From IMG/VR virus record IMGVR_UViG_3300037804_000399, positions 26,832-90,831 of that record: 64,000 nucleotides of DNA; one strand, written 5' to 3'. The translations under genes were made by a program, and so were the position numbers. Below the pieces are notes generated by a model. That model saw only the letters and a list, made by a program, of their open reading frames with translations, was not told where the DNA came from and searched no databases. The DNA is from a virus. Below are positions 1 to 64,000 of this stretch, one piece after another (the first letter of the stretch is position 1; each line of letters starts with the position of its first letter).

Positions 1-2
1 TT

Positions 3-137
3 CCTAGATCAGAGGAAGATGTCAGTGCTTCAAAGCTCAGAGCAGCCATTAAAAGCGGTGATTTTGATACAGCAAAGACTCTCGGTGGATCATATATGGA
101 TGAAGAAACTTTTAAACAATTACAAACTAAAATTTAA
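3..137 (+). CDS. C-terminal fragment of a HIGH-superfamily (cytidyltransferase-like) nucleotidyltransferase, 5'-truncated by the window edge
   Basis: Frame 3 reads PRSEEDVSASKLRAAIKSGDFDTAK...TKI*. SASK(L/M)R..A..GDF is the C-terminal motif of the cytidyltransferase-like proteins of T4-like phages. Not in the ORF track. Confidence 0.6.
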   Translation, partial: PRSEEDVSASKLRAAIKSGDFDTAKTLGGSYMDEETFKQLQTKI

Positions 138-144
138 TTACACC

Positions 145-172
145 TTGACTTATGAAGTTAAGGGTGTATATT
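145..172 (+). promoter_or_regulatory. Class-1 (early-type) promoter TTGACT-N16-TATATT
   Basis: TTGACT 145-150, TAAGGGTG, TATATT 167-172; same motif at 9118, 49929, 60271 and 62875. Confidence 0.75.
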
Positions 173-200
173 ATATAAAAGGATCGAGGACTTTAAAATT

Positions 201-752
201 ATGAATAAAGAAAAACAAAGTATCATGGAAGCTTATAACGCAATGATAAAAGAAGAACAATCTCCTGTTGCAATAAACCAATTTGTAGCTCTTGACATTC
301 TAAAGAAGATGGTCAAATCAAAAGTTCTATCTGCTGCAGCTGCAAGGTTTTTGGACATAGGGACAAGTGGTCGGATACGTTTTGGAGGGGAGTCAAGTGC
401 ACAGGGAAGTATATTTGATCCTAACGAAGATTACTTGACTCATAAAACCGAATGGCCAAATCCTGCAGACTATTGGTACAAAGAGTATGATTCTGAAAAG
501 AGTGATTGGTTAGTTGAACCTAAAAAAATGATGAAACATATGAAAAAGTCAATGATAACTGCTCTTCGTATTGCCAACAAGCAAGGAAGGATTGATGACT
601 TGGAATTTATTAATGAAATTCTCGAGCAAGGCGCAGACGTTCAAAAATTTAATAAAAAGCTAGATGGAGATGATCGCCGAGGTTTTCGAATGCTCGATCG
701 ATCTATGAATGATAGAGACATTGAAGACTTAACTTACAAAACCTGGAAATAA
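201..752 (+). CDS. Hypothetical protein with shared N-terminal leader (putative internal head protein)
   Basis: Starts MNKEKQSIMEAYNAMIKEE; GAGG RBS. Confidence 0.6.
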   Translation: MNKEKQSIMEAYNAMIKEEQSPVAINQFVALDILKKMVKSKVLSAAAARFLDIGTSGRIRFGGESSAQGSIFDPNEDYLTHKTEWPNPADYWYKEYDSEKSDWLVEPKKMMKHMKKSMITALRIANKQGRIDDLEFINEILEQGADVQKFNKKLDGDDRRGFRMLDRSMNDRDIEDLTYKTWK

Positions 753-754
753 TT

Positions 755-1252
755 ATGAAATATGAAAAGAAAGCAATCATGGAAGCTTATAACAAAGTTA
801 TAAGTGAAGATTTAGGTTATTCAACACAGTCCGATGTTATAGACTTTTTATATACGAGAAACTATCACTCTATTTTGGATCGTTTTGACAACCAAAGATT
901 TCATTCAACTGATAGCATCATTGATTTTTTACAATCAACTGAATTACCAGAAGAAGATTTAGATAAAATTATAGACATGATATCCCCAACAGTGAATGAA
1001 GGTTGGCAAGATGAAATTCCTGATAGAAGAGTTGTGTTTGACGAATATGAATTTGATGAACGACTTTCAACGATGGAAGAAGAGGACGGCATTTACACTA
1101 TAAAAAATTATATGATCACATGTGGAGAAGGAGATGAGCGATTAATTGTTTCGTCCCTCGATTCAAATACCATGATGGTGAATTTTCTAAATGGAGAATC
1201 TGTTGCTATAGGTGAACAGGGTAACATACAAACTTGGAGACATTATGAATAA
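755..1252 (+). CDS. Hypothetical protein with shared N-terminal leader
   Basis: Starts MKYEKKAIMEAYNKVISED. Confidence 0.6.
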   Translation: MKYEKKAIMEAYNKVISEDLGYSTQSDVIDFLYTRNYHSILDRFDNQRFHSTDSIIDFLQSTELPEEDLDKIIDMISPTVNEGWQDEIPDRRVVFDEYEFDERLSTMEEEDGIYTIKNYMITCGEGDERLIVSSLDSNTMMVNFLNGESVAIGEQGNIQTWRHYE

Positions 1253-1670
1253 TGAAAAACAATCAATTCACGAAGCTTATATAAAAATGATGAAAGAAGC
1301 CGAAACTGTAGTTGATATAGATGATTACGTTGATGTTATTGTAAATGGTCTTCGTCAAGGTATGCAAGCTCTGACTCAAATGTTGTTAGAAGAAGCTAAT
1401 ATTGGAAAGTTCGAAAATTTCAAACCCGAATCAATAGCAAAACGTATAAACATGTTTGGATATGCAATCAACCGATTGGAAAATGCTGAAGATGATCGAA
1501 AGCAAAGAAGTATAATATGGGACATCATTAAAGGCGTTTCAGAAACTGATAGTTGGATTCTTAACAAGGAAGTTTATGGAGATAAAGTTGCTGATGTGGC
1601 AAGTACATTGTCATCAGCTAGAGGAGCTTTCGGTTTGAATTTAGATTGGAGCAAGCTAGGATACTTCTAA
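1245..1670 (+). CDS. Hypothetical protein with shared N-terminal leader
   Basis: Likely start ATG 1245 after GGAG (MNNEKQSIHEAYIKMMKE), not 1212. Confidence 0.6.
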   Translation: MNNEKQSIHEAYIKMMKEAETVVDIDDYVDVIVNGLRQGMQALTQMLLEEANIGKFENFKPESIAKRINMFGYAINRLENAEDDRKQRSIIWDIIKGVSETDSWILNKEVYGDKVADVASTLSSARGAFGLNLDWSKLGYF

Positions 1671-1705
1671 AAAGAATATTTCTACCTATAAAAGATATTG
1701 ACATT

Positions 1706-1739
1706 AAAAAAAGCTCCTTTTAAGGAGCTTTTTCTTTTT
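1706..1739 (+). terminator. Intrinsic terminator
   Basis: AAGCTCCTT-TT-AAGGAGCTT inverted repeat followed by T-run. Confidence 0.85.
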
Positions 1740-1794
1740 ACTTACAATTCCGTGTCCAACGTGGAGTATATGGGAAACAATCAAGGAGAACTAA

Positions 1795-2319
1795 ATGCCT
1801 GCTAGACAAAAGGTCAAAGGAAATACTTGGGAAAGAAAAGTCGCTGAGATATTTTCAGAAGAAACTGGAACCCATTGGCAACGGAACATTTGCGGGAGTG
1901 GCGGATTCGTGGGAGGTAAAAATGCTCATAGAATAGCCCATTTAACTGAAAATCAGACATTGATGGCTAGAGGAGACATAGTTCCAGGAGATGGATTTGA
2001 AAAAACTATTATCGAATGTAAGTTTTATAAGGACTTTGCATTTCATAGTTTAATGGCTCTGAACGGAGTTTCTAAATTAAACGAATGGATAGAACAAGTA
2101 AACATAGATCACGAAGTGTCCAACAGTGAATTTTACTGCGTTGTATTTAAGATCAATCGCAAAGGCATGTTCATAGCATTTCCCAGTGACCTGTTAACTC
2201 CTATTAATAATTTTTGTACTTATCAGTATGCAGAAACCAACACCACCTTTGCAATAGAAGAATTTAACAATGAATGGGTTTCGAGAAATCTAGATGCTTT
2301 GAAGGAGCTAAACAAATAA
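1795..2319 (+). CDS. Holliday junction resolvase-like PD-(D/E)xK nuclease
   Basis: KGNTWERKVA...GDIV...IIECKFYK (Hjc-type G..(W/F)ER / D / ExK layout); sits with recombination genes. Confidence 0.75.
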   Translation: MPARQKVKGNTWERKVAEIFSEETGTHWQRNICGSGGFVGGKNAHRIAHLTENQTLMARGDIVPGDGFEKTIIECKFYKDFAFHSLMALNGVSKLNEWIEQVNIDHEVSNSEFYCVVFKINRKGMFIAFPSDLLTPINNFCTYQYAETNTTFAIEEFNNEWVSRNLDALKELNK

Positions 2320-2954
2320 TGGACGCACCTAACTCGTTTACTATCATAAATGCAATCATTAATAACGGATTAACTCTTGTACAGAAACAACTGACCCCAG
2401 CATTGAAAACTATTGAATCGATGTCAAAAATCAGAGAAAGTTACGAACTTCATTTTGACCGAAAAGGATATACTACTGAAGAATTTATAGAAGATGTTTA
2501 TGTCTCGATGTCTGGAATTATTAAAAAAGTTAGATTGAGTACTGATGGATTACGAAGAGTTGTAACAATCTCAAATACACACGGAATACAACAAACCGGG
2601 GGAAATATTTCAATTGAGGATTTCTTTATAGAGCTTGCAAAGAAACGATCCGGAGCTATTGTATATTTAACAAAGCTTCATAGGTTTTTGAGAAATGCAT
2701 TAGCTACTTCAAGGAATGAAGTATCTGAAGAATTTGTTGTAAAAATGTTTGACATTTTAGATGATATATTATTAGTTGTAGATGAATTAGTAATCCAAAA
2801 TGATTTAGAATATACCAGAGTGTGTAATATCAAACAACGATTTGAAATTATTTTAGATGATTTGTGGATGGAGGGAAACGGAAAGGGTGAAGAAGGTGGA
2901 TTTGATGATTTTGATGATTTTGATGATTTTGATGAATATGATGATTTGGAGTAA
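2319..2954 (+). CDS. Hypothetical protein with acidic FDD-repeat tail
   Basis: TAATG overlap start at 2319; C-terminal (FDD)n encoded by a 9-bp tandem repeat. Confidence 0.55.
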   Translation: MDAPNSFTIINAIINNGLTLVQKQLTPALKTIESMSKIRESYELHFDRKGYTTEEFIEDVYVSMSGIIKKVRLSTDGLRRVVTISNTHGIQQTGGNISIEDFFIELAKKRSGAIVYLTKLHRFLRNALATSRNEVSEEFVVKMFDILDDILLVVDELVIQNDLEYTRVCNIKQRFEIILDDLWMEGNGKGEEGGFDDFDDFDDFDEYDDLE

Positions 2955-2963
2955 AGGGATATT

Positions 2964-3257
2964 ATGACAAATAAGAAATTAACAATTTATGAATACTTGA
3001 AGGATATTTATACCACGAAAAGTGGTACTTTATGTGATAGAGATGATTTTAATAATACGTTCGTACCTTATATCATTATTAGATTTATATCAATGAGAAA
3101 AGATTCATTACATGTTGCTGCACTTGCTAATCATTATCAAACTTCAATGACAAAAAAGCAAATGTATAAATTTTTAGTTGCCACTGTGCCACATAGTAAA
3201 AATTCATTTGTAAAGTATATTGCAAAACCAAAAGTCAAAGAGGAAACAAATGATTGA
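2964..3257 (+). CDS. 62: Clamp loader small subunit (T4 gp62-like)
   Basis: FVPYIIIRFISM..D....A..AN......KKQMYKFL pattern of gp62. Confidence 0.7.
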   Translation: MTNKKLTIYEYLKDIYTTKSGTLCDRDDFNNTFVPYIIIRFISMRKDSLHVAALANHYQTSMTKKQMYKFLVATVPHSKNSFVKYIAKPKVKEETND

Positions 3258-3666
3258 TCCAGATAGAAATGTTTTACCCGAACTCATTCTTAAATACAAT
3301 GTAGATGTTGAAGAAGATTTAAACATCAATCAAATGAATATAAAAGAATCGAGTATGCAAACTCCTGGTTTAAAAACAAAGTGGTTGATGACTTATATTA
3401 ACGAACGAAGACTACTAACTGTTTTAAAAAATAGAAAGTATGATTTAGTACAATCATATATTGATGCTAACATGGGCCCAGGAAAGATCATTCCTACTTT
3501 GAAAATACAAGCAGAGCACTTGCCAAATGTTAGAGAATTAAATGATAAAATTACTACTCAACAAGACATTGTCGATTATTTAGAAGGAGTTAAAGATGTT
3601 TTTCAAAAACTTGACTTTACAATTAAGAATGTTGTGGACATTATCAAGCTAGAGAACTCTGTATAA
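3250..3666 (+). CDS. uvsY: Recombination mediator UvsY-like
   Basis: DLNINQMNIKESSMQTPGLKTKWL...FTIKNVVDI; directly upstream of uvsW; start ATG 3250 after GAGG. Confidence 0.75.
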   Translation: MIDPDRNVLPELILKYNVDVEEDLNINQMNIKESSMQTPGLKTKWLMTYINERRLLTVLKNRKYDLVQSYIDANMGPGKIIPTLKIQAEHLPNVRELNDKITTQQDIVDYLEGVKDVFQKLDFTIKNVVDIIKLENSV

Positions 3667-3672
3667 TACGTT

Positions 3673-5430
3673 ATGATAATAGATATTGACGAACACAAAT
3701 TTAATTACCTGAAGATTAAAATAGACGGCGAACATGAACTATATGTGTTTGATACTCTCCAAAAAGACATGTCTGTCACAAACAAGGCTGCTAGATTCAA
3801 TAAGTGGGCAAAGGATAGAATTTGTCCGATAACACTTACTGGATCATTTCCTGCTGGACTATATGCAGATGTTGTAAAGAATATTAAAAAGATTTCATCT
3901 GAAATTGAAATTGAAATTACAACATCAGCAAAAAAACTAATGTGTCCTTGGTCAGCAAAGACTGCAAATATTTCCACTTACTTACCTGAAGGATTTCAAT
4001 TAAGAGATTATCAACAAGAGTGCACTGAAAAATCTCTTCAATATGGAAGAGGCATTATAGAGTGTCCGACAGGTGGTGGTAAATCACTTATTCAATATTT
4101 GATTATTAAACATCTTCAAGAATACAATCTCAATAAGATTTTAGTATTGGTTCCGAACCTTCAATTGGTTACTCAAATTCATGCTGATTTTATTGATTAT
4201 GGATTTGATCCTTCAGCTGTCCAAATGTTCTCATCTTTTGACGATGAATTAGGAGACGCTCCAATTGTTATCACTAATAGAAGTTGGGTTCAGAAGTATT
4301 GTAAAGAAGAATTACGGTCTTTGGAAAAAGAATTAAAAGAGTGTGCTGTATTATTTAAAAAACTTACAAAAAACATAAAAGCAGTTCCTAGTAAAATTGC
4401 TATCAAAATGTTTGACTTACAAAAAGCATATAAAATAGTTAAAGATGAAAACAAGAAAATTATAGTACCTCCTAAAAATAAAATTACAGGAGTGTCTCCT
4501 ACGTGTTTACTTGACGAGCCTGATAAGATTCTTGCAAAAATGAAGAGACGAATCAAAGATATTCCTATTCGTATGAAGCATATCGTTGAAACAATTCCTG
4601 TGTTTAAACAATTCGATGCTGTATTTGTAGATGAAGTTCATCAACTATCAACAGGAAATCAAGTTACAAAGTTTGTACAGGACCTTCCCACTCTTATTAG
4701 ATTTGGATTTACAGGTACTCTTCAAGAGCAAGACACTAACGGTGCCGAAGACAGATGGAATATTATAGGGACGATTGGACCTGTATTATATTTCCAACGA
4801 GCTCATGAATTACAAAAAGATGACTTCTTAGCGCAATTAAAGATTCATGCTATTGAGTTAGTTCATAGTAGTCCGGTTCCGTATTCTGTTAATGGTGACA
4901 ACTTTAGACAAGTTCACATGTTAGAACAAGCATATATAGAAGAACTTGAACCTTATAATAATCTAATTGCAGGTATTGCAAATAAGGTGAATGGAAATTC
5001 ATTTGTATTATTTGATCATACTAAACACGGTAAAGAGTTATTTGAAATAGTAAAGAAGGTTTGTCCTTCTAAACAAGTATTCTTTATTAATGGTTCTGTT
5101 GCAATCGAAGATAGAGATGATATTAAACAAACTATGGTTGAGCATCAGGACTGTGTACTTGTTGGTAATATCAAATGTGTAGGTACTGGTTTGTCTATAA
5201 AGAACATTCGACATATTATATTTGCAATTAATGGCAAAGCTACGGTAAAGATCATTCAAGCTATTGGTCGTGGTATTCGTTTACATGAAGACAAGGAAAG
5301 AATGTACTTATATGATGTGTATCACAATTTAAAATATAGCGAAGATCACTTTAATCACAGAAGAAGGTTATATGAGAAGCATTACAAGCTTGTAATAAAT
5401 GATGAAGATATCAAAAAGATTAACATTTAA
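3673..5430 (+). CDS. uvsW: UvsW-like SF2 DNA helicase
   Basis: LRDYQ, CPTGGGKS, DEVH, GFTGT, QAIGRGIR motifs. Confidence 0.9.
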   Translation: MIIDIDEHKFNYLKIKIDGEHELYVFDTLQKDMSVTNKAARFNKWAKDRICPITLTGSFPAGLYADVVKNIKKISSEIEIEITTSAKKLMCPWSAKTANISTYLPEGFQLRDYQQECTEKSLQYGRGIIECPTGGGKSLIQYLIIKHLQEYNLNKILVLVPNLQLVTQIHADFIDYGFDPSAVQMFSSFDDELGDAPIVITNRSWVQKYCKEELRSLEKELKECAVLFKKLTKNIKAVPSKIAIKMFDLQKAYKIVKDENKKIIVPPKNKITGVSPTCLLDEPDKILAKMKRRIKDIPIRMKHIVETIPVFKQFDAVFVDEVHQLSTGNQVTKFVQDLPTLIRFGFTGTLQEQDTNGAEDRWNIIGTIGPVLYFQRAHELQKDDFLAQLKIHAIELVHSSPVPYSVNGDNFRQVHMLEQAYIEELEPYNNLIAGIANKVNGNSFVLFDHTKHGKELFEIVKKVCPSKQVFFINGSVAIEDRDDIKQTMVEHQDCVLVGNIKCVGTGLSIKNIRHIIFAINGKATVKIIQAIGRGIRLHEDKERMYLYDVYHNLKYSEDHFNHRRRLYEKHYKLVINDEDIKKINI

Positions 5431-5432
5431 TA

Positions 5433-5440
5433 TATAAATA
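5433..5440 (+). promoter_or_regulatory. T4-type late promoter
   Basis: TATAAATA upstream of the neck gene; gp55 is encoded in this window. Confidence 0.75.
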
Positions 5441-5480
5441 ACGGCAAATGAATTATAAATGTTGAACACGAGGACTAATA

Positions 5481-6233
5481 ATGAGTAACTTTTTAAATTA
5501 TTCGGTACAAGAAAAGACCGATCTGTCCGGTTGGATACTAAGAAAAATGGGCCACCCTTTAATTACAGTAGAAATAACAGAGTGTCAATTGATAGATGCT
5601 ATTGATGATGCTATGGAATTTTTTACAAAATATGTACAGTTCGACAGAGATTACTTTGGTGTTGACATGAATGAATACATACAAGGACAAGGAGTGCTTC
5701 TTCCTGACAATGTTGCCGGTGTTTTCTCATTAACTAATCAAGCTGCTGGTTCTTCTGATGCTAATAGATTATTTAGTATTCCCAATCAATTAATGAATGC
5801 AGGTATGTTACCTAGTCAGTCTACTATTGGTGGAGGATGGGTAACTTATGAACTGTCTCGACAATACATGGATATGGTATCGAGAATGATATCAGGTGGA
5901 AGTGGAGGATTTCAGTTTAGTTATAATCAAAGAACTAAAATGTTAAAGCTAGTTCCTGATCCAGCTAAGCAAGGTATGTTCGGACAAATAGTTTTAGGGG
6001 TAAATGTTCTACGTCCAGAGACGCAACTTTTTGGAGAACATGAAATCAAAAACCTTTCACTATCATACGCAAAGATGCAAGTCGGAACAAATAGATCAAA
6101 GATCAAAGGTGTTCAACTTCTTGGCGGCGGTAATATAGAAAATGATATGTACAACGAAGGTAAAGCTGAGAAAGAAAAGATCGAAGAAGACATTAAAAAA
6201 AATCAGGGAATTTCGGCATTCTTTGTTGGTTAA
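5481..6233 (+). CDS. 13: Neck protein (T4 gp13-like)
   Basis: WILRKMGHPLITVEITECQLIDAIDDAMEFF and C-terminal GVQLLGGG. Confidence 0.85.
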   Translation: MSNFLNYSVQEKTDLSGWILRKMGHPLITVEITECQLIDAIDDAMEFFTKYVQFDRDYFGVDMNEYIQGQGVLLPDNVAGVFSLTNQAAGSSDANRLFSIPNQLMNAGMLPSQSTIGGGWVTYELSRQYMDMVSRMISGGSGGFQFSYNQRTKMLKLVPDPAKQGMFGQIVLGVNVLRPETQLFGEHEIKNLSLSYAKMQVGTNRSKIKGVQLLGGGNIENDMYNEGKAEKEKIEEDIKKNQGISAFFVG

Positions 6234-6244
6234 CATGTAAAACA

Positions 6245-6291
6245 CCTTGGTTATTGCTTATAGAACTATAAGTAATGACAACAAACCAAGG
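6245..6291 (+). promoter_or_regulatory. RBS-sequestering hairpin with embedded late-promoter variant
   Basis: CCTTGGTT (6245-6252) pairs with AACCAAGG (6284-6291, overlapping the RBS); TATAAGTA at 6267-6274. Confidence 0.55.
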
Positions 6292-6299
6292 AACATATT

Positions 6300-7268
6300 G
6301 TGCCAGCTAAAATTACCAATGAAATATTCACTCAAAGGTTCTATGTGAACTTTGAGCCTAAGTATATTATAATTAAAGATTCCTTTATTAAAATGAGTAG
6401 TAAGGTAGGAATCAATTGTCCTGATCACGGAGATAATTGGGTGATTGCAAGTAGTTTATTTAGAAAGGATATTTCTTTACCTTGTCCTATTTGTTCAAGA
6501 CAAAAACTTAGTAAAAATATGCAACATACGTGTGAAGAGTTTGTACAAAAAGCAAAGTCATTCTCAAACTCTTCACATATTGACTACTCAAAAGTTGAGT
6601 ATAAAAATACTAACACCCCTGTTGTATTAATTTGTAAAGAACATGGTGAGTTTAAGTGTACTCCAAGAGCCCATTTGAGACTTCTACGAGATGGTGGCAC
6701 ACCTTGTAAGAAATGTAGAGGAAAGTCTCAATTAAAATCACATGACCAAGTTATTGAATCTTTTAGAAAAATACATGGTAACATGTATGATTATTCCAAA
6801 GTTGATTATAAAGGAGCTACTAAAAAAGTAATTATCACTTGTCCCAAACACGGTGAATTTCATCAAGTGGTTAGAAATCATTATTCAGGTGCTGGATGTC
6901 CAGTGTGCTGCGAATCGAAAGGTGAAAAGATTGTAAGACAATCACTAGAAGAGTCAAACATAAGTTTTATTAAAGAATATAAATTCGATGATTGCAGAGG
7001 TTACAAGCGACCACTTCCATTTGATTTTTATCTTCCTGAATTACATATTTGTATTGAGTATGATGGAATACAACATTTTGCTGGTGGCGATCATCACTTT
7101 GGTAAGAAAGGAGGATTTGAGGCTACTCAAAAGAACGATGACATCAAGACAAATTTCTGTAATGATAACGGCATTCAATTAATTAGAGTTGATTATACAA
7201 TGACAAGAGAAACAATCATAAATACTATTACTGAATTACACAATCAAAAGGAATACAAGTATGAATAA
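6300..7268 (+). mobile_element. Free-standing homing endonuclease-like gene (zinc-ribbon repeats + C-terminal PD-(D/E)xK domain)
   Basis: Three C-x-x-HG...C-x-x-C repeats, then ESKGE...LPFDFYLP...IEYDG.QH...D..K..FC. Confidence 0.75.
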
Positions 7269-7311
7269 AACACAAGATATTTTTAAAGCATATCGCAGTA
7301 TGCTCAATGAA
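7247..7311 (+). repeat. 65-bp direct repeat copy 1 (RBS + leader)
   Basis: Matches 8560-8624 with 3 mismatches. Confidence 0.9.
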
Positions 7312-7935
7312 GATGCTAATGAATTTGAGACAGGCACAGCAACTTTTAAAACAAACACTTATGCGTCATCATTGAAGAGATTTTTAACAAAAAGGTTAAA
7401 AGCTTCTACAGAAGGATTGCTGGTAGGTGACATTCTTTCAGGTGATAAGCCAGAAGTAGTATTTCAAAAAGATTTAAAAAGTGTTGATTATGTTATACCT
7501 AATAGGTTTTCAAATATATTATCTGATCGTGTAAAATCATTACAAGATCGAGAAAATGAAGCATTGGAGAGTGGAGAAATTTCTTTAAATGAGGGCCAAC
7601 CATTTTCAATTTTTCCAATTAATCCAACCAATGAATTGAAATCAATGCTAAATGACTGGTTTCCTGAATTACTCCAACATGCTCAAGCTTCATCAGAAAA
7701 ACTAGAACAGTTTGTTGGTAAAGATGTAAAAAAGGAAGCTTATGTTACTATACCATTTCCAGAAGATAATCCAATTTGGACCATAAGAGGTGAAGAATAC
7801 GATAGTGATGATAAAGAAATTAATGTTTCTGAAATCATCATAAGAAAGAATCAAAAGAATATTGGATCAATTCATGTTCCCACTGACTTAATGAATAAAT
7901 ATTTAGAAGACAAAAACATTACAATAGGATTTTAA
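7261..7935 (+). CDS. Hypothetical protein with shared N-terminal leader
   Basis: MNKTQDIFKAYRSMLNE; CATAAATA late-like site at 7217-7224. Confidence 0.6.
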   Translation: MNKTQDIFKAYRSMLNEDANEFETGTATFKTNTYASSLKRFLTKRLKASTEGLLVGDILSGDKPEVVFQKDLKSVDYVIPNRFSNILSDRVKSLQDRENEALESGEISLNEGQPFSIFPINPTNELKSMLNDWFPELLQHAQASSEKLEQFVGKDVKKEAYVTIPFPEDNPIWTIRGEEYDSDDKEINVSEIIIRKNQKNIGSIHVPTDLMNKYLEDKNITIGF

Positions 7936-7944
7936 GGATTTATA

Positions 7945-8544
7945 ATGAAACAAACAATAATGGAAGCATATAGTAACATTTCAAAGGATATTTTACAAGA
8001 TAGTATAAAAACTATTGTAACTGAAGATGCCAATGAAGAGTTTGAACAACAACTAGCTGATGATGATTATCAAAGAGGAATCGATCCACATTTTGATGAT
8101 GAAGATGGGAGTCCTGAGTTTGGTCCTGATGAAACAGACGATGAAAATAAGTATCTTGATGGTGCTTGGTACGCCACTATTTCAAAGAAGAAAGGTTTCA
8201 GAAGAGCGTTAAGATATAATGAAGTTCTTGGAACATTTGAAAATGGTCGTGGAGTTTCTGTAGATGAAAGCATAGCCTATATTGGAAAAGAAATACCTTT
8301 TTCATTCTGGCCAGTAGAATCATCAAATGAATCTATGATCATTCCTGGAGCAAAAGACACAATTGACAATCAATTGTCAAAAGATTGGGAAGCTGAAGAA
8401 GAAGTAGAAGCTGAAATCGATTCACGTGAACTTCCTAAAGGATCTGAGCCAGTAGAGCTCAAAGAAAGTAAAGTATTACCAACATCATCTATAATGGATG
8501 TATATAATAACATATCAACTGAACCTGTTGATAAAAACAGCTAA
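7945..8544 (+). CDS. Acidic hypothetical protein with shared leader
   Basis: MKQTIMEAYSNI; second leader-like copy SSIMDVYNNISTE near the C-terminus. Confidence 0.6.
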   Translation: MKQTIMEAYSNISKDILQDSIKTIVTEDANEEFEQQLADDDYQRGIDPHFDDEDGSPEFGPDETDDENKYLDGAWYATISKKKGFRRALRYNEVLGTFENGRGVSVDESIAYIGKEIPFSFWPVESSNESMIIPGAKDTIDNQLSKDWEAEEEVEAEIDSRELPKGSEPVELKESKVLPTSSIMDVYNNISTEPVDKNS

Positions 8545-8559
8545 ATTAATGATTAAACG

Positions 8560-8624
8560 AAAGGAATACAGGTATGAATAAAACACAAGATATTTTTAAA
8601 GCATATCACGGTATGCTCAATGAA
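8560..8624 (+). repeat. 65-bp direct repeat copy 2
   Basis: Matches 7247-7311. Confidence 0.9.
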
Positions 8625-9071
8625 TCAAACGTTATGAGTGAGAATGTTTCGGACGATGACTTCTATGTCATTTCAGAGTGGGACGGAGAGTATGATAACT
8701 GGACTGTTATTGGCGGACCGTTTACTAAAGTAAATGGTGAATGGATTTGTGCTAGTGATGTTGAAGGAGAGTATGGTGATAACGAGAGACTTCGTATTAT
8801 TTCAATAGCAACTTATGATGAGATGCTCAGAGATAATAAAGCAAATTACGATAAAATGACCAGTGGTAATGAATCAATTTCAGAATTAGGAGAATCATCT
8901 GATATGGATAAACTTTATTTATCCATAGACGAAAAACTACTAATCATTAGATTTGCGTTAGAAGAGGATTACGGAAACATTGAAGGTATACTTAATGACA
9001 TAAAAACTCAGATTGGTGAAGAAGAGTGGATGGAATTAGTATCAGCTGCTCGCAGAACTGCAAAGAAATAA
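8574..9071 (+). CDS. Hypothetical protein with shared leader
   Basis: MNKTQDIFKAYHGMLNE. Confidence 0.6.
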   Translation: MNKTQDIFKAYHGMLNESNVMSENVSDDDFYVISEWDGEYDNWTVIGGPFTKVNGEWICASDVEGEYGDNERLRIISIATYDEMLRDNKANYDKMTSGNESISELGESSDMDKLYLSIDEKLLIIRFALEEDYGNIEGILNDIKTQIGEEEWMELVSAARRTAKK

Positions 9072-9095
9072 CTCCAATTAAATATCAATTATTTT

Positions 9096-9126
9096 AGGCA
9101 ATTCCATTAATTTGGGGTTGCCTTTT
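9096..9126 (+). terminator. Intrinsic terminator overlapping the next -35 element
   Basis: AGGCAATTCCA...TGGGGTTGCCT + T-run. Confidence 0.65.
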
Positions 9127-9145
9127 GTGTTTAAGGGTGTATATT
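9118..9145 (+). promoter_or_regulatory. Class-1 promoter
   Basis: TTGCCT-N16 (containing TAAGGGTG)-TATATT. Confidence 0.7.
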
Positions 9146-9188
9146 AAAGTAAGGTAAGAAAGAAAAACGAACTTAAAAGGTATACAAA

Positions 9189-9515
9189 ATGAGACTCACT
9201 GAACTAACAAAAGATCACCTTTCACAACTAGAACGTCTTGGAAATGTAACAGAAGTAAACATGACGTTTAATAAAGGCAGTGTAGAATTTGATTTCTTCT
9301 CTGGTGTATCTAAACTAGGTCAAACTAAACTTCAACCAAATAAGAATGGTTGGAAAGTAGTAGAGAGATATGATTCTGAAATGATAGATCTTGAAGAAGA
9401 TCTTACTTGGCATTATCATGGTGCAACTGACGAACCAGTTGACTACCAAGAACAATATGAAGCAGAAGTCTCAGCTGCTCTATCTGGTTCACCTTACTGG
9501 AAAGCAAATGACTAA
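9189..9515 (+). CDS. Hypothetical early protein
   Basis: ORF with AAGG RBS directly after a class-1 promoter. Confidence 0.6.
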   Translation: MRLTELTKDHLSQLERLGNVTEVNMTFNKGSVEFDFFSGVSKLGQTKLQPNKNGWKVVERYDSEMIDLEEDLTWHYHGATDEPVDYQEQYEAEVSAALSGSPYWKAND

Positions 9516-10203
9516 ACACAAACAAGATAAACAATATCCCAAAGACTTACACGCTTTGATATTTAATAGCATTGCACATAATTCTGAAAAATATAAAGAT
9601 AGTATTTTTAAAATTATTTCTGCTTTTACATCAAAGCGTGAAGTATTCTTTCTAGGAGGAATAGTGAGAGATACTTTACTTGGGAGAGTATATAAAGATA
9701 TTGATATAGTAGTGTTAAATAATCCACATGAAGCATTAGATATTATCCTACCTTCTAGTAATGTATTTAGAAAGAAGGGAGAAGCTAGTGCTATACAATC
9801 AATTCTACCAAACTACAAAGGTGGATATAAATTTTCTGCTGCGGAAGAGGACACTGCAATTGTTTTTGGAACAAAGCAGGTAGATATTGAAAGATACAGA
9901 GAGCCAAAAAATCAAATAGACATTTGGTCCACTCAGAACATTCAACAAGAAGTAGCTTCCACAGTAATGGCTTTTAACAGTATTGCAGTTAATGTAAAAA
10001 CAGGAAAGGTTTATTCTACGGAAAAGTGTGATCAATTTTATGCTGCTGATGAAAGCGATCGATATTTATCTGTTAATATTGACAGAGTTGATAAAGAGTA
10101 TGAGAGCTGTAAATTCCGAATTGAAATGTTTAGACAGAAGTTAAACTTACCGCTAGATCCTGAATATGTATTATGGAAAAAGATGAAACAACACCTTCGC
10201 TAA
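9508..10203 (+). CDS. Class II nucleotidyltransferase head domain (CCA-adding/poly(A) polymerase-like)
   Basis: FFLGGIVRDTLLGRVYKDIDIVV (GGxVRD...DxD); start ATG 9508 overlapping the upstream gene. Confidence 0.7.
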   Translation: MTKHKQDKQYPKDLHALIFNSIAHNSEKYKDSIFKIISAFTSKREVFFLGGIVRDTLLGRVYKDIDIVVLNNPHEALDIILPSSNVFRKKGEASAIQSILPNYKGGYKFSAAEEDTAIVFGTKQVDIERYREPKNQIDIWSTQNIQQEVASTVMAFNSIAVNVKTGKVYSTEKCDQFYAADESDRYLSVNIDRVDKEYESCKFRIEMFRQKLNLPLDPEYVLWKKMKQHLR

Positions 10204-10290
10204 CAAAATCAAAAGTCAGTGGGACTATATCATACATGATTTAAAAGCATCATGATATAAACACGCAACCTAGCAATCAAAAGGTAACAC

Positions 10291-12930
10291 ATGATTAGAA
10301 ATATTGATTATTCCGTTGAAGACGGAGTAGGCGTTATTGAGTTCTTTACATGGAACGAAGATAATGAAAGAGTAAATTTTAAACTGACACAAGAGTCTAG
10401 TTTACATTTTGAAAACCCAGCAGGTAAATTCAAAAGCATTTTAGGTACCAATCTTAAAAAGCAATCGTTCTCGAATTTATATCACCGAACAAAATTCATC
10501 AAAGAAAATAAACATTTAAATTATTTTGATATACAAACTCCTCAACGAGAGTTTCTTCAAAACATGTTTAGTGAAGTAAACGATCGAGATGACTTCGCTT
10601 TAAATCCTCTAAAGACTCAAATAATAGATATAGAGGTAGCTGTAGAAAAAGAATTTCCGCATCCTGATGTAGCAAAGTATCCAGTCAACTTAATAACAGT
10701 TCATGATTCATTTGAAAAGATGTATCATGTTTTTGCTTGGGGTGATACTATTGTAAGAAGAAAAGCAGAAGATTGTGAAACTGATTGGAGTAAAGTAGTT
10801 ATACATCAGTGCGGTTCTGAAAAAGAATTGTTTATAGAATGGATTAATTGGATGAAGTCTGATTATCCAGATGTGATAGCAGGATTCAACTCGCGACCAT
10901 TTGATATACCTTACCTAATTAATAGAGGAGAGCAAATAGTTGGAGAGGATAAGATCCTTGAAATTTCTCCTTGTAGAAAATTCAGAAAGGAACAATTCAC
11001 AAGTCGAATAACTCAACAACCAATTGACACTTATGCAATTGCTGGTATCACTCATTTAGATTATTTGATTTTATATCGTGACAAGTTCTCATATAAAAAC
11101 TTAGTAAACTTTAAATTAGATACTGTTTGTGAAGAAGAACTAAATGCAAGAAAGATTCATTATGATGGCACATATGAAGAATTTTGGAAGAATGACTTTC
11201 AGCTGTATACTGAATACAATATTCGAGACGTAGAGCTTCTTGTAAAACTTGAAGAAAAACTACAGTATGTGCAATTAGTAAGACAAGTTTGTAACATGGG
11301 ACTAGTAGAATACGAAGCTATCTATAAATCACTACCGTATGTAATTGGATCAGCTGTTGTTGCTGAAAAACGAAACACTGGTAGATTGTTCCCATCACCT
11401 CAAAACATTGATTATGAAAACATTGATGCTAAGTATCCTGGAGCATATGTTATGGATCCAGTAGTTGGACGATACAACTCTGTAATGTCAATGGATTTGA
11501 ATTCACTTTATCCTTCCATTATGATTACATTAAATGTTTGTCCGTCTACAAAGTTTGCTAAAATTATTAATAGAGAAGAAGATGGATCGATCACAATCAG
11601 AACTACAAAAGGAGTTGTGAAAGAATTAAATGCAAAAGAGTATAAAGCTGTTTTAGATCAGCACTGTACAGAATCATCTTATGATACGTTGTTTATAAAG
11701 CCATCAAAACAGAAAGGATGTATTCCAATATTCTTAGAAAGCTTATATGCTACTCGTAGAGCAGCAAAAGATACAATGCTTGAATGGCAGATGAAAGTAT
11801 CAGAAATAAAAAAGAAATTGAAAAGAAAGAATATTTCAGAGTCCAGAAAAGAAGAATTGGAAAAAGAACTCGCTTTTGCTTTATTAAATGATCAACGTTT
11901 TGGTACAAAGCAGTTGGTTTTAAAAATTGTATTGAATACAATGTATGGTATTTTAGGTAATAAATATTCTCCTATTTTTGATACTGATCTAGCTGGTAGC
12001 ATTACAGTAACTGGACAAACTATAATTAAAATGTCACAGTCGTTTGTTAATGCATACTTTAAGAAATTATATAATGCAGAAACAGATGTGGTAGTGTACG
12101 GTGATACTGACTCTTTCTACTTTAATGCAAAACCGCTTTCAGATGCTATATGTGGAGAGGACGGAGACATTAACGATGAAGGCAATATTCAATTAATATG
12201 TAAAGAGGGTGATAAGTTTGCAAGAATAATAAACAAATTCTGTTTTGAAAAGATTGTGAAAGATAAATTACACTCTGATCAAGATTGGATACAATTCAAA
12301 CGAGAAATGTTTTCTTCAGGAGCAATGTTCTTCAAAAAGAAAAGATATATTGCCAGAGTTAGAAATGATGAAGGTGTACCTGTTGATAAGTTTAAATATG
12401 TTGGAGTTGAATTAACTCGACAAGAGATTCCTCCTTTAGTAAAAACTAGATTAAAAGATTTTGTTGAAGTTTCATTTAAAGAGTTTTGGGATAATGAAAA
12501 AGCTCAAGAGAAGATGAATGAGATTTATGAATGGTTTATGGCGTTGGATCAAACTGAGATAGCTTGTATCAGTGGTGTCAACTCATGGAAAGAAGGAATT
12601 GGTTTCTTGAGAGCTGCAAAAGGAGCAGGAGTGCACTTGAGAGGATCTCAATATTACAATCAGCTTGTTGGTAAATTACATATGGAAGACAAGTACGATT
12701 TAATACAAAAGGGAACTAAAGTCCGTTATGTGTTATTAAAAGATAATCATTACAAGATTAATGTTATATCATATCCTGATCAATATCCAGATGAGTTTAG
12801 AGAACACTTCTTTGCGGACTATGACAAAATGTTTGCAAAAGCGGTTACATCTCCTATGAAACACTTCTTTAATGTCAATAAATGGCAACAATTCGATAAG
12901 GATTTTGAAAGTTCTTTCCTAGATGTATAA
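10291..12930 (+). CDS. 43: Family B DNA polymerase (T4 gp43-like)
   Basis: DIE exonuclease motif, FNS.PFD, MDLNSLYPS, KIVLNTMYG, YGDTDS, KKKRY. Confidence 0.95.
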   Translation: MIRNIDYSVEDGVGVIEFFTWNEDNERVNFKLTQESSLHFENPAGKFKSILGTNLKKQSFSNLYHRTKFIKENKHLNYFDIQTPQREFLQNMFSEVNDRDDFALNPLKTQIIDIEVAVEKEFPHPDVAKYPVNLITVHDSFEKMYHVFAWGDTIVRRKAEDCETDWSKVVIHQCGSEKELFIEWINWMKSDYPDVIAGFNSRPFDIPYLINRGEQIVGEDKILEISPCRKFRKEQFTSRITQQPIDTYAIAGITHLDYLILYRDKFSYKNLVNFKLDTVCEEELNARKIHYDGTYEEFWKNDFQLYTEYNIRDVELLVKLEEKLQYVQLVRQVCNMGLVEYEAIYKSLPYVIGSAVVAEKRNTGRLFPSPQNIDYENIDAKYPGAYVMDPVVGRYNSVMSMDLNSLYPSIMITLNVCPSTKFAKIINREEDGSITIRTTKGVVKELNAKEYKAVLDQHCTESSYDTLFIKPSKQKGCIPIFLESLYATRRAAKDTMLEWQMKVSEIKKKLKRKNISESRKEELEKELAFALLNDQRFGTKQLVLKIVLNTMYGILGNKYSPIFDTDLAGSITVTGQTIIKMSQSFVNAYFKKLYNAETDVVVYGDTDSFYFNAKPLSDAICGEDGDINDEGNIQLICKEGDKFARIINKFCFEKIVKDKLHSDQDWIQFKREMFSSGAMFFKKKRYIARVRNDEGVPVDKFKYVGVELTRQEIPPLVKTRLKDFVEVSFKEFWDNEKAQEKMNEIYEWFMALDQTEIACISGVNSWKEGIGFLRAAKGAGVHLRGSQYYNQLVGKLHMEDKYDLIQKGTKVRYVLLKDNHYKINVISYPDQYPDEFREHFFADYDKMFAKAVTSPMKHFFNVNKWQQFDKDFESSFLDV

Positions 12931-12946
12931 ATTCGTTGAAAAAAAC

Positions 12947-12954
12947 TATAAATA
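12947..12954 (+). promoter_or_regulatory. T4-type late promoter
   Basis: TATAAATA. Confidence 0.75.
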
Positions 12955-13030
12955 AATGTATGCTATTTTGTCACTATGATCAATGACAATAGAAATAGTT
13001 AACCGGTTAAAAAACTAAAGGAACGATCGT

Positions 13031-13828
13031 ATGAATAAAATTAAAAAAGATTCAAAACTTGAATTAACTGAGGAAGAGCTTAAAGCAATTGCTGTACCAG
13101 CTCAACTATCAGAAGATGATACTGAAGACCTTGATATGGAGTATGAAGAGTTGGAAGATCTCGACATGGAAGAACTTGAAGACGAAGCTGCTGAAATGGA
13201 TTCTGATGAAGACATTAATGAAGACGAATTAGAAGAATTGATTCGTAAAGTTGTTAAAGAAGAATTAATGGCTCTTTTAGACGAAGACGAAGAAGAAGAC
13301 GAAGAAGAAGCTGAAGAAGAAGAATCTGAGTCCGAAGAAGAATCTGAAGAAGTTGAAGAAGAGGAAGAAGAAGTCGAAGAGTCTGTTCTGACTGAAGAAG
13401 AAGACTGTGAAGCATGTGACAAGTGCGATTGCGCTCCTTGTGAATGTGAAGAAGTTGAAGAATCTGTAATCACTGAAACGGACAAAGAATGTGAAAAGTG
13501 TTCTAAGACTCCATGTGAATGTGAAGAAGTTGTAGAAGCAGTTGTAGAAACAGCAAAAGAAGAAGTTAAAGAATCTAAAAAAGCTAGATTCAAAAGAGTT
13601 CTTTCTGAAAGACGCAGAGCTGAAACTATCAAAAAGATTAAATCTAAAATCGCAGAGTCAAGAAAGACATCTCCTAAAAAAGAAGAGTCAGTAGCTGAAA
13701 CTGTAAAGCCAACTCCTGTTGTTGAAAGCGCTCCAAAGAAATTAAAGCGTACTCGTGACAATAAGAAAGTTGACAACGAACAAATAATGATGGAAAATTA
13801 CGCTCGTATTTTAAATAGAGACAAGTAA
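13031..13828 (+). CDS. Highly acidic late protein, putative prohead core/scaffold component
   Basis: Late promoter; Glu-rich; many (L/I/V)xE sites; two CxxC..PCEC repeats. Confidence 0.5.
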   Translation: MNKIKKDSKLELTEEELKAIAVPAQLSEDDTEDLDMEYEELEDLDMEELEDEAAEMDSDEDINEDELEELIRKVVKEELMALLDEDEEEDEEEAEEEESESEEESEEVEEEEEEVEESVLTEEEDCEACDKCDCAPCECEEVEESVITETDKECEKCSKTPCECEEVVEAVVETAKEEVKESKKARFKRVLSERRRAETIKKIKSKIAESRKTSPKKEESVAETVKPTPVVESAPKKLKRTRDNKKVDNEQIMMENYARILNRDK

Positions 13829-13853
13829 TTTCCAGTAAAATTAAATTACTATC

Positions 13854-13887
13854 GAAACCTGGAGTTTTTTTCTCCGGGTTTCTTTTT
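13854..13887 (+). terminator. Intrinsic terminator
   Basis: GAAACCTGGAG...CTCCGGGTTTC + T-run. Confidence 0.8.
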
Positions 13888-13894
13888 GTCTACG

Positions 13895-13902
13895 TATAAA
13901 TA
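13895..13902 (+). promoter_or_regulatory. T4-type late promoter
   Basis: TATAAATA upstream of the baseplate operon. Confidence 0.75.
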
Positions 13903-13936
13903 ACTACAACATTCATAACTCGAGGATCTATAATTA

Positions 13937-16405
13937 ATGAGTACTGACATTTCCATCTCAAACAAAAATGAATATTTGCGGTTCTCTGCAAGTTCTATAA
14001 AAGAGCTCCTTCAACAAAAACTTTCAGAAGGAACTAATTTTACTGACCAAGCATTTGCTGGATCTGTTATTGATATAATGTTAGACTCTTTATCACAGAT
14101 GTACGCAGCTCAAATGTTCTATCTTAATAACTCTGCAGCTGAAAGTATCTTTACTGATTCTTCATTGTATGAAAACATGAACCGTATCGTAAAAATGCTT
14201 GCGTATAACCCAAGAGGTTACATAACATCATCATTACCAGTAAGACTTACAACTACAGATAAGTATTCTGATGATGCTAGAAACGTTTTACATAGATACA
14301 CAACTGTTACAACAAATTTAAAAACATCAAGTTTTAAAACTGAACCAATTACCTATTCTTGTGCATTTGATCTTGATAGAGGATTTAGTTTCAGTACTGA
14401 ATCTCCAAATGAATTAGTATTGTATAACGGAAGCTGGAATCTTTATCCGCAAAAGACAGTATCTCTAGGAGTTCCTTTCGAGACTGTAATCCTTAACAAG
14501 TTAGATATAAGTGAAGATTCTCAAAAAAGAGATTTTATTTCACATGATCATATTGATGTATTTGTTCAGACATCCCCTACTAGCTTAACTTACGAAAAAT
14601 ATTCTACAGTTAACACTTTATTTGAAAGTGGATCACAAGATCTACATGTAGAAGTTAGATTAAATGAAAACAAAAATTACCAACTTAGGTTTGGTGATGG
14701 TGTTAAGGGAAGACGTATTCCTAAGAACTGTGACATTAGAGTAATTTATCTCAAATCAAACGGTGCAGAAGGAGTTGTTGGACCAGAAGCTTTCCCAACA
14801 GCAGAACCTCTAACCTTAAAATGGGGCGTGACCGGACTTACTATTTCTGAATTAAGAAATATGTTAGACGTGTCTGATAGAGACTATAATTTAATCAACA
14901 GTGCAACTCATTTAGGAGCTACAAGTATTGTTACAGATACCTCTGCGACAGAATCTTCTGAATTTGAAACAGTTGCTGACATCAGAACTAATGCTCCAAA
15001 CTGGTTCCGTATGGGAAGTCGTTTAATCACTTATACTGATTTTGAACAATTTATTAAAGGAACGTTCTCACAGGTTCGTGATGTAACAGTTCATAATAAC
15101 TGGGACTTCTTAATCGAATTTGAAGAGTGGCTTAGAACATATGATAAACTATCAATGGCAATACGTCAAAGCTTTTATAAGTTCGCAGATGCTGCTGATG
15201 CAAATAACATTTACATTTGGATTAAGAACTTAACAAATATTGATAACAAACGCGCAATTGAAGAAGCTTGTAATAGAATTAAAAGTCTTACAGCTGAGTT
15301 AATCGTTCTTGATCCTGTTCACACTTTCTATTCTCCTTTAATCACAAAACATAATTTAGATTATGTTACTTCTGATACATTCTATGATGAACTTGAAGCT
15401 GACGATCAAAACATTTTTGATCAAGACCAATCTGATAAGATTGATCAAGTGGAAGATCGTTTCGGATACATCTTTATCGATAAAGATGAACAGATAACAG
15501 AAATCGTTGATGATGTAGAAATAACTAGAAGTAGAACCCAAGCAGAGATGGCAGCACTGACAGATTTTATTCCTATAAGATCTTTAGATACGTACGCTCC
15601 TATCCAAACAGGAAACGAAGCAAGTGATAATGCTGCTAACTTAAATATTCGTAGAGATATAAAAATGTTTATATTCTCAAACTATGAACCAAAACGTGAC
15701 AAGTTAATTGCCGGAAACGATTCTTGGGAACGTGATTTGAAGACAAGAATATTAAACGGTCAGGCTGATATCGAAAGCGAAGTTATTGAAATTTCAGAAC
15801 AAGTTTACACATACGGAGTTTACTTTCCAACCTCAACGGTTTGGGAACATTCACAACAAGTAAATATTGCAAAGATTGAAGTACTAAGAAATATGTTTGT
15901 AACTTTTGATCAAGTTGACGCAGCGCTCAAGCAACAGTACGCTGATCGTGTAAATAATTACAGAAATGGATTATATATGGATGCTGTGAATAGTTCGTAC
16001 CTTGAAATTACAAGAAACAAACATTCACTTATTACTACAGAGCGAATTAGAAAACAAGTTGGAGATATTTTAATCAACTATTTTCGGGTCGTAAATTCCA
16101 ATCTAGGAATGAAAATTGATATTGATCAGATACACACTAACATTCTTGCTATAGATGGTGTAAATAAGGTTCGTACGATAACGTTGGAACAAGGCGATCA
16201 AGGAAAAATTAGAAAGAATGAATTTGACGGAATTTCCTTCGGAGCATGGACAGACGAATTAGTCGACAAGAGAGATAAACGAAACGTATCAGCAAATGAA
16301 AAGATAAAAGATTTTCAGTTTCCTGTTTTATATTTCGCAACTCAGATAGATAATATCATTAGAGTAGAACAAGACGACTACCTTGTAACAGGTGTTGAAT
16401 ACTAA
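13937..16405 (+). CDS. 6: Baseplate wedge subunit (T4 gp6-like)
   Basis: FTDQAFAGS...LAYNP, LRFGDGV.G, YL.SNG..G, ETVADIRTNAP...RLIT..DF. Confidence 0.85.
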   Translation: MSTDISISNKNEYLRFSASSIKELLQQKLSEGTNFTDQAFAGSVIDIMLDSLSQMYAAQMFYLNNSAAESIFTDSSLYENMNRIVKMLAYNPRGYITSSLPVRLTTTDKYSDDARNVLHRYTTVTTNLKTSSFKTEPITYSCAFDLDRGFSFSTESPNELVLYNGSWNLYPQKTVSLGVPFETVILNKLDISEDSQKRDFISHDHIDVFVQTSPTSLTYEKYSTVNTLFESGSQDLHVEVRLNENKNYQLRFGDGVKGRRIPKNCDIRVIYLKSNGAEGVVGPEAFPTAEPLTLKWGVTGLTISELRNMLDVSDRDYNLINSATHLGATSIVTDTSATESSEFETVADIRTNAPNWFRMGSRLITYTDFEQFIKGTFSQVRDVTVHNNWDFLIEFEEWLRTYDKLSMAIRQSFYKFADAADANNIYIWIKNLTNIDNKRAIEEACNRIKSLTAELIVLDPVHTFYSPLITKHNLDYVTSDTFYDELEADDQNIFDQDQSDKIDQVEDRFGYIFIDKDEQITEIVDDVEITRSRTQAEMAALTDFIPIRSLDTYAPIQTGNEASDNAANLNIRRDIKMFIFSNYEPKRDKLIAGNDSWERDLKTRILNGQADIESEVIEISEQVYTYGVYFPTSTVWEHSQQVNIAKIEVLRNMFVTFDQVDAALKQQYADRVNNYRNGLYMDAVNSSYLEITRNKHSLITTERIRKQVGDILINYFRVVNSNLGMKIDIDQIHTNILAIDGVNKVRTITLEQGDQGKIRKNEFDGISFGAWTDELVDKRDKRNVSANEKIKDFQFPVLYFATQIDNIIRVEQDDYLVTGVEY

Positions 16406-16416
16406 AGGAAAAAAGT

Positions 16417-19400
16417 ATGGTTGACAAGAAAGGTTCGGACTTCAATCAAGGCGAATTGTTAAAGAAGTATATTAACAACCCTGAATGGATCCGAACATAT
16501 GAAACGTTGTGGAATACTCTCGAAACATCTACTCAATTAGTAGGGGCTGAAATACATGAGAAAACTAGAAATTATGTACAGAACCTACGTGACATAGACC
16601 TTTGTGAAACAAAAGCTCTAAGATCAATAGTTACAGAACTTCAAGTCGACAATATGGAAATTGTTGACGCTCTTCCTAAAGAGATTCAACGACTAGTCGA
16701 TATCTTTTCAATTAACCCTTCCCTTCTTTTAACAGATGGAATGGTTTTTGAAGATTACATGGAAACGTTTGAAGCAGAAGTTCAAGCCATATATGCAAAA
16801 TACTTTCCCACTCAGTTCTTCCTTCGTCAATTTGAATTTGATGACGCAGAAGTAAAGTGGAACAACCAACCTATAGAAGAATTCGTAGATAGATACGCTT
16901 GTAAGGTTGTTAATATAATTAACAAATACAAAGAAGAATCTGAATCTGATATTGATGAACTTGATATTACAAATGAAATGTTATTTGATTCTTCCGAACC
17001 TAGATTCTATGATTCAAGTGATGTTGATTTTGTAGGAACGCTTGAAGGCGTAATCCAAAATACAATAGCTGATAGACTTTACGATCAATTTAGCACTGAT
17101 ATCGAAACAGGAATTTACCGTCAAAGCATTTCAGAAGATGGAGACAATCCAGTATTTGGAGATGTATTCGGATTTACTTGGATTGTGGACGATGAGAACT
17201 TCATGAAAGTTCAAATCAAAGCAAATATTGAAACAATTTTCAAAGCATTTAACGATAGTGTTATTCTTGGAGAATCATACTACGTACCTTTCCAAGTGTT
17301 TACTGTAACTCAACTTTCAATTACTAGTGGGTTAATACTTCCAGAGCACGTCTCTAAGACGTATACTCGCTCGAAGGTGATACTGAACGGGGTAGCAACA
17401 TTTATCGATGATGAAGACATCTCAGAATGGATGGCATTGATTGTTAGAAGATTTGAAGACTCTTCATTCTTTATTGATGACGCAGAATCTAAAATAGAAT
17501 CTTTAGAATATGTTCAGTTCCGTCAAAAGTTTCCACCTACAGTTACAGAATATATCAATCTTGTTGATCCAGCTGCTACTGAAATAGATGAAAGTTTCGT
17601 TTGGGACATTATTGGTCTTGATCCACTTAACGAAGAACGTGATGTTTTGTATCATGAATGTTATGCTGGAAAGACAATGCTCGATTTGTTTATCATTGCT
17701 CAGTTCACTGATACTCTTTACAAGCACTGGTTAGAAGAATCTTACCAGTCATTGGTTGAAAACATTTTAGATCAAAACTTTGAATTTGGCACAGATGCTG
17801 ATTACAAATACAGAGGCGTTTACCAAATAATTGGTGATGATGCCAAAACAGAATTAGATGCACTTGCACCTTCACAATTTGAAAAAGACCATTACCTAAT
17901 TACATTAACTAATGAAGTTGAACAGTTCTTTGTATATAACGGTTTAGAGTGGCTGGAACAATGTCCGTTCAGAGATCTGGATCGAATCACAGAAGCTGCT
18001 GCTGAAAGCCTTCTTGACACCTGTAAACGTATTAGACTACAACGTAACAATTTAAAAGAGATTGCTCAACGCCATGCTATTATTGGTACCAACAGAGCTG
18101 TTGAAAGTGTTTTCACAGATTATGTATTAAGATCATTTACTCAATTAGAAGATTGGGAAATGACAACTGTCACTGATGATCGTAATTGGAGATTAGTTGG
18201 TGCAATAACTTTACAAGATTATGAACAAACTGCTGCTGGGTTATATGTAGATGATGATATAAAAATTGGAACATATAAAAGAGTTTTGGTTGCAAACCAA
18301 TATACTGATTATGTTGTATTCAGAAGTAAACAAACTTCAACATTAGTTGCAACTGAAATTGGATTATCAGACGAATTCGAATTTAATACTGATTCTGTTT
18401 ATAACTTGAATGACATTCTTCCTTCACTTGGAACATTAGATTCAAAAGTAAAAGTTATTGAATATTGGGATACAACAGAGTATTTTAATATTGAACCAAC
18501 CGAGACTAAGTATCTTACTGGACCGATCAATAAACGTATCAGTATGAAAGATGTTGTTAATATTACAGATGATGGTGATCTTGAGATTGCTGAAACTGGC
18601 GAACTAGTAGAATTCATAGAAGGTCAATCAAAATATCAAATCTTTAATCAGTATCTTGATAAAGGAAATCCTCAATACTGGAATGATAACAAGGAAACAA
18701 ATTACTCTACAAGTCGTGAAAACAGCATAAACTTTTCAGATGAAGAAGTTTCCGAAAGAAAGAGATTCATGGGATCTTACAGTCCAATCGATCTTGTATT
18801 CAGTGCTGGTCTGTCAAGAATTGAAACTCCTGGCCCGTTGAGAAGTTCAGATATCCAAGCTGGTGATTACTACGATGTAAACTTTACTGTACCTGATTTT
18901 GCAAACACTGCATATACAGCAGCTCAATTAGCAGCTGTTGATGCAAATGCAACAAACGGTCTTGATGCAATGGATTTAATCCAACAAGAAGCTTATTACA
19001 CTAATCTTTATTCATCTCTCGATGATCAAGAGATTTTTGACGATGGTGCTCAATGGATTTTATCTTACAAGAGAGGCGATGCAGAAAAAGCTGAAGGTTT
19101 AACTTTTGATGATGCTAAAGACTGGGATCCTGAAAACGTTTTACATCAAACATATATTTTAAAAAGAGCTAGAACCAAAGCAATACGTTTTTGGGGACAA
19201 GGCGCTGACATAAACTTCATGTCATTTAAATTTGATAATTGGTTCAAGATTTCATTAGAAGAATGGTTGATCAACAATCAAGACAAACACATGACTCAAT
19301 TCTGGAATGATGTTGGTATGAAGGGTGACTGGGAAGCTGACATACGTCCTATCCTTGATCAATACTGGAACATGCATGCTTCATCAGGATATTTAGATAC

Positions 19401-22400
19401 TGAACTTTATGATATCCATAAGAAATACATTGGTGTTTCAAAATCAAGATTGTTAGAAGGTGCTATTACAAAAGATCCTAGTACTGGAACATGGGACTTT
19501 GAAAATTTTGTTAGAGAAGTTGCTCACGAAGGATCACACCCTGCAGCAAACTATAAAAACTCACTTTACCCAACTATTCAACACCAACCATTCCTTTGGA
19601 ACTTGGTAGAAAAACTTGCGGTTGTTTTCCCTTCAGTATTGTTTACTGTATTAGTAGGAGAAGGTGAAGAAGTTTTAAACCGTTTAAGTCAAATAGATGA
19701 ATTTGGTAACTTGATTGACAGTTGGAAACATACTCACCAAGAGTTTATGTCATACCAAACTAGATATGAAGCTTCTACTAATACAGGAATTGCTTCAATA
19801 AGCGATCCGCAGATTGATAGAGATGGTCCATTTAATCCAGATGCGTTAAAAGAATTAATTAAATCAAATGCTGAACCTCTTTCAGATAAGAGTTCGTTCG
19901 GAAATGATTTTGTTGAAATCTTTAGAAATGATTATTACGGATACGCATCTGTGTTCTCAGATTTTTATTTCCTACAAGCTGAAAAAGCAAAGATTCAATT
20001 TCACTTGGATCGCATTGACGGTGTAAAAGAATTTGATATTGTTGGAATACCAACAGGAGATGAAGATTTATTTGGATTGAGAAATCAAAAGATCTTTCAA
20101 TTTGCTGCTGATCAAAATGAATATCACTATACCCTTTACAAAGATGTAAACATCAAAGATTGCCCTGGACAGCTTTGGGTTCGTTATAATAATTTCCCAT
20201 TCTCATTTCCAGTTGCTGTCGACCAAACAGATCTTATCACATATGATGATACATTAGTAAGTATTAATCAATTAGAAACTAGAGATGTTTCACTCGTAAA
20301 CGTTATGAATAACTGTTACGATTTTGGAATACAGCAAAACATTATTTGGGCACTTGGAGATAATCACGGCGAACTAACATGGACGGTTTTAAATGTTGGA
20401 TTTACTCTTAATGATGAAGTAAGAACATCTCTTTATACAATCATTAATAACGCAACACCTTATGTATTTTTAGAGAATGAACATTATGTTGGTACTCACT
20501 TTAATGGTGATACTATTATTCTTGTAATTTATAATGAAGAAACAAATAAATTTACAAATAAATATATTGATCTTATCGAATTAGTTTACTTACCTGACAG
20601 AACATATTCTGTAGGTGATGATATGAGATTCTTTAAAGATTCTGATGAAGCGCTTATCCAAGGACATGCTCTTTCAAATACTACAGTAAGAATTTGTCGT
20701 CCAGTTGATCTACCAACCACTCTTCCAGCTACAACTACTACTGAAGGACCAATTATTGTTGTTCCTCCTGCGACTACTCTTGGACCGACTACATTAGCAC
20801 CTCCTACCACATTAGCACCAACAACTACAGTGGGACCAACAACTACAGTGGGACCAACAACTACAACAACTATTTGTCCATCATTAAAAGAAGATCTATT
20901 TGTAAGATGGCAGTATCAATCTTCATATGTTCACGAACAACCTACTCCGAGAGATATAATTGTAAAGGTATATCGTGACCCACTAAGTACATTTACTGGA
21001 GCATTTTCAGTAGCTTATAATACATTAGATGAAGGTGATCCAGGTTCGCAGTGGCCAAGAACTCAATTTCCAGATACAGGCCCTTCAGCTGAGAAAATAA
21101 AAGATTACATACCTAAAGCAGATTTCATTTATTTTGCAGAAGGTCAAATGGAAGCGGAAGTAAAAATTACTATTCTTCCAAGTGCTCAACCAGAAAATGC
21201 AGAATATTTCTATATTAGAATGACTGATTTCTTATTCAACGATTGTTGTGAAGTTAATTCAAATGTGGTTGAACAGAATCCGCATATGATTTTAATAACA
21301 GATAGATGTTGCCCTTGTCCTGAAACTACTTCTACTACAAGTACATCTACTTCAACATCTACTTCAACAAGTACTTCAACAAGTACTTCAACATCTACAA
21401 GTACTTCAACATCTACTTCAACAAGTACAAGTACTTCAACAAGTACTTCAACAAGTACTTCAACAAGTACTTCAACAAGTACTTCAACAAGTACTTCAAC
21501 ATCTACAAGTACTTCAACAAGTACTTCTACATCTACAAGTACATCTACTTCTACATCTACAAGTACATCTACTTCTACTTCAACAAGTACATCTACTTCT
21601 ACATCTACTTCTACATCTACAAGTACATCTACATCTACTTCAACAAGTACATCTACTTCTACATCTACTTCTACATCTACAAGTACATCTACATCTACTT
21701 CAACAAGTACATCTACATCTACTTCTACTTCAACAAGTACATCTACTTCTACTTCAACAAGTACATCTACAAGTACATCTACTTCAACAAGTACTTCTAC
21801 ATCAACAAGTACATCTACTTCAACAAGTACCACAACACTAGCACCTACGACAAGTACCACAACAAGTACCTCTACTTCTACTACAAGTACATCAACATCT
21901 ACTTCAACAAGTACATCAACAAGTACAAGTACTTCAACAAGTACATCTACTTCAACATCTACTTCAACAAGTACTTCAACAAGTACATCTACTTCAACAT
22001 CTACTTCAACATCTACTTCAACAAGTACAAGTACTTCAACAAGTACCACAACACTAGCACCTACGACAAGTACAACTAGTACATCTACAACTAGTACATC
22101 TTCAACAAGTACATCTACTACGTTGCCACCAGTATTAAGTTGGAAGTATGTTCCATGTCCGACTACAACAAGTACTTCGACAAGTACTTCAACATCTACA
22201 AGTACAACTACACTTGCACCTACAACAAGTACTTCGACTTCGACTTCAACAAGTACTTCAACAAGTACTTCAACAAGTACTTCAACAAGTACTTCGACAA
22301 GTACAAGTACTTCAACATCTACAACTACACTTGCACCTACAACAAGTACTTCGACTTCAACAAGTACTTCGACAACTACATTAGCTCCTACAACTAGTAC

Positions 22401-23094
22401 GACTACGACTACAACGACTGGTGTACCTACAACAACAACTACTCCGGCTCCAATATTAAGCTATGAGTATGAAGAATGTTTTCCAGTTACAACAACTACT
22501 GCGGCTCCAACAACGACTCCGACTCCAACCACTAGTACAACATCTGCGCCGATGGGAGCAGTTGGAACTCCGAACGGTGATCCGACTATGTTGATAACTC
22601 TAAACTGGACTCCAGGTGACGCTACTAAAAACTATCTAGGAGAAAGCTGGACTCCTGGAGAGACAAAAATAGCTTATTCTTCTGATCCATATAGAAAAGG
22701 AGTTTACACTGGCGGAGCAACTATCGAATCAGAATTCTGGGGAATTAATGCAGCTGGTGTGAACAACGATAAATTTGTATTAGCAGCATTCATTTCTGCT
22801 GCAGCGGGATATAGACATTATGATAAAGTTCACTATGCTGCTGAAAATGCAAAGATTACAATAGGATCAAATTACACTTTTAATTCTGCACAAGCAAGTT
22901 CAAAAATATTATCCTTTACTCCTGAAGGAAATGCTTTTCCATTTGGAGGTCCGTGGGGTACAGCAATAAATACTGTCAGTAGTGGAATATTAGTAAATAT
23001 TGGCCAAGGATATATTCAACCTCTTCAGTTTTCTGGAATGGTTGCTCTAACAAACGGATTAACAATTTCATGGTCACAAGGAACTGGGTGGTAA
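16417..23094 (+). CDS. Giant baseplate protein (gp7-like N-terminal part) fused to Calx-beta, a mucin-like Ser/Thr stalk and a variable tip domain
   Basis: Follows gp6; HAIIGTNRAVE (KGT-like motif); Calx-beta-like SVAYNT...DY......FAEGQ....ITI...E.AE.F; long (TS)n tract. Confidence 0.65.
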   Translation: MVDKKGSDFNQGELLKKYINNPEWIRTYETLWNTLETSTQLVGAEIHEKTRNYVQNLRDIDLCETKALRSIVTELQVDNMEIVDALPKEIQRLVDIFSINPSLLLTDGMVFEDYMETFEAEVQAIYAKYFPTQFFLRQFEFDDAEVKWNNQPIEEFVDRYACKVVNIINKYKEESESDIDELDITNEMLFDSSEPRFYDSSDVDFVGTLEGVIQNTIADRLYDQFSTDIETGIYRQSISEDGDNPVFGDVFGFTWIVDDENFMKVQIKANIETIFKAFNDSVILGESYYVPFQVFTVTQLSITSGLILPEHVSKTYTRSKVILNGVATFIDDEDISEWMALIVRRFEDSSFFIDDAESKIESLEYVQFRQKFPPTVTEYINLVDPAATEIDESFVWDIIGLDPLNEERDVLYHECYAGKTMLDLFIIAQFTDTLYKHWLEESYQSLVENILDQNFEFGTDADYKYRGVYQIIGDDAKTELDALAPSQFEKDHYLITLTNEVEQFFVYNGLEWLEQCPFRDLDRITEAAAESLLDTCKRIRLQRNNLKEIAQRHAIIGTNRAVESVFTDYVLRSFTQLEDWEMTTVTDDRNWRLVGAITLQDYEQTAAGLYVDDDIKIGTYKRVLVANQYTDYVVFRSKQTSTLVATEIGLSDEFEFNTDSVYNLNDILPSLGTLDSKVKVIEYWDTTEYFNIEPTETKYLTGPINKRISMKDVVNITDDGDLEIAETGELVEFIEGQSKYQIFNQYLDKGNPQYWNDNKETNYSTSRENSINFSDEEVSERKRFMGSYSPIDLVFSAGLSRIETPGPLRSSDIQAGDYYDVNFTVPDFANTAYTAAQLAAVDANATNGLDAMDLIQQEAYYTNLYSSLDDQEIFDDGAQWILSYKRGDAEKAEGLTFDDAKDWDPENVLHQTYILKRARTKAIRFWGQGADINFMSFKFDNWFKISLEEWLINNQDKHMTQFWNDVGMKGDWEADIRPILDQYWNMHASSGYLDTELYDIHKKYIGVSKSRLLEGAITKDPSTGTWDFENFVREVAHEGSHPAANYKNSLYPTIQHQPFLWNLVEKLAVVFPSVLFTVLVGEGEEVLNRLSQIDEFGNLIDSWKHTHQEFMSYQTRYEASTNTGIASISDPQIDRDGPFNPDALKELIKSNAEPLSDKSSFGNDFVEIFRNDYYGYASVFSDFYFLQAEKAKIQFHLDRIDGVKEFDIVGIPTGDEDLFGLRNQKIFQFAADQNEYHYTLYKDVNIKDCPGQLWVRYNNFPFSFPVAVDQTDLITYDDTLVSINQLETRDVSLVNVMNNCYDFGIQQNIIWALGDNHGELTWTVLNVGFTLNDEVRTSLYTIINNATPYVFLENEHYVGTHFNGDTIILVIYNEETNKFTNKYIDLIELVYLPDRTYSVGDDMRFFKDSDEALIQGHALSNTTVRICRPVDLPTTLPATTTTEGPIIVVPPATTLGPTTLAPPTTLAPTTTVGPTTTVGPTTTTTICPSLKEDLFVRWQYQSSYVHEQPTPRDIIVKVYRDPLSTFTGAFSVAYNTLDEGDPGSQWPRTQFPDTGPSAEKIKDYIPKADFIYFAEGQMEAEVKITILPSAQPENAEYFYIRMTDFLFNDCCEVNSNVVEQNPHMILITDRCCPCPETTSTTSTSTSTSTSTSTSTSTSTSTSTSTSTSTSTSTSTSTSTSTSTSTSTSTSTSTSTSTSTSTSTSTSTSTSTSTSTSTSTSTSTSTSTSTSTSTSTSTSTSTSTSTSTSTSTSTSTSTSTSTSTSTSTSTSTSTSTSTSTSTSTSTSTSTSTSTSTSTSTSTSTSTTTLAPTTSTTTSTSTSTTSTSTSTSTSTSTSTSTSTSTSTSTSTSTSTSTSTSTSTSTSTSTSTSTSTSTSTTTLAPTTSTTSTSTTSTSSTSTSTTLPPVLSWKYVPCPTTTSTSTSTSTSTSTTTLAPTTSTSTSTSTSTSTSTSTSTSTSTSTSTSTSTSTTTLAPTTSTSTSTSTSTTTLAPTTSTTTTTTTGVPTTTTTPAPILSYEYEECFPVTTTTAAPTTTPTPTTSTTSAPMGAVGTPNGDPTMLITLNWTPGDATKNYLGESWTPGETKIAYSSDPYRKGVYTGGATIESEFWGINAAGVNNDKFVLAAFISAAAGYRHYDKVHYAAENAKITIGSNYTFNSAQASSKILSFTPEGNAFPFGGPWGTAINTVSSGILVNIGQGYIQPLQFSGMVALTNGLTISWSQGTGW
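21325..22440 (+). repeat. Low-complexity coding repeat for (Thr-Ser)n with TTTLAP spacers
   Basis: Mosaic of ACA/ACT with AGT/TCA/TCT codons; about 500 nt of nearly uninterrupted TS dipeptide to ~21830. Confidence 0.95.
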
Positions 23095-23095
23095 A

Positions 23096-24019
23096 ATGGC
23101 AGATTTATATTTAGATGCAGATTACGGAAACTTTATAAGACATTTAGGAATATGCTACATGTTAGAAGATCCTGACTTTGTAACCCCTCCGGACTTTGCA
23201 GGTCCACCAGACGAGGTTGGATTTACTGATTGTGATGATTGTGAATCAACTCCTATTACAACAACCACTCTCGGACCTACAACAAGTACTACACCAGCAC
23301 CATTGTCAATTGTAGGACCAGTTAACGGCGATGGAACAATGCTAATTAAATTAGAATGGACGTCAACTGCAGTTGCAAGTGTTTCTATAGCCAGTCCTTC
23401 TCAAATTACTACATCTGCTGTTCACAATTACGAAACAGGAGATTCGATTACTATTAGTGGAACAGATACTACGCCGTCAATAAACGGAACACATATAGTA
23501 ACAAAAATAGATGCTAACAACTTTACTATTCCAGTCAATGTTACTGCAGTAGTTTCTGGTGTAGGAGCAACTGAATTTGCAACTGTTCCATTTGTAGGAG
23601 GTAGTTGGACAAACGGCGAAACTAAAAAAGTTTATTCACAGGCAGGTGGGTATGTATATGAAACTAGTTATTATCCTTCAATTACCTCATACTCTGGATC
23701 AGCTGAAAGATGGGTAAGAGTGGTAAGCGGAGACACATTTAGAGTAGGAGGATTCGAAAAGCAATTAGGAACTTTCGCGGGTAAAATCAGTGACGGAAAT
23801 TTAATAGTCAAAGGATTGCATGGAGCAAATTTGTATATGGATAACTATACTAATGGATCATATGGATTTGCTGGCACTCCTACAAGTGATAATATAGCAA
23901 GTAAAGCACTGGCTGCTGCTGGTATCGTGAGAGGATTCCCATGTGGAGCTCCTCAAAAATCATCTTCATTCGTTACTACGCATGATATAACTATAACATG
24001 GTCTCCACAAGGATGGTAA
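23096..24019 (+). CDS. Putative appendage/adhesin protein (Cys N-module + variable tip domain)
   Basis: MADLYLDADYG...ICY...GPPD..F.DCDDC; ...SWTNGETK...ITWSPQGW. Confidence 0.55.
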   Translation: MADLYLDADYGNFIRHLGICYMLEDPDFVTPPDFAGPPDEVGFTDCDDCESTPITTTTLGPTTSTTPAPLSIVGPVNGDGTMLIKLEWTSTAVASVSIASPSQITTSAVHNYETGDSITISGTDTTPSINGTHIVTKIDANNFTIPVNVTAVVSGVGATEFATVPFVGGSWTNGETKKVYSQAGGYVYETSYYPSITSYSGSAERWVRVVSGDTFRVGGFEKQLGTFAGKISDGNLIVKGLHGANLYMDNYTNGSYGFAGTPTSDNIASKALAAAGIVRGFPCGAPQKSSSFVTTHDITITWSPQGW

Positions 24020-24020
24020 T

Positions 24021-24554
24021 ATGGCAGATTTAAAATTAGATGCGGATTACGGAAATGTTGTAAGACATAATGCAATCTGTTATATACTTGATAGAGTAGA
24101 GGCTGGCGTTGCTGACTTTGCAGGTCCACCAGAAGGAATTAATTTTGATGATTGTGACGAATGTCACAATGCACCATTTCCACCTATGTCACTTGTGACA
24201 TTAGAGCAAACAGGCGTTCTCGTTGAAGGCGACCCACTTGGTCAGCTAGTAGGTAATTTTGTTATAACTGGAGGAAAGTTTCCGTTTACCATTGCACTCA
24301 TAGTCGGAGTTGATGATGATGACAATGCACATTATCAGATTAACGGCAATGATCTCGAATTAAGTAACACTGGAGGAACCGTAACACCTTCAAGTTCTAT
24401 TAGAGTGGAAGTAACAGATGCTCTAGGTAATAAATTAGAATCAGTTATAACTGTAATTGTTGCTCCTATCTTAGGTACAAAAACTATTACATTAACACCA
24501 GGTGATAACTTATTTGATTATGATTTTAATGAACCAGTAGGAACATTAAACTAA
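24021..24554 (+). CDS. Putative appendage protein (Cys N-module + cadherin-like domain)
   Basis: MADLKLDADYG...ICY...CDEC; ALIVGVDDDDNAHYQINGNDL cadherin-like repeat. Confidence 0.55.
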   Translation: MADLKLDADYGNVVRHNAICYILDRVEAGVADFAGPPEGINFDDCDECHNAPFPPMSLVTLEQTGVLVEGDPLGQLVGNFVITGGKFPFTIALIVGVDDDDNAHYQINGNDLELSNTGGTVTPSSSIRVEVTDALGNKLESVITVIVAPILGTKTITLTPGDNLFDYDFNEPVGTLN

Positions 24555-24583
24555 TGAATACAATTAATAAAGGAATGGTATAA

Positions 24584-25564
24584 ATGGCTGATGTATATAG
24601 TATAGCACCAGATCCTCAAGGTTTAGGTAGAGATGTTGATAATTTAAAATTTAGCATAGAGATTCCAAATACATTAAATGTATCTGTAGCGGGACCTTAT
24701 CCAGCCGGCACTTATAAGGTTACGGTAAAAGTAGTTGATGATGTTACTATGGAATTTGGGTATGGATTTTTCAATGTAGTTATATATGCTTCCATTACAG
24801 ATTTTATACTTAATCAAACAAATACTCCTAACGAAGGAGATCCAATCAGTACCTTAATAGGTGACTTACAAGTTACTGGAGGAACCGCCCCTTTTGTTTT
24901 TGCACTAATAGCTGGATTTGGAGACGGAGACAATCCCCATTATCAAATAAATCTTGCGGATTTAGAACTAAGTGGTACTGGTGGATCTACAGAACCTACA
25001 GATTCAATTTACGCAAGAGTGACTGATGCAAATGGTGACGAAGCATTTGACAACTTTATTATAAACTTAGATGCTCCTGGTGCTCCATTAGCAACAATAG
25101 GAACTCCAAATGCTGACCCTACATTGTTTATTAAAGTAGAATCTGCAAATGCTGGAGGTACTGCATTATTTCCTTATAATTTCCTAGATGAAGATTTTAC
25201 TGACGGTGAAACAAAAGAAGTATATGGAACTTATGTTAATGTAGCTCTATTAAAATCTTGGACTATTGGAGCTGGTGATGATAGCGTCACAATAGCTGAT
25301 GATAAAGTAGTATCACCAGCATCATATACTGTTATAACTGCAAACTCCGCTAGTGAGAATCTTCGCCGAGGAAAAGACAACGGTGATTTTGTTTGGGGTG
25401 GATATTTTGCTCCAGATGCTAGTGTAAATGTAGTTAGTACTACCATCGTAGCTGCCACTCCTAATGATGTATTAGATGCTAGCAATTATGGCGAAGTTGT
25501 ATTTGACATTTCGGGTGGCGGGAATCATGTTAAAATAACAATAAGCGAAGGAAATGGTTGGTAA
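24584..25564 (+). CDS. Putative appendage protein (cadherin-like + variable tip domain)
   Basis: FALIAGFGDGDNPHYQIN; GTPNADPT...FTDGETK...ISEGNGW. Confidence 0.55.
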   Translation: MADVYSIAPDPQGLGRDVDNLKFSIEIPNTLNVSVAGPYPAGTYKVTVKVVDDVTMEFGYGFFNVVIYASITDFILNQTNTPNEGDPISTLIGDLQVTGGTAPFVFALIAGFGDGDNPHYQINLADLELSGTGGSTEPTDSIYARVTDANGDEAFDNFIINLDAPGAPLATIGTPNADPTLFIKVESANAGGTALFPYNFLDEDFTDGETKEVYGTYVNVALLKSWTIGAGDDSVTIADDKVVSPASYTVITANSASENLRRGKDNGDFVWGGYFAPDASVNVVSTTIVAATPNDVLDASNYGEVVFDISGGGNHVKITISEGNGW

Positions 25565-25579
25565 TCTGCCTTTGTGATG

Positions 25580-25607
25580 TAACAAACATTCCTCAATACT
25601 AGAATAT
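25580..25607 (+). promoter_or_regulatory. Class-2 promoter for sulfotransferase 1
   Basis: TAACAA-N16-GAATAT, matching the motif before the polymerase, gp55, gp47 and groEL genes. Confidence 0.5.
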
Positions 25608-25639
25608 AATTAAATTGTAAATGTATTGAGGAATAAAAA

Positions 25640-26770
25640 ATGATTATAGTAAGTGGATGCCCTAGATCTGGAACTAGTTTAACTATGGATATTCTTCGTA
25701 AGGCGACTGGCGAAGAGAACATGATTGCTTCAAAATTTCCACAGAAAAGAGAGTTAGAAATCACAAGAGGGGAGGACGAATCAGATAGTGATTTCCAAAT
25801 ACGAAATTATTTGTTTCAAAAATTCAAACGTCCAGATAGAGATGATGATTATACTGACATGAATCCAAACGGATTTTGGGAATGTAAATTTTCTGTATTA
25901 GGAGTCGGAGCTGAATACGGGTCAAGACTATTCAATTATCACTCTGCAAAGTTTACCGAAACACTATTAGACACTGGTAAAGATAAAATTTGTAAAATCG
26001 TAAGTCAAGGTTTAATGTCATCCGATGTAAGATATATTGATAAAGTAATTTATTTAATAAGACATCCTAGAAACGTTGCAAAATCTCATGAAAGATTAAA
26101 GAGAGGGTTTGATGTTAAAGTAAATGGCAAGAAGCAAAATATATTTGAAGGATTGACCATACACACTCCTGAGATGTATATAGGAGTTACCATTCAAGCT
26201 TGTAGATGGATTTTAGAAAATCCAACCGTGCCAATATTATTTGTTAACTTTGATGATTTGTTATCTAACCCAACTGAAACAATTGACACTATTGCAGAGT
26301 TTGTCGAGTTCGGAGATTTTGAAAAATCTAAAACTATTGTAGATCCAGTGTTGAATAGAAGTAAAATTCAAGACATCGAACATGTGCTTTGGGAAGATGC
26401 TGAATTTGTTTATGAACAGTTTAATAAACAAAACTATCAGGAAATATTAGATTACTTCGAAGATCCTACAAGAGCATATAGAAAATACACAGATAAATTT
26501 ATTTGCACTAGAACAAATGATGAAGTAACCAATCGTGATTGTCAGAGTTGTTTATCGAGTGACGTAGTCAAATACAATAAAAAAGTATTAGCCAATCACA
26601 AACAGATTGATTATTTAAAAGAACCTTGTATGTATGAATGCGGAAAGAATGTTGATACTGATTCATATAAAACCATTGAAGAAAGTATTAAAAACCATAC
26701 TTGGGATAATGGAAAGAAAATAATAGACGGAAAACTGGATGTTATTCCTAGTGGAAATACTTTAGGATAA
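25640..26770 (+). CDS. PAPS-dependent sulfotransferase with C-terminal Cys domain
   Basis: 5'-PSB loop SGCPRSGTS; NPNGFWE; 3'-PB YLIRHPRNVAKS; FDDLLSNP. Confidence 0.85.
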   Translation: MIIVSGCPRSGTSLTMDILRKATGEENMIASKFPQKRELEITRGEDESDSDFQIRNYLFQKFKRPDRDDDYTDMNPNGFWECKFSVLGVGAEYGSRLFNYHSAKFTETLLDTGKDKICKIVSQGLMSSDVRYIDKVIYLIRHPRNVAKSHERLKRGFDVKVNGKKQNIFEGLTIHTPEMYIGVTIQACRWILENPTVPILFVNFDDLLSNPTETIDTIAEFVEFGDFEKSKTIVDPVLNRSKIQDIEHVLWEDAEFVYEQFNKQNYQEILDYFEDPTRAYRKYTDKFICTRTNDEVTNRDCQSCLSSDVVKYNKKVLANHKQIDYLKEPCMYECGKNVDTDSYKTIEESIKNHTWDNGKKIIDGKLDVIPSGNTLG

Positions 26771-26885
26771 TATTTTTAGGATATGGTTAATATATTCAAA
26801 GAATAATAAGTAAATAAGGATACTGTAACAATATTTTTGGAATACTTATGACTCGAGAATATATTAACCACATGGACAAATTATA

Positions 26886-29800
26886 ATGGCAAATATTTAT
26901 TTAGATACTGATACTCACGGAGAGTATATAAAACATAATGATATTTGTTACAAGCGTGTAGGTCCGAGTACCACTGAGCCAGCAACTGTATTTGGAGCTC
27001 CTGATGAGACTGGATTTGCAGATTGTGACGATTGTGAGTTTGATCCCCCTGTATTCTTCGGAGAGTTTGATTATGAAACTGAAGAAGAAGGAAGTCTCAC
27101 TGCATTTACTGCTACCGCTACCGATACTGACACATATGAAATAATAGAACAACGAGATGAAGCCTTTTTTAACATAAATCCTGTAACTGGAGAAATAGTA
27201 TGGAAAACCGCTCCCGATTTTGATGACGCTAGAGATGAAAATTACGACAACAATTATGTTCTTAGAATACGAGCAACTGGACCAGGTGGACAAACTTTTC
27301 AATTTTATTCTGTTACAGTAACCAATATTTCAGAATTACCTGAATTTTATGGACCATCTACAAGGGAAAGATTTGATGGTTATGATGAAGGAATGACAAT
27401 TACAGCACACGATACAACTTCTTTTTCTATGATAGGCGGAGAAGACATTTCCAAATTTTCGTTAGATCCCACAACGGGCGTTTTAACATTTCTAGCAATA
27501 CCTGATTTTGCTTCCCCTGGTGATTTTGATGCAGATAATGAATATCATGTAACTGTAAGAGCAACGGGACCTGGTGGGTTTGCTGACAGAAACTTTACGA
27601 TATTTATAAGTGAATTTCCAACGGCTAGATGTACTGAATACGGAGCTGATGATATATTAGGAAATTTACCAACTAACACACATCCAACGATAGACTATAA
27701 AATAGAAGGAATGAATTTAGCTGGTGATAAATGGGTTGCTCAATTTGCGAGACTGATGTGTGATAGTAATGGAGTACAGGCTGGAAGATGGTATTCAGTA
27801 AAAGCAAATAGAGGTGCAAGCGGGACCCTAGTTTTCGACACTAACTATATAGAAACAAACTTACGACACCGCTGGACTACAGTAGCTGTTTCTAGTTTAG
27901 GATTTGGAGACGAAGACGTTGGACAATTTTACTTCGATATAGACAAAGATTCTGCAACCATTTTTATGGTGGTAAATTATGGTCTAATTAGACAAGGAAT
28001 ACGTTTCTCTTCTACTTGGAGATCTAATGATTACAAGGATGTCTTTAATCTAGATGGAAATTGGCAACACAGTTTTGATTCTTTAGGAACAAGCGCAACA
28101 TTAATTTCATCAACATGGGATAACTACAATTCTGGAGTGTCTGCTTTAGGAGTACAAGCACCGACAGGAGATTGGACGAATACTGCAACACCAACTTACA
28201 TTGAAGATCAAAAGATAACAGATGCTATGTTCGGAGAAATTGTATTTGACATAGGCTCATCGGGATTTGCCAGTCCGATAAGAGTAAAACTTTCAACTAG
28301 ACGTGGTACAGGAATAAATCCTGATTGGAATGATGTTCCAGCTCCTGTTGCTCCTGAAATAATTGGACCAACAAAATACGTAGTAAATGATGGAGTAATG
28401 CCAGCATTTCAAGTGAATGTAAAGGATAGAACATTTGAACCCACTTATACAATATCCGGTGGAGCCGATGCTGCTCTATTTACTGTTGACGCTAGAGGAT
28501 TTGTAAATTTTAAAGTAGCTACTAATTATTCAGCACCTACTGATGCTGGCGCAAATAACAAATATGATCTTCAAATTACAGCTACAAATGATCAAGGAGC
28601 TGATTCAGAAACTTATGAAATCACTGTTATAGGAGTATCTGGTGTAGTTGGTCCGATACAAACTCTTAATTTTTCTGGTTCGGGAACAACTGATCCAACT
28701 AGTTTAGACAATACAGTATTTGTAAAGTATGTTGGTGGTGGTGGAGAAGGTGTTTCTGCTTTTAATAAAACGTGGAACTCGGGTCAGTTAGGACATGTAT
28801 TTGTTGATTATACAGATGCTAGTCCAAATGGAGAATCCATTGCTATTTCAATTGGTGACTCTGTATTGAACATTTCTGATTTAAGTGATACTGCAATAAT
28901 AGAATTTACAGTACGTGCTGGGTTGACTTTGGACTTAGAAAAGATTTTAGCTCCTTTAGCTGATAATGATACTTCAGTGGGAGTTGAATCTCACACTTTA
29001 GATTTTACATATAATGATTCTATTTCAGATCAGTTTGGTAGAGTTACATTTACAAACGGAGAAGTGTGGGAATTTTTAAGAGGAAGTAATTGGCCTGCTC
29101 CGACAGCGCCAGTATTCACAGGAGCCACAGCTCATAGTCTTACAACAGGATATTCCAATCCGTTCACTGCCACTGCAAATCCAAATACTTATGATCTAAA
29201 TTTTGCAATAACAGGTGGAGCAGATGCAGCTGTGTTTAATATCACATATGACGGCACAGTTACTTTTATAGTTCCTCCTGATTTTTCAGCACCAATAGAT
29301 GCGGGTGCAAATAATGTTTATGATTTGGAAATCACTGCTACTAATGAAACAGGATCCACTGTACAAGCCTTTACTGTGACTGTGAATGATTTTACATTAC
29401 CAGTTTTTAATGGTCCTTTTGCATTGAACGTAGATGAAGAACAAACAGATATTTTGACAGTTGATGTTCAATTTAATGATTATCCTCCTACTTTTTCAAT
29501 AGTTAGTGGAGTGGATGAAGCTCTATTTGCGGTTGATAATATAACTGGTGTGGTTACATTTATAGCAGCTCCTGACTTTTTAACTCCGTTAGATGTTGGT
29601 GCTAATAATGTTTATGATTTTGAAGTTACAGCAACTAATCCTGCAGGTGATCAGACTCAAGCTTATGTTATAACAGTTGATCAATTACCATTGCCTGTTT
29701 TTACAGGAACGTTTATTCTTGAAATATCGGAAGGGTCAGCAGCTTTTACAGCAGTAGCTACTAACACTCCAACGTTTGCTATAACTGGAGGATTGGATCA

Positions 29801-30323
29801 ATCCTTATTTGATATTGTACCAGCTACTGGAGTTGTAACATTCTCACCAGCAGTATTATTTGCTTCACCTACTGACAATGGTGCTAACAATGTATATGAT
29901 GTTGAAATAACAGCAACTAATTTAGGCGGTTCAGTTGCTCAAGCATACGCGATAACTATTAGAGATCCAGCTTTAGTTCAAGAGATAGGAATAGAAATCG
30001 CAGGAGATCCACATGCTGAGATTACTTGGTCTTGGTCTGACGCTGCTGCAACAAAAGATTGGTTAGGTGAGACTTGGTCCAACGGAGAAACTAAACTAGT
30101 ACATGATGAATTTGCAGGAGCAAATGCTTCAGGATTTTACAGAGGTAATTATTCAGTAGGAAGCATTTATGTTGGCGGCTCGGTAAATGCAACATCTGGA
30201 AATATATTTGCTTATGGATCATCAATTGGATTTATGTCTGGTTATGGTAATTTAAATACAGGAGTTGTGTTAGTATCTGGTACAAATACAATGACATTAT
30301 TGATGAAAGCATCATTAACTTAA
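26886..30323 (+). CDS. Large adhesin-like fibre: Cys N-module, six cadherin-like repeats, three variable tip-type domains
   Basis: Repeats of GG.DA..F.I...TG.V.F...PDF..P.D.GANN.YD..ITATN; N-terminal ICY...CDDC. Confidence 0.7.
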   Translation: MANIYLDTDTHGEYIKHNDICYKRVGPSTTEPATVFGAPDETGFADCDDCEFDPPVFFGEFDYETEEEGSLTAFTATATDTDTYEIIEQRDEAFFNINPVTGEIVWKTAPDFDDARDENYDNNYVLRIRATGPGGQTFQFYSVTVTNISELPEFYGPSTRERFDGYDEGMTITAHDTTSFSMIGGEDISKFSLDPTTGVLTFLAIPDFASPGDFDADNEYHVTVRATGPGGFADRNFTIFISEFPTARCTEYGADDILGNLPTNTHPTIDYKIEGMNLAGDKWVAQFARLMCDSNGVQAGRWYSVKANRGASGTLVFDTNYIETNLRHRWTTVAVSSLGFGDEDVGQFYFDIDKDSATIFMVVNYGLIRQGIRFSSTWRSNDYKDVFNLDGNWQHSFDSLGTSATLISSTWDNYNSGVSALGVQAPTGDWTNTATPTYIEDQKITDAMFGEIVFDIGSSGFASPIRVKLSTRRGTGINPDWNDVPAPVAPEIIGPTKYVVNDGVMPAFQVNVKDRTFEPTYTISGGADAALFTVDARGFVNFKVATNYSAPTDAGANNKYDLQITATNDQGADSETYEITVIGVSGVVGPIQTLNFSGSGTTDPTSLDNTVFVKYVGGGGEGVSAFNKTWNSGQLGHVFVDYTDASPNGESIAISIGDSVLNISDLSDTAIIEFTVRAGLTLDLEKILAPLADNDTSVGVESHTLDFTYNDSISDQFGRVTFTNGEVWEFLRGSNWPAPTAPVFTGATAHSLTTGYSNPFTATANPNTYDLNFAITGGADAAVFNITYDGTVTFIVPPDFSAPIDAGANNVYDLEITATNETGSTVQAFTVTVNDFTLPVFNGPFALNVDEEQTDILTVDVQFNDYPPTFSIVSGVDEALFAVDNITGVVTFIAAPDFLTPLDVGANNVYDFEVTATNPAGDQTQAYVITVDQLPLPVFTGTFILEISEGSAAFTAVATNTPTFAITGGLDQSLFDIVPATGVVTFSPAVLFASPTDNGANNVYDVEITATNLGGSVAQAYAITIRDPALVQEIGIEIAGDPHAEITWSWSDAAATKDWLGETWSNGETKLVHDEFAGANASGFYRGNYSVGSIYVGGSVNATSGNIFAYGSSIGFMSGYGNLNTGVVLVSGTNTMTLLMKASLT

Positions 30324-30335
30324 TAGGAAAATGAA

Positions 30336-31226
30336 ATGATTGTAGTAACAGGAACTCCTCGTAGTGGAACTTCATTAGCAATGTTATCATTGGCAAAGTT
30401 AATTGGCAAAGATAAAATAGTAGGAGATAAGTTCCCTCAGAAAAAGAAAGCTCAAAATGCTGCCGAACGATATGTATATGAATTGAAGAATAATAATAAC
30501 TTGAACCCTACAGGGTTTTGGGAAAATTTAAAGTATATATCCAATGGATTTTCATATTCATCAGAAAATGAAAAAGAGTTTTATAAACTATCGACATCCT
30601 CTGATCATGCTGTTAAAATAATTGCTACTGGGTTACCAAAAACAGAACCAAAGTATATTGACAAGTTAGTCATCTGTTTGAGAGATCCTCTTGAAACTGC
30701 AACATCACAAACCGGACTTGTTGGACAAATTGGTCCAAGTGAAGCTGACCCTAAAAAACAAATCTTTGATTTAATAACGATTGCAAAATATATGATAGTA
30801 AATCCAAAGGTTGATTACTTTCTGCTGAATTATTCAGATCATAAGATAAATGCAAAATACACTATGGAACAATTAAGTGCATTTGTAGAAGTACCTTATA
30901 AGGAAAGCATTTACAAGGCCACTGGAAAGAAAACAATGAAGCGTCCCGATACAAAAATTTGGGACGAAGCATTTTACATTTACAATTTAATGATACAGGA
31001 AAATTTTCAAGCAGTGTGTGATTATTCCAATGATGTTACAACTGAGCTATCAAGACAAACAAAATCTTGGTTTTGTCCAAAGTTTGATTTTTTAACTAAT
31101 GATGATCGATGTAATACGTGTAGAAGCAATAGCAAGGTAAGAGAAAACTTTATTAAAAAAGCAAATCACAATAAACATGATCATGAAAACGAACCATGTT
31201 ACTTGGATCTATTAGAACAGGAGTAG
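30336..31226 (+). CDS. Second PAPS-dependent sulfotransferase (paralogue of 25640)
   Basis: TGTPRSGTS; NPTGFWE; ICLRDPLETATS; same C-terminal Cys spacing. Confidence 0.85.
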   Translation: MIVVTGTPRSGTSLAMLSLAKLIGKDKIVGDKFPQKKKAQNAAERYVYELKNNNNLNPTGFWENLKYISNGFSYSSENEKEFYKLSTSSDHAVKIIATGLPKTEPKYIDKLVICLRDPLETATSQTGLVGQIGPSEADPKKQIFDLITIAKYMIVNPKVDYFLLNYSDHKINAKYTMEQLSAFVEVPYKESIYKATGKKTMKRPDTKIWDEAFYIYNLMIQENFQAVCDYSNDVTTELSRQTKSWFCPKFDFLTNDDRCNTCRSNSKVRENFIKKANHNKHDHENEPCYLDLLEQE

Positions 31227-31229
31227 TAA

Positions 31230-31727
31230 ATGAATTGGATTTACACATACAAAGCGCAAATATTACAAAAACTTCCACAGTTTGATTCAAATTATGATGA
31301 GATAGAAAAGAAGATTCAGAAAGCTGACTGTCCTAGATGTGTAAAGACTCGATATGAATTAAAACTGAAAAGACAAGTTTCTCAATCTATGAAACCTGGA
31401 ATGTTTCCTCCACAACTCGAACAACTTCTAGCAGCTTACAATCCTTCATATGGACAAAAGAATAAAATCAAAACAGTAAGTCTCAAACCAGAAGAGATTT
31501 CAATACTCGATGAACGAAAAGGATGTATTGATTGCGTTAGAAAACATATGAGCCAGGCAATAATTTTACTTCGTGAATGTAATCAAGGGTATGGTACAGA
31601 CGAATTTGAGCACAAGTGGTTAGCTGTAGGTCATTTAGCCGAAGCAGCTGATGAAGCGTTGCAAATAAATCCAGCATTGAGTATGAAGATTAGAGATCTC
31701 AGATTAATGATCATGGAACAAGAATGA
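31230..31727 (+). CDS. Cys/His-rich hypothetical protein (putative metal-binding helical domain)
   Basis: CPRC; CIDCVRKH..QA..L..E...GY....H..LAVGHLAEAADE. Confidence 0.55.
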   Translation: MNWIYTYKAQILQKLPQFDSNYDEIEKKIQKADCPRCVKTRYELKLKRQVSQSMKPGMFPPQLEQLLAAYNPSYGQKNKIKTVSLKPEEISILDERKGCIDCVRKHMSQAIILLRECNQGYGTDEFEHKWLAVGHLAEAADEALQINPALSMKIRDLRLMIMEQE

Positions 31728-31924
31728 ATACATCTCCTGAAGTAATAAGAATTGCAATACAAATATTAAGATCTACATGTCAATTTAAACAAATAGGTCC
31801 TTATAACCAACCTATAATTGAAATTCAAAACACGTTAAAAACAATTCACGGCAACGATCTAACAGTATCAGAAGAAACTTTAACTCAACTAAAAGACATT
31901 AGTGACGCTATTGGTAATAAATAA
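31724..31924 (+). CDS. Small hypothetical protein
   Basis: ATGA overlap with the upstream gene. Confidence 0.5.
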   Translation: MNTSPEVIRIAIQILRSTCQFKQIGPYNQPIIEIQNTLKTIHGNDLTVSEETLTQLKDISDAIGNK

Positions 31925-31956
31925 AGATAAACTGATAACATACTTGGAACCCATAC

Positions 31957-33762
31957 ATGGCAAAGTTCAGCGACTTTAATACAGATATAGTTTGTCCTCC
32001 CGATGTGGAAGACTCTCAATTTGACGATCAACCAGAATTATATGATGCCGGTGTTTGGAAACGATTCAAATTTGACATGACTGCGGTCGATGAAAAATTT
32101 GTAATTGCTTTTGAGGCTGAAAATATCGCAAAGTCTGGACTAGACGAATCAGAAAACGGATTGGAGTTTCAAAACAATTACGATTTCCCATCTATTGAAC
32201 CTGATACAGGAGCTGTTGCAGAAGGAAGAGTATTGGATGATTCTGAACGATATGAAAATGCGGTAGGTATTATTCAAATTGATCAATCTACTTTAACATT
32301 TAACAAACATAATCATAAAGTAAAAGTTAGATTAGATGATACTGAAACTGATGATCAGGAAACAACATCTGTAATTTTACAAGAACATGTTGGTAAATAT
32401 CTTCCAGCTTATGAAATAGATGAATCAAACATTGACATTTATTATCTTGATCGTATTAGAAGTACGGTAGACTTTGAAAGTTTAAATGTAGATCCTACAA
32501 ATGCTCGTTTTAGAATTAATAAAGTAGTTTCAGGTGATAATAATTCACATGAAGTATTTTTAGATATCATAGAAAATGATGATGTTAAATACACATCAAT
32601 GTTTTTAGTAAACGTTCCAGAGCATTATGTAAATCGTTCTTTAATTGACTTGAAATTAATTGACAAGTCTTATGTTGAAGAAACTGACAGAGAAGCTATA
32701 TTATGTAATGGACCTGAAGTTAAAAATTATATCGGCGCTGTTCAATATGAAACGTTTAGTTTTGTATTAGGTGGACGAGAAGCGAAATATAAAAAACAAT
32801 CTTTACAAGCACGAGACACAAGACAAATAGTTGAAAACCAATTTAACCCAAGTGTGTTTCATCCTGAATACTTACTAGATGCAGATAAAGAAGGTTGGAA
32901 TGTTGATAATGATGGAGTAGTTTATTATCACCCATCAGCTAGAGATGAATCATTTATCATTGATGAGTATTCTCCTCTTGTTCCGTTCACTGATGTATAT
33001 GATGAGACAGGAGTTATCAACGGAAGGAACTATCTTCCTGGAGTTGTTCCTACGAATGCACTTTATGAATGTCAGAAGGTTGCTGAAGGAATCATTCCTG
33101 ATAATATTATAGATGATGTTGTAACAGGAGAATATCCTCAACGTTGTGACATACCTTGGAATTATCTTACCGAACAGAATTTAACTTTGGATAGTTTCAA
33201 AAGCGAATACCAATTTTTTGATACCGATACATTAATCGGTGAACAGCATCCAATATATGTTAACAAGAGTAATCAACTTAACGTACTTTATCCTGAAGTC
33301 ATGTCAGCTCAATCATTCAGACTTAAAAATATGTATGATCCAAATTGGCAAACTTATATCACACAAAATGACGAATGTATGGAAAGAACGCTAGATGGAT
33401 TGAGAAAATACTGGAGTATAGGTAAAGATTCAAATGACATTTGGTTATCCTACTCGTATAGAGATGTAGATAATGTAAATAACTTCGATCAGTTTGAGTT
33501 AATTGAAAGAATTGAAGGTTTTTATAAGCTGTCTGGATGTCCGTTACATAAGAGTAATGTATATTCACTCTTGATTGAAAATAGTGGATTAAATGAACGA
33601 TTAGAAAAAGGTGAGCATAATGCTGACTCAAATAGTCCAACATTCAATAAAGCTATAAAAATCAAAGTACAAGAACTTGTTGAACAAAATATAAGAAAAC
33701 TTATAGATAAAGTAGCACCAGTTCACACTCAGCTTTGGCGAATAATTTGGAAAGGCGAATAA
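31957..33762 (+). CDS. Baseplate protein, putative C-terminal part of the gp7-like wedge subunit
   Basis: Ends IRKLIDKVAPVHTQLWRIIW (P.HT motif typical of gp7/P2 gpI-type C-termini); acidic composition like the N-terminal part of 16417. Confidence 0.5.
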   Translation: MAKFSDFNTDIVCPPDVEDSQFDDQPELYDAGVWKRFKFDMTAVDEKFVIAFEAENIAKSGLDESENGLEFQNNYDFPSIEPDTGAVAEGRVLDDSERYENAVGIIQIDQSTLTFNKHNHKVKVRLDDTETDDQETTSVILQEHVGKYLPAYEIDESNIDIYYLDRIRSTVDFESLNVDPTNARFRINKVVSGDNNSHEVFLDIIENDDVKYTSMFLVNVPEHYVNRSLIDLKLIDKSYVEETDREAILCNGPEVKNYIGAVQYETFSFVLGGREAKYKKQSLQARDTRQIVENQFNPSVFHPEYLLDADKEGWNVDNDGVVYYHPSARDESFIIDEYSPLVPFTDVYDETGVINGRNYLPGVVPTNALYECQKVAEGIIPDNIIDDVVTGEYPQRCDIPWNYLTEQNLTLDSFKSEYQFFDTDTLIGEQHPIYVNKSNQLNVLYPEVMSAQSFRLKNMYDPNWQTYITQNDECMERTLDGLRKYWSIGKDSNDIWLSYSYRDVDNVNNFDQFELIERIEGFYKLSGCPLHKSNVYSLLIENSGLNERLEKGEHNADSNSPTFNKAIKIKVQELVEQNIRKLIDKVAPVHTQLWRIIWKGE

Positions 33763-33780
33763 TTTTTAAAGGAATAATAA

Positions 33781-36537
33781 ATGAATAGACAACTTCCAGT
33801 TGATATAAAAGATATTAAAGCGTTTTCAAACGAGTATATAAATCATTCGGTTGTAAACAGAGGACGAATCAGACTATATCAGAACGACGAATACTTACTA
33901 CAACAAATCGAAGGTATTTGGGGAAGTAGAGTTGATGAGCGTTTTCGTCTCATACGTACTTCAGAAACTGATTTTCAATATAAGCTTATCAATAATGCGG
34001 ATGTACCAGCTGTAAAGCTAGGTGACGTTATTGCGTACAGTGAAGAAGTAACTCTAGATGGTATTAAACCAAAATGGGGAATTCACACACCAACTACTTA
34101 TCTCAATGATTTGGTTGATGTTGATACTGATCTCGGCGAAGATGATGCTGAATTTAGTTATGCACTTGTATATGATAGAGAAACTGAATCTTGGAAAGCT
34201 ACAAAAGCTTTAATTAATATCGACCAATTAACAATTAATGTTATTGATGTTGTTCATGAAGTTATTGGAAGAACTATTGATGTAAACTCTGATCCACTTA
34301 TTCAGGATTTAGTTTATGTAAATGATGAAGTCATTTATCTTCCAAAGCCAAATAATCATGGTGATAAAATCACTATTGTTAAACCAGCTATCAACACTGG
34401 AACAAGTCCAGTAGATGAAGAGCTCCAAGTTGGTAGTCCTTTTAGAGTTATGATCAGAGTTGTTGATCCTGTTACCCCTTTCACAAGAGACGATAGTGAA
34501 ACATTAACAGTAAGTAAACTGACTCATCCAACTATTTTAGGTAAGCTTTATAATGAAGCTCAAGTATACTGCGAAGATGAAGATAGACCTTTCTCGAGTA
34601 TTACTTTTATTGCATCCATGGAGACATTGACATTAAACACTGGTGAAGAAGTAGAAGTTTCAAATTGGGTTCCTGTAAACGGTACAGGTAACTGGCAATA
34701 TGATTATGCTGATCCAACAATGAGTGAAACTCTTGATGATCATGGATTTGATTTAGATACTGGAAATACTTTAACTGCTGCTGCACAAATAAATTTCAAC
34801 CCAAGTCAGTTATCATCAAAAGGTCTAATAACTTTATTAGGTGATACTCCTGCTAACTATGGACTTGATAATCAAGTGCTTGTTACTAATCCAGGAGAAT
34901 CCAAGTATGAATTAAAAAACCTTCATCATGATTTACATGATAGTGATTATCATACAAATGTTGATGCTGCTGAAATTACTACTGGTCAAACTTTAGTATT
35001 CAAAAAGAATCTTGGCGATAACGGAATGTTCGTAAATGAAACTCTGAAATCAAACAATTCTGCAAACTTAAATGTTAGCGTCGGAACTATTATAGAAGTG
35101 TATAGTAGTACTGCTTTAACACAAATCAATCTACCAAATACTACAGAGTCAGATGATTCTTGGTTACTGGCTGATGGATCTGAGATAGTTGCGGCTGATT
35201 ATCCTGCTCTCATTCCTATTTTAAATAGTGATACAGTTGATATGTTGACTCTTCCGAGTATCACAACAGCAACAGATGTTTACGCCTTCATAAAGGCTAC
35301 AAATGCTACTGTACGTGAAATAAGAGACATGTCATATAAGCACTTAGCAAACCCTTTAGAATTAACACCGCAACCAATCACTAGCAAGGACGATGCCTTA
35401 ATAGAACAAACTGTTCTTTTATCAAGCCCGAACTTTGCTGGAATATCATTTTGGAACGTAAGAAAACTTTATGTTGAGATTTGTGTAACCGACAAGTATA
35501 CTCCTTATTGGGAAGATTCATATATCGGAACTGATTCATACTTCTCACCAAACCTCGATGATTCATGTCAAGATTCATTTCAAGATTCATTTCAAGATTC
35601 ATTTCAAGATTCATTTCAAGACTCTTGTCAGGATTCAGCATTTGATTTCCAAGACTCAATGTTCACAGGATTTGAAGTTGGTATAGGTGATACGTTCATA
35701 ACATTACAAGCAAAACTACCTGGCGCAACAAACTATACAAAATTATTTCAGAAGCAAACATTTGACACTGAAAGCTTTTCAACCCTTCTTGAGATTCCAG
35801 TTAATGAGAATCAGGAATGTGTTAACATTAAGTTTGGTTCAATGGTTAATTCATACTTTGGATTATCAGTAAAAGTAATTGGAGTAGATTGCGTTCGTGA
35901 ATTAACTTCTTCATTAGATGTAGAAACAGTTCAGATTAAAGGTACTGTTTCAAATGTAGATGTTTATAATCAACAGTATATTGATAACATTAGTAAATCA
36001 TTAACTGATAGCACTACAGGATTGAGCATTTATCCAATTCATGTGTTAGCCAATCAAGAAGTTTCAGAACCGTTTACTGAGTGGAGCGAAGTATTCGCAT
36101 TCCTAAATAACGATCTCGATCTTTCGACAGTTACAAAGACTACAATCAAAGGACAATTTTACAACTCTGGTTTATCAACAACACTGATCAATACAAACAC
36201 ACATCTTCAAGAAAACATGGCAACATTAAATGTCACTTTTGATTGGGAAGGTGGAACGATGATTGGTTCGTATGATATAAATCAAGGTGCTAGTCCATTG
36301 TTATTGTTTAGTGGAATTATAAAAGGTACTCGTTCAGTTGTTGGTGGTCTATATGTTTGGGACATTACAACACAAACTACTTTTGGTGTTGAGCCTTCAC
36401 TTGCTCCGACTATCAAATTTGAGTTTGAGCCAAGCGTGTCTCCATCATTCCCAGTTATCAATGCACTTCCGAAACCAGGTATCAACGATGTAGTATCATA
36501 CGATATTACACATTATCGTCACACTAACACGATTTAA
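33781..36537 (+). CDS. Tail fibre/baseplate protein with tail-collar domain
   Basis: VGTIIEV...WLLADGSEI..ADYPAL...LP collar motif; LNDLVDVD fibre repeat; (DSFQ)n. Confidence 0.65.
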   Translation: MNRQLPVDIKDIKAFSNEYINHSVVNRGRIRLYQNDEYLLQQIEGIWGSRVDERFRLIRTSETDFQYKLINNADVPAVKLGDVIAYSEEVTLDGIKPKWGIHTPTTYLNDLVDVDTDLGEDDAEFSYALVYDRETESWKATKALINIDQLTINVIDVVHEVIGRTIDVNSDPLIQDLVYVNDEVIYLPKPNNHGDKITIVKPAINTGTSPVDEELQVGSPFRVMIRVVDPVTPFTRDDSETLTVSKLTHPTILGKLYNEAQVYCEDEDRPFSSITFIASMETLTLNTGEEVEVSNWVPVNGTGNWQYDYADPTMSETLDDHGFDLDTGNTLTAAAQINFNPSQLSSKGLITLLGDTPANYGLDNQVLVTNPGESKYELKNLHHDLHDSDYHTNVDAAEITTGQTLVFKKNLGDNGMFVNETLKSNNSANLNVSVGTIIEVYSSTALTQINLPNTTESDDSWLLADGSEIVAADYPALIPILNSDTVDMLTLPSITTATDVYAFIKATNATVREIRDMSYKHLANPLELTPQPITSKDDALIEQTVLLSSPNFAGISFWNVRKLYVEICVTDKYTPYWEDSYIGTDSYFSPNLDDSCQDSFQDSFQDSFQDSFQDSCQDSAFDFQDSMFTGFEVGIGDTFITLQAKLPGATNYTKLFQKQTFDTESFSTLLEIPVNENQECVNIKFGSMVNSYFGLSVKVIGVDCVRELTSSLDVETVQIKGTVSNVDVYNQQYIDNISKSLTDSTTGLSIYPIHVLANQEVSEPFTEWSEVFAFLNNDLDLSTVTKTTIKGQFYNSGLSTTLINTNTHLQENMATLNVTFDWEGGTMIGSYDINQGASPLLLFSGIIKGTRSVVGGLYVWDITTQTTFGVEPSLAPTIKFEFEPSVSPSFPVINALPKPGINDVVSYDITHYRHTNTI
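35560..35640 (+). repeat. 12-bp tandem repeat encoding DS(F/C)Q
   Basis: GATTCATTTCAA-type units, about 6 copies. Confidence 0.9.
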
Positions 36538-36548
36538 GGATAATAATT

Positions 36549-37385
36549 ATGAAAGAAATTCAATCTATACAAATTGAAGATGGTGACGATGGAAGAGTTC
36601 CAGCAACAGATTCAACTTCTTCAAAGGGATATGTAGTTAGAAAATTAGATAACCCTGACTTTGTAGAACCGTTTAAAACAGAAGCAGCATTTGATCAATT
36701 TGAAGATTCTTCTTTTGATCCTCTCGTAAGTAAAGTTGATTATGTATATGATTATGTAACTCAGTTTGATGATAGTTTTATGTTGGAAGATTCATTTCCA
36801 GGATTTACAGATCCTAATGATAGAGCAAATCATTTTGGAACTCAAACAGCTGATACAATTGAAGACTTTGACGAAGCAGTGTTGTTACTTCTTCCAATGG
36901 AAGCCTTTAAACATTATATTGCTGTTGTCGTACACACTGATAATGTCACTAATCAATTCAGTGAAATCATCAATCCAGCTGCACCTGCTTATTCAAGCAA
37001 AGATCCATTAGGAACTATTGTTGCAGATATTCTTCCAATGAACATTGGAGATATTACATACGCTTCAATGAATTATAAATGTTCAGGACAAGATGGTACC
37101 AAAGATTGGGATTATCATTTGATTCTTGATTTAGAAAATGAAACATACAGTGGGTATGTTGCAATGTCTGATACTGACGGAGATGATGTAGTTAAAATTA
37201 ATGGTGTGTTAGATGGAACACCTTGTACGTTGACAGTTCTAAGCGGAACTCAAGGTTCTGATTTAGAGATTGCTATAGAAGCAAATGAGTTTTCAGGCGA
37301 ATGGTTGATTACAGCTCTACCTAAGATTAAAACAATCACAGGTACAACTGGTAAAAAACATCAATATACCATACAAACTCAATAA
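36549..37385 (+). CDS. Structural protein, C-terminal region resembles the end of 33781
   Basis: ITALPK vs INALPK and similar flanks; several DSF motifs. Confidence 0.45.
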   Translation: MKEIQSIQIEDGDDGRVPATDSTSSKGYVVRKLDNPDFVEPFKTEAAFDQFEDSSFDPLVSKVDYVYDYVTQFDDSFMLEDSFPGFTDPNDRANHFGTQTADTIEDFDEAVLLLLPMEAFKHYIAVVVHTDNVTNQFSEIINPAAPAYSSKDPLGTIVADILPMNIGDITYASMNYKCSGQDGTKDWDYHLILDLENETYSGYVAMSDTDGDDVVKINGVLDGTPCTLTVLSGTQGSDLEIAIEANEFSGEWLITALPKIKTITGTTGKKHQYTIQTQ

Positions 37386-37391
37386 AACAAC

Positions 37392-37419
37392 TTACAAATG
37401 CATGATAGATCGCTATTAT
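37392..37419 (+). promoter_or_regulatory. Class-2 promoter
   Basis: TTACAA-N16-TATTAT. Confidence 0.55.
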
Positions 37420-37470
37420 ATACTATAGAGAGAATCACAAGTGCGTTTCCAATCACATTGGAGATTAAGA

Positions 37471-38043
37471 ATGGCTAGAAAAAGACACATATACTACGTT
37501 GGCAAAGAAGAATTGATGAGTGAGTTACGACTTTTCAATGAATCAATGGCAAAAGATCCACAAAATATAGGTACTGCTACTGAAGAACTTGGAGAAATGT
37601 TATTAAAGATTGCTACTAGGTATGCTACTCGTCCAAACTTTTGGCGATATTCGTTCCGAGAAGATTTTGTAAACGAAGCAATCTTTAGAATGGTTAAAAA
37701 CCTTCACAAAATAGATTTAAATCACCCGAAGTGTAATCCATTTAGTTACTTGACTATGATTTGTCATAATGTATTCATATTTTGGATCATGAAATCGAAG
37801 AAACATGAGAAAGCAAAACTAGAAATAGCAAGAGAACACCTTATCGATCTGGAATACATGAATGATATTGATAGGTCTCAACAATTACAAATTTTAGATG
37901 AAATTGAAACTGCTCAATTTGGTGAGAATGAAAAACGAGAAATGAAAACACCGAGAGCAAAGAAATTAGCAGATGCTAAGAAAGCTAAAGCAGAAGCAAA
38001 GGCAAAAGAAGAAGCAGAATCAACACCATCAAAAGAAAAATAA
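37471..38043 (+). CDS. 55: Late-transcription sigma factor (T4 gp55-like)
   Basis: YV.KEEL...LGEMLLKIA......PNF..YSFRED...NPFSYLT.I..N.F; start 37471 after GGAG. Confidence 0.9.
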   Translation: MARKRHIYYVGKEELMSELRLFNESMAKDPQNIGTATEELGEMLLKIATRYATRPNFWRYSFREDFVNEAIFRMVKNLHKIDLNHPKCNPFSYLTMICHNVFIFWIMKSKKHEKAKLEIAREHLIDLEYMNDIDRSQQLQILDEIETAQFGENEKREMKTPRAKKLADAKKAKAEAKAKEEAESTPSKEK

Positions 38044-38066
38044 TACTTTACTTGAAATATAAGTTT

Positions 38067-38096
38067 AAAAAGGATCAACCATGTTGATCTTTTTTT
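38067..38096 (+). terminator. Intrinsic terminator
   Basis: AGGATCAAC-CAT-GTTGATCTT + T-run. Confidence 0.75.
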
Positions 38097-38110
38097 ATGT
38101 AAACTCATAC

Positions 38111-38138
38111 TTAAAATTTCAATAGTTAATACGATAAT
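38111..38138 (+). promoter_or_regulatory. Class-2 promoter
   Basis: TTAAAA-N16-GATAAT. Confidence 0.55.
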
Positions 38139-38180
38139 AACACAATAAAAAATGATATTGTACACCCTTGGAGATTAAAT

Positions 38181-39239
38181 ATGAAAATTGCAATGTTCAG
38201 TGACATACACTGGGGTAAAAATAAAGACGCTCTTTATAGATTAAATCAAACTACCGATTACATTGACTACTTTATTCGTAGATGTATGGAAATGGAAATA
38301 GATCAAGTATTTTTTCTTGGAGATTGGTTTGAAAATAGATTTTCTCTTTCAGTTTCAACATTTGTAGAATCGTATCAATGTTTAAAAAAGATTGCTGATA
38401 TTTATCCTGTTACTATGGTAGTAGGAAACCATGACATGGTAATGAAAAACAGCATGGAGGTTACAAGCGTTAAAGTATTTGAAGAAATTCCTGGAGTAAA
38501 GGTTGTTGACGATCCAGAGATTATGAAATTTGGTGATCGCAACTTCTTAATGTATCCGTACGGATTTGATTTAAAACCTTATATCAGTACTGGTGAAATA
38601 GATGCTGCGTTCGGTCACTTTGAATTTAACGGTGCAGCACTTGTAGGTCACGTTCATGCTGGTTCGCCTTTTTCAATTGATCATGTTTCAAAAATAGCTC
38701 CTTTAACTTTCTCTGGTCACTTTCATGTAAGAAAAGAATATCCTACTGAACACGGAACTGTAATTACAGTTGGATGTCCATTTATGTTAGATTGGGGCGA
38801 TTGTGGAAACTCAAAAGGTATTTGGACAATTGATACTACTGATATGTCTTATGAGTTTCATGAAAACGAACACAGTGCAATTTATCATAAAATTTATTGG
38901 TCGATGGTTCAGAAGGGTGCTCAGAAAATAAATCCCGAAGAAATAAAAGGCAATTTTGCAAAACTAATTATAGATGATGATTATGTTTACCATGAAGTTT
39001 CTTCTATGGTAGATGAAATTAATACTCACAATCCTCTTCGTCCATGTGTAACTGATTTCTTATTTAGCCAATATGATTTATCAACATCTGATACTGACAC
39101 TATTACTAAATTAAATATTAACTCTAAATTTGATTACATTGAGAAGTATATTGAAAAATCTACTGATGACCGTATCACAAAGTTAGATCGCAAGCAATTG
39201 ATAGATACTGCTAGAAATTTTTATGAAAAGGTAAATTAA
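38181..39239 (+). CDS. 47: Recombination endonuclease subunit (gp47/Mre11/SbcD-like)
   Basis: SDIH, GDWF, GNHD, GHFE, SGHFH metallophosphoesterase motifs. Confidence 0.92.
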   Translation: MKIAMFSDIHWGKNKDALYRLNQTTDYIDYFIRRCMEMEIDQVFFLGDWFENRFSLSVSTFVESYQCLKKIADIYPVTMVVGNHDMVMKNSMEVTSVKVFEEIPGVKVVDDPEIMKFGDRNFLMYPYGFDLKPYISTGEIDAAFGHFEFNGAALVGHVHAGSPFSIDHVSKIAPLTFSGHFHVRKEYPTEHGTVITVGCPFMLDWGDCGNSKGIWTIDTTDMSYEFHENEHSAIYHKIYWSMVQKGAQKINPEEIKGNFAKLIIDDDYVYHEVSSMVDEINTHNPLRPCVTDFLFSQYDLSTSDTDTITKLNINSKFDYIEKYIEKSTDDRITKLDRKQLIDTARNFYEKVN

Positions 39240-41035
39240 TGACCCATCACAACATCCAATTTAGACGATTAACAGTTTCAAATTTTCTATCTGTAGGTGC
39301 TCCTATTGTAGTTGACTTTCCAGATTATGTTGGATTGAATTACGTTTACGGATTCAATCATGACCTTGATACTAAAAACGGATCGGGAAAATCTACCATA
39401 TTTGTAGATGCTATTTTATTTGCACTGTTCGGAAAAACTCTCAGACCAATAACAAGAAAGCATATTCCTAATAGAAATTATGCATGTGAAGGTGATACAG
39501 AAGTACGATTAGAATTAGAAGTTGGTAAGGACAAATATGTCATCACTAGAGGAATGACAAAGCACAGACAGCTTCCAACAATGATGGTTACTCATAACGG
39601 TATAAATGTTACTAAAGGTAGTGCGGATGCTACTAATAGTTTTATCGAAACAAATATTTTAAAAAGTAATTGGAACGTCTTCAAAAACTGTATAGTACTT
39701 TCATCTAATGAACAAAACTCTTTTCTTAAAATGAAGAGTGGTGAAAAAAGAAAGTTTGTAGAAGAAGTTTTTGATTTAGCTGTATTTGGTAACATGGAAA
39801 CTAAAGTAAAAGAAGATGTCAAGAAAGTTGAATCTGAATTACTTTCTACACAGAAGATGATCAAAAAAATTCAACTTGATGTTGCTCAGTTTGAAGATGA
39901 AAGAACCAAACACGAGGACAATAAGAAGGAACGTCTCCGTGATCTCGTTACAGAAATGAAAGATAAAAAGGTTCAGTATCAACTTGCTAATAAAGAAGTA
40001 GAGTCTTACGAAGAAGAAAAAGTTGAACTTTCTGCAAAATTATCAAAATTTGACGTTGAAACATTCAAGAAACTAAAGGATAGTGAAATACAGGTTACTT
40101 CTAAAGTAAAACAACTTAAAAGTGAAAACACTTCAAGTAAAAAGTATCTTGCAAAGTATGAAGACATCTTATCAGAAATTGGTGAGTTGTGTTGTCTGCC
40201 TAGAGTAAAGGACAAGTTTAAGATTGATGAAACATTGGAACAGATTTCTACTAGAGATGAAACTATTGAAAAATTTTATCAAATAGGAAAGAAATTATCG
40301 TCTCAAAATAAAATTTTACAAACTCGAAAGGATCAATACGAAAAAGATAAACATAGTGTAACTGCAATTGATATTGAAATTAGACATTTAAAATCAAAAG
40401 AGAAGGATTGTATCCGTGAGTTAAAAAGATTACAAAAGGAAGTTACATCTGTTGAAGACCATCAACCTTTTAAAGAATTGATTAAACAAAATACTGAACA
40501 GTTAAACTCTCATGTAGACGTTTTTAAAGGCTATGTAACTCGACAACAGTACCTTCAAGCAGTCCAACTCATTGTAAGTGCTGACGGAGTTAAGAAGTTC
40601 GTTATAAAGGATTTGATTGACATTCTTAATAACAGAATACAATTCTATCTCAAGAAAATGAATTCTTCATATACTTGTATATTTGATAGTAACTTTGATT
40701 GTACTTTTGTTACTGAAACAGGAGAATGTAGTTATGATAACTTTTCAACAGGTGAACGAGCTAGGATTAATATTTCAGTATTGTTTGCATTTCGTGAGAT
40801 GTTATTTAATCAAGGTAATCTGATTTCATCTATTTTAGTTCTTGATGAATTTCTTGATAGTGGATTAGATGAACAAGCTGTAGTATCTCTCATGGAAATA
40901 TTAACAGAATTAAAAGATTCAGGACAAGTAGAAAGTATTATTCTAATCTCTCACAGAGAGTGTGTAGATGATGCTGACTTTGATAATATCATAACTGTCA
41001 TCAAAGAAGGTGGGTTTTCAAGAATTTCAAATTAA
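39239..41035 (+). CDS. 46: Recombination ATPase subunit (gp46/Rad50/SbcC-like)
   Basis: NFLSVG, NGSGKST, coiled coil, FSTGE, LDEFLDSGLD, ISH. Confidence 0.92.
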   Translation: MTHHNIQFRRLTVSNFLSVGAPIVVDFPDYVGLNYVYGFNHDLDTKNGSGKSTIFVDAILFALFGKTLRPITRKHIPNRNYACEGDTEVRLELEVGKDKYVITRGMTKHRQLPTMMVTHNGINVTKGSADATNSFIETNILKSNWNVFKNCIVLSSNEQNSFLKMKSGEKRKFVEEVFDLAVFGNMETKVKEDVKKVESELLSTQKMIKKIQLDVAQFEDERTKHEDNKKERLRDLVTEMKDKKVQYQLANKEVESYEEEKVELSAKLSKFDVETFKKLKDSEIQVTSKVKQLKSENTSSKKYLAKYEDILSEIGELCCLPRVKDKFKIDETLEQISTRDETIEKFYQIGKKLSSQNKILQTRKDQYEKDKHSVTAIDIEIRHLKSKEKDCIRELKRLQKEVTSVEDHQPFKELIKQNTEQLNSHVDVFKGYVTRQQYLQAVQLIVSADGVKKFVIKDLIDILNNRIQFYLKKMNSSYTCIFDSNFDCTFVTETGECSYDNFSTGERARINISVLFAFREMLFNQGNLISSILVLDEFLDSGLDEQAVVSLMEILTELKDSGQVESIILISHRECVDDADFDNIITVIKEGGFSRISN

Positions 41036-41091
41036 ATTGATTTTAATATTAATACTTAGATTTAACGAATAAACAGTACAAGGACAAAGGC

Positions 41092-41736
41092 ATGAGCGAA
41101 TTAAAAGAAAAATACATGAGACTGATTGATGCAGAAGACCCTTCTGTGATAATGTATGCGAGTTTAGCAGTATCAGATCAAAAAGGTCTTGAAAATGAAT
41201 TTGGAGTAATGGGGTATAAAGTTGGTCCACTTGCACCTTCAGACACGTTGAAGAAAATTCAAGCAAGTCTAATGAATGCGGACTTTGAAGAACTGTATGA
41301 AGAGACTCCTAAACAACTTCAAGGATTCGATGGAGATCTTGGCGAGTTCTTAACTATGAATGAAGAACAAGAAGAACAAATGAGAGCTCAGCTTCCAGTT
41401 CAACCAAAAACTCATACATCTCAAGCTGGTAGAAATAATCAACCTCAACAATACGCTCAGCAACCTGTAAAAACTCCTCCAGTTTACTTTACTGATCCGA
41501 CAAGTGGATTTGAATTTAAAGTTGAAGATGGAATAGCTTATAAGAAAGATTGGGTTGATTTGTCGGATGGAAGGGAAATAAAAGTATTTGCTATCAATAT
41601 TAACGAAGGTGGAAATCCGGATATTACAAGCAGTAGTGTAGTAAAAGTTTTGGATTGGGTAAGAGTTGAGCAAGAAGAGGAAGATGTTACTGAAGGTGAA
41701 GATTCGGACGTGACAAATGAAGCCACTACTAATTAA
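41092..41736 (+). CDS. Hypothetical protein
   Basis: ORF with AAGG RBS. Confidence 0.55.
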   Translation: MSELKEKYMRLIDAEDPSVIMYASLAVSDQKGLENEFGVMGYKVGPLAPSDTLKKIQASLMNADFEELYEETPKQLQGFDGDLGEFLTMNEEQEEQMRAQLPVQPKTHTSQAGRNNQPQQYAQQPVKTPPVYFTDPTSGFEFKVEDGIAYKKDWVDLSDGREIKVFAININEGGNPDITSSSVVKVLDWVRVEQEEEDVTEGEDSDVTNEATTN

Positions 41737-42271
41737 CAACTTCTGTGATTTAGTAAATGATGTCCTTGTTGAAGTAATTAATAACAATCACGAAATAATT
41801 ATTTCACAGGACGGATCTACTTTATTACTCAACGAACGTTTCATTCGACAATCAGTTATCGAAATGAATAGTCTTCTTAAAAAGATGGAAGGTAGTCATC
41901 GCATAGTTGTACATTCATGTCACCCAAACGATAATTGGAGAAACGTTGAACAAATTGAACTATGTCATTATCTTCCCACTTATCTTGAAACGAACAATGA
42001 GAAGTTTGATTGGTTTTATCATGAGCTTTGGTCTAAACTAATTAAGAAGAAACATCTCATTTGCATTTCCAATCCACGTTTAGATTACTATGATATATTA
42101 AAGGTAATTGATGAACACATAATTAGTGTTTACATTAACGAAGAACCTTCTCGCAGTGAGAAGTACATCACTAATGGTAATGAGTATTTTGATCACTCAG
42201 GACCAATTGAACAGAAATTTAAAACACAGTTAGAGATTGAACTTGCAACTCATAGTTTAATACACTTGTAA
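41717..42271 (+). CDS. Hypothetical protein
   Basis: ORF overlapping the upstream gene. Confidence 0.55.
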   Translation: MKPLLINNFCDLVNDVLVEVINNNHEIIISQDGSTLLLNERFIRQSVIEMNSLLKKMEGSHRIVVHSCHPNDNWRNVEQIELCHYLPTYLETNNEKFDWFYHELWSKLIKKKHLICISNPRLDYYDILKVIDEHIISVYINEEPSRSEKYITNGNEYFDHSGPIEQKFKTQLEIELATHSLIHL

Positions 42272-42280
42272 AGGAATGTC

Positions 42281-43270
42281 ATGTTTAGCGAATTCGACAA
42301 ATCATTATTTGTAAGAGAAAAACTTAATATTCTTGTTAGCAATATGAATATCATGAGAGATGTTTGGAGATTCAGATGTCCCATCTGTGGTGACTCAAGT
42401 AGAAACTCTCATAAGAAGCGTGGCAATTATTACTTAGGTACAAATAGCTATTATTGTTTTAACTGTGCTTATTCTGGATCTGGGTTTCACTTAGTCGCAA
42501 AAATATCAGGTAGAACATATTCAGATGTTCAATCAGAATTCTTATGTAGCTTGCGAGATATGTCAACAACAACAGCAGCTCCTATTATAAATGAGCAGCC
42601 CGATTATAGTTCACTTACTCCTGTCACAGCTACAATATCGGAAAAACATCACATTCCTTCTAATTGGCTTACTCCTGAAGATGAAGTAAAACAATTAATC
42701 GAAGATCGACAATTGTATTCTGCTCCATTCTTACAGAGAAATTTCAAATTATATTATGATGAGAATCAAAACAAACTTGTTATTCCATGGATGAGAGAAG
42801 GTCAATTTAAATGCGCTCAATATAGAAAGCTTGATAATTCAAATGGACCAAAATACATTTTTGAAAAGAATGCTCCTAAAGATGTAATGAATTTGGACAT
42901 TGTTGACGAGTCATTGGACTTTATTTTCTTAGTGGAAGGAGTATTTGATGCAATTTTTGTTCGCAATGGGGTAGCTGTTGGAGGTCTTAATGTTTCTCGT
43001 AAACAATTAGACCTGATAGAAGAAAAATCTACAGCAAAAGTAGTTTACATGCCTGATAATCAGCACACTGACAGGGCTTCTAAAGAATTCTCTGAAAAAT
43101 TAATAGATAAAGGTAAGCTAGTTTTCATTTGGCCAAAAAGTATTACTCAAAAGGACGTCAATAGCTACGTTACTGAGACAGGGAATACTGATTTCGAGGA
43201 TTTTGACTGGCTAGTCAAACATATTTCGAGAGGGCCAGTAGCAAAATTGAAATTAAAAGGCATTAGATGA
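42281..43270 (+). CDS. 61: DNA primase (T4 gp61-like)
   Basis: FRCPICGDS...YYCFNC zinc domain; TOPRIM VEGVFDA, PDN, KDVN. Confidence 0.92.
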   Translation: MFSEFDKSLFVREKLNILVSNMNIMRDVWRFRCPICGDSSRNSHKKRGNYYLGTNSYYCFNCAYSGSGFHLVAKISGRTYSDVQSEFLCSLRDMSTTTAAPIINEQPDYSSLTPVTATISEKHHIPSNWLTPEDEVKQLIEDRQLYSAPFLQRNFKLYYDENQNKLVIPWMREGQFKCAQYRKLDNSNGPKYIFEKNAPKDVMNLDIVDESLDFIFLVEGVFDAIFVRNGVAVGGLNVSRKQLDLIEEKSTAKVVYMPDNQHTDRASKEFSEKLIDKGKLVFIWPKSITQKDVNSYVTETGNTDFEDFDWLVKHISRGPVAKLKLKGIR

Positions 43271-43291
43271 TATCTTATCGCCTAATAAATA

Positions 43292-43299
43292 TATAAATA
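43292..43299 (+). promoter_or_regulatory. T4-type late promoter
   Basis: TATAAATA. Confidence 0.75.
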
Positions 43300-43337
43300 A
43301 GAATAATGTCTAATCAAATACTGTATAAGGAATCAAA

Positions 43338-45236
43338 ATGAAAAAATTTAAATCGTTTCACGAATCAATACTTCGTGAATGTATGTTGACAGAGGGATTT
43401 AAAGATTCTGAAGTTGGTAGAGTTTCTGAAATTATTGGAAATAAACTATCTAAAGAATTGGGTGTCCCTGTTGTACCATTTCACGAAACTCATTTCTACG
43501 AAAATGGCGATGGAGTAGGTAAAGGATTACTTTATTTTATCAATAATGATGCATCACGCTCAGTTCGTTTTAATATGAGTGATAGAAATAATATTTCATC
43601 CGTTGATATTTGGAAAAATGCGACAAAAGAAACCCCTACTCCTGATTCACGTATCGATGTGAGTGGAAAATATTCTGTTGAAACTATTAATATCGTTCTT
43701 CCAATTATCAAAGACCTTTTAGAAGGATCAACAGACGAAGAAGATATTGATTTTGCAAAGCTTGTTGATGAAGTCGACATGGAAATGAAATCATCTGATG
43801 TAGAAGTTGATGCAGAAGAACCTGAACAACTCGCTGCTAGTGTTGAAACATCAGATGCTCCTATCAATGAAGAAATCGAAGTTGATGGCGATGTATATCC
43901 TGATAACAAATCAGCTATTAAAGCGTTGTTAAGTGCGGGAATGTCCAAAGCAGAAATAGCAAAACAAATGAATCTCTCATACTCAGCAGTACGTCATCAC
44001 GCAAAAAAAATCGAAGGTGTTGAAGTAGTTGACGGTGTAGACGAACAACGTGTTGAAGCTGTTGCTGACGAAGAGCCTCAATGGATCAATGATATTTCAG
44101 AAGACGAATATAATAAAATGATTGAAGATGCTGGATCAGATCCATGGAATCTATCAATTGGCCAGAAGAAAGAACGTTACCGTGAGATGGTTGACCGTTT
44201 TGTAGATCCTGAAGGATCAGCTAAAGCAAAACTATTCGTAGTTTGTGGTTCTCCTGCTACAGGTAAAACTTATGACATCACATCTATCATGGAAAATGAT
44301 TATAAGATGGTTGAAGGAAAAGATTATTCATACAATAAAGGTGAATCCTCAAATACATCTGCAAAGCTGTTTGCTGAACTTTATAATAATCGCGAAGAGA
44401 TGGTTATTGTTTTTGATGATGCTGATGATGCTGTGACGAATTCAGATACTCGTCAGATATTAATGGCTGCTACTGATACATCAACTTCAGTTGTACAAGT
44501 AGATAACCGTCAATTAACATTTAGCAAATCTAAAGTTCAACGTAGAATGGATAACTTAAAAAACGCTCTTAGAACTGTAGTTGATATACAAGGCAGAGGC
44601 GACTTTGAAGATGATAATTTAGAACTTGGTGCAGATGAAATAACTGAACTTATTCGTCAATTTAGTGTAGCAGAAAGATTTGCTAAGATGGACGAGTACG
44701 ATTTCAATGAACTGTGGCTTGAGAAGGCTGGAGAGATTTTAAATTCTCTTTCACCTATCATGAAAGACAGTCCAGTTCTTAAACAGCAATTGAAAAACTT
44801 TACTAATCTTGAAAATGAATATATTCGTATCAAGAATAAGGAACGTCTTCCAAATAAGTTTGAATTCAAAAGTAAGATCATTGTTATTACTAACATGGTT
44901 AAAGAAAAGATTGACGGTGCACTTCTTTCTCGTGCAATGGTTCAAGAGATTATTGTTGATCAAGATGAAATGCTTGACCTTATTCGTACTATCCTTCCTT
45001 ATATGAGACCGGATGATGCTGATTTGAAAATAAAAGAAATTATTCTTAAAACTATTATGATGAAAGAAAGTAGAAACCCTTCCCTGAGATCAAATGGAAG
45101 ATATATCAAGTATGATATACCCGATAAGAAAGGTAGACTACCAACTCTTCCAATCAATCCTCGTAGAATTTATTTTGCGATTGATGAGTATCTTGCTGGT
45201 GGAGACTACAGAAAGAAGATCTTCCTTCACGGATAA
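43338..45236 (+). CDS. Late AAA+ ATPase with HTH and capsid-targeting-like N-terminus
   Basis: MKKFKSFHE..; HTH MSKAEIAKQMNLSYSAVRHH; GSPATGKT; IVFDDAD; IVITN; LLSR. Confidence 0.7.
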   Translation: MKKFKSFHESILRECMLTEGFKDSEVGRVSEIIGNKLSKELGVPVVPFHETHFYENGDGVGKGLLYFINNDASRSVRFNMSDRNNISSVDIWKNATKETPTPDSRIDVSGKYSVETINIVLPIIKDLLEGSTDEEDIDFAKLVDEVDMEMKSSDVEVDAEEPEQLAASVETSDAPINEEIEVDGDVYPDNKSAIKALLSAGMSKAEIAKQMNLSYSAVRHHAKKIEGVEVVDGVDEQRVEAVADEEPQWINDISEDEYNKMIEDAGSDPWNLSIGQKKERYREMVDRFVDPEGSAKAKLFVVCGSPATGKTYDITSIMENDYKMVEGKDYSYNKGESSNTSAKLFAELYNNREEMVIVFDDADDAVTNSDTRQILMAATDTSTSVVQVDNRQLTFSKSKVQRRMDNLKNALRTVVDIQGRGDFEDDNLELGADEITELIRQFSVAERFAKMDEYDFNELWLEKAGEILNSLSPIMKDSPVLKQQLKNFTNLENEYIRIKNKERLPNKFEFKSKIIVITNMVKEKIDGALLSRAMVQEIIVDQDEMLDLIRTILPYMRPDDADLKIKEIILKTIMMKESRNPSLRSNGRYIKYDIPDKKGRLPTLPINPRRIYFAIDEYLAGGDYRKKIFLHG

Positions 45237-45256
45237 TCCAAACCAAAACTATTAAT

Positions 45257-45284
45257 AAAAAGCCTCTCATATGAGAGGCTTTTT
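45257..45284 (+). terminator. Intrinsic terminator
   Basis: AGCCTCTCAT/ATGAGAGGCT inverted repeat + T-run. Confidence 0.85.
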
Positions 45285-45380
45285 AGTTTACACTAAATCA
45301 ATTTCACGATACAGCTTTAAAAACAAACTTTGATCGTGATAATTAACTATACACCACTTAATAAGTAACAAGGAGCTTTT

Positions 45381-45815
45381 ATGTCATGCGAAGATGAAAT
45401 AGGAAAGGTTATTCCAATCTCTCCGGCAGATTTCAATAAACTATCTGGTAAAAAAGTAAACGATGTCATACGTGCCATCAATGAATACCTGATGAGAGAA
45501 ATACGAAAAGGTGATGTGTCAAAAATCAATATTTCAACAGCTGTTGTGGATTATAATGATCTGAGTGTTGATATTGCTCTTTCTCATTTTCTAGATCAGG
45601 GTTGGATTTGCGAACGTGATACAGACGGAAATTTATTTTTACTTTCAGAAGAAGAAACAGAAAATCCAATACAGAATGCAATTGCTATTGCGCACGGTGA
45701 AGATAGTGCCGTAGTTGAAGATTCTCAACAAGATTCAAATCAAGATTCAGTACTTGCAGATTCAAATGCTGAGCCTGGTGACTCTCAATTCCTAACAACA
45801 ACAGTAGGACCTTAA
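45381..45815 (+). CDS. Hypothetical protein with DS-repeat tail
   Basis: AGGAG RBS; tail EDSAVVEDSQQDSNQDSVLADS...GDSQFLTTTVGP. Confidence 0.6.
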   Translation: MSCEDEIGKVIPISPADFNKLSGKKVNDVIRAINEYLMREIRKGDVSKINISTAVVDYNDLSVDIALSHFLDQGWICERDTDGNLFLLSEEETENPIQNAIAIAHGEDSAVVEDSQQDSNQDSVLADSNAEPGDSQFLTTTVGP

Positions 45816-45828
45816 TAGGATATAATTA

Positions 45829-46521
45829 ATGGCTGAAGACAACGAACAAACTAGACGGTTTTTAAATACTCAACGCCAAGCTGAATATTTATCTAACGAA
45901 CTAAAATATCAAAACGAGACTGTTAGTAAGACAGGTCAGAATATTGTTTCTCAAAACATTAATGGCGAGAAGTTTGATATTGAATTTCAAGCTCTTAACA
46001 GTACTGTGGTACTTAAAAAAGAATTACTACATAGAGTACGAGAATCAAATGGCATTATTGTTCCTGATACTATTGAAAAGAATACTCGTACAGATGCTGC
46101 GACTGTTGTTAGTAAAGGAGAAGATGTAATTTGGGACGATTTAAAAATCGGTGATAGGGTTATGTTTGATACTCATGCTGTTTTCAGACCTACGTTTCCG
46201 ATTTGCTGGTTGCAATTTGAAAATATTATAGCAAAACTTGATAAGGATGATAATATGGATCCAATAGGTGACTTTCTTCTTGTTGAAGAAATCCAAAATA
46301 CAGTAAAGAATGAATACGATGGACTTCTTGAAGTTCCAGATTCAGTAAAAGATGAAACTCCTTTGTATAAAGTACATAAGGTTGGTCCATTAGTAACAAA
46401 AGCATTTGTAGGTGATGTTGTAATGTTTAGAGGTGACACTTCAAACATTCATATTAATCTAAAAGGAAAAGATGTTTCGTTAGTTAAGGAAGGTGTCCTG
46501 TTAGGTATCATTCCGGATTAA
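45829..46521 (+). CDS. groES: Tandem double-domain GroES (Cpn10 x2) co-chaperonin
   Basis: Domain 1 FQALNSTVVL...GIIVP...VVSKG...KIGDRVMF...IIAK; domain 2 DPIGDFLLV...GLLEVP...VHKVGP...VGDVVMF...LLGI. Confidence 0.75.
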   Translation: MAEDNEQTRRFLNTQRQAEYLSNELKYQNETVSKTGQNIVSQNINGEKFDIEFQALNSTVVLKKELLHRVRESNGIIVPDTIEKNTRTDAATVVSKGEDVIWDDLKIGDRVMFDTHAVFRPTFPICWLQFENIIAKLDKDDNMDPIGDFLLVEEIQNTVKNEYDGLLEVPDSVKDETPLYKVHKVGPLVTKAFVGDVVMFRGDTSNIHINLKGKDVSLVKEGVLLGIIPD

Positions 46522-46541
46522 AATAAATTATAACAACTTCA

Positions 46542-46571
46542 AGAGGGTGATTCGATTGGATCACCCTTTTT
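46542..46571 (+). terminator. Intrinsic terminator
   Basis: AGAGGGTGATTC...GGATCACCCTTT + T-run. Confidence 0.8.
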
Positions 46572-46588
46572 AACTTTTAGGGAATACA

Positions 46589-46942
46589 ATGGGAATTATA
46601 ACAATAATAATATCGTTTATCATTTATGCAGTTTATACCGGACATGATAGTTGGGTGTTGACTTTACTAGTAGGTGTAATGTTTCTTGATTGTGTAGTAG
46701 CAACTCTAGCTGCATATTCAGTCAAGTTCTTTAGTAAAAATTTAGACAATGCCGAGCTAGTTGAAGAGTTAGATGCTCTTTACATACAACGCAAATGGTA
46801 CGTTGTTTGGCCAAAGATTATAGCAGTTGGAGTAGCTTGTGGAGTATGTGCTGTATTCAATTCAATGATGATCGCTCTGTTATTTTACGTTTTATTTGTA
46901 TCTGAATGTTATATAGAGTATAAATTTCAAACTTATAAATGA
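46589..46942 (+). CDS. Small membrane protein
   Basis: About four hydrophobic segments. Confidence 0.6.
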   Translation: MGIITIIISFIIYAVYTGHDSWVLTLLVGVMFLDCVVATLAAYSVKFFSKNLDNAELVEELDALYIQRKWYVVWPKIIAVGVACGVCAVFNSMMIALLFYVLFVSECYIEYKFQTYK

Positions 46943-46980
46943 TAATACCCTGATAAATAAAAATTAAGGTAAAAATTAAT

Positions 46981-49062
46981 ATGGTAAATAACTCAAATGA
47001 AATTTCAGTACTGTCTGATAGAGAACACGTTCTTAAACGCCAGTCAATGTATATCGGAAGTATCAAACCAACTACACATGAAGGTTGGTTCTTTGACGGC
47101 ACACGTCTAAACCTTCGTGAATATGATAGCGTTGATGGTCTTCTGAAAATTATAAATGAGATACTTGACAATAGTATTGATGAAGGTATTCGCACAGACT
47201 TTGCTCATGCTAATAAAATAACTGTTGATATTACTGACAACAACGTAATCATTAGTGATAACGGTAGAGGAATACCTACTGCACTAGAATCAAAAACAAA
47301 ACTCCCACAATCAGTTGTAGCATTTACAAAGAAGCAAGCTGGTTCAAATTTCAATGATGATACTGGTCGTACCACAATGGGTATGAATGGAGTAGGATCA
47401 TTCCTAACAAATTGCTTCTCAACTAAATTTAATGTTACTACTATTAATGCTAAAGAAAAGATGGTGTTAAAATGTAGTAAGAATTCAGAAGTGTCTTCTT
47501 ATAAGATCACTAAAAAACGGGCGACTAAGACAGGTACAGAAGTTTCATTTGTGCCTGACATTAAAAGATTTGGAATGACAAAGATTGATGATCTTCATAA
47601 GGATTTAATCTATCAGCGGTTACATCACTTAGCAACAGTTTTTCCAAAAATACAATTTATGTTTAATAAGAAAAGAGTATTAAGTGGTTCTACTAAAAAT
47701 TATCTTAAAACATTTAGTGATGATTTCGAGTTCATTGAAAACGATCATTTTATAATTGCAGTTACTCCAAATGAGTTTGACGACTTCAAACAATTTAGCT
47801 GTGTAAACGGATTGTTGATTAGTAAGGGTGGAAATCACATTAACCATATCGTCAAAGAAGTGACTACTCGTATCAGAGAAAAGGTTATTCGTAGATACAA
47901 AACTATCAGAGTTGGAGATATTAAAAACAAAATTCAAGTTATCTGTATGTTTAGGAACTTTCCAAACATTGAAGTAGATTCTCAGACAAAGGAAAGCATT
48001 ACAAACAGCATAACTGATGTTAAAGAGTTTCTAGGAAAGATTGATTGGGATAGTTTATGTGCTAAAATCTACAAGAACAAAACAATCATTGATCCAATAA
48101 TTGAAAACTTCAAGATCAAAGAAGAACTAAAGAGAAGAAAAGATTTAAAATCATTAACATCTAAAAAATCCAAAACTAAAATTAGAAATGAGAAGTTTTT
48201 AGCTCCTACTAAAGATTGGAAATACCTTTCTTTGTGTGAGGGAGCTTCAGCTCAAAGTGGATTGTCAGCTGCTATTGGTAGAGATCAAATTGGGTACTAT
48301 GAATTGAAAGGTGTTCCGATGCAAACTTGGGACGGCAATGTCTCAAAGCTGTTAAAGAACGAAGAGTTTTCTCAAATTATTGAGATTCAAGGTCTTGATC
48401 TTTCAAAGAACGAATTACCACAAGCCAATATTTGGTATACTATTGATTCTCCTGTTGGAAAACTTACTGCAAACAAGAATGATGTTTTGTATCTTGAAGG
48501 TAAGTGGATTGATGCAGAGGATGCTTTTAAAAAGTATGGTGGTGAAGATTCTAAAACAATGGCAAAGACAAAATACAAACCTCATAAACTTAGAGTTAGA
48601 AAATTTGCAAAGCAAGAAAACTTAAATTTTGAAAACATTCTTCTTTCTACGGATGCGGACTTGGACGGAACTCGTATAAAAGGATTGTTACTAACATTCT
48701 TTTGCAAATATGTTCAGGGATATGTAATGGAAGGACGTTTGAAACAATTAAGAACTCCAATGATTGTACTTGAAAAAGGAAATGAGATTAAAGAATTCTT
48801 TTTTGACTTTGAAAGTTACAATGAGTACATGAATAAAAATCCAAATACAAAATTGCACACGAGTTATAAAAAGGGATTAGGAAGTTGGAATAAACACGAC
48901 CTCAGATCTTTGATAACTAAATTTGGAATATATTATTTTATAGAAACATTCGAGTTTACACCTGACACAATAGAAAGTATTGATGCATGGATGAATAAGA
49001 AAAGATCTGATGACCGGAAAGAAAAACTTCGATCGTCAAGTTTCTCGATCTTTAATGTATAA
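46981..49062 (+). CDS. 39: DNA topoisomerase II large subunit (gp39+gp60 in one ORF)
   Basis: EHVLKR..MYIGS, EILDNSIDE, DNGRGIP, GMNGVGS; TOPRIM CEGASA, TDADLDG, KGLGS. Confidence 0.93.
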   Translation: MVNNSNEISVLSDREHVLKRQSMYIGSIKPTTHEGWFFDGTRLNLREYDSVDGLLKIINEILDNSIDEGIRTDFAHANKITVDITDNNVIISDNGRGIPTALESKTKLPQSVVAFTKKQAGSNFNDDTGRTTMGMNGVGSFLTNCFSTKFNVTTINAKEKMVLKCSKNSEVSSYKITKKRATKTGTEVSFVPDIKRFGMTKIDDLHKDLIYQRLHHLATVFPKIQFMFNKKRVLSGSTKNYLKTFSDDFEFIENDHFIIAVTPNEFDDFKQFSCVNGLLISKGGNHINHIVKEVTTRIREKVIRRYKTIRVGDIKNKIQVICMFRNFPNIEVDSQTKESITNSITDVKEFLGKIDWDSLCAKIYKNKTIIDPIIENFKIKEELKRRKDLKSLTSKKSKTKIRNEKFLAPTKDWKYLSLCEGASAQSGLSAAIGRDQIGYYELKGVPMQTWDGNVSKLLKNEEFSQIIEIQGLDLSKNELPQANIWYTIDSPVGKLTANKNDVLYLEGKWIDAEDAFKKYGGEDSKTMAKTKYKPHKLRVRKFAKQENLNFENILLSTDADLDGTRIKGLLLTFFCKYVQGYVMEGRLKQLRTPMIVLEKGNEIKEFFFDFESYNEYMNKNPNTKLHTSYKKGLGSWNKHDLRSLITKFGIYYFIETFEFTPDTIESIDAWMNKKRSDDRKEKLRSSSFSIFNV

Positions 49063-49065
49063 ATA
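49058..49065 (+). promoter_or_regulatory. T4-type late promoter
   Basis: TATAAATA. Confidence 0.75.
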
Positions 49066-49098
49066 ACAGAAAACGAGTTTGAACCTAGGAGAAACATT

Positions 49099-49866
49099 TT
49101 GAAAAATGATATTATGCAAGCATATAAAGAGATGATCGCTGAAAGCGCATCACCTATATGTGAAAGTGCTGAAGCAATTGAGTATGACAAGGTTGTAAAA
49201 TCTACCCTTGAAGATGCTGGATTGTCGATGGCAAGTCTTGATGCTAAACAGAAAGAGATTATTGAAAAGACAAAGAAGTATGCTAAGCGTACAAACTGTC
49301 TACCAAATGGCTCTTGGAAAGAATTTCTCGAGATGTATGTACTTGATGAAAATCTATTTGATCCTGATAAATCAATCGAGAATTATAAGAAAGATTTGAA
49401 GACTCTCAAAACAGATATTGATGAAGACATGATTGCAGCTGAAGAAGCAAGTGAAGATGAAATCGATACTGACGAAATGGAGGATGAGCTTGACGCTGAT
49501 CTAGAAACTTTAGATGACGAAGTCGAAGAAGAAGTGGAGGATGAAGAAGTCGAAGAAGTCGAAGAAGTCGAAGAAGTCGAAGAGTCTGTTGAACAGTCAA
49601 TTAGTCCTTCTCTTAAACTTGGCCGTCCAGTTGTTCGTCCAGTAGTTGAAGATGCTTATGATAACGATCTAAAACAAGCTATGACATCTATGAAACCAGA
49701 AGACTTTGAACTTCTTAAAGACGCTTACTACTACGCAGCATATTCTGACAAAGTAGTAGAGCAATTAATGAAGTATAAATCCGATCCAGCTATTCAAAAA
49801 GAAATTGAATTGTGGCAAAAGATTGATAGTTTAATAGGTAACTCCATTTTAGGTTCCTACCTGTAA
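49099..49866 (+). CDS. Acidic late protein with shared leader (putative core/internal head protein)
   Basis: TTG start after AGGAG; MKNDIMQAYKEMIAE; (EEV)n tract. Confidence 0.6.
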   Translation: MKNDIMQAYKEMIAESASPICESAEAIEYDKVVKSTLEDAGLSMASLDAKQKEIIEKTKKYAKRTNCLPNGSWKEFLEMYVLDENLFDPDKSIENYKKDLKTLKTDIDEDMIAAEEASEDEIDTDEMEDELDADLETLDDEVEEEVEDEEVEEVEEVEEVEESVEQSISPSLKLGRPVVRPVVEDAYDNDLKQAMTSMKPEDFELLKDAYYYAAYSDKVVEQLMKYKSDPAIQKEIELWQKIDSLIGNSILGSYL

Positions 49867-49887
49867 CACAATCACATTATTAACTTT

Positions 49888-49920
49888 AAAAAAGATCCGA
49901 GAAATTGGATCTTTTTTTTT
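49888..49920 (+). terminator. Intrinsic terminator
   Basis: AGATCCGA-GAAA-TTGGATCT + long T-run. Confidence 0.85.
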
Positions 49921-49928
49921 GTTTGGAG

Positions 49929-49956
49929 TTGACTTATGTAATATAAGGAGTATATT
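49929..49956 (+). promoter_or_regulatory. Class-1 promoter
   Basis: TTGACT-N16 (containing TAAGGAG)-TATATT. Confidence 0.7.
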
Positions 49957-49985
49957 AAAGTAGGTAATAAAAAACGAGGACAATA

Positions 49986-50174
49986 ATGAAAGAATCTAAA
50001 AAACAAATGCTACTCGATGCTGGTTTCACTACTGAAATTAAAAATGTTGAAGCTGGACTTTGTCCGTTTTGTAGTAAGGAAATTAATAATGATGATTTTA
50101 CAGACGCTCTTTCAAAAAAAGAATTTGAGCTATCAGGAATGTGTCAACCTTGTCAGGATGATTTCTTCAAGTAA
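49986..50174 (+). CDS. Small zinc-finger early protein
   Basis: CPFC...SGMCQPCQD; GAGG RBS. Confidence 0.65.
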   Translation: MKESKKQMLLDAGFTTEIKNVEAGLCPFCSKEINNDDFTDALSKKEFELSGMCQPCQDDFFK

Positions 50175-50234
50175 TCTTTAAAATACTCACCAATGCACGA
50201 TAATAATGTATAACAATCAAACACGGATATCCCA

Positions 50235-50387
50235 ATGGAAAGCGAAAAAGAAAAAGCTGGAAGAATCATGTACAACCTTGGAATCGAAGCTGCACTATCT
50301 CAAGTTGAAAGAGCTAGAGAAGAAGGCGAGCAAGATATGCGACAAGTAAGACATTGGATTCAAAAATTGATGAAGGACGCAAAGTAA
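50235..50387 (+). CDS. 50-aa hypothetical protein (below the ORF-track cutoff)
   Basis: MESEKEKAGRIMYNLGIEAAL...KDAK*; TAATG overlap with the next gene. Confidence 0.55.
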   Translation: MESEKEKAGRIMYNLGIEAALSQVERAREEGEQDMRQVRHWIQKLMKDAK

Positions 50388-50761
50388 TGGACATGGAAAG
50401 TATCAATCCTATTCACTTGCAATGGTTAGCTGAGAATTGTCCACAGACTTTAAAAGCTATTACTCCAAGTGCTGGAGATAGTGAAGATTTAAAATCTTGT
50501 TGTCAACGTCTCGAGCAAGAGAATTATGATCTGAAGCAAAAGGCTGATATGTTAGATACTATACTTTCATGTGAAAGAATCAGAGTTCTTGGTTATGCAC
50601 AGACTGATGAAAACGGAACTAAGGGAGCTATTCAGCACATCGGTCTTGAATTGTGGAGAAAGTTTCCAGAGAATGATGACACTGTGTCAAGAGAGACAGT
50701 AATGAAGTTTCTCAAGCAAGATCTAAATGTTTCTCAAAGAAGCGATTCAGGAAAATCATAA
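50387..50761 (+). CDS. Hypothetical protein
   Basis: TAATG coupling gives start 50387. Confidence 0.55.
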   Translation: MDMESINPIHLQWLAENCPQTLKAITPSAGDSEDLKSCCQRLEQENYDLKQKADMLDTILSCERIRVLGYAQTDENGTKGAIQHIGLELWRKFPENDDTVSRETVMKFLKQDLNVSQRSDSGKS

Positions 50762-51078
50762 TGAAAAAATCCAAAACAGACGAACAACATATTATTAACC
50801 AAAATATTTACATTGAACGATTAGAAAAACACATTGGTCGTTTAGGTGGATGGGCACAAGGTGGTTATCTTGTTGGATGTTCAACGTGCGATAAACCATT
50901 CCTTGGAGACAAACGAGCTGTTGTATGTTTAAACTGTGCATTGGATACAGAAGCTAAAAATCCAACAAGTGATACAGCGCCTGTTAATATAAGACGAATA
51001 TTTGAAAACAACAAAAAGATGTGCCTACATTCTGTGCATTTAGATGGATGTAGATACTGCGGGAATTGGGAATTATAA
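50761..51078 (+). CDS. Zinc-finger hypothetical protein
   Basis: CSTC...CLNC; C..H...CRYC. Confidence 0.55.
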   Translation: MKKSKTDEQHIINQNIYIERLEKHIGRLGGWAQGGYLVGCSTCDKPFLGDKRAVVCLNCALDTEAKNPTSDTAPVNIRRIFENNKKMCLHSVHLDGCRYCGNWEL

Positions 51079-51605
51079 TGAGCGATTTTTTACAAAAATT
51101 TACAGACCATTTGAAGTCCCCCGAAGGACAAGCTGAGATACAGAAGGTAATGGACGATGAAAAAGCTATTGTTCAATCAAAAATAGATTTCTTTGAAACT
51201 GAAAAATTCAAACAAACTATAAATGAAATTAAAGCTGATCTTTCAAAGCCGACTCCCACTCGCACAAGGAGAATGGTTGCTGACACTGATTATATTTATG
51301 GTGATTATAAAACTTCAGAAGAGGATTTTTTCAACATGTTTAATTCTGTAGTTGAAACTCAGCTGGAATTTGACGATGATGGCGAAAGCGGATTTGATTG
51401 CGAAGTATATTATTATGATGGTTTAAAGTTTACTGTACATTTTGGACAAGGTGGAAGGTTTAGCATTGAACCTTTTGAAGGCCGTACTCCTACTTTCACA
51501 CAATGTCTAAAAATTGGACAAATGAATATCCGAATGACTACTGTTGATACTGACAGACTAACAATTGATATCAATGGAAAGCAGTTTAAATATTCCGTTT
51601 TATAA
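51078..51605 (+). CDS. Hypothetical protein
   Basis: TAATG coupling at 51078. Confidence 0.55.
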   Translation: MSDFLQKFTDHLKSPEGQAEIQKVMDDEKAIVQSKIDFFETEKFKQTINEIKADLSKPTPTRTRRMVADTDYIYGDYKTSEEDFFNMFNSVVETQLEFDDDGESGFDCEVYYYDGLKFTVHFGQGGRFSIEPFEGRTPTFTQCLKIGQMNIRMTTVDTDRLTIDINGKQFKYSVL

Positions 51606-51647
51606 AAACCAATAGAAGAATTAGGAATAAAGCTGAAAGAATATAAT

Positions 51648-51890
51648 ATGGTAAATAGAATGAAAATTAATTTAGATGAATATAAAAAGTACAGGCAATA
51701 TGTACATGAAATTGAAAAAGCTGATCTGTCTGACATAGAGATTGACGGAATTGAAATAACTGACATTGTAAGAAAAGAATGGACATATGTTGGAATGAAT
51801 AATCGACACTTCATAGAGATGTTAATTGATGCAAACGATGAAGGTCAAAATCCTTTACAAACTATTTGGGATACGAAAGAGGAAGATTAA
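51648..51890 (+). CDS. Hypothetical protein
   Basis: ORF track; start may be 51660. Confidence 0.5.
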   Translation: MVNRMKINLDEYKKYRQYVHEIEKADLSDIEIDGIEITDIVRKEWTYVGMNNRHFIEMLIDANDEGQNPLQTIWDTKEED

Positions 51891-51893
51891 ACA

Positions 51894-52079
51894 ATGGATA
51901 CTAAACAAATAGACGAAATGTTCGAGGTATTAAAAACATTCTCATTTACATGTGACGATTGTGAAAAGGCGGTAAGTGATTGTAATTGTAATTGTGAAGA
52001 TTGTGGATCGCCTAAAGAAAATTGTAAATGTAATGAATGTTGCAATAGTGGATGTAGTGATTGTGTTTTAAATAGATAA
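51894..52079 (+). CDS. Metallothionein-like Cys-rich peptide
   Basis: 12 Cys in 38 residues arranged as CxxC/CxC/CC; GAGG RBS. Confidence 0.55.
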   Translation: MDTKQIDEMFEVLKTFSFTCDDCEKAVSDCNCNCEDCGSPKENCKCNECCNSGCSDCVLNR

Positions 52080-52160
52080 TAATTTGAACTAGCAATTAAA
52101 AAAGTAAACAACTTAATGATAATAACATATCACCAATCATAATAATAAAAAGGAAAGTTT

Positions 52161-52475
52161 ATGTCTGAAGATATTGAAAAGATGCGTCAAGAAGCTCTGA
52201 ATGAATCACGCGCACGTTGTGTTCCATATATTGGTCCAGAAGATGCAATTCTCGGAGCGTCTATCATGAAAGAAGATAGAACAAGAAAGGTTCTTATCGC
52301 TGAAGGAACTGAAACTGGTATAAAGACTTCACTAGGTGAGGAAATATCATATCAGGAACTTTATGATAACTGGTTGGTCGAACTTCCAGGTGGCAATGGA
52401 TTCTTAATTGCTGGACTTCCAGTTCAGTCTGAACCAGAACCAGAACTTATAAAGCCAACTCAAGGTCTTATTTAA
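52161..52475 (+). CDS. Hypothetical protein
   Basis: AGGA RBS; class-2 promoter at 52096-52123. Confidence 0.6.
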   Translation: MSEDIEKMRQEALNESRARCVPYIGPEDAILGASIMKEDRTRKVLIAEGTETGIKTSLGEEISYQELYDNWLVELPGGNGFLIAGLPVQSEPEPELIKPTQGLI

Positions 52476-52486
52476 TAATTAATAAT

Positions 52487-52516
52487 AAACCCTGAAATCA
52501 AAATTTCAGGGTTTTT
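52487..52516 (+). terminator. Intrinsic terminator
   Basis: AAACCCTGAAAT...ATTTCAGGGTTT + T-run. Confidence 0.8.
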
Positions 52517-52578
52517 CGTGTCTGTTTAACAAATCATATTCCATCCGGAAGATAAGAAAACTAAAAAATGGGAACCTG

Positions 52579-53955
52579 ATGAGTACTAATAAGAAAACAA
52601 TTCCTATAGATACCTTCTTTGATTGTGATTATAGAGACTTCTCTCAGTATGACAACTATCGTAAAATACCTTCTGTTGTTGATGGATTAAAACCATCAGC
52701 TCGAAAAGTAATGTACACTGTCATAAAGACAAACGTGAGTAGTAACTTAAAGGTTTCTCAATTAGGTTCTCGTACAGCAGAACTTACCAATTATCTACAT
52801 GGGGAAGAATCTCTAAATGGAGTTATAGTTGGGCTTTGTAGAGACTTCACTGGTGCAAATAACATAACTCTTTTACAGCGTGATGGTAATTTTGGTACAC
52901 GTTTATCTCCTGATGCATCAGCTGCTCGTTATATTAAAACATGCAAAGAACCATATCTTGATTCTATTTTACATCCGATGGACACACCTATTTTAAAACA
53001 GCAAATTTTTGAAGGTGATGAAATTGAACCAGCTTTCTTTGTTCCAATTTTACCACTTTCAATCCTTAACAACAATGAAGGATTATCAATAGGGTTTGCT
53101 TCAAAAATATTACCTCGAAATGTAGATGATGTTATCCAATATATTATTTCCAAGCTAGATGGAAAGAATCCAAGAAGAAAACTCAATCCATATTTTAAAG
53201 GTTTTAATGGAACTGTTGTTGAAGTAGAAAAGAATAAATTTGAAATAATCGGAAGATGGCAAAAGACTAAGCGAGGATCAAAGATTTTAATTGATGAAGT
53301 TCCTGTACGATATACTAGAAAACAGTATGAAAAGGAATTGATCAAACTCGAAGATGATAATATCATTAAAGATTTCAAAGACATGTCAGATGATGAGAGC
53401 TTTTTATTTGAAGTGACAGTGTCCAGAGAGTTCTTGGCACAGTCAGATGAAAAGATCACAGACGTTTTAGGACTTAGAGATAAGTTTACTGAGAATTTAA
53501 CTTTTGAAGATGAGAATACAAAGATTGTTAAGTATGATGATGTTCGACAAGTCATTGATAAGTTCATGGATATACGTTTACATTATTATGACAAGCGAAA
53601 ACTCTACATGATTGAACAATTATCTAATAAGATCAAAACTAATTTATCCAAATACACCTTTTGTAAAGGAGTAGTAGAGGAAAAAATCATCATCAATAAG
53701 AAAGCTAAGCTAGAAATTGAGAAACAACTTGATGCTTTTAAAGATATCGAACGAGATAAAGAGGGTTCATTTGATTACATTTTAAGAATGCCAATTTATT
53801 CACTGTCTAAGGAAAAGTTTATGGAATTATTAGCCACTATTAAAGAGATGGCAAAGGAATTACAGTTCTTAAAGAATAGACCAGTGCAGGACATGTGGGT
53901 TGAAGACATTAAAAATCTTAAATCTGCCTTACAAAAATACAAAAAAGATGTATAA
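52579..53955 (+). CDS. 52: DNA topoisomerase II medium subunit (T4 gp52-like)
   Basis: IPSVVDGLKPSARK, YLHGE, GNFG, AARY catalytic Tyr. Confidence 0.93.
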   Translation: MSTNKKTIPIDTFFDCDYRDFSQYDNYRKIPSVVDGLKPSARKVMYTVIKTNVSSNLKVSQLGSRTAELTNYLHGEESLNGVIVGLCRDFTGANNITLLQRDGNFGTRLSPDASAARYIKTCKEPYLDSILHPMDTPILKQQIFEGDEIEPAFFVPILPLSILNNNEGLSIGFASKILPRNVDDVIQYIISKLDGKNPRRKLNPYFKGFNGTVVEVEKNKFEIIGRWQKTKRGSKILIDEVPVRYTRKQYEKELIKLEDDNIIKDFKDMSDDESFLFEVTVSREFLAQSDEKITDVLGLRDKFTENLTFEDENTKIVKYDDVRQVIDKFMDIRLHYYDKRKLYMIEQLSNKIKTNLSKYTFCKGVVEEKIIINKKAKLEIEKQLDAFKDIERDKEGSFDYILRMPIYSLSKEKFMELLATIKEMAKELQFLKNRPVQDMWVEDIKNLKSALQKYKKDV

Positions 53956-53956
53956 T
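53929..53956 (+). promoter_or_regulatory. Class-2 promoter for groEL
   Basis: TTACAA-N16-TATAAT. Confidence 0.65.
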
Positions 53957-53991
53957 ACTATATCAAGCCAATTTAAATAACAAGGAAACGT

Positions 53992-55620
53992 ATGAAAAAA
54001 ATTACTTTTGACGGTGAAGCTCGTTCTAAAATTCTTAATGGAGTAGCACAACTTGCAAAAACGGTAAAGAGCACTTTAGGTCCACAAGGTTGTAATGTGG
54101 TAATCGATAAAGGGAATCTAGCTATTCCTGTTATCACAAAAGATGGAGTGTCGGTTGCACGTGAAATTCATATTCCTGATAGAGTAGAAAACATTGGTGC
54201 GCAATTAGTAAAGAATGTTGCTAATCAAACTAATGATGTTGCTGGTGACGGTACAACTACTGCTACTGTTCTTGCTGAAGCAATCTATACTGAAGGTCTA
54301 AAAACAGCTGCTGCAGGAATGAGCACTGCTAGATTGAAAGAAGGTATAGAAATCGCAACTAAACTTGTTATAGCTCATTTAAATGATGTTAAAGTTGATG
54401 TTACAGATGATATGTTAGAGAAGATTGCTACTATATCTGCAAACAACGATAGTGAAATTGGAAAGTTGATTGCTGCATCTATTTTAAAGGTCGGTACTGA
54501 TGGAACTGTTCGTGTTGAAAATTCTCATACTTCAGAAACACATCTTACCTCAATTGATGGATTCCAATATGATAGAGGAATGATTTCTCATTACTTCTGT
54601 ACTGATGATGACATGATTGGTGCTGAGTATGAAGACGCATTTGTACTTTGTTATGATGGTGAAATTGATAATGCAAATGACATTCTCCCACTACTAGGAA
54701 ACTTTTTAAAGACACATAACAATGCTCCTCTTGTAATTGTGTGTGATGATATTAAAGCTGATGCTCTTACAACTATTGTTCAAAATCATTTAGCGGGAAG
54801 ACTTCGTGTACTGCCTGTTAAAACTCCTGGTTTTCATGAAAGTAAACAATCGATGCTTGAAGACGTAGCTTGTATTACTGGTGCAGTAGCAATTACAGCC
54901 AACTGTGGTATTAAGTTAGACGAAGCCTCTCTTGATGTCCTCGGAAAGGTTAAAAAGATTGTTGCTACATCAACTAGTACAACCATTTATGGATCTGTCC
55001 CAAAAGATGTTATTGATTCAAGAGCAAAATTGGTTCGTGAACAATTAGCAAGTGCCAAGAGTGAATATGCTCAGTTTAATAACAAACTAAGACTTGCTCG
55101 TTTAACTACAGGTATTTCAATCATCAATGTTGGTGGTGCTAATGAAGTAGAGCTTAAAGAAAAGAAGGATCGTATTGAAGATTCATTAAATGCTACAAAA
55201 GCAGCACTAAAGAAAGGTGTTGTTCCTGGTGGTGGTATTGCTTTACTTAGAGCAGGCGAAGCTATCAAATCTAAAATTGCAAAAATGAAATTACATCTTG
55301 AGGTGAAGGCTGGAGTTGATATTATTATCAACGCAACTAAATCTCCGATCAGAACCATTTGTGAAAACGGTGGAAATAACGGCGAAGTTATTTCAAATAA
55401 AGTTCTTGAACAGTCAGATGTTAATTATGGATATGATGCTCGTAATGAAGTTTACGGTGATATGTTTAAAGCAGGAGTTATTGATCCAGTTCTAGTTACA
55501 ATGACTGCTTTGACAAATGCAAGTTCAATCAGTGCACTTCTTTTGACTACAAATGCAGTTATAACTTTAGATCCAGAAGCTTATCATAAAATGAAAGCTG
55601 TTGCTGAATCTAATAACTAA
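53992..55620 (+). CDS. groEL: Chaperonin GroEL
   Basis: TLGP.G.NV, TKDGVSVA, AGDGTTTATVLA, EKKDRIED, GVVPGGG; no GGM tail. Confidence 0.95.
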   Translation: MKKITFDGEARSKILNGVAQLAKTVKSTLGPQGCNVVIDKGNLAIPVITKDGVSVAREIHIPDRVENIGAQLVKNVANQTNDVAGDGTTTATVLAEAIYTEGLKTAAAGMSTARLKEGIEIATKLVIAHLNDVKVDVTDDMLEKIATISANNDSEIGKLIAASILKVGTDGTVRVENSHTSETHLTSIDGFQYDRGMISHYFCTDDDMIGAEYEDAFVLCYDGEIDNANDILPLLGNFLKTHNNAPLVIVCDDIKADALTTIVQNHLAGRLRVLPVKTPGFHESKQSMLEDVACITGAVAITANCGIKLDEASLDVLGKVKKIVATSTSTTIYGSVPKDVIDSRAKLVREQLASAKSEYAQFNNKLRLARLTTGISIINVGGANEVELKEKKDRIEDSLNATKAALKKGVVPGGGIALLRAGEAIKSKIAKMKLHLEVKAGVDIIINATKSPIRTICENGGNNGEVISNKVLEQSDVNYGYDARNEVYGDMFKAGVIDPVLVTMTALTNASSISALLLTTNAVITLDPEAYHKMKAVAESNN

Positions 55621-55630
55621 GGAATATCGA

Positions 55631-55861
55631 ATGAAAGAATACATGTACAGACCACAAGTGTGTAAGAATCTTCAGAACTTGGTTGACTATAATGATGGAT
55701 TAATATATTCATCAGAAAGTGGTCCAGGTATTGACCCTGAATTTGGAGCACAGCCATTAGACGAAGCTGGTATTAATTTGGCTTACTGTCCATTTTGCGG
55801 AAGTAAGATTAAATCAGATTGGGACGGAGCTACAAAGATGTTTAAATGGTGGGAAGAATAA
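55631..55861 (+). CDS. Small zinc-ribbon hypothetical protein
   Basis: AGGA RBS before ATG 55631; YCPFCG. Confidence 0.55.
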   Translation: MKEYMYRPQVCKNLQNLVDYNDGLIYSSESGPGIDPEFGAQPLDEAGINLAYCPFCGSKIKSDWDGATKMFKWWEE

Positions 55862-55868
55862 ACTAATT

Positions 55869-55902
55869 AAAAAGCGAAGGATTTTCACTCCTTCGCTTTT
55901 TT
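55869..55902 (+). terminator. Intrinsic terminator
   Basis: AAGCGAAGGA...TCCTTCGCTT + T-run. Confidence 0.85.
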
Positions 55903-55919
55903 AATACAAGGATTTAAAA

Positions 55920-56189
55920 ATGTCAGATGATGAAACAAAAGAATCTGTAACTGAAACAGATAAAAGTGTTGCAAGAGTAACACCGATGTTTTTACTGTTC
56001 TCTATATTTCTAGTATTAAAATTAACAGAAGTTATAGATTGGTCATGGTGGTTCGTCACAGCACCTTTATGGATTCCAAGCGCAATCATAATTTCGGTAC
56101 TCTCACTTATAGTTGCAGTGGTGTTAACAGTTATCGTGGTAGTATTATTAATCATAGCATGTAGAAAGGTGTTGAAAGCATGTCAGTAA
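55920..56189 (+). CDS. Small membrane protein
   Basis: LKLTEVIDWSWWFVTAPLW motif flanked by TM segments. Confidence 0.65.
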   Translation: MSDDETKESVTETDKSVARVTPMFLLFSIFLVLKLTEVIDWSWWFVTAPLWIPSAIIISVLSLIVAVVLTVIVVVLLIIACRKVLKACQ

Positions 56190-56677
56190 CGTTTTGGTTT
56201 ACTGGACTACCGTGTTCAGGCAAGACATCAATTGCTGATGCTATCCATGAAGTATTTCCAGAATTTGTAAGGTTAGACGGAGATGTTATACGGAAAGGAA
56301 TTTGTTCCGATCTAACATTCTCTGATAAAGATAGAGTTGAAAACATTCGTCGGATTGCTCACATATGTCAATTATTCAATGATAACAAGTCAATAGTACT
56401 ATCTTCGTTCGTCAGTCCTACTAAAAGCATTCGTGATCAAATTAAAAATATTGTAGACAATGTGATTATCGTTCATGTTGACTGTAGTGTTGAAGAATGC
56501 GAACGGAGAGATGTAAAGGGAATGTGGAAACAGGCTCGTGAAGGGAAGATTAAAAACTGGACCGGTATAGATAGTCCGTATGAAACGCCCGTGGACTGCG
56601 ATTTCTACATCAACACAGAGCAAGAAACATTAAAAGAAAGTGTGTCAAAGTTCTTACAAAAGTATTTAATGATGTGA
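56180..56677 (+). CDS. cysC: Adenylyl-sulfate (APS) kinase
   Basis: WFTGLPCSGKTSIA, LDGD..R, DRVENIRR, FVSP, RDVKG, TGIDSPYE.P. Confidence 0.93.
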   Translation: MSVTFWFTGLPCSGKTSIADAIHEVFPEFVRLDGDVIRKGICSDLTFSDKDRVENIRRIAHICQLFNDNKSIVLSSFVSPTKSIRDQIKNIVDNVIIVHVDCSVEECERRDVKGMWKQAREGKIKNWTGIDSPYETPVDCDFYINTEQETLKESVSKFLQKYLMM

Positions 56678-56732
56678 TAATATCACAATGTCATTAGACA
56701 ATACTACAAAACCAAAAATTAGGAAAAAATAA

Positions 56733-57284
56733 ATGCCAATCGTATATGAAATTGCTGACAAGAATACAACTGATCTATTCAATCTAGTTATGAACAAAGC
56801 TCATAAGGTTCTAGTTGATCATAAAGTTCGTTTGTCTATTATGGAAGTTAGGAGTCTTAACAAAGAGGGCGATTCACTTGGTCCGTCTTTGAAGAAGAAT
56901 CGTACTCATGTTCCTGGCAAAGTAAGAATTGTTCCTCTTCGTGAACGGGTCAACAGAGATGTTGAAGGAGAAGTTTACATTGATGGAGAATGGTGGGACG
57001 GTATGGTTGAGAAAGAAAAGATTGCTGTTGCAGATTCTTTGATTAGTTATCTTACTATCAAATACGATGCTGATGGAATTGCCTGTCTCGATGACCTAGA
57101 TAGAGTTAGGTTAAAACTAAAAGGTGATGACTTTACATTATTTGGACACTTGCAAGATATTACAAATAAAAATCATCCAACATATCAAAAGTTCCAAGCT
57201 CTTGTCGAAACTGTAAACGGTATTGTCAGAAGCGATGAAGAAATTGATGCTGATAAAAAGGCTGAACAAGATAATGTGGCATAA
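56733..57284 (+). CDS. Phage metallopeptidase-like fold, catalytic motif apparently lost
   Basis: GKVR...YIDGEWW......KIAVADSLISY: the position where HExxH is expected has no His. Confidence 0.4.
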   Translation: MPIVYEIADKNTTDLFNLVMNKAHKVLVDHKVRLSIMEVRSLNKEGDSLGPSLKKNRTHVPGKVRIVPLRERVNRDVEGEVYIDGEWWDGMVEKEKIAVADSLISYLTIKYDADGIACLDDLDRVRLKLKGDDFTLFGHLQDITNKNHPTYQKFQALVETVNGIVRSDEEIDADKKAEQDNVA

Positions 57285-57555
57285 TAGAGGACCAATTTGG
57301 CCTTTTAAGAAGGAGCGTTCAAGTGACGTTCCTTCTTGCACGTCCAGTCAGCATGATGAATTAAATGCAATGAAGGATGTTTTAGTACAAAAAGGAATAC
57401 CATTTGATAATGAGATTATACAAGATCAGTCAGATTGTATTATTGTATATCCTCCTGAGTTAGCTCCTCTCAAAGTAATAATGAATTTACAACAAGCCCA
57501 ACTTTATATAGACCGGTACCATTCTAAACGTGATTGGGATCATATTAAAAACTAA
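57274..57555 (+). CDS. Hypothetical protein
   Basis: Probable ATG at 57274. Confidence 0.45.
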   Translation: MWHNRGPIWPFKKERSSDVPSCTSSQHDELNAMKDVLVQKGIPFDNEIIQDQSDCIIVYPPELAPLKVIMNLQQAQLYIDRYHSKRDWDHIKN

Positions 57556-57571
57556 CAAATGTAGGAACAAT

Positions 57572-58138
57572 ATGTCAGAAAAACTTTCACTTAAAATACT
57601 TAATGATAAAATCAATGCTCTAAATTGTAATCCGAGTTCTTCTGAACCGAGAGTGGTAAAGATTAAAATGACAGAAGGGTATGAAGAATTGTTACCCGTT
57701 CATTCTAAAAAAGGTGATGCAGGTAGGGATTTAAAAGCTCGGGGAGTTTCTATTTGGGACGGAACTGGTTTACAAGATAGATTAGTTGGTATGGGTTGGA
57801 GAATGACTCTTACTCCTGGTAAACAGGTTCTTATTAAAACAGGAGTTCATATCGAATTGCCTAATGATCTCGAAGCTCAAATTCGTCCACGTTCAGGTAA
57901 TGCTCTTAAAGAACAATTGATGGTAACAAATTCTCCTGGAACAATCGATTGTAACTATCGCGGAGAGATTGGTGTCATACTTTTCAATGCTGGAAAGAAT
58001 GATATCGAAATCAAATACGGTGATAGAATTGCTCAAATGGTAATAGCAAATATACCTAATACCGTCCTACTTGAGCAACATCAATTATCAGACACTAATC
58101 GTGGATCTACTGGGTTTGGGGATTCGGGAAAACGTTAA
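57572..58138 (+). CDS. dut: Trimeric dUTPase
   Basis: AG.DL, RPRSG, GTIDCNYRGE, GDRIAQ, RG..GFG.SG. Confidence 0.92.
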   Translation: MSEKLSLKILNDKINALNCNPSSSEPRVVKIKMTEGYEELLPVHSKKGDAGRDLKARGVSIWDGTGLQDRLVGMGWRMTLTPGKQVLIKTGVHIELPNDLEAQIRPRSGNALKEQLMVTNSPGTIDCNYRGEIGVILFNAGKNDIEIKYGDRIAQMVIANIPNTVLLEQHQLSDTNRGSTGFGDSGKR

Positions 58139-58162
58139 CTCATAGTGTAAAAATACCAATTG

Positions 58163-58193
58163 AAAGACCGACATCCACGTCGGTCTTTTTTTT
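58163..58193 (+). terminator. Intrinsic terminator
   Basis: AAAGACCGAC...GTCGGTCTTT + T-run. Confidence 0.85.
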
Positions 58194-58195
58194 AT

Positions 58196-58203
58196 TATAA
58201 ATA
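58196..58203 (+). promoter_or_regulatory. T4-type late promoter
   Basis: TATAAATA. Confidence 0.7.
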
Positions 58204-58223
58204 GATATAGAAATAAAACCATA

Positions 58224-58811
58224 TTGGAATTTAATGTGTCTACACTCAAAGAACAGCTAGAAGAGACAAATAATAAAGTCGAAAAAAACACAAATGATAT
58301 TTTAACAGGTAGAGAAACTATTCATGATGTGCGCAACCTTCTACAACAAATTGATACTGATCAGATAGATGAAAACAAAATCGATCTAGTATTAATTAAA
58401 GAACGTGTTGCTCTTCTCATTGAAGCAAAATCAGATCACGATAGATTCATCACAGAAGCAAATGAATCAGTCAAGGTACTTCAGACTCAAGAAAACTTTA
58501 TGTTGGATAAGTTATGTTCATTAGCTGACACTATTAAAGAGATTGAAAAGTCATCTAACACTAACGAACCAAACGAACCAAACGAAACCACAAAAGCTCT
58601 AATAGCATTCACTAATAAAATGGATGAACAACTGACTTCATCAGCTATTAGTGAAAAGAAGAATTGGTGGTTGAAAGTTTCACAGACTGTTGTGTCTGCT
58701 ATAATTATTGCAATTCTTTTTTACTTTTTTACACTGGCTGTAAATGGCTGGTATGATGATATACGCGATGGCCAATCTCCACCTGCTATCACTAAACCGG
58801 AGAAGAAGTAA
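58224..58811 (+). CDS. Late coiled-coil protein with C-terminal TM anchor
   Basis: Heptad-rich N-terminus; VVSAIIIAILFYFFTLAV TM segment. Confidence 0.55.
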   Translation: MEFNVSTLKEQLEETNNKVEKNTNDILTGRETIHDVRNLLQQIDTDQIDENKIDLVLIKERVALLIEAKSDHDRFITEANESVKVLQTQENFMLDKLCSLADTIKEIEKSSNTNEPNEPNETTKALIAFTNKMDEQLTSSAISEKKNWWLKVSQTVVSAIIIAILFYFFTLAVNGWYDDIRDGQSPPAITKPEKK

Positions 58812-59255
58812 ATGCCATCTATCGTTATTATCGAAAATGAAGATATTCCTATCTCACAGGAAACAAAGGATAAAATTTATAATCGATATCCAAATTGTAA
58901 ATACGAAACTATTTCTAATGACACAAGAGCTTATAAAAGAACATTAACTAATAGATTTGACATTGCATTCATTGATGTAAATTTTGAAGGGAAGAGATTT
59001 GATGCCTTTGATATTGTTAGAGGATGTGTGCTGTCAGGAAAACCAGTTGTAATAATTAGGCATTCGAAAAATGGCAAGTGTAATACTTTAAAATGTGAAG
59101 ATTGTGACAAGTCCAAAGAGTGTGCATGTTCAATCGTAGAAGCGTGTCACGTTACAACTTGGAACGATTTTGAAGCAATTGAAGATGTAACTTCTGACTG
59201 CCCATTAAATTGTAAAGTAAATCTCAATACTATTTTTGAACAATTAAAGAAGTAA
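58812..59255 (+). CDS. Response-regulator receiver-like protein with Cys insert
   Basis: SIVIIENE...FDIAFIDVNF...AFDIV...KPVVII receiver pattern. Confidence 0.5.
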   Translation: MPSIVIIENEDIPISQETKDKIYNRYPNCKYETISNDTRAYKRTLTNRFDIAFIDVNFEGKRFDAFDIVRGCVLSGKPVVIIRHSKNGKCNTLKCEDCDKSKECACSIVEACHVTTWNDFEAIEDVTSDCPLNCKVNLNTIFEQLKK

Positions 59256-59316
59256 AACTTCCAATCGCTCATTAAAATTCTTCGCGTTCCAGTGATAATA
59301 AAATAAATGAGAATTT

Positions 59317-59667
59317 ATGATTATTGCTGATGAAATAGGCGACCTCGATGTATCAAATGAATTAATGGAAGCATTAGCTTCTAATTTTATACGTGAGGAA
59401 AACAATAACTTTATGAATCACATTCTAGTTAGCACTCCTTCTTCCCCAAGCAATAATTTTGCATCATTTAATTCTACAGATATTCAAGTTGATGAATTAT
59501 GTAAACATCTAAAGTGTCAAATTATAGATGCTTTAGGAGTTGTAAGTTCTTATAAACTTAATTATTTTCAGTTACCAGCTCTGGACGTAGATGAAAGTTA
59601 TTCAAAATACACTAGTAGATTAGCAAAACAAATATTGATACAACTATTACAAAAGGAACAATCGTAA
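59317..59667 (+). CDS. Hypothetical protein
   Basis: Class-2 promoter at 59272-59299. Confidence 0.5.
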   Translation: MIIADEIGDLDVSNELMEALASNFIREENNNFMNHILVSTPSSPSNNFASFNSTDIQVDELCKHLKCQIIDALGVVSSYKLNYFQLPALDVDESYSKYTSRLAKQILIQLLQKEQS

Positions 59668-59987
59668 TGCAACTCAGTGACGTAGTAAAAGAAATCGAAA
59701 AAACATTTGACACTTGTAGAAAGGTTCATCAAAGCAAAGGTATTGAATATGCAAATGACGACACAGATCAACTTGCAAACTTCAAACGTATTGCTACCAA
59801 CTTAGGAGTCGATCCTTATGTGCCATTGCTTACGTATATGACTAAACATTGGGATTCTATAAACAACTTTGTTAAATGCGCTACATCAGATGCAGTGTAT
59901 ACATCTTCAGAACCGATTGAAGGGAGAGTAGATGACCTTATCCTTTATGCAATTTTATTAAAATGTATGATAGCTGAAAAGAATTAA
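59667..59987 (+). CDS. All-helical nucleotide-modification-associated (MazG/DUF1599-like) domain protein
   Basis: KG.EYA....LANF....KH....E..E.R..DL..Y..LL. Confidence 0.55.
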   Translation: MQLSDVVKEIEKTFDTCRKVHQSKGIEYANDDTDQLANFKRIATNLGVDPYVPLLTYMTKHWDSINNFVKCATSDAVYTSSEPIEGRVDDLILYAILLKCMIAEKN

Positions 59988-59991
59988 TAAC

Positions 59992-60246
59992 ATGACATTA
60001 AGGTCTAGATTTATACGTGCCCTTGATAAGGGCAACGTGTCCAGGATTAAACAACTCTTAGATGAGAGCTCATTGAATTATATTCCTGAGAGTTTAATTT
60101 GGGACAAGATGGATAATGAAGACCTAGTTATCCAATTAATAGATATGGAACTGGTAAAGTTTTCTTCATTTGAGCAAGTTAAAGTGCTCGCTCCTGCTTC
60201 TATTGTGACAATTGTTAAGATGAAACAGTATTTAAATCAAAAATAA
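59992..60246 (+). CDS. Hypothetical protein with C-terminal KMKQYL tag
   Basis: ORF track; shared C-terminal motif. Confidence 0.5.
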   Translation: MTLRSRFIRALDKGNVSRIKQLLDESSLNYIPESLIWDKMDNEDLVIQLIDMELVKFSSFEQVKVLAPASIVTIVKMKQYLNQK

Positions 60247-60270
60247 CTTAAAAACATCAAAACTTTGAGC

Positions 60271-60298
60271 TTGACTTCTTACTTTAAGGGTGTATATT
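60271..60298 (+). promoter_or_regulatory. Class-1 promoter
   Basis: TTGACT-N16 (containing TAAGGGTG)-TATATT. Confidence 0.75.
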
Positions 60299-60334
60299 AT
60301 AATATATGGTAAATAAAAGCTGGAGAAAGTAAAA

Positions 60335-61543
60335 ATGGAAGACATGTTCAACATAGACGATGTAATTAAGTCACTTTATTTAGACAGTCCGTTTTTCGGA
60401 GTGGTTCTGAACGGAATCTCTCGTAAGTTTGAAGACAGAATCCCAACTGCTTGTGTTACAATGCACAAAGAACTATTGGTCAACAAAGAATTTTGGTCAG
60501 GGTTATCAAAACCTGAACAGAAAGCTGTTCTCAAACATGAAATTCTTCACTTAGCTTTCCTTCACTTCTCAAGATTCTATCTTCAAATGAAAGATGGTGG
60601 AGTTGAAGCAAAATTAGCAAACATTGCAACAGATTGTGCTATCAATCAACACTTAACAGACCTTCCTGGTGATTGTGTCACTCTTGAATGGGTTCGTGAA
60701 TGCACAGAAAGACCCGATCTCGAAGAACTTCAATCAGCTGAATATTATTTCAAAGCTCTTATTCAAAAAAAGAATGAGATCGAAGAAAAAATGGAGACTG
60801 ATCCTGAGTTTAAGAAGATGATGGAAGATCTCCAGGATGGTCATGGCGAATCTATTCAGCAATCTGAGAACGAACAGGGAAAACAGGACGCTGTTGCAGA
60901 AGCTCAAATGAGAAAATTGCTTGATAAAGCAAAACAAGAACAGGAAAAGTTTGAAAAGAAGAATGGTACTAAAAGTGGCAACTCTCTTTCAAGTGTTCTC
61001 CCATCATATGTTCAGATTGATAAAAATGTTTGGAAGAGAGCGATCAGTAAAAGTATCGGAAGTTCTCCTCAAGCAAGAACAATTGAAGTTTACAACCGTC
61101 CAAATCGTAGAAATGCAAAGTCACTTTATGGTAAAAAGCACGTAGTCGAATCAAGCAGATTATATGTTGGATTGGATACGTCTGCATCAATCACTGACGA
61201 AGAAATTGCAAAGTTTGTAAGTCATATCAATCGTGCAATGAAATCAGAAGAAGTTGTTTGTGATATCATTCACTGTGATTCAGTTATTCAGAAAGTTGAT
61301 CTTGGTGTAAAACAGATCAACCCGAAGAAGGGTATTGAAGTTGCTGGTCGTGGTGGAACAGATCTACGTCACATTCAAAAATATATCACTGAACGTGAGA
61401 ATGGAAAGAAGACTCGTCTTGTTTTACTCACTGATGGATATACAGCTTGGGACGATTGTCCAAGAATTGACACAACAGTGATTTACACAAAAGATCATAC
61501 CAAACTTGACTATGTAAAATACGCTGCAGTATTAAATGTATAA
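60335..61543 (+). CDS. HExxH metallopeptidase-like + VWA domain protein (DUF2201-type)
   Basis: HEILHLAFLH, NIATDCAIN; MIDAS-like LDTSAS; GRGGTD; LTDGY. Confidence 0.85.
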   Translation: MEDMFNIDDVIKSLYLDSPFFGVVLNGISRKFEDRIPTACVTMHKELLVNKEFWSGLSKPEQKAVLKHEILHLAFLHFSRFYLQMKDGGVEAKLANIATDCAINQHLTDLPGDCVTLEWVRECTERPDLEELQSAEYYFKALIQKKNEIEEKMETDPEFKKMMEDLQDGHGESIQQSENEQGKQDAVAEAQMRKLLDKAKQEQEKFEKKNGTKSGNSLSSVLPSYVQIDKNVWKRAISKSIGSSPQARTIEVYNRPNRRNAKSLYGKKHVVESSRLYVGLDTSASITDEEIAKFVSHINRAMKSEEVVCDIIHCDSVIQKVDLGVKQINPKKGIEVAGRGGTDLRHIQKYITERENGKKTRLVLLTDGYTAWDDCPRIDTTVIYTKDHTKLDYVKYAAVLNV

Positions 61544-62135
61544 TGGATCGTCAACTCCTACTCCTAAAATGATACAAGCAGTGACCTCTTTTTATAAAAA
61601 GAGGTCACTGCTACCAGAGAATGTAGATGTTTGTATCACTCCAGAATATAAATGGCACACTAGTGGCAACATTCGTATACACAGTGCCCTTCCATTTCCT
61701 GTGGACGTTGATTGTCATTGGGGAGACATTACAATATCTGAAGAAAATCTCAAAAGTCTTAAAATGCGCGGAATGCCTAAAATAATAAAAGGTGATCTAA
61801 ATATTGAGACAGATGTTCTTGATAGTTTTCACGGATCACCTGAAGAAGTAAGATCGTTAAACTTTACATCTATTTTAGGTGAGAATGATACTCGGAGAGG
61901 TACTCATCTTCGCCAGCCTTGGAACTATCCAAACATTCACGATCTGTCAGGACTACCAAAGATCATTAATGAAAATTTATTAATTCAGAGTCACGGAACT
62001 GCATTACATAATATTGACATATTATTTGAAACTCGAATAGGTGGACATGTAGACATCAGAGTTCCTAATCTAATATCAAATGCACAAAAGACCGAACTTG
62101 AATTATTTTTAAAGATGAGAAGTCACCTGGATTGA
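61536..62135 (+). CDS. LRR-like repeat protein
   Basis: SL...GMP.II.G / SF.GSP / L.GLP.II repeats. Confidence 0.55.
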   Translation: MYNGSSTPTPKMIQAVTSFYKKRSLLPENVDVCITPEYKWHTSGNIRIHSALPFPVDVDCHWGDITISEENLKSLKMRGMPKIIKGDLNIETDVLDSFHGSPEEVRSLNFTSILGENDTRRGTHLRQPWNYPNIHDLSGLPKIINENLLIQSHGTALHNIDILFETRIGGHVDIRVPNLISNAQKTELELFLKMRSHLD

Positions 62136-62136
62136 T

Positions 62137-62853
62137 ATGGATAAAGAGATTGTAAATAAACAATATCATTTTTTAAAGGATGTTGTCCGTGTCAACAGTA
62201 AAATATCATTCGATGAGGACACTAACAAGTTTTCAGTAGACGGACGAGTAGATCTGAGAGGTGGACAGTACACTGTCCTTCCTGTCCCTCTCGATATAGT
62301 AACTGGGCCATTTTTTGTTGAAAGTAATAAACTAACATCATTGAAAAACTTCCCGACTATAGTAGCATCACTTCATCTTTCTGATCTCCCAAATCTCTCA
62401 GACTTTAGTAACATGCCAATCATTAAAAACTGTTTAAACTTTAAACATCTTCCGCTATTCAGAGACTTTAGTTCACTACGTCAGCTTTCAATTTTAGATA
62501 TAGTTGTTAATAATTGTGGGATTGAATCACTAAAGGGTTGTCCAAATTTCATTTCTGAAAGTCTAATTTTAACTTCTAACTCAAAATTACGAACTCTTAA
62601 AAGCGGAAGTCCGATCGAAATAGGAAATACATTAAACTGTTCATTTAGTGCTCTCGAGAATCTTAACCATGATGGTCTTCGTATTGTAGGTAGTAATATT
62701 ATTATGAGGGGCATGCCCAATCTAATTGACTGTGTAGGTTTATATTCAATCGATCTTGTTAAAAAAAGGACCAGTGTACACATTGAGGGTAGTACACATG
62801 TTAAAAAAGAACTAGCAGTCTGGGAAAAGATGAAACTTTATACTGATTTTTAA
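62137..62853 (+). CDS. Leucine-rich repeat protein
   Basis: NKLTSLKNFP, GIESLKGCP, KLRTLKSGSP repeats. Confidence 0.65.
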   Translation: MDKEIVNKQYHFLKDVVRVNSKISFDEDTNKFSVDGRVDLRGGQYTVLPVPLDIVTGPFFVESNKLTSLKNFPTIVASLHLSDLPNLSDFSNMPIIKNCLNFKHLPLFRDFSSLRQLSILDIVVNNCGIESLKGCPNFISESLILTSNSKLRTLKSGSPIEIGNTLNCSFSALENLNHDGLRIVGSNIIMRGMPNLIDCVGLYSIDLVKKRTSVHIEGSTHVKKELAVWEKMKLYTDF

Positions 62854-62874
62854 TAAAAAAACTCGAAAAAGAGC

Positions 62875-62902
62875 TTGACTTATCTATTTAAGGGTGTATA
62901 GT
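62875..62902 (+). promoter_or_regulatory. Class-1 promoter
   Basis: TTGACT-N16 (containing TAAGGGTG)-TATAGT. Confidence 0.75.
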
Positions 62903-62945
62903 ATAATAGGTAAGAAAGAAATGTTAAAAAAATGGAGAAGTAAAT

Positions 62946-64000
62946 ATGTCAGCAGTCATCAATATCTCAATGTTCAAGAAGATCGGAAATTGGATCGCTA
63001 AGAATCAGAAAGATGCTCGTATCGTTCCACTAATTTGGGGAAAGCACGGTATCGGTAAGACTCAAGTCACAGAAGAAATCGCAAAGACTGCTGGTTATAA
63101 CTGTGTTATTCTCAACCTTGCAAACCAAACCACAGAAGATCTACTAGGATTTCCTGATGGTAACGGTGGATATCTTCTACCTGATTGGGTTGTTAGTGCT
63201 GATCGTGAAGATAAGCGTTCTTATATCGACACAAAACTTCCAACACTTTATTTCCTAGACGAAGTAAACCGTGCTCCGAAGTATATCCTTCAGGCAATGT
63301 TCAACTTTATCAATGAAGGTCGTATCCACACTCATAGAATCAGCAAAGATGATGTTATCTTTGCAGCAGCCAACCCTGCTGATATTGATTATGAAGTTAC
63401 TGACTTTGAAGACAAAGCGTTTTTGTCAAGATTTGCTCACTTTTATCTTGAACCAAACAGTTCTGAATTCTTGAGCTATCTTCAGAGCAAGAAAGCTCAT
63501 CCAGGTATCATTACTGCTCTTAAACTTTCTCCTGAAGTTGTTGATTATTCAATCGACAGTGAGTATAAGATTACTGTTCAACCTGACAATCGTTCAATTG
63601 ATCGTATTGTTGACATGATGAACATCATGGATGGGACTCCTGAATACAATGAGTTTGGTGAAGAAATTATCACTGCAATGGTTGGTTCTGATTTTGCAGC
63701 AACAATTATCGCTTCAATGAAGGAGCATGAAAATATGTCTCCTGAAAAGATTCTAACCGTCTCTGACAAGTCGGAATTTGATTTCGAGCCTCAACAGCTT
63801 GATGTTATTACAGCACTTTCAGGTGGAGTAACTGGTATCTTAAAAGAACGTTACACTAAAGACAGTGAAGAGAGTCCTTTCTCAGAAGATGAGATCAAAT
63901 CTCTAATGGTCTACTTGGATTTCATTCCTCGTGATGCGGAATTTGCTTTCATCAAAGACATGATGAATGCCACAAACAACCTTGTGTTAATGCGCACAAT
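62946..64000 (+). CDS. MoxR/dynein-related AAA+ ATPase, 3'-truncated by the window edge
   Basis: Own translation from ATG 62946 (GGAG RBS): PLIWGKHGIGKT, EDLLGFP, LYFLDEVNRA, FAAANP, SRF. Absent from the ORF track because there is no stop in the window. Confidence 0.88.
   Translation, partial: MSAVINISMFKKIGNWIAKNQKDARIVPLIWGKHGIGKTQVTEEIAKTAGYNCVILNLANQTTEDLLGFPDGNGGYLLPDWVVSADREDKRSYIDTKLPTLYFLDEVNRAPKYILQAMFNFINEGRIHTHRISKDDVIFAAANPADIDYEVTDFEDKAFLSRFAHFYLEPNSSEFLSYLQSKKAHPGIITALKLSPEVVDYSIDSEYKITVQPDNRSIDRIVDMMNIMDGTPEYNEFGEEIITAMVGSDFAATIIASMKEHENMSPEKILTVSDKSEFDFEPQQLDVITALSGGVTGILKERYTKDSEESPFSEDEIKSLMVYLDFIPRDAEFAFIKDMMNATNNLVLMRT

What the first reader, a model, noticed from the sequence alone, without database searches (positions are those of the whole stretch)
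20700..31924. Candidate phage virion-sulfation system: mucin-like stalk, adhesins and two sulfotransferases in the baseplate operon, with phage-encoded APS kinase
Seen: two paralogous sulfotransferases (25640, 30336; intact PRSGTS and R.P...S PAPS-binding motifs) are interleaved with fibre/adhesin genes. They lie right after a baseplate protein carrying several hundred Ser/Thr residues, and an intact cysC sits at 56180. Established: CysC makes PAPS, the donor for these enzymes. Inference: the phage O-sulfates its own stalk or adhesins (directly on Ser/Thr or on attached glycans), producing a polyanionic mucin/sulfated-polysaccharide mimic. That could stiffen the stalk, resist proteases, or bait a host that binds sulfated glycans.
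Basis: partly seen in the sequence, partly recalled or inferred. Interest (0 to 1): 0.92.

Follow-up and report, generated by a model that had tools for sequence, protein, structure and literature searches.

The report
Phage sulfotransferase module beside tail-fibre genes
An uncultured giant phage carries two sulfate-transferring enzymes among its tail-appendage genes; relatives in about 77 other phage loci sit beside Ser/Thr-rich or shared tip-domain proteins and sometimes a PAPS-making kinase, so phages may sulfate their own tail fibres, a virion modification not yet described.

Summary
ORFs 25640-26770 (ST1) and 30336-31226 (ST2) are paralogous PAPS-type sulfotransferases with intact PAPS-binding motifs. 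They lie in a tail operon that starts at a gp6-like baseplate gene. A 2225-aa protein there carries a 393-residue tract that is 88% Ser+Thr. An intact APS kinase (cysC) sits at 56180.

This family (sulfotransferase domain plus a C-terminal 4-Cys domain) is essentially virus-restricted. In 77 dereplicated loci, 21 hold long poly-Ser/Thr ORFs. A further 25 hold a previously unnamed ~190-aa C-terminal "N2" tip domain, of which the window has four copies. In 80 control baseplate loci with the same ORF count, neither feature occurs (Fisher 6e-8 and 2e-9). cysC is the only recurrent enzymatic neighbour, directly adjacent in 5 loci. Glycosyltransferases are rare.

My best reading (about 0.5) is that the enzyme sulfates the phage's own appendage proteins before assembly. 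The acceptor is unproven: it could be Ser/Thr, Tyr or the N2 domain. Poly-Ser/Thr is not a universal partner. Modification of host surface glycans remains a serious rival. No member occurs in a cultured phage, and no paper found describes virion sulfation.

The parts
13854..13902 (+). Terminator-like hairpin (13854-13882) followed by a T4-type late-promoter-like TATAAATA (13895-13902), marking the start of the tail operon
   Evidence: The phage encodes a gp55-like late sigma factor at 37441-38043. No comparably strong terminator was found up to 32.5 kb.
13937..16405 (+). gp6-like baseplate wedge subunit (822 aa)
   Evidence: phrog_219 E 5.9e-28; 41% identity to the gp6-like gene of L110
16417..23094 (+). 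Giant appendage protein (2225 aa): unassigned N-terminal 1500 aa, Thr/Pro linker, (Thr-Ser)n tract, C-terminal N2 domain
   Evidence: No PHROG, Pfam or PDB sequence match for the N-terminal part, so the baseplate role is positional only.
21286..22464 (+). Poly-Thr/Ser tract (residues 1624-2016; 88% S+T; mixed codons), punctuated by short Cys/Tyr-containing motifs
   Evidence: The antisense ORF 21210-22049 is a repeat artefact.
22504..23091 (+). N2 tip domain, copy 1 (C-terminus of the giant protein)
   Evidence: family HMM E 2.6e-47; alignment A3
23096..24019 (+). 307-aa protein: shared N-terminal motif, short Thr-rich linker, N2 domain (copy 2)
24021..24554 (+). 177-aa protein with the same N-terminal motif as ORFs 23096 and 26886; no N2 domain
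   Evidence: no Pfam or PHROG match
24584..25564 (+). 326-aa protein ending in an N2 domain (copy 3)
   Evidence: HMM E 3.5e-28
25640..26770 (+). ST1: sulfotransferase domain (residues 1-263) plus C-terminal 4-Cys domain (about 264-355)
26886..30323 (+). 1145-aa cadherin-domain adhesin-like protein with the shared N-terminal motif and a C-terminal N2 domain (copy 4)
   Evidence: Pfam Cadherin E 7.6e-15; N2 E 3.6e-15
30336..31226 (+). ST2: divergent paralogue of ST1, starting 12 nt after the adhesin gene
31230..31727 (+). 165-aa 4-Cys protein, recurrent downstream partner of the sulfotransferase (also in L010, L025, L046)
56180..56677 (+). cysC, APS kinase (165 aa), about 25 kb downstream among topoisomerase II, chaperonin and dUTPase genes

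Best explanation
ST1 and ST2 belong to a virus-specific family of cytoplasmic, PAPS-dependent sulfotransferases. The family combines a sulfotransferase domain with a conserved C-terminal 4-Cys domain. It travels as part of a tail-appendage module.

Proposed mechanism:
1. The enzyme is made together with the late structural proteins.
2. Using PAPS, it puts sulfate esters on the phage's own appendage proteins before they are assembled. PAPS comes from the host or, in some phages including this one, from a phage APS kinase acting on host APS.
3. The likely acceptors are hydroxyl groups in the Ser/Thr-rich linkers and/or in the conserved frame of the N2 tip domain that follows them. That frame includes a nearly invariant Tyr.
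4. The result would be negatively charged fibres or tips.

Shown here: enzyme family membership, gene order, the comparative association and the restriction to viruses.
Inferred: that the enzyme is active, that the neighbouring proteins are its substrates, which residue is modified, and what the charge is for.
For: (1) Enzyme:
- ST1 passes Pfam thresholds and both paralogues keep the 5'-PSB and 3'-PB motifs.
- Invariant across the family are R9/S10/G11/T12/S13, E81, K119, R141 and S149.
- In the AF2 model (pLDDT 80.7), 17 of the 18 best structural matches are sulfotransferases (Z 6.3-8.3 over residues 1-263).
- There is no signal peptide or membrane segment at the N-terminus.

(2) Context:
- The window operon starts at gp6 with a terminator plus TATAAATA.
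- Homologues lie downstream of gp6-like or tape-measure genes.
- They are co-oriented with the upstream neighbour in 58 of 64 loci and the downstream neighbour in 52 of 65, with median gaps of 18 and -1 nt.

(3) Partners:
- 77 dereplicated loci hold 33 long poly-S/T ORFs (in 21 loci) and 34 N2-domain ORFs (in 25 loci) among 812 non-sulfotransferase ORFs.
- 80 control baseplate loci with 812 ORFs hold none (Fisher 6e-8 and 2e-9).
- Partners cluster within 2 genes of the enzyme: N2 25 observed against 11.7 expected (0 of 10000 permutations); poly-S/T 20 against 13.3 (35 of 10000).
- In four whole contigs, every poly-S/T ORF lies within 3 genes of the enzyme.
- Partner labels are scattered over all clades of the enzyme tree.
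- Short S/T tracts often lie directly in front of the N2 domain: 10 of 34 N2 proteins against 11 of 812 controls.

(4) Donor supply:
- APS kinase ties with DUF6171 as the most frequent Pfam family among 150 neighbours (5 each; GT2 only 3).
- It is directly adjacent in L010, L016, L036, L094 and L098.
- APS kinase is otherwise rare in phages, in 9 of 50,697 records.
- The own contig has no PAPS reductase or ATP sulfurylase.

(5) Virus restriction:
- One locus was found in 185,579 species genomes, and it carries two N2 ORFs upstream of the enzyme.
- By contrast there are 115 metagenome loci and 25 IMG/VR loci.

(6) C-terminal domain: shorter distant relatives that lack the 4-Cys domain have neither partner nearby.
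Against: - There is no biochemical or proteomic evidence. The acceptor is inferred from gene neighbourhood only.
- 13 of 40 well-covered loci show neither partner by my criteria. Long poly-S/T occurs in only 21 of 77 loci, so it is not the universal substrate.
- Tail-fibre neighbourhoods also harbour morons and genes that modify host surfaces.
- I found no known enzyme that O-sulfates Ser/Thr in proteins; a 2026 review treats the responsible enzymes as an open question.
- cysC is adjacent in only 5 of 77 loci and present in 5 of 25 viral contigs. A contig rated 100% complete (G002) has none.
- Fold matches are moderate (Z <= 8.3, Foldseek E >= 4.8e-3).
- The N2 model is poor (pLDDT 59). Nothing shows that N2 or the giant protein is in the virion.
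- Gene calls are crude longest-ORF calls.
- The control loci are not matched for lineage or habitat and are not dereplicated.
Confidence: 0.5

Rival explanations
1. The enzyme sulfates a host envelope glycan or its cytoplasmic precursor (LPS, capsule, S-layer glycan) during infection. This would mask or alter the receptor, either excluding superinfection or letting progeny escape cell debris. The gene rides with receptor-binding genes because the two co-evolve.
For: - The enzyme sits beside hypervariable tip-domain genes that look like receptor-binding proteins.
- Bacterial carbohydrate sulfotransferases such as NodH and Stf0 are cytoplasmic PAPS enzymes (my own knowledge). Stf0, Stf1 and Stf9 appear among the fold matches (Z 5.2-6.9).
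- cysC co-carriage fits any PAPS-consuming reaction.
Against: - The enzyme is 35-60% identical across phages of very different tail types and presumably different hosts. That suggests a conserved acceptor that travels with the phage rather than diverse host glycans.
- The specific link to poly-S/T tracts is not expected under this model.
- The family is almost absent from cellular genomes.
- Tight operonic spacing directly after fibre genes resembles fibre-accessory genes.
Confidence: 0.2
2. The Ser/Thr tracts are first O-glycosylated, by host or phage glycosyltransferases, and the enzyme then sulfates the sugars. This would give a true sulfated-mucin mimic.
For: - Long Ser/Thr tracts are classic O-glycosylation substrates (my own knowledge).
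- Phage virion glycosylation is reported for mycobacteriophages (papers found).
- GT2 genes are present near the enzyme in 3 loci.
- Heparan-sulfate sulfotransferases are among the fold matches.
Against: - Glycosyltransferases are rare neighbours (3 of 150).
- No GT1 or GT2 was found in the 90.8-kb contig, which is only 35% of the genome.
- Many loci have N2 proteins without any S/T tract.
Confidence: 0.1
3. The enzyme is an auxiliary metabolic or anti-defence gene that sulfates a small molecule (metabolite, signal or antibiotic). Its place among fibre genes is incidental.
For: - Sulfotransferases have been listed as viral auxiliary metabolic genes without a defined role (PMC8290583).
- The best sequence and fold matches include small-molecule enzymes such as SULT1A, StaL and the olefin-synthase sulfotransferase.
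- Other sulfotransferase families exist in cyanophages.
Against: - The position in tail modules is conserved across unrelated phages. The statistical association with two specific protein partners argues against an incidental location.
- The family is virus-restricted rather than host-derived.
Confidence: 0.08
4. The protein no longer works as an enzyme. It serves as a fibre assembly factor or as a structural part of the appendage.
For: - It sits immediately downstream of fibre-like genes, the position where tail-fibre chaperones typically lie (my own knowledge).
- It has an extra Cys-rich domain of unknown role.
Against: - All PAPS-binding and candidate catalytic residues are invariant across about 200 clusters at 50% identity.
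- Repeated adjacency of APS kinase makes sense only if PAPS is consumed.
Confidence: 0.05

Closest known systems
Tyrosylprotein sulfotransferases (TPST1/2; bacterial RaxST)
   Same: Both are PAPS-dependent enzymes that sulfate proteins. The 5'-PSB loop uses Arg (PRSGT-type) rather than the Lys of cytosolic SULTs (TPST motif recalled from my own knowledge). An invariant Glu and an invariant Lys are available as base and transition-state partner. TPST structures are among the top fold matches (Z 7.5-7.7, 18% identity).
   Different: There is no detectable sequence match to TPST. The phage enzyme is cytoplasmic and soluble, not Golgi- or membrane-anchored. It has an added 4-Cys C-terminal domain. 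The acceptor is unknown, and its partners are rich in Ser/Thr rather than acidic Tyr motifs.
Cytosolic and natural-product sulfotransferases (Pfam Sulfotransfer_1: SULT1A, StaL, CurM/OLS sulfotransferase domains)
   Same: These give the best sequence and fold matches. They share the PAPS-binding motifs.
   Different: Identity is only 13-19%. The His catalytic base of SULTs is not evident. The phage family is virus-restricted and embedded in tail modules.
Phage-encoded virion glycosylation (mycobacteriophages)
   Same: The concept is the same: a phage enzyme decorates its own structural proteins in the cytoplasm before assembly (papers found; details from my own knowledge).
   Different: The chemistry differs (sulfate, not sugar), as do the enzyme family and the target proteins (tail appendages with S/T linkers and N2 tips). 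Nothing has been shown experimentally here.
Serine-rich repeat adhesins and mucin-like proteins
   Same: Both have very long Ser/Thr tracts acting as extended stalks that present a terminal binding domain.
   Different: Those are secreted and O-glycosylated by dedicated glycosyltransferases. Here there is no secretion signal and glycosyltransferases are rare. The similarity is in composition only.
Viral cysC / cysH 'sulfur auxiliary metabolic genes'
   Same: The phage carries an APS kinase of the ordinary CysC family.
   Different: Here cysC comes without PAPS reductase or ATP sulfurylase on the contig. In five other phages it abuts the sulfotransferase. That points to PAPS as a sulfuryl donor rather than to sulfur assimilation.

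Membership tests
PAPS-dependent sulfotransferase superfamily (Pfam Sulfotransfer_1 / Sulfotransfer_3) | Profile match above the curated threshold | tested here: met
   ST1: PF00685 32.7 bits (cut-off 22) and PF13469 28.7 bits (cut-off 27). ST2 has no Pfam hit at E<=0.01 but matches ST1 at E 2e-37.
PAPS-dependent sulfotransferase superfamily (Pfam Sulfotransfer_1 / Sulfotransfer_3) | 5'-phosphosulfate-binding loop and 3'-phosphate-binding R...S motif | tested here: met
   ST1 has PRSGTS at 8-13 and RHPRNVAKS at 141-149. ST2 has PRSGTS at 8-13 and RDPLETATS at 116-124. These positions are invariant or nearly invariant in alignment A1.
PAPS-dependent sulfotransferase superfamily (Pfam Sulfotransfer_1 / Sulfotransfer_3) | Sulfotransferase fold | tested here: met
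   The AF2 model has pLDDT 80.7. 17 of the 18 best of 48,161 chains are sulfotransferases, Z 6.3-8.3 over residues 1-263. The Z values are moderate.
PAPS-dependent sulfotransferase superfamily (Pfam Sulfotransfer_1 / Sulfotransfer_3) | Sulfuryl transfer from PAPS to an acceptor | not testable with these tools
   Needs an enzyme assay.
Tyrosylprotein sulfotransferase (TPST/RaxST-like) | Sequence or fold closer to TPST than to other sulfotransferases | tested here: inconclusive
   TPST chains score Z 7.5-7.7, tied within 1 Z unit with small-molecule and glycan sulfotransferases. No TPST appears in the sequence search.
Tyrosylprotein sulfotransferase (TPST/RaxST-like) | Tyr acceptor in an acidic context | not tested
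   N2 has a nearly invariant Tyr. The giant protein has a Y-E-Y-E-E motif inside the tract. No test was possible.
APS kinase (CysC) | Full-length APS_kinase profile match and P-loop | tested here: met
   PF01583 166.1 bits (cut-off 21.1), covering positions 2-151 of 152. The P-loop G-L-P-C-S-G-K-T-S is present.
T4 gp6-type baseplate wedge | Profile match of ORF 13937-16405 | tested here: met
   phrog_219 E 5.9e-28.
T4 gp7-type baseplate protein (for the giant ORF) | Sequence similarity to known baseplate proteins | tested here: inconclusive
   No PHROG, Pfam or PDB match. There is only a 66-residue similarity to the gene that follows gp6 in related phages.
Cadherin-domain adhesin (ORF 26886-30323) | Cadherin repeat profile match | tested here: met
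   PF00028 55.5 bits (cut-off 28.8).

The most novel reading that the evidence does not exclude
This is a phage-specific protein O-sulfotransferase that directly sulfates Ser/Thr tracts (and possibly a conserved Tyr of the N2 tip) on tail appendages. That would be the first post-translational sulfation of a bacteriophage virion. It would also be the first identified enzyme for the rarely detected sulfo-Ser/sulfo-Thr modification. Phage cysC would then be re-read as a donor-supply gene rather than a sulfur-assimilation gene.
Probability: 0.25. Interest if true: 0.93.

Novelty: new variant of a known kind. Interest (0 to 1): 0.8.

Why it matters
- If phages sulfate their own fibres, that adds a new chemical layer to phage-host recognition. 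It would affect charge, stiffness, protease resistance, or mimicry of sulfated polymers.
- It would give a concrete candidate enzyme for Ser/Thr (or bacterial-world Tyr) protein sulfation, whose enzymes are an open question (PMC13514629).
- It would change how viral cysC and 'sulfotransferase AMGs' are interpreted in metagenomes.
- Even without the mechanism, the work defines three things:
  - a virus-restricted enzyme family of about 200 clusters at 50% identity;
  - a new tail-tip domain (N2);
  - a conserved gene module that can be taken straight to expression and mass spectrometry.

Tried and rejected
I therefore could not read the 257-kb contig that holds the identical ST1, or the contexts of database hits.
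- Complex prediction (sulfotransferase plus N2 domain) was unreachable in six tries, so no docking result exists.

**Searches that found nothing**
- Megablast and tblastn of the region and of ST1 against 50,697 phage records found nothing.
- A single-sequence pattern scan of IMG/VR found nothing. The alignment-based scan did find loci.
- Pfam and PHROG searches gave nothing for the N2 proteins, the poly-S/T proteins, the giant N-terminus or ORFs 31957, 33781 and 36549.
- PDB sequence searches of the giant N-terminus and ORF 31957 gave nothing.
- The ESM Atlas gave no usable hit for an N2 protein.
- Literature searches for phage or virion sulfation found no relevant paper.

**Weak or low-confidence results**
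- The N2 structure model was too poor (pLDDT 59) to search with.
- Foldseek against PDB and BFVD gave only weak sulfotransferase matches.
- The sigma-70 promoter scan was at chance level.

**Readings considered and rejected**
- The antisense ORF 21210-22049 is not a gene; it is a repeat artefact.
- The idea that ST genes are host-derived AMGs is rejected, because only one locus was found in 185,579 species genomes.

Full report
**1. Where the window lies**

The window is bases 26832-90831 of a 90.8-kb IMG/VR virus record, estimated 35% complete. An identical ST1 protein is on record on a 257-kb contig. The phage has T4-type replication and late-transcription genes:
- a family-B DNA polymerase;
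- a gp6-like baseplate wedge;
- a gp55-like late sigma factor;
- gp46/47-like nuclease, primase and topoisomerase II.

Its polymerase is only about 28% identical to any phage in a 50,697-record collection. It is therefore a distant, uncultured lineage.

**2. The observation**

*ST1 (25640-26770).*
- It passes the Pfam thresholds for Sulfotransfer_1 and Sulfotransfer_3.
- It shows PRSGTS and RHPRNVAKS.

*ST2 (30336-31226).*
- It has no Pfam hit.
- It is a paralogue of ST1 (28% identity, E 2e-37).
- It keeps every residue that is invariant in the family.

*Fold.*
- An AlphaFold model of ST1 built on a 23-sequence alignment has pLDDT 80.7.
- Against 48,161 PDB representatives, 17 of the 18 best matches are sulfotransferases (Z 6.3-8.3, residues 1-263).
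- These include olefin-synthase ST, StaL, TPST1/2, NDST and SULTs. All are tied within about 1 Z unit, so the fold does not reveal the acceptor class.
- Residues 264-355 form a separate, confidently modelled domain with four invariant cysteines.

*The giant ORF (16417-23094).*
- It carries a 393-residue tract of 88% Ser+Thr in mixed synonymous codons.
- Its baseplate role rests only on its position after gp6.

*cysC (56180-56677).*
- It is a full-length APS kinase.
- It lies among topoisomerase, chaperonin and dUTPase genes.

*Operon structure.*
- A strong terminator-like hairpin and a TATAAATA motif lie just upstream of gp6.
- No comparable terminator follows for 18 kb.
- This is consistent with the sulfotransferases being part of a late tail operon.

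**3.

Four proteins of the region end in the same ~190-aa domain, which I call N2:
- the giant protein;
- ORF 23096;
- ORF 24584;
- the cadherin-domain protein 26886-30323, which lies between ST1 and ST2.

N2 has a conserved N-terminal frame (D-P ... G-E-T-W ... C-P-x-x-Y ... W), a variable core, and a conserved end (F-G ... G-x-T-x-x-W-x-x-G-x-G-W) at the very C-terminus. It has no Pfam, PHROG or Atlas match. Its model is confident only in the conserved frame.

**4. The comparative test**

*Size and distribution of the family.*
- ST1 has 304 database relatives at 40-61% identity. Nearly all come from metagenomes.
- A profile search finds 198 clusters (50% identity) at E<=1e-30 among 1.84 billion representatives.
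- Pattern scans with the family alignment gave 25 IMG/VR loci, 115 metagenome loci (80 kept) and only one locus in 185,579 species genomes.
- That single locus has two N2 ORFs directly upstream of the enzyme.
- No member occurs in the collection of mostly cultured phages.

*Partner counts.*
- After dereplication at 90% identity there are 77 loci.
- With a simple longest-ORF gene call, 21 loci contain 33 ORFs with a long poly-Ser/Thr tract (a 40-residue window with at least 70% S+T).
- 25 loci contain 34 N2-domain ORFs.
- Among the 40 loci with at least three upstream genes, 27 have one or both.

*Control.*
- I fetched 80 loci around gp6-like baseplate genes (1.02 Mb, 812 ORFs).
- They contain no family member, no long poly-S/T ORF and no N2 domain. 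The best N2 E-value there is 1.9.
- Fisher tests give 6e-8 for poly-S/T and 2e-9 for N2.

*Position within loci.*
- Partners cluster next to the enzyme. For N2, 25 of 34 lie within two genes against 11.7 expected (0 of 10,000 permutations).
- For poly-S/T, 20 of 33 lie within two genes against 13.3 expected (35 of 10,000).
- In four contigs read whole (24-58 ORFs), every poly-S/T ORF lies within three genes of the enzyme.
- In a fifth contig (238 ORFs), one of four is adjacent.

*Phylogenetic spread.*
- The partner labels are scattered through all clades of the enzyme tree, so this is not one inherited arrangement.

*Short tracts.*
- Short S/T tracts frequently sit directly in front of the N2 domain.
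- They occur in 10 of 34 N2 proteins against 11 of 812 control ORFs.

*Tail context.*
- gp6-like genes lie upstream in L013, L015 and L022.
- Tape-measure genes lie upstream in L016 and L023.
- The enzyme is co-oriented with its neighbours, with median gaps of 18 and -1 nt.

**5. Donor supply**

- A Pfam tally was made over 150 immediate neighbours. APS kinase and DUF6171 (a small Cys-rich protein, phrog_13558) are the most frequent families, at five each.
- Family-2 glycosyltransferases appear three times.
- APS kinase abuts the enzyme in L010, L016, L036, L094 and L098.
- It is present in 5 of 25 viral contigs, against 9 of 50,697 phage records overall.
- The own contig has no ATP sulfurylase, PAPS reductase, GT1 or GT2, although it covers only a third of the genome.
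- From established pathway knowledge, an APS kinase without PAPS reductase points to PAPS as a sulfuryl donor. It would be most useful in hosts that reduce APS directly and make little PAPS. This step is inference.

**6. Interpretation**

*Best-supported reading.* A virus-specific sulfotransferase acts on the proteins encoded beside it, in the cytoplasm, before tail assembly. The arguments are:
- the enzyme is highly conserved while the fibre genes around it turn over;
- it is restricted to viruses;
- it sits where fibre-accessory genes sit;
- its two recurrent protein partners are physically joined in many proteins (linker then N2);
- relatives without the 4-Cys domain lack both partners.

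*Which residue is modified is open.*
- The Arg-type PRSGT loop and the invariant Glu and Lys resemble the catalytic set of tyrosylprotein sulfotransferases. I recall that set from memory and did not test it. N2 has a nearly invariant Tyr.
- Against that, the ST2 clade (window ST2, L026, L027, L029) is flanked by poly-Ser proteins without N2. That favours Ser/Thr as acceptor for at least that clade.

*Main rival.* The main rival is sulfation of host surface glycans, linked to receptor-binding genes by co-evolution. I cannot exclude it. The conservation of the enzyme and the poly-S/T link speak against it.

*The glycan-on-fibre variant.* This is weakened by the scarcity of glycosyltransferases.

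**7. Novelty**

- Sulfotransferase genes have been listed in viromes as auxiliary metabolic genes (PMC8290583).
- Other sulfotransferase families are annotated in cyanophages.
- I found no paper on sulfation of phage virions or on this family.
- Sulfo-Ser and sulfo-Thr are regarded as rarely detected, and a 2026 review treats the responsible enzymes as an open question (PMC13514629).
- Known peptide sulfotransferases of bacteria act on Tyr (PMC11143521).
- The enzyme is a new family within a known superfamily. The module (enzyme, N2 or S/T-tract proteins, small Cys-rich proteins, optional cysC) is new. The proposed function would be a new kind of virion modification.

**8. Limits**

- Everything beyond gene content and neighbourhood is inference.
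- Gene calls are crude.
- The control set is one tail-module sample, not lineage-matched.
- Many loci are short fragments.
- Earlier notes of this scan on the same stretch are first-reader notes only. They agree on the variable tip domains and the mixed-codon tract, both of which I checked independently.

Noticed in passing
window 23096-23250, 24021-24170, 26886-27040: Three appendage ORFs (23096, 24021, 26886) begin with the same ~50-residue motif: M-A-D/N-L/I-Y-L-D ... I-C-Y ... G-P/A-P-D/E-E ... D-C-D-D/E-C-E. It may be a common docking module that attaches interchangeable branches to one site.
   Followed up: no
window 53992-55620: The phage encodes a GroEL/Cpn60-type chaperonin (PF00118, E 2e-59), two ORFs upstream of cysC.
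   Followed up: no
L005:9519-9935 and eight other dereplicated loci: A small Cys-rich protein (weak DUF6171 match, phrog_13558) sits within one or two genes of the sulfotransferase in most of 9 dereplicated loci and never in the controls. Its role is unknown.
   Followed up: partly
window 31230-31727; L010:2771-3448; L025:10963-11649: A second small 4-Cys protein family recurs directly downstream of the sulfotransferase (after cysC in L010).
   Followed up: partly
L016:3987-11652: This is the most compact form of the module, in a siphovirus-like contig: tape measure, two tail genes, N2, N2, sulfotransferase, APS kinase, all in a row. It is a good candidate for expression work.
   Followed up: partly
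window 13937-16405: The gp6-like protein is 822 aa, against 617-623 aa in its closest relatives (L110-L114). The extra ~200 residues are inserted around positions 470-690.
   Followed up: no
L111-L114, gene after gp6 (e.g. L111:11842-15273): In the nearest relatives, gp6 is followed by an 1143-aa protein with no S/T tract, no N2 and no sulfotransferase. Only 66 residues of it resemble the N-terminus of the window's giant protein.
   Followed up: partly
window 5433, 12947, 13895, 43292, 49058, 58196 (+ strand): All six plus-strand TATAAATA motifs lie in short gaps just upstream of ORFs, although the total count is at chance level. They are plausible T4-type late promoters.
   Followed up: partly
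window 35600-35700 (ORF 33781-36537): A short D-S-F-Q / D-S-C-Q tandem peptide repeat lies inside a 918-aa protein of unknown function.
   Followed up: no
window 60335-61543: A DUF2201 putative metallopeptidase plus VWA-like domain protein lies in the replication/metabolism region.
   Followed up: no
phage record LR756500.1 (462 kb), 112824-113300: An uncultured jumbo phage carries a full-length cysC (46% identity to the window's) but no detectable member of this sulfotransferase family. Phage cysC is therefore not tied to this family alone.
   Followed up: partly

Follow-up and report, generated by a model that had tools for sequence, protein, structure and literature searches.

A putative split cysteine domain for docking adhesins on the baseplate stalk of a large marine T4-like phage

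The window, by which we mean the whole 64,000-nucleotide stretch of DNA analysed here, comes from a large marine T4-like phage and encodes a long composite protein, the stalk, followed by a series of adhesin genes (Table 1). The stalk opens with a baseplate-protein part that extends to approximately residue 1380. A Pro/Thr linker and a Calx-beta-like domain come next, then a Thr/Ser tract carrying two short islands, and a tip domain closes the C-terminus. Residues 1-1380 align collinearly with residues 5-802 of protein P0016, and sequence searches of the phage collection and the PDB found no match to them. Pfam Tail_P2_I matches the stalk with 14.9 bits (E 0.024), short of the cutoff of 20.6, and the gene lies after a gp6-like gene, the position that a T4 gp7-like reading of residues 1-1380 calls for. 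The stretch at approximately 20870-21320 fails the gathering score of the Calx-beta family PF03160 (15.1 bits against a cutoff of 27), its Calx-beta identity being one of resemblance only, and clusters of cysteines flank it on both sides, at approximately 20870 and at 21230-21320.

Table 1. Features of the stalk and adhesin region, in window coordinates.
Feature	Coordinates	Strand	Description
Stalk gene	16417-23094	+	2225-aa ORF; directly downstream of gp6-like baseplate wedge gene
Thr/Ser-rich mucin-like spacer	21325-22449	+	short Thr-Leu-Ala-Pro blocks interspersed
Island 1	22129-22161	+	11 aa, one Cys; aromatic beta-strand-like peptide, motif WKYVPC at end
Island 2	22450-22485	+	12 aa, one Cys; motif YEYEEC, then FP
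Stalk C-terminal tip domain	22552-23091	+	GETK motif, GW at end; common to adhesins (alignments)
N-module 1	23096-23254	+	3 Cys; in 307-aa adhesin 23096-24019
N-module 2	24021-24176	+	in 177-aa protein 24021-24554; tip domain absent
326-aa protein	24584-25564	+	cadherin-like repeat and tip domain, no N-module
Sulfotransferase-like gene	25640-26770		Pfam Sulfotransfer_1, E 7e-8
N-module 3	26886-27047	+	in 1145-aa cadherin-repeat adhesin 26886-30323
Second sulfotransferase-like gene	30336-31226		

At the DNA level the Thr/Ser tract is an imperfect repeat with mixed synonymous codons, not a pure microsatellite. The word "mucin-like" is used for the stalk in a sugar-free sense. An initial annotation of this DNA had described two isolated peptides with one cysteine each within the TS repeats of the stalk, and the translations agree at both places; both islands are embedded in the Thr/Ser-rich part of the stalk ORF. 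It had also described three genes beyond the stalk that open with the same module of about 50 residues and three cysteines, here termed the N-module. The three copies can be aligned over 53-54 residues with their cysteines conserved, are 51-56% identical to the first, and are the only copies in the 90.8-kb record to which the window belongs. Invariant among them are M1, L6, D7, D9, G11, H16, I19, C20, Y21, G36, P38, F43, D45, C46, D47, C49 and P53. Downstream of the N-modules come Ser/Thr linkers and then lectin-like, cadherin-like or tip domains, a context that fits an anchor. Adjacent receptor-binding genes of the window have a common N-terminal module and differ in their distal domains. The 326-aa protein is probably the functional partner of the 177-aa protein encoded just before it.

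Run against 1.84 billion proteins, a profile of the three window copies brought up 10 more genuine representatives, in all of which the module starts at residue 1-10. Across 18 aligned N-terminal members Y21 never varies and each of C20, C46 and C49 is kept in 16, and the odd number of cysteines is therefore a feature of the family, with one or two cysteines missing from some modules (L004, P0012 and P0013). All three window copies fit the family pattern of a GxCY hairpin followed 12-45 residues on by CxxC (or CxC, or Cx4C). Pfam and PHROGs hold no name for the N-module, and none for the complete unit described below; the PDB holds no match to the N-module. Judged by its sequences, the N-module is a rare family without a name, recurring more than chance allows. 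Several scans of the collection for further loci gave nothing new, a homologue search with ORF 5497 of phage record L006 was dominated by poly-Ser words, and a DNA-pattern match in a WOR-3 genome (L022) was rejected as chance, sitting as it does inside an unrelated ATPase-type protein.

What might explain a small module with three cysteines at the start of so many adhesins? The initial annotation proposed that island and module together form one 4-Cys domain (Y..C...CY...DC..C), and it named beforehand, as a test, homologues in which the two are contiguous in one chain. Such homologues exist, as 12 complete internal units: seven in ORFs 5497, 7283 and 9035 of L006 and five in the planctomycete protein P0022, with which searches of the PDB by sequence and of genome contigs returned nothing. 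In both sources the order is an aromatic strand with a cysteine, the GxCY hairpin and CxxC; the extra cysteine (Cys0) lies 17-33 residues ahead of the hairpin cysteine, with the aromatic strand before it, and four cysteines recur in the complete units whereas three do in the N-modules. The internal-unit search demanded an upstream cysteine and the unit-bearing proteins are Cys-rich, so the presence of Cys0 in 12 of 12 units is partly by construction. Compared with each other, the internal-unit and N-module profiles match with an hhalign probability of 88% (E 3e-6), in a match that spans only 16 columns. In the joint alignment the N-modules begin right where the island segment of the complete unit stops, and the chains of the window N-modules, which start there with Met, have no aromatic strand (strand 0) or Cys0 at the expected 17-33 residues before the hairpin cysteine. 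The alignments suggest that the N-module is a truncated copy of a small 4-Cys domain that has had no previous name.

Structure prediction is consistent with this boundary. AF2 models a complete unit at pLDDT 81 and pTM 0.68; the island-like strand in it is beta at residues 5-10, in a block with pLDDT 88, and pairs with the adjoining strand at residues 13-21, which is equivalent to the first residues of the N-module. N-module 1 modelled alone is predicted with fair confidence (pLDDT 81.8), its first residues being without a strand partner. The proposal of one 4-Cys domain, in the form aromatic-x-x-C ... CY ... C-x-x-C, is thus supported by the contiguous units, the common boundary and the modelled strand pairing, and also by the split arrangement in phage record L004, described below.

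The islands were scored with a position matrix derived solely from the internal units of other sequences, those of L006 and P0022. Islands 1 and 2 rank 4th and 11th among 19,548 positions in the window's long plus-strand ORFs, and 3rd and 7th when only the 229 Cys-centred positions are taken; the motif is short, and its homology to strand 0 is given by this ranking and by context, without an E-value. A narrower island pattern would be expected to match about 0.02 times per 116 kb, and a broad one, applied to 326 kb in six frames, matched only the adhesin clusters described here and one obvious chance site. By these measures the two islands are beyond chance. The Calx-beta-like domain has a Cys-rich end (approximately 21290) that was considered as a third island and rejected, scoring poorly at rank 34 of the 229 Cys-centred positions. 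The two islands, each with one cysteine and both in one chain, could be viewed as acting within the stalk, their strands pairing together or with the cysteine clusters that flank the Calx-beta-like domain (approximately 20870 and 21230-21320), so that the spacer is looped or its length set after release into oxidising sea water. We regard such a role as quite improbable: it leaves unexplained the match of the islands to strand 0 of the complete units, as well as the single C-terminal island beside an N-module gene in L004 and the six islands of L006.

Islands and N-modules co-occur in three phage records. L004 (record G001), a 45-kb record with terminal repeats, has one island and one N-module gene. 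Its island forms the last 10 residues, the C-terminal tail, of one adhesin; TAA and a single codon separate it from the ATG, in frame, with which the N-module of the next adhesin opens. With a matrix from other sequences this tail is the top site among 12,605, and in this independent phage the domain appears to be split across two adjacent in-frame genes at the N-module boundary. The motif of island 2 also ends this upstream adhesin and recurs in L006 (record G002), where six free islands, four of them ending in YSEC, lie within the poly-Ser linkers of one protein, with three N-terminal-module genes alongside. In L007, a fragment of 12.9 kb, there are five N-module genes but islands are absent.

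Another explanation draws on the two sulfotransferase-like enzymes whose genes lie among those of the adhesins. The islands would be sites of post-translational modification, for instance sulfation of island 2, an acidic peptide rich in tyrosines that are flanked by Glu. This we consider highly improbable, and sulfation was rejected as the reason for the islands: G001 and G002, the other island-bearing records, have no homologue of the window sulfotransferase, most islands are non-acidic (island 1 and the four YSEC copies of L006), and the best-kept residue of the islands is the cysteine.

On a more serious rival reading, the N-module is complete in itself and anchors the adhesin to some other part of the baseplate, such as the stalk body or a gp10-like hub, and the islands are debris of decayed complete units with no docking role. 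The initial annotation had itself named independent folding of the N-module as evidence against a split domain. On this point the prediction, with a pLDDT of approximately 82 for the module alone, counts against the split domain, since the N-module may be autonomous, whereas the contiguous homologues count for it. The numbers of islands and modules are also unequal (two islands against three N-module genes in the window, six against three in G002), L007 has its five N-module genes with no island nearby, and the branched complexes described so far generally mount their interchangeable receptor-binding proteins through conserved N-terminal anchors (PMC8825819, PMC11414711). Yet two phages have retained near-identical multiple island copies within fast-evolving Ser/Thr linkers, and a third has its island exactly at a gene junction; such persistence, with retention of the cysteine, is not expected of debris. 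Nor would debris explain why the N-terminal modules never have a strand 0 of their own when the identified internal units do. For these reasons we think an anchor bound elsewhere unlikely, if less so than the two explanations above. Pfam and PHROGs sequence searches detected no gp10-like or XD domain in any adhesin or in the stalk.

The reading we favour, with some reserve, is a new docking system in which the adhesins are hung on the stalk through a split Cys domain; what we infer is that binding occurs in trans, together with the site chemistry and the stoichiometry. In the complete domain, strand 0 would lead to Cys0 and be followed by strand 1, by the GxCY hairpin with Cys1, and by CxxC (Cys2 and Cys3) starting a short helix. 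The adhesins would retain every element except strand 0 and Cys0, and the stalk islands would be isolated copies of those two. One island would complete one N-module in trans. The island strand would pair with the one left exposed at the module's N-terminus, and the island cysteine would fill out a four-Cys cluster, most likely a structural metal (Zn-type) site made in the cytoplasm, or possibly a disulfide that forms after lysis. A long flexible stalk, itself ended by a tip domain, would then bear interchangeable adhesins and make up a branched, modular receptor-binding organ.

Fold comparison bears on the nature of the cluster. Foldseek against the PDB found nothing with the N-module, the best BFVD match had an E of 0.09, and the ESM Atlas gave low scores only. 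In a wide fold search with VIA the N-module reached no more than Z 2.3. The best match of the complete unit, 3j7y_1 (Z 3.3, rmsd 3.5, 46 aligned residues), is weak, with the MCM and PriA zinc domains among the tied weak matches. As none of these comparisons yields a clear match, the metal site is still a proposal. A self-contained His-Cys3 zinc site within the N-module was rejected as a general answer: His16 occurs in just 6 of the 18 members and, from the hairpin register of the model, is predicted to be directed to the face opposite Cys20. The likeness of the complete unit to zinc-ribbon and treble-clef Cys4 domains (bL33, MCM N-terminal domain) lies in its small size, cysteines at hairpin turns and a CxxC that starts a helix. 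The structural matches to these, which are among the tied best for the complete-unit model, are weak (Z 2.0-3.3), metal binding here is putative, and, unlike in those domains, the first two ligand positions are single cysteines on separate hairpins and not a CxxC knuckle.

The host range of tailed phages depends on how receptor-binding proteins are mounted on the baseplate, and the known branched complexes rely on large folded adaptor domains. Among these, the Ackermannviridae (CBA120 TSP1-4) and Alcyoneusvirus (RaK2) use an N-terminal anchor and gp10-like domains (PMC8825819, PMC11414711, PMC10253068). The window resembles the CBA120 and RaK2 type in its side-by-side receptor-binding genes with a common N-terminal module and variable distal domains, and in one baseplate-attached hub. 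It differs in that no folded domain serves as the proposed socket, which is instead a linear stretch of some 10 residues within the Thr/Ser spacer, and in that the plug would be a truncated Cys mini-domain; the CBA120 and RaK2 systems are trimeric spikes. The proposed arrangement is also reminiscent of another kind of assembly. In chaperone-usher pili, a donor strand from another polypeptide completes the incomplete fold of a subunit and gives a stable non-covalent assembly, as a strand from another chain would do here. Pilins are Ig-like and lack their last strand, whereas the domain here has about 65 residues, is Cys-rich and lacks its first strand; the donated strand would also bring a cysteine, and there is no chaperone or usher. 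In the literature library searched, no paper joins strand complementation and phage tail fibres. Cellulosomes offer a third comparison: the cohesin-dockerin scaffold has repeated docking sites and Thr/Ser/Pro-rich linkers, and each cargo protein carries one small terminal docking module. This likeness goes no further than analogy; Pfam searches matched neither a cohesin nor a dockerin family, and the docking sites here are short peptides, on a virion and not on a cell-surface enzyme complex.

More tentatively, the same arrangement could be a general and portable adhesin scaffold, derived by gene fission and cellulosome-like in its logic, with 10-residue sockets on a Ser/Thr-rich stalk into which 3-Cys modules plug, secured by a complementing strand and by a metal site whose four Cys come from both partners. 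It would serve myovirus-like and siphovirus-like phages alike and allow adhesins to be swapped with the baseplate untouched. If docking occurs as proposed, a 10-residue peptide and a 50-residue module would make up the smallest connector of this kind known, originating in one mini-domain that phages of unrelated types have divided, at a common boundary, into two gene products. The connector would belong to a new protein domain family missing from Pfam and the PDB, and would give those who engineer phages and proteins a small tag-and-catcher pair of natural origin. For the uncultured marine phages themselves, it would explain how many lectin-like, cadherin-like and tip-domain adhesins come to be carried on one stalk.

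What might explain why adhesins of this phage start with a three-Cys module, and the stalk carries one-Cys peptides ("islands") in its Thr/Ser tract? The initial annotation had proposed that island and module together form one domain through which adhesins clip onto the stalk. Contiguous homologues, together with a conserved split boundary, lend support to the one-domain part, and the docking is what we infer from it. Both islands translate exactly as annotated, and the N-module does begin three genes; its copies share 51-56% identity, and none lacks Cys20, Cys46 or Cys49. These are the only three copies in the 90.8-kb IMG/VR virus record, and the module is without a model in Pfam or PHROGs. 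The three-copy profile retrieved ten further genuine members from 1.84 billion representative proteins, each matching from residue 1-10. In an N-terminal alignment of 18 modules that takes in members from the fetched loci, Tyr21 is found in 18/18, Gly11 in 17/18, each of the three cysteines in 16/18, and His16 in 6/18 only.

Three independent observations support a domain split between island and N-module. In L006, a locus of the 160.7-kb, 84% complete phage record G002, a 558-aa protein has poly-Ser linkers that hold six free islands (four ending YSEC, two YEECC) and, further along the same chain, complete units, where the GxCY hairpin and the Cys pair come after an island-like strand and Cys (Cys0); the next two genes along start with an N-module followed by more complete units. 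P0022 of the planctomycete Poriferisphaera corsica possesses five tandem complete units downstream of a Tat-like signal; the first strands of these units have the motif WDIY-x-x-C and are much like island 1. This 670-aa bacterial chromosomal protein, whose twin-arginine signal lies ~150 residues from the annotated start, is the sole cellular member found of the four-Cys unit family. L004 comes from G001, a 45-kb record that has terminal repeats and in which a siphovirus-like tail module runs from the tape measure through two tail proteins to the adhesins. Its sole island is the final ten residues of adhesin 1; a TAA stop and a single codon separate it from the in-frame ATG of adhesin 2, which opens with a diverged N-module. 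Joint alignment places the N-module start 5 or 6 residues past the Cys0 position of complete units, and the L004 cut point is exactly that boundary. When the seven internal units of L006 are made into a profile, hhalign matches it to the N-module profile over 16 columns around the hairpin (probability 88%, E 3e-6); internal units were selected by requiring an upstream Cys, a requirement that we count against docking.

Because the island motif is short, a test independent of the window was used: a strand-0 position matrix derived from 12 L006 and P0022 internal units. Among 19,548 positions in long plus-strand ORFs, the window islands come 4th and 11th, and they are 3rd and 7th of 229 when only Cys-centred positions are considered; the L004 tail ranks first of 12,605. 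Across six frames of all fetched phage DNA (326 kb), a broad island pattern finds only the nine islands of the three adhesin clusters and one obvious chance match; for a narrower pattern, written after the sites were seen, the expectation is 0.02 hits per 116 kb.

Features of the window and of the fetched loci L006 and L007
Feature	Position	Remarks
gp6-like baseplate wedge protein	13937-16405	
Stalk ORF	16417-23094	2225 aa; directly after gp6
Calx-beta-like domain	20870-21320	Cys clusters on both sides, in the order one Cys (start), CC, CC-x-C (end)
Thr/Ser tract	21325-22449	
Island 1	22129-22161	
Island 2	22450-22485	
Tip domain copies	22552-23091, 23270-24016, 25061-25561, 29949-30320; L007:7481-8056	L007 copy ends an N-module protein of an unrelated metagenome contig
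Adhesin, 307 aa	23096-24019	N-module
Adhesin, 177 aa	24021-24554	
Adhesin, 326 aa	24584-25564	cadherin-like repeat
Sulfotransferase-like gene	25640-26770	Pfam Sulfotransfer_1, E 7e-8
Adhesin, 1145 aa	26886-30323	N-module; cadherin repeats
Sulfotransferase-like gene	30336-31226	32% identity to 25640-26770 product
ORF downstream of the adhesins	31957-33762	
GroEL-like chaperonin	53992-55620	PHROG 5725, E 2e-137
N-module genes, L006	from 2078, 7283, 9035	
Complete unit modelled	L006:7421-7624	
Five consecutive N-module genes, L007	5303-12557	

The AF2 model of a complete unit (pLDDT 81, pTM 0.68) has the island-like segment as β-strand 5-10 (block pLDDT 88), then a turn bearing Cys0 and a long strand 13-21, the counterpart of the first residues of the N-module. 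This layout is as strand complementation predicts, in a model of the cis unit rather than a trans complex. Modelled alone from the 18-row alignment, the N-module (pLDDT 81.8) has a hairpin at 13-22, a short helix from Cys46, and confident residues 1-12 without a strand partner. It may thus fold alone, which counts against docking, as do the mismatched numbers of islands and N-modules (2 to 3 in the window, 6 to 3 in G002) and L007, a 12.9-kb fragment with five N-module genes and no island. The N-module could instead be an autonomous anchor binding elsewhere, with the islands as relics; we regard this as doubtful and lean towards N-modules docking on stalk islands in trans. The island strand would pair with the free N-terminal strand of the N-module, and the island Cys would complete a four-Cys cluster. 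In several lectin-like proteins of L007 (Ga0307377_10005934), a short strand-Cys-Glu/Gln motif with poly-Ser behind it stands at the end or interrupts the chain; such motifs may be additional island-like sockets, though they score low with the matrix. The neighbours of the L007 N-module genes are non-structural (peptidase M16-like, NUDIX-like, phosphoesterase-like).

We favour a metal site for the cluster, since virion assembly in tailed phages presumably takes place in the reducing cytoplasm and P0022 is apparently Tat-exported; the Tat route carries folded, cofactor-loaded proteins. The sequences would fit a disulfide formed after lysis equally well. No clear relative emerged from the fold searches; the weak matches that tie (Z 2-3.3) include zinc-ribbon proteins (bL33, MCM N-domain, PriA), a result that would fit a Cys4 metal site without establishing one.

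The gene content of the window (helicase, family-B DNA polymerase, topoisomerase II, SbcCD-like nuclease, GroEL-like chaperonin; GC ~34%) is that of a marine myovirus distantly related to T4. The record is estimated to be ~35% complete, and the 307-aa adhesin recurs, identical, on a 257-kb contig. Stalk residues 1-1380 are collinear with residues 5-802 of P0016, a 1499-aa metagenomic protein whose last 154 residues match the C-terminus of the downstream ORF 31957-33762 (E 2e-26). A baseplate protein that is one chain in relatives appears to be split in the window by an 11-kb cassette of Calx-beta-like domain, Thr/Ser stalk, tip domain, adhesins and two sulfotransferase-like genes. Past residue 1380 the stalk has a Pro/Thr linker, the Calx-beta-like domain (a sub-threshold Pfam resemblance), Thr/Ser repeats spanning ~370 residues, and a ~180-residue C-terminal tip domain. 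The mixed synonymous codons of the Thr/Ser tract (TRF matches 65-75%) show that it is kept at the protein level, being neither a simple slippage array nor an assembly artefact. That islands so embedded act as an intramolecular staple inside the stalk is improbable. More improbable still is that they are modification sites for the sulfotransferases interleaved among the adhesin genes, because both other island-bearing phage records, G001 and G002, are without a sulfotransferase homologue.

The tip domain is common to stalk and adhesins, being the last domain of the former and of no fewer than three of the latter; it is marked by a GETK motif and a C-terminal GW, and is without a match in Pfam or PHROG. 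Downstream of N-modules lie Ser- or Thr-rich linkers and then laminin-G/concanavalin-like, cadherin-like or tip domains. The 177-aa protein has an N-module and no tip, the 326-aa protein of the next gene a tip and no N-module, and the two may act together. Their junction (TAA TGA, then a gap of 29 nt that includes a ribosome-binding site) looks like that of a maintained two-gene adhesin.

In function, the proposed system is akin to the branched receptor-binding complexes known from CBA120-like and RaK2-like phages (PMC8825819, PMC11414711, PMC10253068), in principle to the donor-strand complementation of pili, and in layout to cohesin-dockerin scaffolds. We would place it in none of these known kinds; Pfam and PHROGs show neither a gp10-like nor an XD domain, and no Ig-pilin, cohesin or dockerin domain is detected. 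The literature searched holds no phage description of such a docking principle. Modular attachment of several receptor-binding proteins is known in kind; the proposed docking differs in that a linear peptide would serve as socket and a truncated Cys mini-domain, from a family not described before, as plug. With adhesins docked in this way, the stalk would bear them alongside its own tip domain.
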